A DNA stretch of 17,739 nt from Thermoproteota archaeon (GTDB lineage: Archaea > Thermoproteota > EX4484-205 > JAAOZP01), in the NCBI GenBank assembly GCA_049700215.1, contig JBNAVT010000033.1, positions 1 to 17,739 on the forward strand, given 5' to 3'. Below the pieces are notes generated by a model. It was not told the origin of the DNA. It made no database searches and saw only the letters and a list, made by a program, of their open reading frames with translations. Shown here one piece after another: positions 1 through 17,739 of the stretch (its first letter is position 1; each line of letters starts with the position of its first letter). Position numbers and translations under genes: made by a program.

Positions 1-54
1 GTTTGTTGCAGCGCATATGCATTCGTAAGCCATCGTGAGTCTACTCCTCGCAGA

Positions 55-222
55 CCCACCGAGGAGGGGGTTCTCATAAAGGGGAGGCCTTCTCCTGAGG
101 AGGTGATGAGTAGACTCGGGAGACATTTGGAGAGGATTAAGAGACTCGGGGTTTCCGGTCCAGGGTTGGGAGACCTTAGAAAAACCTATCTTGAAATAGA
201 GTTCGAGGAGAAGACGGGTTGA
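55..222 (+). pseudogene. AbrB/MazE-type (VapB) antitoxin, C-terminal part; N-terminal DNA-binding half apparently missing
   Basis: Frame 1 reads PTEEGVLIKGRPSPEEVMSRLGRHLERIKRLG...LEIEFEEKTG*. Its TGA (220-222) overlaps the TTG start of the PIN gene. PTEEGVLIK resembles the last beta-strand of an AbrB fold. The in-frame sequence from 1-54 (VCCSAYAFVSHRESTPRR) does not look AbrB-like. Confidence 0.6.
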
Positions 223-638
223 AGGTTTTCCTAGACTCCTGCTTCCTGATATACCTGAACACCATGACCAGTGAGAATAGGAAGCTTTTGGAAGAGCTTT
301 TCAAGAAACTGCTGGGCGAGCAGCTTTTCATTAACATGCTGGTTGTGGATGAAGTACTTTACGTATCTAGAAAGTATGGAGTCGCCTACGACGTTACGTT
401 GGACTTCCTAAGAAGTATTATACTGCCATACACAGAAGTATTGCCCATTGAAGAGGAAGACTTTAAACCCATTGAGAAACACCTTGTGAGCTACGATCTG
501 AAGCCCTCCGACGCCATACACTTGGCCACGATGGAGAAGGCAGGGGTAAGTAGCATAGTATCTGAAGACGAAGAATTTGACAAGGTTAAAGAGGTTAAGA
601 GAATCTGGCTTAACACCGACAGTGTTTTTGAGCAATGA
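219..638 (+). CDS. vapC: VapC-family PIN-domain toxin (ribonuclease)
   Basis: 139 aa with PIN motifs: VFLDSCFL (first Asp), VVDEV (Glu), LKPSDAIHLA (Asp), IVSEDEEFD (Asp). Start overlaps the upstream antitoxin stop. Confidence 0.9.
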   Translation: MKVFLDSCFLIYLNTMTSENRKLLEELFKKLLGEQLFINMLVVDEVLYVSRKYGVAYDVTLDFLRSIILPYTEVLPIEEEDFKPIEKHLVSYDLKPSDAIHLATMEKAGVSSIVSEDEEFDKVKEVKRIWLNTDSVFEQ

Positions 639-692
639 GGCGTGCGAACAAACTGGCATAGGGTGCTCAGAATCCGGTTTGCGGAGAGGTGT

Positions 693-702
693 GCGCGCGC
701 GC
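693..702. repeat. (GC)5 alternating tract, T1
   Basis: GTGT-GCGCGCGCGC-TTTATT; the minus strand reads ATA AAG CGC GCG CGC ACA. Confidence 0.95.
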
Positions 703-755
703 TTTATTATGTTTATTCCCTTGACGACTAAACCCGTAGGGGTTTCCAATTTCAT
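702..755 (-). pseudogene. Possible N-terminal stub (MKLETPTGLVVKGINIIK) of a gene downstream of pmbA, cut off at tract T1
   Basis: ATG lies 17 nt after the pmbA stop on the same strand. There are 18 protein-like codons, then RAR from the GC tract, then sequence running antisense into vapC. Confidence 0.35.
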
Positions 756-772
756 CCAGCCACTTTTATATC

Positions 773-2107
773 CTAACTGCTCACCCTCACATTTCTTATC
801 CTTATTTTCGGCGCGATCCTCCCCGCCTCGTTCCTAGTCCTCCTGCCGACAGCGTCTACAGATTGAAGAATTTGGAGAACTGTGCTTCCAACCATAGTGT
901 TTTTCACAGGGTGCTTTATTTCCCCGTTTTCAACAAGGAACCCGTGGTCAACGAGGCTTGAAACGTTTGTCGACCCCCCGACTGGGCCCAGCGAGCTGTC
1001 GTAAACATATATCCCCAGCTTCACGTCTTTGAAAAGCTCATCGTCCTCATAATCTCCTGGAGCCACCTGAAGATTAGTTAAGCTTGGCATAGGCTTCTCA
1101 GCTAAGCCAGGCCTAGCCGCATGCCCATTGTTCCCAATATTCAGAGCGTTAGCAGTGTAGGAGTCAGTAATATAGTTCGCTAAAATCCCTTTCTCAACAA
1201 GCTTAACCCTGCTGCACGGATAGCCCTCGTCGTCGAACGGTGACGAAGCCCAGCCGAAAGGATAGAGAGGATCATCCATAATGCTCAAGTGTTCGCTCGC
1301 AACCCTCTCACCCAGCCTGCCGGAGTAGTAGGAGGATTTTTGCAGGACGTAGAAAGCGTTTGCACCGTAGCCAACGATGCGCTCCAGCGTCCCCAGCGTC
1401 GTCCTCTCGTCGAGAATCAGAACGTACTCGCCGCTCCCAACCCTTCTGCCGCCAACGCTTTTAACAGCCTTCCTCGCCGCATTTTCCCCAACCTCTTCAA
1501 ACCTCAGACCCTTAATTGATCTAGTTAGAAAATAATCGTATCCCGTTCCGATTTCACCGCCACCCGCCTTTTTAAGAGCCTCAATGCCGAAGGAGAGCCT
1601 TGAAGCCTTCTGAGTCCTCTCAATCCCCAGAGAGTTCACGATGAAGCCTTCAGACACGCCTAGGCCAGCCCGGCCTGAAGCATCAAGCGTCCCGTCAACA
1701 TTCTTCAAGGACCGTACACCGTCTAAAACCTTCGACACAAGCTCCTCTGGAGACAATACCCCTATGGCCTCGTCATACAGCCCCTCAACCTCCGCAGGCC
1801 TCCCGTCCCCAGGAAGCGAGACGAACGCCTCATCCGGCGGCGTGCTCTTCGCCAAGGCTATCGCCCTCCTCACAGCCTTCTCAACCATGTCCTCATCCAG
1901 CGGCGTAGCGGTGGAAATCCCGATCGACTTACCCATGTAAACCCTTACGCCGAGGGACGAGGAAGAACCCTCGTCAACACTTTTAACGAAACACCTTTCC
2001 ACAGTCAGGCTGAGAGACCTCCCCACAAAAGCCACCACTTCAGCCTGGCTGGCGCCAAGGCTCTCGGCAAGCCTAACACCCTTTACGCATAATTCGAACG
2101 CACCCAT
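773..2107 (-). CDS. pmbA: TldE/PmbA-family protein (non-catalytic partner of the TldD metalloprotease)
   Basis: 444 aa with TldD/PmbA motifs (LGVRVY, DDP...SSPFDDEG, NNGHA, TNLQVAPG). No HExxxH motif. Its ATG directly abuts the tldD stop. Confidence 0.88.
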   Translation of the reverse strand: MGAFELCVKGVRLAESLGASQAEVVAFVGRSLSLTVERCFVKSVDEGSSSSLGVRVYMGKSIGISTATPLDEDMVEKAVRRAIALAKSTPPDEAFVSLPGDGRPAEVEGLYDEAIGVLSPEELVSKVLDGVRSLKNVDGTLDASGRAGLGVSEGFIVNSLGIERTQKASRLSFGIEALKKAGGGEIGTGYDYFLTRSIKGLRFEEVGENAARKAVKSVGGRRVGSGEYVLILDERTTLGTLERIVGYGANAFYVLQKSSYYSGRLGERVASEHLSIMDDPLYPFGWASSPFDDEGYPCSRVKLVEKGILANYITDSYTANALNIGNNGHAARPGLAEKPMPSLTNLQVAPGDYEDDELFKDVKLGIYVYDSSLGPVGGSTNVSSLVDHGFLVENGEIKHPVKNTMVGSTVLQILQSVDAVGRRTRNEAGRIAPKIRIRNVRVSS

Positions 2108-3499
2108 CTATCTTCTACCCCCGACGACTACATCCTTAACGGCGAGATGCGGCCCTCCTCCGGAAACTGGAACCATCTGCCCATCCTTTCCACAAGTTCC
2201 AGGGAAGGCGAGTTTCAAATCTTTTCCAACGCCTATCACGTTGTTCAGCACGTCCATAGTCAACCCGGACATTGACACGTTTTGAACCTTCTCACATATT
2301 TTCCCGTTTTCCACGATGTATCCCTCCTGAGCGGTGAAGTAGAACTGTCCTCTAGCGGGGTCAACGTATCCCCCGTAGGACTTCGCCAGGTATACGCCGT
2401 TCTTCACCATTTCAGCCAGCTCCTCAAGGCTGTATTCACCGTTTTCAACGAAAGTGTTGCTCATCCTAACTATGGGTTTGCTTGAAAAGTTCATCGCCCT
2501 AGCAGCCCCGTTCGGCTTAGCGTCTAGATGGGCAGCAGTCTCCAGGGAGTGGAGGTAACCGACTAGAACGCCGTTCCTAACTATTTCCCTCCTCTCAGCC
2601 TTCGTGCCCTCCGAGTCGTAAGGGTATGAGCCCCTCATCCCTAGAATAGTCGGGTCGTCGACAACGCTAATGTTTTCCTCCCCCACCTTTTTACCGATTA
2701 ACCCTGAGAGGATTGACCTGTTAGCCATAACAGCGTCAGCCTCAGCAGCATGCCCGAAAGCCTCGTGGATAAACACGCCCACCAGACTCTGATCCATCAG
2801 AATGTTCATCCTCCCGCTTGGCGGAGGGAGGGCTTTAAGGAGCTCCATCCCCCTCTCCCCCAGTTCCGAACCCTCCTTCACAGGGTCAAACTCCTCCACC
2901 AGCTCCCAACCATTGCTGCCGCCTACTGCTGTGCTCACGTTTTGAACAAGGTCGCCCTCCTTAGCAACCGCTGAGCCGGAGAGCCTTACGCTGCAAACCT
3001 CGTACCTGACCTCCGTACCGTAACTGTTCACAACATACTCCTTCTTCACACTGTCGGAGAGGCCTACTGAAGTCGTGACTATTCCATCATTATCCTTCCA
3101 TATGAACTCGTCAAACTCGAGGGCGAACCTCACTTTCTCCTCGAGTGAGACATCCCTAGGGTCGATCTTCACTTTTAAACGGACATCATCCTCATATGTT
3201 TTCTCAACCCTAATCCTTGACTTTTCAGCAATGTTACGCGAAACCGCCTTAGCTGCCCTATATGCTTTCTCTAAAGCAGCAGTTATCCCTTGAACAGAGA
3301 GGTCAGTAGTATAGTAGAAACCCCAGCCGCCGTTGAACAGGACTCTCGCAGACCCGCCGATACTCGTGCTATGGGAAACTTCTTCAACAACTCCCTTTCT
3401 AATCGAGATGAATGTAGACTCCACCTCGGTTATCCTGAAGTCTGCAAAACCCTCGCTCCCAAGCTCCAGAAACCCGAATAGTCTTCCAGTTTCACTCAA
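2108..3499 (-). CDS. tldD: TldD-family metalloprotease
   Basis: 463 aa with HEAFGH zinc motif, YDSEG, RMSNT and C-terminal CGKDGQ.VPV..GGP. Confidence 0.93.
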   Translation of the reverse strand: MSETGRLFGFLELGSEGFADFRITEVESTFISIRKGVVEEVSHSTSIGGSARVLFNGGWGFYYTTDLSVQGITAALEKAYRAAKAVSRNIAEKSRIRVEKTYEDDVRLKVKIDPRDVSLEEKVRFALEFDEFIWKDNDGIVTTSVGLSDSVKKEYVVNSYGTEVRYEVCSVRLSGSAVAKEGDLVQNVSTAVGGSNGWELVEEFDPVKEGSELGERGMELLKALPPPSGRMNILMDQSLVGVFIHEAFGHAAEADAVMANRSILSGLIGKKVGEENISVVDDPTILGMRGSYPYDSEGTKAERREIVRNGVLVGYLHSLETAAHLDAKPNGAARAMNFSSKPIVRMSNTFVENGEYSLEELAEMVKNGVYLAKSYGGYVDPARGQFYFTAQEGYIVENGKICEKVQNVSMSGLTMDVLNNVIGVGKDLKLAFPGTCGKDGQMVPVSGGGPHLAVKDVVVGGRR

Positions 3500-3519
3500 T
3501 GTGGCTTATGCGATGTTTA

Positions 3520-3582
3520 ACACTTTTATAACCTTTACCTCTTTTACCGGCTAACACAGAACACCATAAGCCTTAATATTGT
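3520..3582. promoter_or_regulatory. Divergent archaeal promoters for tldD (-) and malic enzyme (+)
   Basis: Minus-strand TTATAAAA at 3524-3531 lies about 25-32 nt from the tldD TTG. Plus-strand TTAATAT at about 3573-3579 lies upstream of ATG 3601. Confidence 0.55.
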
Positions 3583-3600
3583 AGAAGCTTTTCAACAATC

Positions 3601-4802
3601 ATGATTGAAGACAAGGCTGTTGAACTCCACAGGAAGTATGGGGGCAAGATCCAGGTTATTCCGAAGGTTCCGATAAAAAACTTTGAAGACTTCGCAACAT
3701 GGTATACTCCTGGAGTCGCCTCCCCCTGTAGGCTAATATCCTTGAACAAGGATCTTTCTCTCGAGTTAACATCGAGATGGAACCTTGTGGCAGTGGTTAG
3801 TGATGGTAGTAGGGTGCTTGGCTTAGGGAACATTGGCCCGTACGCTAGCTACCCAGTTATGGAGGGAAAGTGCCTCCTATTCAAGTTTCTAGGCGGGGTT
3901 GACGCTGTCCCGATAACACTGGATACGCAAGACGCGGGGAAGATAGTGGAGACGGTTAGGCTTATTTCACCCTCCTTCGGCGGAATAAATCTGGAGGATA
4001 TAGAAAGCCCAAAGTGTTTCAACATACTTGAAAGCCTTCAAAACTCTCTGGAGATACCTGTTTGGCACGACGATCAGCAGGGAACCTCGCTAGTCGTATT
4101 AGCAGCCTTGATAAACTCGCTTAAAATCGTTGGAAAGAAGCTGGAAGAAGCTAGGATCACGATAATCGGCTCAGGAGCCGCTGGAATGGCGACTGCGAGA
4201 CTGCTCATGGAGGCGGGGGGTGAGCGGGGGGAACATGCTGATCGTCGACAGTAGAGGGATTTTAAGCTCTACAAGGCCCGATATGGAGAAACTATCGTCG
4301 GCGAACCCTTGGAAGGCTGCTAGCGAGGAGAACCAACCCGGGAAACATGGAGGGAAATGCTGAAGACGCTGTAAAAGGCGCTGACGTCTTAATCGCGTTA
4401 TCAGTTCCGAAGCCGGGTACCGTTAAAAAAGAATGGATAGGCAAGATGTCTGAAGACCCTATAGTCTTTGCCCTGGCAAACCCTCTGCCTGAAATATGGC
4501 CGGAGGACGCTAAGGCTGGAGGCGCTAGAATCGTTGCAACAGGCAGGAGCGATTTTCCAAACCAGGTTAACAACAGCCTAGCCTTCCCATCAGTATTCAG
4601 AGGCGTGTTGACGGTGAGGGCGAGGACAATAACCAACGAGCTTTGCATCGAGGGCGCTAGGTCCCTTGCCCGCTATGCTGAAAACAGGGGGTTAAGCGAG
4701 AACAACATATTGCCGACTATGGATGACTACATGGCCTATGTTGAAGCAGCCCAAAGCATCGCGAAGAAAGCGGTTGAACTAAACTTGGCTAGGAGAAAAT
4801 AG
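3601..4802 (+). pseudogene. NAD(P)-dependent malic enzyme, two frameshifts and probable C-terminal truncation
   Basis: Motifs YTPGVA, DGSRVLGLGNIG, VMEGK, NLEDI, HDDQQGT, GSGAAG, FALANP, ATGRSDFPNQVNNSLAFP. There is a +1 shift in the G6 runs at 4215-4231, after which the frame reads NMLIVDSRGIL...NPWK. A second shift at about 4316 gives LLARRTNPGNMEG. The gene ends at a TAG that begins tract T2. Confidence 0.85.
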
Positions 4803-4811
4803 CGCGCGCGC
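4802..4811. repeat. (GC)5 alternating tract, T2
   Basis: AAA TAG CGC GCG CGC ATA AGC CTG. Confidence 0.95.
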
Positions 4812-5189
4812 ATAAGCCTGTTGAGGAAGCAAGGTATCAATCTGCTGGTGGACGTCCGCAGATTCCCTACCTCCAGAGTTAAGCATTTTCGAAAGGAGAA
4901 CCTGGAGAAATGGCTTCGCGAAGAAGGTGTTGAATACCTGTGGCTTGGAGAGGAGCTCGGAGGCTACCGTAGGGGAGGGTATGAGAAACACATGGAGACA
5001 AGCCTTTTTAAAAAAGGTGTTGAAAGACTTCTATGTTTGGCGAGAGACAGAAGAGTATGCATAATGTGTCTGGAAACGGACCCGAAATATTGCCACAGGA
5101 GGTTTATTGCAAGATATTTAAGAAAGAGGGGTGTCAGAGTGCGGCATATAGTTAAGTGTTCGAAATCCAAAGAGAATGGCGATTCTTGA
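4812..5189 (+). pseudogene. DUF488-family protein lacking its N-terminus
   Basis: ISLLRKQGINLLVDVRRFPTS...LGGYR...CIMCLETDPKYCHRRFIA matches DUF488 motifs (DVRxxP, LGG, C.E...CHR). The usual N-terminal IYTIGHS strand and a proper start or promoter are absent; tract T2 stands in their place. Confidence 0.78.
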
Positions 5190-5225
5190 TTTCTAGACGT
5201 GAAACCGGCTACTCTAGCAATCCAG

Positions 5226-6017
5226 TCACAGTTCGACCGTAAGCCCGTCATAAGCAGCCTCGACATTCATCGGTTTAAACCTATCCACTAGTTCCTCGTG
5301 CAGTAAGCCACCGTTGTGCGAAAAATGCGTGGCTACGAAAATCGTCTCGCTGCCCGCAATCCTCCTTCTCAACATTTCTTCCCTAACCCGTAGAACGCCG
5401 TCTACACCCATGTGATACCTGATTTCAGGCAGAGCGCCGTTCCTACAGTCTAGAACCACCAGATCCAGCCTGAAACCCTTGAGAAACCGCCACGTGTCTT
5501 CCGGAAACCATCCGGAGTCATGCCCGTGCAGCATTGTCTTTCCCCGGTCTGACACTAGGTAGATTAAGCACTGCTAGCGCGCGCGCTATCCTCCAGCCCT
5601 GAACTCTTTAAAAGGCCCGACAATATGGGCCTCCACCACGCTCTTCAACCTCCCATTAGTCAAAGAGTCCAACTCCTGAATCCTATCGTAGACAGCCTTG
5701 TTCCCGTAGACGTGGAGAACACGCTCGTTTAAAAGCTTCGCGAAGGGTTTTGACCTCATGTAGAGTTCTTCAAAATAGAAATGATCCTTGTGGGTGACAA
5801 GCAGGTTCTCAACAGAGGCCAGCTCAATCCCATGCTTAAGAACATGGTGGGGCGTGTCGGGTGGGAAGTCTATCTTCAAATCAGCGTTTACCAGTATCGA
5901 CGACCTTGTCCTAACGTTTTTACCTCCAGCAACTCTGGCTCTCCTACAGTTTGCACACTGGCAAAACACTGCCGGCCATCCCTCGGCCGCGGCTGTACCC
6001 AGGAACATAACCCTCAT
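5226..6017 (-). pseudogene. PhnP-like metallo-beta-lactamase-fold hydrolase, interrupted
   Basis: FLGTAAAEG.P..FCQCANC, RTRSS, HDSG and ATHFSH motifs. The two ORFs (5586-6017 and 5226-5555) are in the same frame, separated by TAG-CGC-GCG-CGC-TAG. The HxHxDH motif is shortened to THKDH. Confidence 0.85.
5575..5588. repeat. Perfect 14-bp palindrome TAGCGCGCGCGCTA containing (GC)5, T3
   Basis: Read directly from the sequence; lies inside the PhnP-like gene. Confidence 0.95.
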
Positions 6018-6032
6018 GTTTCATCGCTCCAA

Positions 6033-6068
6033 TTGACGATAACCATCTATTTATAGGCTTACCGTCAA
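6033..6068 (-). promoter_or_regulatory. TATA box of the PhnP-like gene flanked by an inverted repeat
   Basis: Minus-strand TATAAATA at 6048-6055. Arms TTGACGATAA (6033-6042) and TTACCGTCAA (6059-6068) pair at 9 of 10 positions. Confidence 0.5.
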
Positions 6069-6145
6069 ACATGCTATTGTAGACCACGAAAATCCCTAGG
6101 GGAAACACCGTGGATGAGAAGATTACGAGAGGGCTGAACAGGGGT

Positions 6146-7585
6146 TTAAGCCGTTTCCGAGATTTTTTCGTGAGACAGAACTTTCAACTCGTAAGCCCAC
6201 TTATCGTAGTACAGGTTACCCCCTCTCCACTCAACTTCCCCGCGTTGATTATCCACAGTATCCGACCTGAAGTGTTCTTTAGGAGGAGTAAGGTTGACAG
6301 ACAGACCTGTGTTAACTACAAGCCTATAGTGATCGATGTTTCCGAAGTAGAACCGGTGGTACTTCTCAACCTTCTTCCAATGGCCGCCGAAAGACGGGTC
6401 CACGTATAGCCAGCCGTAGGGCTCAACGTAGAACTGAGCCCAGTCATGGGGGCTCGGTCTAATAGGGTTGAGATACCATCCTGACTGCCATCTGGCTGGA
6501 ACCCCGCTTATCCTGCACAGGGTTATGAAGAGCAGGGCTTGGACACCGCAGTCCCCTCTAAGGTTTCTAGCAGCATAATCACTGATACACTCGATCGTCG
6601 AGTACTCCGGCACCAGCGCGTAGCTAACGTTTTCCGTTATCCACCTGTATATGCGCCAAGCCTTAAGATAAGGGTTGGGCTCGCCGGAGACAAGCTCCTC
6701 CGCAAGCCTCCTGAGGTAGGGCGTGAAAACTATATGGGGTGGAAACTCGGAGGTGAACCTCCTGTAGGACTCGTCCTCAACATACTGGCTTACCCTGTCA
6801 GGATCTATCTCGACGTAAGCAGCGTTCACCACATATTCGTATTCAACACTGAATTCAAGCGTCTCACCCTTAACGGACTCCCCCTCGAAGTATACTGTCC
6901 TCTGGGAAGCATCATCCGGAGCGAGAACATGCTTCTCAGGCATGGTTGATACGAGTCTAACGAATGGTTGCAACTGGTTTCTTTGAGGAAAAGGAATCCA
7001 GGCTCTTACGGTCTCGCCATCCGGAACAGCGTCAGGCTTAACCCTTAACAACATCAACACTCTGTTTCTAACCGGCTCAACACGCACGGTGCCTGAGGCC
7101 AACCCTTTCTGCATCACGGTGTCTAAGTGTTCACACAGCATGCCGGTGATACCGGTGTCTTCCCTCGTCCTGAGCCTGCTTCTGACCTCCGTCCTCTCCC
7201 TCAAGAAATTAGGCAGAAAATTCCTGAAGACCCTTGCCTCCCCCTCTATCTCCATATGCTCTACGAGGCCTTTCTCAAACCACTCGTTGAACTCGCTCAG
7301 AGTTAAATCCGGAATCTGCTCCCTAAGCAATTTGAAAGCTTCCTCCCTATTAAGACAATAGTCCCACTCAACCCTCTTAATCCTCTCCAACTCCCATTCC
7401 AACCTGGATTGAAGAACCCTTGGGAGGCTCCTCCCCTCAGCTAGGAAACGCTTTATCGCGCCTACAGCCTCTTGAAACAAGCCTTTTTCCTCAAGGCGGC
7501 GAACCCCGTCGGGTAGACCGGCCACTAGGAAACCCGTATGCAGGTCACCAGCATCCGGCAAGCCTGTCCAATCATCAGCAAACAC
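6146..7585 (-). CDS. Transglutaminase-like (Cys-His-Asp) domain protein
   Basis: 479 aa with GDCGVQALLFITLCRISGVPAR (catalytic Cys) and HDWAQFYVEPYGWLYVDPS (His, Asp). No signal peptide evident. Confidence 0.88.
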   Translation of the reverse strand: MFADDWTGLPDAGDLHTGFLVAGLPDGVRRLEEKGLFQEAVGAIKRFLAEGRSLPRVLQSRLEWELERIKRVEWDYCLNREEAFKLLREQIPDLTLSEFNEWFEKGLVEHMEIEGEARVFRNFLPNFLRERTEVRSRLRTREDTGITGMLCEHLDTVMQKGLASGTVRVEPVRNRVLMLLRVKPDAVPDGETVRAWIPFPQRNQLQPFVRLVSTMPEKHVLAPDDASQRTVYFEGESVKGETLEFSVEYEYVVNAAYVEIDPDRVSQYVEDESYRRFTSEFPPHIVFTPYLRRLAEELVSGEPNPYLKAWRIYRWITENVSYALVPEYSTIECISDYAARNLRGDCGVQALLFITLCRISGVPARWQSGWYLNPIRPSPHDWAQFYVEPYGWLYVDPSFGGHWKKVEKYHRFYFGNIDHYRLVVNTGLSVNLTPPKEHFRSDTVDNQRGEVEWRGGNLYYDKWAYELKVLSHEKISETA

Positions 7586-7594
7586 CTATTTAGG

Positions 7595-7640
7595 CATTAA
7601 TTCGGCAAGCGTAAATTCTTATTTACAGCCAGGATTAATG
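7595..7640. promoter_or_regulatory. Near-symmetric bidirectional promoter region
   Basis: Nested inverted repeats CATTAAT/ATTAATG and GTAAAT-TCTT-ATTTAC, centred in a 65-bp divergent intergenic gap. Confidence 0.45.
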
Positions 7641-7650
7641 AAGGGAAAAC

Positions 7651-8490
7651 ATGTGTAGGAATGGAGAGACACTCTTTCCCTGCCCCCAGGAGAAAATACC
7701 CCACTACACAGCCTACCGCGTCGACGAGCCCATTCGGGTCGACGGTTTTCTAGACGAGGCTTGCTGGCAAAAGGCTCCCCGCTCCCCCCGGTTTGTCGAC
7801 CTTGTGAGCGGGCGGCCGACGCTATACGATACGTATGCGGCAGTACTCTGGGATGATGAAAACCTGTACGTGGGCTTCTGGGTTGAGGAACCCCTAGTAG
7901 TCGCCACTCTTACGGAGCGGGACTCCCCGATCTACGAGGATAATGACGTGGAGTTCTTCATCGCCGGCAGAGATGCCTACTATGAGTTTGAGATAAACGC
8001 ACTCGGAACCCTCTACGAGGTTCTCTTCATATGGGAGGATGCTTACGAGAAATCCGGCTACAGTAGGCTCCCCGAGTTTCAAAAAGGCCTTCCGGGGGTA
8101 AGGCTGTTTCCAGGAGTGGGTTTCAGAAACCATCCCCGGGGGATGCGCATAGGATTCTGGAACTGGGATTTCCCCGGGCTTAAGAGCGGTGTTCACGTCG
8201 ACGGTACTCTCAACAATAATCAGGACCGGGATAGGGGCTGGACTGTCGAGTTAGCCTTCCCCTGGAAGGGGATGAGAGTGCTTGCTATGCCCGACAACCG
8301 GGCGCTGCCTCCTAAGGATGGAGAAACCTGGCGCATGAACTTCTTCCGCTTCAACCAGTATAGGGAGGCGCCTCCAGCACAGGACTCTGGCGGCTGGGCC
8401 TGGAGTCCTCACTACGTATGGGACTCGCATGTGCCCGAGTGCTACCCTTTCATACATTTCTCGTCTAAGCCGGTGGATGAGGCCGGGTAG
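7651..8490 (+). CDS. Stand-alone carbohydrate-binding family 9-like (DOMON-like) protein
   Basis: 279 aa with IRVDGFLDEACW, LWDDENLYVGF, DNDVEFFI, YYEFEINALG, GWTVELAFPW and WRMNFFR, typical of CBM9-like domains. No signal peptide. Confidence 0.82.
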   Translation: MCRNGETLFPCPQEKIPHYTAYRVDEPIRVDGFLDEACWQKAPRSPRFVDLVSGRPTLYDTYAAVLWDDENLYVGFWVEEPLVVATLTERDSPIYEDNDVEFFIAGRDAYYEFEINALGTLYEVLFIWEDAYEKSGYSRLPEFQKGLPGVRLFPGVGFRNHPRGMRIGFWNWDFPGLKSGVHVDGTLNNNQDRDRGWTVELAFPWKGMRVLAMPDNRALPPKDGETWRMNFFRFNQYREAPPAQDSGGWAWSPHYVWDSHVPECYPFIHFSSKPVDEAG

Positions 8491-8498
8491 CGCGCGCG
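8490..8498. repeat. 9-bp alternating GC tract, T4
   Basis: GGG TAG CGC GCG CGA C; the tract begins at the G of the CBM9-like gene's stop codon. Confidence 0.9.
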
Positions 8499-8604
8499 AC
8501 GGTGAACCTTGCTCCACAGGCTTTATAACGGTCTTAAAAGCGCACGCGAAGAGAATAAAGACTTTTAACCAAGCGTGCCGATATAAATTGCCTGAAAGGA
8601 GTTT

Positions 8605-8859
8605 ATGCTTGAGGAGCCCAACTCCACTCGACTGTTCCCGTTAACCCTATTGTTTTCAATAATTCTTGCAGCCGCGACTGTTTTCACGCTTAGAATAATC
8701 CGTATCCCGGAGCGTCTCCAGCTTGAACTCCCATACCGGGATGTTTTAACAGGCAGGGCCTTCTGCCCGAAATGCTTCTCAACCAGTTTAGAGCCCACGG
8801 GTCATCACGCTTTCAGATGTAAAAACTGTGGCTTTGTATTCGGCTTTGGAAACCCTTGA
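8605..8859 (+). CDS. Small single-pass membrane protein with C-terminal Zn-ribbon
   Basis: 84 aa with hydrophobic LFPLTLLFSIILAAATVFTL followed by CPKC...CKNCG. TATAAAT lies upstream at about 8582-8588. Confidence 0.6.
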   Translation: MLEEPNSTRLFPLTLLFSIILAAATVFTLRIIRIPERLQLELPYRDVLTGRAFCPKCFSTSLEPTGHHAFRCKNCGFVFGFGNP

Positions 8860-8916
8860 ACACCGGCTTTTCAGAGAAAAGATAGGCTTTTTAAATTCTC
8901 AGAACAAACTAAAAAC

Positions 8917-10089
8917 ATGCTCCCTATCCCTAAAGGAAGGCGTGTTGAACCCTGTTTGAAAAACCCGCGTAGCCGTTCACCCGGGGCCACGAGTGGAACC
9001 GGCGAACTCCTGTCTAATTGTCTCCTGCTAATAATCTTGGCTTCGCTCTACACCAGTGTAGCGGGTTCTCCAGCTGTTTCACACCATACGGCTGAAGAGG
9101 ATTTCTCAAGATTCTACACGTACGACAGGTCTATTCCTCTCAACGCTTCGGAAGAATTAATCAGGGATGAGGGCGTCTGCAAAATATACAAGGTTTACTT
9201 CAATTCCGTGGACAACGAGAGGGTTCCGGCCATGATTTCAATACCCTCTGGCCCAGGTAAACACCCTTGCGTCGTTTTTCTCCACGGCTACGGTGGTTCG
9301 AAGGAAGACATTTTGTCTTTCGCGAGCCTGGTTGCAGCCGAGGGCTATGCGGTCATCGCCATAGACGCTGAGTTCCACGGTGAACGGAGGGAGGAGGGGA
9401 AAGAATTATACTCCCCGAACCTGGAGGAGTCTGTGAAAGGCATAATTCAAACAATTATCGACCTTAGGAGGGCTGTGGACTATCTTGAAACCAGGGGTGA
9501 GATTGACGTTGAGAGGATTGGGTACGTGGGCGGCAGCATGGGGGGAATCCTGGGAGCCATATTCATAGGCGTCGAGCCCAGGGTTAAGGCTGCTGCACTC
9601 CTGGTAGCGGGTGGAAACATGAGCCTGATGATAATGAGGAGCCAGCATCCAGCAATACCGGCGATCAGGAAATACTTGGAGGAGCAGGGCATTACTTACA
9701 GGGAGCTTCAAGAGAGCCTGAACCCTGTTGACCCCCTCAACTTTATAGGGAAGTTCGCGCCCAGGCCCGTGGCCTTCCATTTTGGGAAAAACGACAGGAT
9801 TGTCCCGGCTGAAGCCGGTGAGCAGCTTTACAAGGCTGCTGGAGAACCCAAGCAAGTATACTGGTATGACTCTGGCCACAACCTTCCTTTAGAGCTGGTC
9901 GTCGCAAGGATCCTGGACTTTATGGATCGAGAGTTGAAGGGAAGAGTTTTCACGTCGCATGAGGCAAGGTTCTGGGCGGTCAGATACGGTTTGCCGATGC
10001 TGGTAGCCGGGCTTGCCGCGAGTATTCTAGCTTACGCTATTGCGAGGGCTAAACACTCCAAGCGGTCTGAACCTACTGCCGTATCCTAG
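8917..10089 (+). CDS. Alpha/beta-hydrolase (esterase-like), probably exported and C-terminally membrane-anchored
   Basis: HGYGG oxyanion motif, GGSMGG nucleophile elbow, GKNDRIV (Asp) and SGH (His). N-terminal hydrophobic stretch, and C-terminal TM helix followed by a basic tail. TTTTTAAA lies upstream. The start codon is uncertain. Confidence 0.85.
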   Translation: MLPIPKGRRVEPCLKNPRSRSPGATSGTGELLSNCLLLIILASLYTSVAGSPAVSHHTAEEDFSRFYTYDRSIPLNASEELIRDEGVCKIYKVYFNSVDNERVPAMISIPSGPGKHPCVVFLHGYGGSKEDILSFASLVAAEGYAVIAIDAEFHGERREEGKELYSPNLEESVKGIIQTIIDLRRAVDYLETRGEIDVERIGYVGGSMGGILGAIFIGVEPRVKAAALLVAGGNMSLMIMRSQHPAIPAIRKYLEEQGITYRELQESLNPVDPLNFIGKFAPRPVAFHFGKNDRIVPAEAGEQLYKAAGEPKQVYWYDSGHNLPLELVVARILDFMDRELKGRVFTSHEARFWAVRYGLPMLVAGLAASILAYAIARAKHSKRSEPTAVS

Positions 10090-10141
10090 GCCGCGTTGCC
10101 ACTGAAAAATGGTTAAAAATGTTCTCAACAATTTCTCCACC

Positions 10142-10273
10142 ATGGAGGAACAGAAGAGTTTAAGGGCTAAGGCTCTTGAAGAAGGAGGTTTTAGCGCGCG
10201 CGCGCGCGCGCGTCTACAGGCATGCTACTCAGGAAAACAGAAGGAGAGCATTCCTAGAAGTAGACTATGTTAG
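10142..10273 (+). pseudogene. Probable gene remnant (MEEQKSLRAKALEEGGF...) interrupted by tract T5
   Basis: GAAAAA..TTAAAAA promoter-like sequence about 25-30 nt upstream of ATG 10142. There are 17 ordinary codons, then SARARAR from the tract, then a short tail. Confidence 0.35.
10194..10212. repeat. 19-bp alternating GC tract, T5
   Basis: TTTA-GCGCGCGCGCGCGCGCGCG-TCT. Confidence 0.95.
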
Positions 10274-10286
10274 AGTCCATTAAGCT

Positions 10287-11252
10287 TTAAACGACGAGCT
10301 CCCCGCTCTCCAATAGGTGCCCTATACACTCCCGGTAGATGTCTTCCGTAGTGTAGCGCGGCTGGTATCCGAGCAGCCGTTGGGCCTTCTCTATGCTTAC
10401 ACAGGGAGAGTGAATAACGTGGTCCCTCGTGATTGCGAACGCCTCCTCGCCTAAAACCTCCACCATTTTCTGCAGGGGAACAAACCTCAGATTCGGTTTG
10501 TTTCCGAAAAGAGAAGCCACAAACTCGCAGCAGGATAGGAGGGTCATAGCATATGGCGCTGCAACGCTGAACGATTCTCCCAAGGCTGCTTTACGGTTCA
10601 GGATCGCCAGCTCGAAAACCTGCGCTACATCGTCAGCATGCACGTGGTGAAGCATTGCTAAACCAGTATCCGGAAGGTAAACAACGTCCCCATGGGCTAA
10701 GCTCCTGTACACGCCGACTCCGTTTCTAGTTCCCTGAGGGTCTATCGGGAGCCACTCCCTTCCTGAAATATGGCCAGGATGAATCACCGTCGCCGGGAAC
10801 CCCTCCCTACTGTATTTCTCAAGGAGGTCGGCCTCAATCCTAGCCTTAAGCACACCGTACTCTGTAACCGGTTTCCTAGGGTAATTCTCCCGGTAGGGCA
10901 CTCGAGCACTCGGCCCATAGGCCCATATTGTGCCGCAGTGGATGAAGTGGCTTACGCTCTCCTTCAGGCTCTCCACAATCATCCTGTTCTGCTCAGGAGT
11001 GTAGCAGATAAGGTCTATTACAACGTCAGCGTCAACCGCAGCCATGCGTTTCCCCCATGAGCCGTTCTTCTCCTCCGTAATTCTGTCCGCGACAACCCAT
11101 TTAACCTGGCTCCACAATGCTTCAGCACCAGCCCCACCGTAACGCGGCCTAGGGTTTCTCGCCAGAACCTGAACATCATACCCGCGTAACACTAGGCGTG
11201 GCACAAGGTAGCTGCCGATGTGCCCGGTTCCACCGATTACGAGAATCTTCAT
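10287..11252 (-). CDS. NAD-dependent epimerase/dehydratase family protein (extended/atypical SDR)
   Basis: 321 aa with GGTGHIG Rossmann motif, YGVLK (YxxxK), HVHADDVA and KAQRLLGYQP. Confidence 0.88.
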   Translation of the reverse strand: MKILVIGGTGHIGSYLVPRLVLRGYDVQVLARNPRPRYGGAGAEALWSQVKWVVADRITEEKNGSWGKRMAAVDADVVIDLICYTPEQNRMIVESLKESVSHFIHCGTIWAYGPSARVPYRENYPRKPVTEYGVLKARIEADLLEKYSREGFPATVIHPGHISGREWLPIDPQGTRNGVGVYRSLAHGDVVYLPDTGLAMLHHVHADDVAQVFELAILNRKAALGESFSVAAPYAMTLLSCCEFVASLFGNKPNLRFVPLQKMVEVLGEEAFAITRDHVIHSPCVSIEKAQRLLGYQPRYTTEDIYRECIGHLLESGELVV

Positions 11253-11274
11253 CTGAGAAGAAAGGGTTTAAGCC

Positions 11275-11390
11275 TGGAGTTAAAAAGCTTTGCGAATCTA
11301 CTCCGCGCTTGTGGGAAACGATTTTGAAAAATGCATCAGCCCTGTGTGTTGAGCAAAATGCTGTTACACGTATTAAGATTTATATTACCA
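11275..11390. promoter_or_regulatory. Divergent promoters for the epimerase (-) and glpK operon (+)
   Basis: Minus-strand TTTTTAA at about 11280-11286, about 30 nt from ATG 11252. Plus-strand TTTATAT at 11379-11385, about 30 nt from ATG 11414. Confidence 0.6.
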
Positions 11391-11413
11391 TCCCAGGGTT
11401 TGCAAAGTGTTTA

Positions 11414-12991
11414 ATGAGCGAAAGAATCGTAATGAGCATTGACCAGGGCACCACCGGCTCCAGAGTCTCGCTTTACAAGCATGATGGAACACCCTACCCT
11501 AACGGCTGGTGTTACGTTGAGCATTCTCAATCCTACCCTAAACCAGGCTGGGTTGAGCACGATCCTCTCGAAATATGGATGAACGTTAAGCATTGCATCA
11601 GAAACGTGCTGGATAAGACGGGTGTTAAACCCGGGGATATAGTTGCGATAGGAGTGACCAATCAGCGTGAAACAGTCGTAGCCTGGAGCCCTAAAACAGG
11701 AACACCGGTTTCAAACGCTATCGTTTGGCAGGACCGGAGGACTGCTAAGCTGGTCGACAGTCTCCGGGAGAACTATTTTAACGAAATCGTTGAGAAAACC
11801 GGTTTGATTCCAGACAGTTATTTCTCAAGCACTAAAATATGGTGGATGCTTGAGAACACTCATGGTTTACGCGAGAAGGCTTTGAAAGGAGAAGTCGTCT
11901 TCGGAACGATAGACACATGGATAATATGGAACCTGACGAAAGGCTCTCGAGATGTTCAAACCCCTGGTTTCAACGGTGCGTTCGTAACCGATTACAGCAA
12001 TGCTTCGAGAACAATGCTCTTCAACATACGTAGGCTCGCTTGGGACGAGGACCTTGCGGAAATACAGGGAAAAATACCTGTTGAAGCCCTAGCGCTGCCA
12101 AGGCCGAGCAGTGATGAAAACATTTACGGTTGGACTGGGCCGGAGGTCTCAAGCATTTTAGGAGGAGCCAGTAAGCCGGTGACGGGTGATGCTGGAGACC
12201 AGCAGGCTGCTCTATTAGGTCAAGCAGGTTTTGAACCTCATGATGCGAAATGCACCTACGGCACGGGAAACTTCATACTCATGAATACGGGGGAGAACAT
12301 AGTCCGCTCCAAGACAGGGCTACTGGCTACAGTGCTATACAGTATTAAGCCTGGTGAAGCATTCTACGCTCTCGAGGGAAGCGTTTTCATCACGGGTGCA
12401 GCCATCCAGTGGCTGCGTGACGGTTTGAAGATGATAGAGGTTTCCGCGGAGGTGAATCCTCTTGCCGAGGCTGCTGAAGACACTGGGGGCATGTATTTCG
12501 TCCCAGCGTTCACAGGGCTTGGAGCACCCTACTGGGATCCCTATGCGAGAGGAATGGTAATAGGTTTAACCAGGGGGACGAGCAGGAAGCATATTGCCAG
12601 AGCGGTTTTAGAGTCCATTGCATACTTGACCCGTGACGTGGCTGAAGCAATGGGCAACGATACTGGCAGGAGAGTGGAGAAGCTTAAGGCAGACGGGGGC
12701 GCATCAAGGAGCGACTTCCTGCTTCAATTCCAAGCGGACATTCTCGACGCCACAGTTGTCAGGCCGCTTGTGCTGGAGACGACTAGCCTGGGGGCAGCCT
12801 ACCTAGCTGGCCTCGCCGTAGGCTTCTGGAGGAGCATAGGCGAGGTTAAAGAAAACTGGAGGATGGAGAGGGAGTTTAAACCCAGGATGAGCCCGGATAC
12901 TAGGGAGAAACTATACGGGGGTTGGAGGGCGGCTGTAAAGAGATCGCTAGGATGGGCTAGGGAAGTGCCTTGGGCCTACGGCTACGACTAG
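11414..12991 (+). CDS. glpK: Glycerol kinase
   Basis: SIDQGTTGSR, GWVEHDP, TNQRET, IVWQDRRT, TDYSNASRTML, GDQQAAL, KCTYGTG, YALEGS and AFTGLGAPYWD. The true start is ATG 11414 (525 aa), not 11198. Confidence 0.96.
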   Translation: MSERIVMSIDQGTTGSRVSLYKHDGTPYPNGWCYVEHSQSYPKPGWVEHDPLEIWMNVKHCIRNVLDKTGVKPGDIVAIGVTNQRETVVAWSPKTGTPVSNAIVWQDRRTAKLVDSLRENYFNEIVEKTGLIPDSYFSSTKIWWMLENTHGLREKALKGEVVFGTIDTWIIWNLTKGSRDVQTPGFNGAFVTDYSNASRTMLFNIRRLAWDEDLAEIQGKIPVEALALPRPSSDENIYGWTGPEVSSILGGASKPVTGDAGDQQAALLGQAGFEPHDAKCTYGTGNFILMNTGENIVRSKTGLLATVLYSIKPGEAFYALEGSVFITGAAIQWLRDGLKMIEVSAEVNPLAEAAEDTGGMYFVPAFTGLGAPYWDPYARGMVIGLTRGTSRKHIARAVLESIAYLTRDVAEAMGNDTGRRVEKLKADGGASRSDFLLQFQADILDATVVRPLVLETTSLGAAYLAGLAVGFWRSIGEVKENWRMEREFKPRMSPDTREKLYGGWRAAVKRSLGWAREVPWAYGYD

Positions 12992-13022
12992 GCAGGACCA
13001 GGACGGGGGGAGACAAACACCC

Positions 13023-14534
13023 ATGGCTGGCGGAACACGCGTCGCAATAATAGGCGCAGGCATCATAGGAGCCTCCATAGCCAGGGTTTTAAGCATGTTT
13101 GAAAACCTGCAGGTGTATGTTTTAGAGGAAAACTATGATGTCGGCGGAACCGTTAGCAGGGCTAACAGCTCAGTAATACACCCGGGTCACGAGGAGGATC
13201 CTGAAAACCAGCCTTTGCGGGCGAGGCTCTGCGTCGAGGGGAATGCTTTATGGAGGAAATGGTGCAGGGAGCTCGAGATCCCTGTTAAATGGGTCGGCGA
13301 GCTCATGCTGTTCGAGAGAAGCGAGGAGGAGAAGGAGGCTGAGAAGTATGTTGAGTGGGCCCGTAGAAACAACGTGGCGGGCGTAAGGATTGTCGGGAGG
13401 GAGGAACTGTTTGAAATGGAAAGCTCAGTAAGCAGGAGTGTTGAAGGCGGTGTTTACGCTCCCACGGCTGGCCTAATCTCCCCTTTCGAAGCCGTTGTAG
13501 CTCTAATCGAGAACGCTGTGGACAACGGTGTTAAGATTCTCACCGAGACGCGTGCCAAGAGCATCATCTCTAGAAACAATGTTGTCGCAGGCGTCGACAC
13601 AAATCGCGGGTTCATCGAGGCTGACATCGTGATCAACGCAGCCGGGTTGAACGCTGACGAAGTGTCTCACACCGCCGGGGTTGAACCATGGTTCAGAATA
13701 AGGCCGAGAAAAGGCGAGTACATAGTTTTCGACAGGGATGCTGAGCCTAAGCCGAGCCTCATATTGCACACGATGCCCACGCCCGTCACTAAAGGCGTTT
13801 ACGCTTTGACCACCGTGCATGGAAACCTGATGATAGGGCCGACTGCCGAAGACCTTCCTTACGAGTCTAAGGGGGACGCGTCCACAAGCCTGAACGGCCT
13901 AGACCACCTGGTTAAAGAGGCGGGTAGAATGCTCTGCAGAACACCACCGCGCTCGAAAATCATAAAGTTTTTCGCAGGGTTGAGACCCGAGCCCCCCGAC
14001 GGTAAATGGTTGGTGAAAACCTACTCTCAGCCCTACGGATTCGTCAACGTCGCAGGCATCAGGTCCCCGGGCTTAACGGCTGCACCCGCAATAGCCAATT
14101 ATGTTTCAAGCCTCCTTATGGAGGAATACGGGTTAAGGCTGGTTGAGAAAACAAGATGGAAACCATTAAGGAGGCGAATAACACCCGTCGACGAGATGGA
14201 TTACAACACCCTGGACAAGCATATCTCGGAGAACCCTGATTACGGCGAGATCGTGTGTTTCTGCAACAATGTTTCAAAAGCAGAGGTTTCAGAAGCCGTT
14301 GAAAGAATGCGGGTGATCGGCGTGAAGACCATCACCTTCGACGGCGTAAAGCTCAGGACGACAGCGGGCTTCGGTAAGTGTCAGGCTTCAAGATGCAGGA
14401 TACGGATAGCCCTCTTAATATCTGAGGCAACAGGGGCACCTCTTCACAGCGTCATCATGAAGAAGGCGAGCATCGGCGTCGGAGGAGTCAAGACGCTTTG
14501 GACCGAGAGCAAGGAGAGTGTGGAGAATGATTGA
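13023..14534 (+). CDS. glpA: FAD-dependent glycerol-3-phosphate dehydrogenase, GlpA-like, with C-terminal BFD-like [2Fe-2S] domain
   Basis: GAGIIG FAD motif, SRANS, INAAG, PRKGEY, FAGLRP, GIRSPGLTAAPAIA, and CFC...GKCQASRC cluster motif. Follows glpK. Confidence 0.85.
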   Translation: MAGGTRVAIIGAGIIGASIARVLSMFENLQVYVLEENYDVGGTVSRANSSVIHPGHEEDPENQPLRARLCVEGNALWRKWCRELEIPVKWVGELMLFERSEEEKEAEKYVEWARRNNVAGVRIVGREELFEMESSVSRSVEGGVYAPTAGLISPFEAVVALIENAVDNGVKILTETRAKSIISRNNVVAGVDTNRGFIEADIVINAAGLNADEVSHTAGVEPWFRIRPRKGEYIVFDRDAEPKPSLILHTMPTPVTKGVYALTTVHGNLMIGPTAEDLPYESKGDASTSLNGLDHLVKEAGRMLCRTPPRSKIIKFFAGLRPEPPDGKWLVKTYSQPYGFVNVAGIRSPGLTAAPAIANYVSSLLMEEYGLRLVEKTRWKPLRRRITPVDEMDYNTLDKHISENPDYGEIVCFCNNVSKAEVSEAVERMRVIGVKTITFDGVKLRTTAGFGKCQASRCRIRIALLISEATGAPLHSVIMKKASIGVGGVKTLWTESKESVEND

Positions 14535-15777
14535 ACAAGAGTATGACGTTATCGTCATAGGCGGCGGGCCAGCAGGGTTATCCGCAGCGACCAGAGCTGT
14601 TGAAAACGGTTTGAAAACCCTGCTCCTTGAAAACAGGGAGATGCTCGGCGGCATCCCGCTTCAATGCGTTCACACCGGCTTCGGAATACATTGCTTCAAG
14701 GAAGACTTGACCGGGGGCGAGTTCATCACAAGGCTTATAGACAGGGCGGTTAAAAACGGTGTTGAAAGCATGGTTAAAACACATGTTCTAAGGGTTCAAG
14801 TGGATTCAGCCTACGAGAAGACGGTTTACGCCGCCAGCCCTAAAGGCCTTTTGAAAACACGGGCTAAAGCCATGGTTTACGCGGTCGGCGCACGGGAGAG
14901 ACACCAGTATGAAGCCGGCTTAACAGGCGACAGACCTGACGGGGTTTACACGGCTGGCGAAGCCCAGGCTCTGATGGATATTTACGGTGTTCTACCGGGC
15001 AGGAGAATAGTTATCCTCGGATCCGGCGACGTGGGGCTCATAATGGCGAGAAGGTTTGCCCTGGAGAAGGCGGAGGTAAAGGCTGTGGTGGAGGTCCTAC
15101 CCTACCCCGGCGGCTTGACGCGGAACATCGTGCAGTGTCTAAACGACTTCAACATTCCGCTTTACCTGGGCCACATGGTTCTCGAGGTCAAGGGGAGCGG
15201 GAGGGTTGAGAAAGTGGTTGTCGCAAGGGTTGGCGGAGACATGAAGCCGGTTGAGGGCTCTGAATTCGAGCTTGAGTGTGACACCGTTATTGTTTCCGCG
15301 GGCTTAAGGCCGGATGTTGATATTCTTGAAAAAATAGGGGTTGAAACAGACCCCGCTACCGGGGGACCGGTTGTAAACGAGTATTACGAAACCAGCGTGC
15401 CACTCGTCTTCGCAGCGGGTAACGCTCTCGTCATAAACGATCTCGTGGACTACGATGTGGAGCAGGGTGAGGCTGCAGCAACATTCGCCTCCAAGCTTTT
15501 AAAAGACTATGCTACTCGAAGGTTGAAATGGAGGCGGGTTGAAAGAGGGAGGAACATAAGGCTAGTCGTACCCCAGCTCGTAAGCGGGGCTAGGGATGTC
15601 GTTTTCTACGGCAGGGTTCAGCACCCTGAGGACAATGTGCGTGTTAAGATCCGCGAGACGGGGTTTGAAAAAAGGCTTTTCAGGGTTAAGCCGGCGGAGA
15701 TGATCAGGATCAGGGTTAACGCTGAAGAACTGGCGAAGGTTCAGGGTGAGAAGCTTACCTTCGAGGTGGTTGGATGA
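14527..15777 (+). CDS. FAD/NAD(P)-dependent pyridine-nucleotide-disulphide oxidoreductase (partner of the GlpA-like dehydrogenase)
   Basis: GGGPAG, LGGIPLQCVHTGFG, GARER, GSGDVGLIMARR and VFAAGN. ATG 14527 overlaps the end of the upstream gene. Confidence 0.88.
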   Translation: MIEQEYDVIVIGGGPAGLSAATRAVENGLKTLLLENREMLGGIPLQCVHTGFGIHCFKEDLTGGEFITRLIDRAVKNGVESMVKTHVLRVQVDSAYEKTVYAASPKGLLKTRAKAMVYAVGARERHQYEAGLTGDRPDGVYTAGEAQALMDIYGVLPGRRIVILGSGDVGLIMARRFALEKAEVKAVVEVLPYPGGLTRNIVQCLNDFNIPLYLGHMVLEVKGSGRVEKVVVARVGGDMKPVEGSEFELECDTVIVSAGLRPDVDILEKIGVETDPATGGPVVNEYYETSVPLVFAAGNALVINDLVDYDVEQGEAAATFASKLLKDYATRRLKWRRVERGRNIRLVVPQLVSGARDVVFYGRVQHPEDNVRVKIRETGFEKRLFRVKPAEMIRIRVNAEELAKVQGEKLTFEVVG

Positions 15778-16157
15778 CCAGAGTCTTAGAGTACACTTGC
15801 ATAGTCTGCCCAGCGGGATGCTTGCTCAGGGTAGAGGCTGAGGAGGCTCGTGTTTTAAAGGTGGATGGTGCAGCATGCCCCAGGGGTGTTGAATACGCTA
15901 GGCAGGAGTTCTCAGACCCTAGGAGAATGGTTTTCACAGTGGTTAGGGTGAGGAACGGGGAGATGCCAACGGTCTCCGTCAAGACGAGTATGCCAATACC
16001 TAAGAACAGGGTTTTCAACCTGATGAGAATGCTTGCTTCAATAGAGCTGGAGGCCCCGGTGGAGATGGGGGAGGTTATTCTGAGGAACGCGTATGGCGCC
16101 GACGTGATCACCACAAGAAGAGTCGGCAAGAGGAGAGAGTTCAAAGAGCAGGATTAA
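15774..16157 (+). CDS. DUF1667 / molybdopterin-oxidoreductase-type Fe-S-binding small subunit
   Basis: TCIVCPAGC...GAACPRGVEYA..E...P.R motif; ATGA overlap with the upstream gene. Confidence 0.87.
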   Translation: MTRVLEYTCIVCPAGCLLRVEAEEARVLKVDGAACPRGVEYARQEFSDPRRMVFTVVRVRNGEMPTVSVKTSMPIPKNRVFNLMRMLASIELEAPVEMGEVILRNAYGADVITTRRVGKRREFKEQD

Positions 16158-16219
16158 CGAGCAGCTAGGCTGCTTAAGCAGTGAAAACCTTAATAGGGTT
16201 AAAGCCTGAAGAGTCATGC

Positions 16220-17332
16220 ATGAATCTAGACGAGGCTTTAAGCAGGATTGTTGAAGAAGCCGGGAAACTGGTTGGCAAATCCATGGTTAAAGCCTCAGAC
16301 GGGACGATTCTTTTCAGGCCGGACGGGGGTGGAAACTACAACGCGCTCTGGACAAGGGACTTCTGCTACATGCTTGAAGGCCTTCCAAACCGTTTTAAGC
16401 GTGAAGACGCTGCCAAAGCCTATTTCTTCATAGTTAACCGTCAAAGGGGGGATGGGGCTATTCCTGACAGGGTTGGAATAGATGGAGAGCCCTACTACAA
16501 CGTTTTCGGCTCAAAGCCTCCAACCGACAACCCACAGTTCGCGGTTAAAATAGCATGGGAAATATGGCGTGCCTACGGTGATGCTTCACCCTTCATCCTA
16601 ACCGCCGGCAGGCTGGAGAAAGCCTTAGGCTCGCTTCCTTTAAGCAGTGAGACTGGCTTAATCTGGATCGACCCCAGTAGCCCGCACTCGCCCTACGGCT
16701 TTACAGACTGCGTGGCTAAAACCGGCGAGGAACTCTTCTCCTCGCTACTCCTGTACGAGGCTCATGTTAAAATGGCTGAGCTATACCGGGCGACAGGAAG
16801 GCTTGAGGAGGCAGGGGTACACGAGGCTAAGGCGGCTAGAGTAAAGAGCTCGCTGGAAACACTGTGGTCCGGCGAAGGATATTTCTTCGCAGCCTCCGGA
16901 GACTGTAGGCAGCCGGACGTATGGGGGTCGGCTTACTCCGTTTGGCTGAATGCGGTTGACGGTCAGAAAGGCCTAGAGATTTCCAGATGGCTCTCAAACA
17001 GGTTCGACAGGATTGTTAAATGGGGCCAGGTTAGGCACCTGCCTGAGCCTTTCTCCTGGGAGAAAACTCTTACTGAAGTCAAGCCTGGGACATATCAAAA
17101 CGGCGCCTACTGGGGGACAGCCGCAGGATGGGTGACCTACGCAGTGTCACTCACCAACCGTCAACTGGCTGAGCGAATACTGATAGACCTTGTTGAATTC
17201 TGCGAGACCGAGGGGAAAGCGTGGGAATGCGTCAACCTGGACTACAGGAAGTGCCCAGACTACGTGGCTACTTTAGCCTGCCCGTCAGCCCTGGTTGAAA
17301 GGCTGAAGAAGAGTGGGCGTAGACACGGGTGA
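16220..17332 (+). CDS. Six-hairpin (alpha/alpha)6 glycosidase-like protein
   Basis: YNALWTRDF, PYGFTD, DVWGSAY and YQNGAYWG motifs typical of uncharacterised six-hairpin glycosidases. TTAATA at 16190-16195 favours ATG 16220 over GTG 16181. Confidence 0.65.
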   Translation: MNLDEALSRIVEEAGKLVGKSMVKASDGTILFRPDGGGNYNALWTRDFCYMLEGLPNRFKREDAAKAYFFIVNRQRGDGAIPDRVGIDGEPYYNVFGSKPPTDNPQFAVKIAWEIWRAYGDASPFILTAGRLEKALGSLPLSSETGLIWIDPSSPHSPYGFTDCVAKTGEELFSSLLLYEAHVKMAELYRATGRLEEAGVHEAKAARVKSSLETLWSGEGYFFAASGDCRQPDVWGSAYSVWLNAVDGQKGLEISRWLSNRFDRIVKWGQVRHLPEPFSWEKTLTEVKPGTYQNGAYWGTAAGWVTYAVSLTNRQLAERILIDLVEFCETEGKAWECVNLDYRKCPDYVATLACPSALVERLKKSGRRHG

Positions 17333-17336
17333 GTGA

Positions 17337-17739
17337 ATGATTATGGAGGTTCGGGAAAGGGTTTACAATGTTCTTAAAGGAAGCTTGCCTGACAGGATAC
17401 CCTGGCTCATATACTCCAGCCACCTGCCTCGAGGAAGCTTCGAGCGCAGGATGAGAGACATTGGGCTTGGGATCGAGGAGAGATGCAGCATATACAGGGC
17501 GTCCATGCCGAACGTCAGGATAGAGAGTAGAAACGTTGGAGACTATGTTTACACTATTTACCGTACTCCGGTTGGCGAGCTGAATACTGTGATGCGGATT
17601 GGAATGCGGTTTCAGTTCCCAGGAGGCTCCTGGACTGTTGAACACCCGGTGAAAAACGTTGACGACATCAAGGCTCTGAGGTTCATGATAGAGGACACCG
17701 TATACGAGCCGGATTATGAAAACTATGTCAGGGTTAAAG
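17337..17739 (+). CDS. Uroporphyrinogen decarboxylase (URO-D)/MtaA-CmuA-like family protein, 5' part (runs off the window)
   Basis: Translated by hand because it is not in the ORF track: MIMEVRERVYNVLKGSLPDRIPW...YRTPVGEL...EHPVKNVDDIKAL. RER..(L)G..PDR.P, TP.G.L and E.PVK..D are characteristic of this family. Open to the window end. Confidence 0.72.
   Translation, partial: MIMEVRERVYNVLKGSLPDRIPWLIYSSHLPRGSFERRMRDIGLGIEERCSIYRASMPNVRIESRNVGDYVYTIYRTPVGELNTVMRIGMRFQFPGGSWTVEHPVKNVDDIKALRFMIEDTVYEPDYENYVRVK

Follow-up and report, generated by a model that had tools for sequence, protein, structure and literature searches.

Known end-joining fillers comprise the N-nucleotides added by terminal transferase, the untemplated additions of LigD-type AEP and the insertions made by polymerase theta; such fillers are random, G/C-biased at most, or copied from nearby sequence. 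Thermophilic polymerases perform ab initio synthesis of palindromic repeats. To our knowledge, hardly anything has been learned about break repair in uncultured TACK archaea, and reports of end joining cover just a few archaeal species. No account of (GC)n at archaeal deletion junctions came up in a literature search, nor anything specific on end-joining fillers in these organisms, and the accessible portion of the main text of the Brockarchaeota paper makes no mention of (GC)n junction tracts. Among mobile sequences, the accessible part of one report describes the GC clusters of yeast mitochondria as short GC-rich palindromes with AG/TAG terminal repeats that are hotspots of deletion and recombination (PMC8811140), and MUSE1 of Podospora is presented, in the corresponding part of its report, as an 11-bp ultra-short element (PMC7218506). 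A protein that writes a strictly alternating repeat, poly(GT/AC), without a nucleic-acid template is DRT3, according to the accessible parts of two reports (PMC13314766, PMC13213688).

The window analyzed here (the whole stretch of 17,739 nucleotides) is an archaeal contig that shows synteny with MAGs labelled Brockarchaeota or Thermoproteota. A comparison with E. coli yielded no match, and Thermococcus, which the archaeal TldD and glp genes had suggested, was discarded in view of these closer MAGs. Alternating G/C tracts are located in this contig, and in several relatives, at sites where DNA has been lost; this suggests that DNA is broken or patched here in a manner not yet described.

Alternating G/C tracts in the window

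The maximal alternating G/C runs of the window are the following five, and no other run of 6 bp or longer is present in its entire length:

693..702, T1, (GC)5, 10 bp; replacement, with length kept, in the spacer between a convergent PIN-domain ORF and pmbA
4802..4811, T2, (GC)5 with one extra A, 10 bp; replaces ~205 bp
5577..5586, T3, (GC)5 with one extra T (gene strand), 10 bp; inside the MBL-fold hydrolase gene
8490..8498, T4, (GC)4G, 9 bp; over the TAG stop of a CBM9-like ORF, in a divergent spacer
10194..10212, T5, a run of 19 bp, the filler being A + (GC)9G, 20 nt; replaces ~640 bp of a gene

The run lengths in the window comprise 52 runs of 4 and 8 of 5, none of 6-8, and then 9, 10, 10, 10 and 19; for dinucleotides other than CG, there are no runs of 8 or longer anywhere in the window. 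A first-order Markov model predicts 0.27 runs of at least 8 bp, 0.06 of at least 9 and 0.01 of at least 10 in the window, compared with 5, 5 and 4 observed, respectively. The bacterial control (47 loci, 737,226 bp, from the same search as the archaeal loci) contains 56 runs of at least 8 bp vs 63 expected, i.e., no excess. The initial annotation had placed all five runs correctly; its rough chance figure for runs of at least 9 bp, 0.14, is of the right order of magnitude, and the absence of tracts from the tldD-pmbA and glp genes that it reported is borne out. The same applies to the AG that it saw at one end of every tract: TA immediately precedes four window tracts on the plus strand, yielding TAGCGC, and T1 reads AAGCGC on the minus strand. 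The archaeal genome in question has a G+C content of 52%. A scan against Rfam produced no match, and a tRNA scan detected none in the window.

All 8 tracts of the window and of the related locus L005 are perfect, and 6 of these are exactly 10 bp long; across the window and the relatives, the lengths also include 8, 9, 11 and 19. There is no excess of decayed tract copies (6 clusters vs 5.6 expected in the window, and 6 vs 4.0 in L005). Perfect tracts without decayed copies require either recent events or regeneration; they also have the look of an artefact.

DNA lost at the tracts

Three of the tracts interrupt genes, the remains of which are listed here:

3601..4801, plus strand, malic-enzyme pseudogene, C-terminus severed at T2
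4812..5189, plus strand, DUF488 gene, start removed at T2; the profile match begins at position 10 of 121
5226..6017, minus strand, MBL-fold hydrolase pseudogene, with T3 mid-gene
10142..10193, plus strand, GH16-like remnant upstream of T5, first 17 codons, ATG at 10142
10213..10283, plus strand, GH16-like remnant downstream of T5, approximately the last 23 codons and the stop

Alignment shows that the ~205-bp stretch missing at T2 is present in 5 of 5 relatives. The lost segment extended from ~45 codons before the end of the malic-enzyme gene, across the spacer, to approximately codon 20 of the DUF488 gene, with the left break located just after ancestral AAAATA and the right break just before ancestral TAAGCC. 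The malic-enzyme pseudogene also contains two frameshifts, +1 in a G run near 4215 and -2 near 4317. At T3, the two relatives that are intact at this position (L003 and L002) have 38 bp in place of the 11 bp in the window, a net change of -27 bp that is in frame and reads TAG-CGCGCGCGC-TAG. Recoding of TAG was considered for this in-frame TAG...TAG arrangement and set aside, given that 38 bp of conserved coding sequence are gone. Elsewhere in the MBL-fold pseudogene, the HxHxDH motif near 5789 is 6 bp short, and this gene has been deleted independently in L005, in L001/L032 and in L004. The gene hit at T5 encodes a 253-aa GH16/ConA-like protein (Pfam) and is intact in 4 of 4 relatives (the full-length gene in L001 occupies 6672..7433 on the minus strand); the alignment comprises 620 gap columns plus 20 columns beneath the filler.

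In the alignments, T1 and T4 are length-preserving replacements in spacers without a demonstrated deletion. The stops of the PIN-domain ORF (219-638) and pmbA (773-2107) converge on the T1 spacer; L032, the one alignable relative out of three, contains at this site TCCACCACCG, i.e., 10 other bases, between the same conserved flanks, GT and TTTAT. At T4, the spacer between shared anchors is 45 nt in the window vs 48 nt in L001, which is taken as no net change in length, and a tract-like string with 2 mismatches lies nearby, at 8539-8549. In a promoter/terminator scan built on a bacterial model, which was uninformative, T1 is scored as a hairpin with a T-run after it.

These results refine the picture drawn by the initial annotation. 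Its deduction that coding sequence is missing at T2 and T3 is upheld, the losses being ~205 bp and 38 bp by alignment. The short gene start that it placed ahead of T5 exists (17 codons), but the loss, ~640 bp, far exceeds a short stretch; T1, for which a short gene start was claimed as well, actually lies between convergent stops. The interpretation of the tracts as filler at sites of lost DNA stands for T2, T3 and T5, where alignment demonstrates the loss, and fails for T1 and T4, where there is no net loss; DNA lost at 3 of the 5 tracts also agrees with the view that these are not simple microsatellites. The comparison with sister genomes that it proposed both sized the losses and showed the filler bases to be untemplated at the T2, T3 and T5 breakpoints, and the case that it named as contradictory, relatives with the same tracts and intact flanks, was not found at the five window sites.

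Similar scars are detectable in the relatives. L005 has (GC)5 at 11667-11676, where ~0.6 kb of the MBL gene has been lost, and another (GC)5 at 9187-9196, at the joint of a ~0.5-kb deletion. In L003, (GC)4 at 14437-14444 marks the joint of a ~2.8-kb loss that extends from tldD through pmbA. L001 and L032, separate records that are 96% identical in the region of the MBL deletion, have in common one such deletion of ~0.54 kb, with the joint GCGCGC-T / CGCGC-T. These four further junction tracts, which come from other public records, strengthen the filler reading. No relative compared has a tract at a site orthologous to a window tract. Clear deletions without a tract are represented as well: L004 lacks the MBL gene altogether, and L001/L032 have a 191-bp deletion at GGAT microhomology. 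Three junctions are ambiguous: a 1.3-kb deletion with GCACGC in L032, a 44-bp deletion in L004 beside TGCGCGCTAA, which aligns with ancestral TGGCGGCAAG, and a ~1.4-kb deletion in L004 with a 2-mismatch string. The 8-mers in L010 and L027 belong to ordinary coding sequence, where orthologues differ by substitutions only, so that short runs alone are no proof. The L011 and L007 tracts are located in spacers close to gene ends; when 37 short frames surrounding the L011 tracts were compared with Pfam, the only hits were a DNA-binding domain and a rubrerythrin gene that is split. The whole-region MAFFT alignment is noisy with respect to indels, owing to a GH123 segment of L005 that has no homologue in the others and to the truncation of L002, and the events were checked singly.

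Proposed repair scars and rival explanations

The reading that we tentatively prefer, and to which we assign somewhat less than an even chance, takes the tracts for real scars that are inherited and that were left by break repair using a self-complementary A(GC)n filler. On this view, double-strand breaks or gaps in the present lineage of archaea and in its relatives would lose between ~10 bp and ~3 kb and would be closed with a short, strictly alternating G/C filler, mostly 10 bp long and often following a non-ancestral A. Each 3' end would gain an A(GC)n tail for which the flanks do not serve as template; as (GC)n is self-complementary, the two tails would pair with each other, and the joint would be filled and ligated to yield ...A(GC)nT.... 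A 10-bp all-G/C duplex would be approximately the shortest that is stable near 60-70 C, compatible with a hot-spring organism; the Tm of the (GC)5 self-duplex is ~61-68 C at 1 uM, and that of an 8-bp duplex is ~49-55 C. Full pairing of two 10-nt tails would produce 10 bp, and end-to-end joining would produce ~20 bp (compare T5). Scars would survive only where selection permits, i.e., in spacers and in genes that the cell could already do without.

Several observations are consistent with this scheme. As in end-joining fillers, non-ancestral bases are present exactly at the joint at T2, T3 and T5, at two sites in L005, in L003 and in L001/L032. At T2, T3 and T5, both breakpoints are free of G/C runs in the relatives, and the window has no other run of at least 6 bp, which indicates that the filler is not templated nearby. 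The ancestral breakpoints are also free of the sites required by two other routes that were considered and rejected, namely, restriction cutting with fill-in, which at GCGCGC would yield exactly (GC)5, and recombination of one existing tract with another, in the manner of cyanobacterial HIP1. Other observations weigh against the scheme: no candidate polymerase, primase, ligase, Ku or reverse transcriptase is encoded in the window, as the initial annotation had noted; T1 and T4 show no net loss; and the tract-free and ambiguous junctions, together with the uniformly perfect tracts, count against it as well. The wider generalization, under which a dedicated, heat-adapted end-joining activity would write untemplated A(GC)n tails of defined length onto broken ends, allowing any two of these to pair, and would be the main source of deletions in Brockarchaeota-like archaea, and perhaps in Bathyarchaeia, is doubtful.

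The flanks bring in the main rival. TA adjoins 11 of the 19 archaeal tracts on at least one side, and T3 and the tract at L005 16456 on both; counted by half-sites, TA is found in 13 of 38 vs a background of 5.6% (P = 7e-8), and A occupies position -1 in 23 of 38. In the bacterial tracts, position -1 is A at 22 of 112 half-sites, and TA falls outside the eight most frequent flanking dinucleotides, i.e., it accounts for at most 5 of 112. At T2 and T3, the left-hand TA is ancestral, and both T2 breakpoints touch ancestral TA; a non-ancestral A or T, in line with an A(GC)n filler, stands beside the tract at T2, T3, L001 and L003. The TA preference is evidence that any mechanism must account for, including the two causes offered by the initial annotation that stay in contention, end joining with a self-complementary filler and the footprint of an element or nuclease; it is not predicted by simple tailing and is a better fit to a site-specific nuclease or transposase. 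The tracts might, accordingly, be footprints of a TA-targeting mobile element or of a site-specific nuclease, either because an element with (GC)n ends inserts at TA and, upon imprecise excision or abortive transposition, leaves its ends behind and deletes one flank, or because a nuclease that cuts beside TA initiates the break. A fixed staggered cut could produce the modal 10 bp, and the yeast mitochondrial GC clusters, in the accessible part of their description, are mobile, deletion-promoting palindromes with AG/TAG terminal repeats (PMC8811140). Nevertheless, plain insertion is seen at none of the window tracts, the flanks of all 5 being non-contiguous in relatives, and the right-hand flanks of T3 and T5 have no ancestral TA. 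Furthermore, the window, ~400 kb of archaeal loci and L011 3800-9900 yielded neither a pair of tracts bounding an element nor an inverted repeat that continues past a tract, nor a full-length element with matching ends such as a Tc1/mariner/IS630-like transposon would have, and no transposase adjoins the tracts examined. On balance, a footprint appears rather unlikely.

Another possibility is a self-perpetuating fragile site, at which (GC)n adopts the Z-DNA or cruciform form and is cut again, each repair widening the deletion and renewing a perfect tract. Such recutting would account both for the perfect tracts without decayed copies in the window and L005 and for deletion sizes from ~0 to 2.8 kb, and Z-DNA-forming repeats provoke breaks, deletions and rearrangements, according to the accessible part of a recent report (10.64898/2025.12.30.697008). 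We nonetheless consider it improbable because the first origin of the tract is left unexplained, the relatives being tract-free at the T2, T3 and T5 breakpoints, so that either a repair filler or a footprint is needed in addition.

The initial annotation also listed an assembly or gap-filling artefact among the candidate causes; under this reading, with library artefacts included, the tracts would be placeholders or chimeric joins absent from cells. All the records involved are metagenome-assembled, and the preponderance of perfect 10-bp tracts in the window and L005 would fit a placeholder, but the other lengths (8, 9, 11 and 19) would not. Moreover, similar junctions are present in differently named and sourced records (L001, L003, L005 and L032), with one junction common to L001 and L032 despite their diverged flanks; related records write gaps as N runs, and the window contains no N. 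De Bruijn assemblers require that all k-mers across a 10-bp tract and its unique flanks exist in the reads. An artefact would have no reason to favour TA flanks or genes that are already broken, and the T2 and T3 genes bear separate lesions (the two frameshifts and the 6-bp loss in the catalytic motif, respectively). This explanation appears unlikely.

Ordinary microsatellites, or a functional palindrome such as a regulatory site or terminator, that lie near lesions by accident would suit the L011 and L007 spacer tracts and the hairpin score of T1, but are highly improbable given the bimodal lengths with an empty 6-8 bp class, which argue against continuous growth from short seeds, the lack of orthologous tracts between the window and any relative, with flanking DNA lost or replaced, the destruction of genes by T2, T3 and T5, and the lack of an Rfam match.

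Significance and comparison with described systems

A filler of specific sequence would constitute a repair signature of a new type, one that is readable straight from genomes and would provide a handle for enzyme discovery by phylogenetic profiling. Filler scars would also show the course of gene loss, with one MBL-fold gene struck independently in at least three lineages. If A(GC)n end joining is real, it would supply a mutational signature with which to date and count break-repair events, and an enzyme that writes a defined alternating repeat on DNA ends at high temperature would be a useful tool. If the tracts are instead footprints of a tiny TA-targeting element, the element would be new among archaea, and only fungal mitochondria would offer mobile sequences comparable to it.

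As in deletions associated with Z-DNA or cruciforms, which are covered by the accessible part of the report cited above, alternating CG goes together here with breaks, deletions and rearrangements. In those deletions, however, the repeat comes first and the break second, whereas the T2, T3 and T5 breakpoints have no pre-existing repeat in the relatives, which implies that the repeat arises together with the deletion.

The resemblance to yeast GC clusters and MUSE1 consists in short GC-rich palindromes that are dispersed in spacers and, at times, in genes: (GC)5 is its own reverse complement, and short TA ends are found at 11 of 19 tracts. In the accessible parts of their descriptions, the fungal elements are structured hairpins of 30-60 bp (11 bp in MUSE1) that duplicate their target and reside in AT-rich organelle DNA. 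In contrast, the archaeal tracts are pure (GC)n in a genome of 52% G+C and always replace DNA; insertion with target duplication and without target loss is seen at 0 of 5 window tracts.

DRT3 and the thermophilic polymerases provide a precedent for a protein-made, strictly alternating repeat, as the filler reading requires. The differences are that DRT3, in the accessible parts of its descriptions, is a bacterial anti-phage system that writes another dinucleotide, with products not known in the chromosome, and no DRT3-like gene was seen here.

The tracts share with end-joining fillers the placement of short, non-ancestral DNA exactly at the joint, the variable loss and the mutagenic outcome. 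What sets them apart from the known fillers is that each tract is one and the same strictly alternating sequence, the modal length being 10 bp, and that a TA often adjoins it.

Alternating G/C tracts and their genomic setting

The window (17,739 bp, 51.8% G+C, zero N) contains exactly five maximal alternating G/C runs of at least 6 bases, each of which the initial annotation had located correctly and considered non-random:

T1, 693-702, 10 bp, alternating G/C run
T2, 4802-4811, 10 bp, alternating G/C run
T3, 5577-5586, 10 bp, alternating G/C run
T4, 8490-8498, 9 bp, alternating G/C run
T5, 10194-10212, 19 bp, alternating G/C run

The distribution of G/C run lengths in the window is bimodal, with 52 runs of length 4, 8 of length 5, none of 6-8, and then the five tracts; a first-order Markov model predicts 0.06 runs of at least 9 bases. 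No run of at least 8 bases of any other dinucleotide is present in the window, and four of the five tracts are directly preceded by TA on the plus strand. The G/C tracts are a real and highly non-random observation. In the bacterial loci identified in the same search as the relatives described below (737,226 bp), runs of at least 8 bases agree with expectation (56 observed vs 63 expected).

The window encodes the following genes:

PIN-domain ORF, 219-638
pmbA and tldD, the best model for the latter being archaeal TldD
malic enzyme, split over two frames
DUF488
MBL-fold hydrolase, 5226-6017, minus strand, in two pieces
transglutaminase-like protein
CBM9-like protein
zinc-ribbon protein
alpha/beta hydrolase
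epimerase
glpK (frame 11198-12991) and glycerol-3-phosphate oxidoreductase genes

Scans of the window for E. coli matches, Rfam families and tRNAs each gave no hit. The last bases of a small upstream ORF (1-222, open at the edge of the window) are shared with the PIN-domain ORF, a layout typical of toxin-antitoxin pairs, and the pair is kept in locus L032. The listed glpK frame begins with a GTG overlapping the epimerase gene; the profile match begins only at residue 74, so that the genuine start codon probably lies near 11417.

When species-representative genomes were searched with the transglutaminase-like protein, 78 loci were retrieved. The top loci (72-79% protein identity) come from MAGs labelled Brockarchaeota, Thermoproteota, Nitrososphaerota or Thaumarchaeota; six of these (L001-L005 and L032) show synteny with most of the window, at 72-83% nucleotide identity, and L001 shares 96% identity with L032.

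Sequence replaced at the tracts in the window and its relatives

Alignment with relatives, proposed in the initial annotation as a way to size the losses, gives about 205 bp for T2, 38 bp for T3 and about 640 bp for T5. The stretch missing at T2, present in 5 of 5 relatives, comprises the last ~45 malic enzyme codons, the spacer and the start of the DUF488 gene, and the window has (GC)5 and one A in its place. At T3, both relatives with an intact local MBL gene carry the 38 bp for which the window has (GC)5 and a T, a net loss of 27 bp that accounts for the in-frame TAG-CGCGCGCGC-TAG. At T5, 4 of 4 relatives encode a 253-aa GH16/ConA-like protein; all that is left of its gene in the window is codons 1-17 and roughly the final 23, with A(GC)9G linking the two parts. 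T1 lies between convergent stops, and the sole alignable relative has 10 other bases within the same conserved flanks; T4 overlaps a stop codon, and the divergent spacer that holds it has not changed in length. Thus, T2, T3 and T5 are deletion joints, and T1 and T4 same-length replacements, so that the initial proposal of filler at sites of lost DNA holds for the former three and is not supported for the latter two. None of the five aligns as a plain insertion, and no window tract is kept in any relative. The string AGCGCACGCGA at 8539-8549, 40 bp downstream of T4, is two mismatches from the alternating pattern; L001 has unrelated bases at the equivalent position, and the string could represent an old tract that has since decayed, or chance.

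Four independent events in relatives reinforce the association with lost DNA. Among the three (GC)5 tracts in 21 kb of L005, one marks a ~0.6-kb deletion joint within the MBL gene that carries T3 in the window, and another marks the joint of a ~0.5-kb deletion that took out the zinc-ribbon gene together with the end of the CBM9-like one; the third is in a spacer within an inserted segment. In L003, tldD stops after about 50 codons exactly at a (GC)4 and the sequence resumes ~260 bp past pmbA, a loss of ~2.8 kb. L001 and L032 have in common a ~0.54-kb MBL gene deletion with GCGCGC-T and CGCGC-T, respectively, at the joint, a single inherited event observed in two separate records.

Deletions free of tracts also occur, namely that of the entire MBL gene in L004 and one of 191 bp in L001/L032 at GGAT microhomology, and three more joints in relatives are ambiguous. 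The 8-mers of L010 and L027 are in conserved coding sequence, with only substitutions relative to orthologues, and a 9-mer in L001 is inside a coding match; short G/C runs are thus not in every case scars. The more distant Bathyarchaeota locus L011 contains six runs of at least 8 bases and 12 clusters within two mismatches of the 10-mer (2.25 expected), 10 of which are in a gene-poor stretch that includes a split rubrerythrin gene. This gene (4917-5399; rubrerythrin and rubredoxin-like domains in two frames) is bordered by a G/C 8-mer (4871-4878) on one side and by a one-mismatch tract (5512-5523) on the other.

Two other rearrangements were observed. In L005, perfect 41-bp copies of the tldD 3' end in direct orientation (15049-15089 and 17247-17287) bound a 2.2-kb segment between tldD and pmbA that encodes two helix-turn-helix ORFs (401 and 205 aa) and looks like an integrated element or remnant; shorter versions are found in L032 and L001, and none in the window. 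An apparent ~535-bp tandem duplication in L001 (1748-2286), comprising the end of the glycerol-3-phosphate oxidoreductase gene and the start of the next gene, has no G/C tract at its joint and could be real or a misassembly.

Flanking bases and the origin of the tracts

Flanks were counted for 19 tracts of at least 8 bases (38 half-sites) from the window, L001, L003, L004, L005, L007 and L011. A adjoins the tract in 23 half-sites and TA in 13, whereas the overall frequency of TA is 5.6% (P = 7e-8), with TA on at least one side of 11 tracts. In the bacterial tracts, A adjoins 22 of 112 half-sites, and TA is outside the eight commonest flanking dinucleotides, which limits it to 5 occurrences or fewer. 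The TA to the left of T2 and of T3 is ancestral; a non-ancestral A or T adjoins the tract at T2 (right), T3 (right), L001 (right) and L003 (left). TCTA(C/T) follows three L011 tracts (at 3949, 9110 and 9545) and T5 (at 10213); the TCTAC after T5 is ancestral, and the pattern may reflect a breakpoint preference or coincidence.

Strict (GC)n filler is recurrently and heritably associated with loss or replacement of DNA and has flanks biased to A and TA. The reading we prefer is mutagenic end joining, whereby 3' ends would gain A(GC)n tails whose self-complementarity would let them pair. The 20-nt filler of T5 would then consist of two such tails placed one after the other. At 1 uM, nearest-neighbour calculation gives (GC)5 a melting temperature of about 61-68 C, compared with about 49-55 C for 8 bp, which suggests that a 10-bp joint is about the shortest that would be stable at the temperatures of hot springs, the presumed habitat of this organism.

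The main rival to end joining is the footprint of a TA-targeting element or nuclease, which would account for the TA bias and the fixed length, but neither a plain insertion nor a full-length element was found in the window or the archaeal loci examined. Under either reading, a formed tract could in addition be fragile, as Z-DNA or a cruciform, and undergo repeated cutting and regeneration, which would account for the perfection of the tracts.

An artefact is improbable: although every tract of the window and of L005 is perfect, 6 of these 8 are exactly 10 bp, and decayed copies show no excess there, this type of junction is found in records differing in origin and naming (one junction being common to two records), lengths vary (8, 9, 10, 11 and 19), true gaps in related records are written as runs of N, the tracts favour TA flanks, and T2 and T3 are in genes with independent lesions. 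Compared with three relatives, the malic enzyme gene carries one additional G within a G run at ~4215 (4206-4230) and 2 bases fewer at ~4317 (4306-4330), and is a pseudogene irrespective of T2; in the MBL-fold gene, 6 bp of the HxHxDH metal-binding motif (about 5789) are missing relative to L003, and the deletions of this gene in L005 and in L001/L032 are independent. Furthermore, de Bruijn assembly requires that k-mers across a 10-bp tract and its unique flanks exist in the reads, which also counts against an artefact.

Comparison with known systems

Known end joining leaves filler that is either random or templated and, to our knowledge, never a single repeat; the (GC)n tracts differ in being one strict repeat, neither random nor templated. 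Literature searches found no published description of (GC)n tracts at junctions. The mobile GC clusters of yeast mitochondria (PMC8811140) and the 11-bp MUSE1 grouped with them (PMC7218506) are palindromic deletion hotspots with TAG/AG terminal repeats; these elements insert, whereas the window tracts replace DNA. Enzymes that write alternating repeats without a template include DRT3 (PMC13314766, PMC13213688), and Z-DNA-induced deletions are known (10.64898/2025.12.30.697008). None of these, end-joining filler included, fits fully. The tracts are best read as junctional filler or a tiny palindromic element, and there is a fair chance that they are something more novel.
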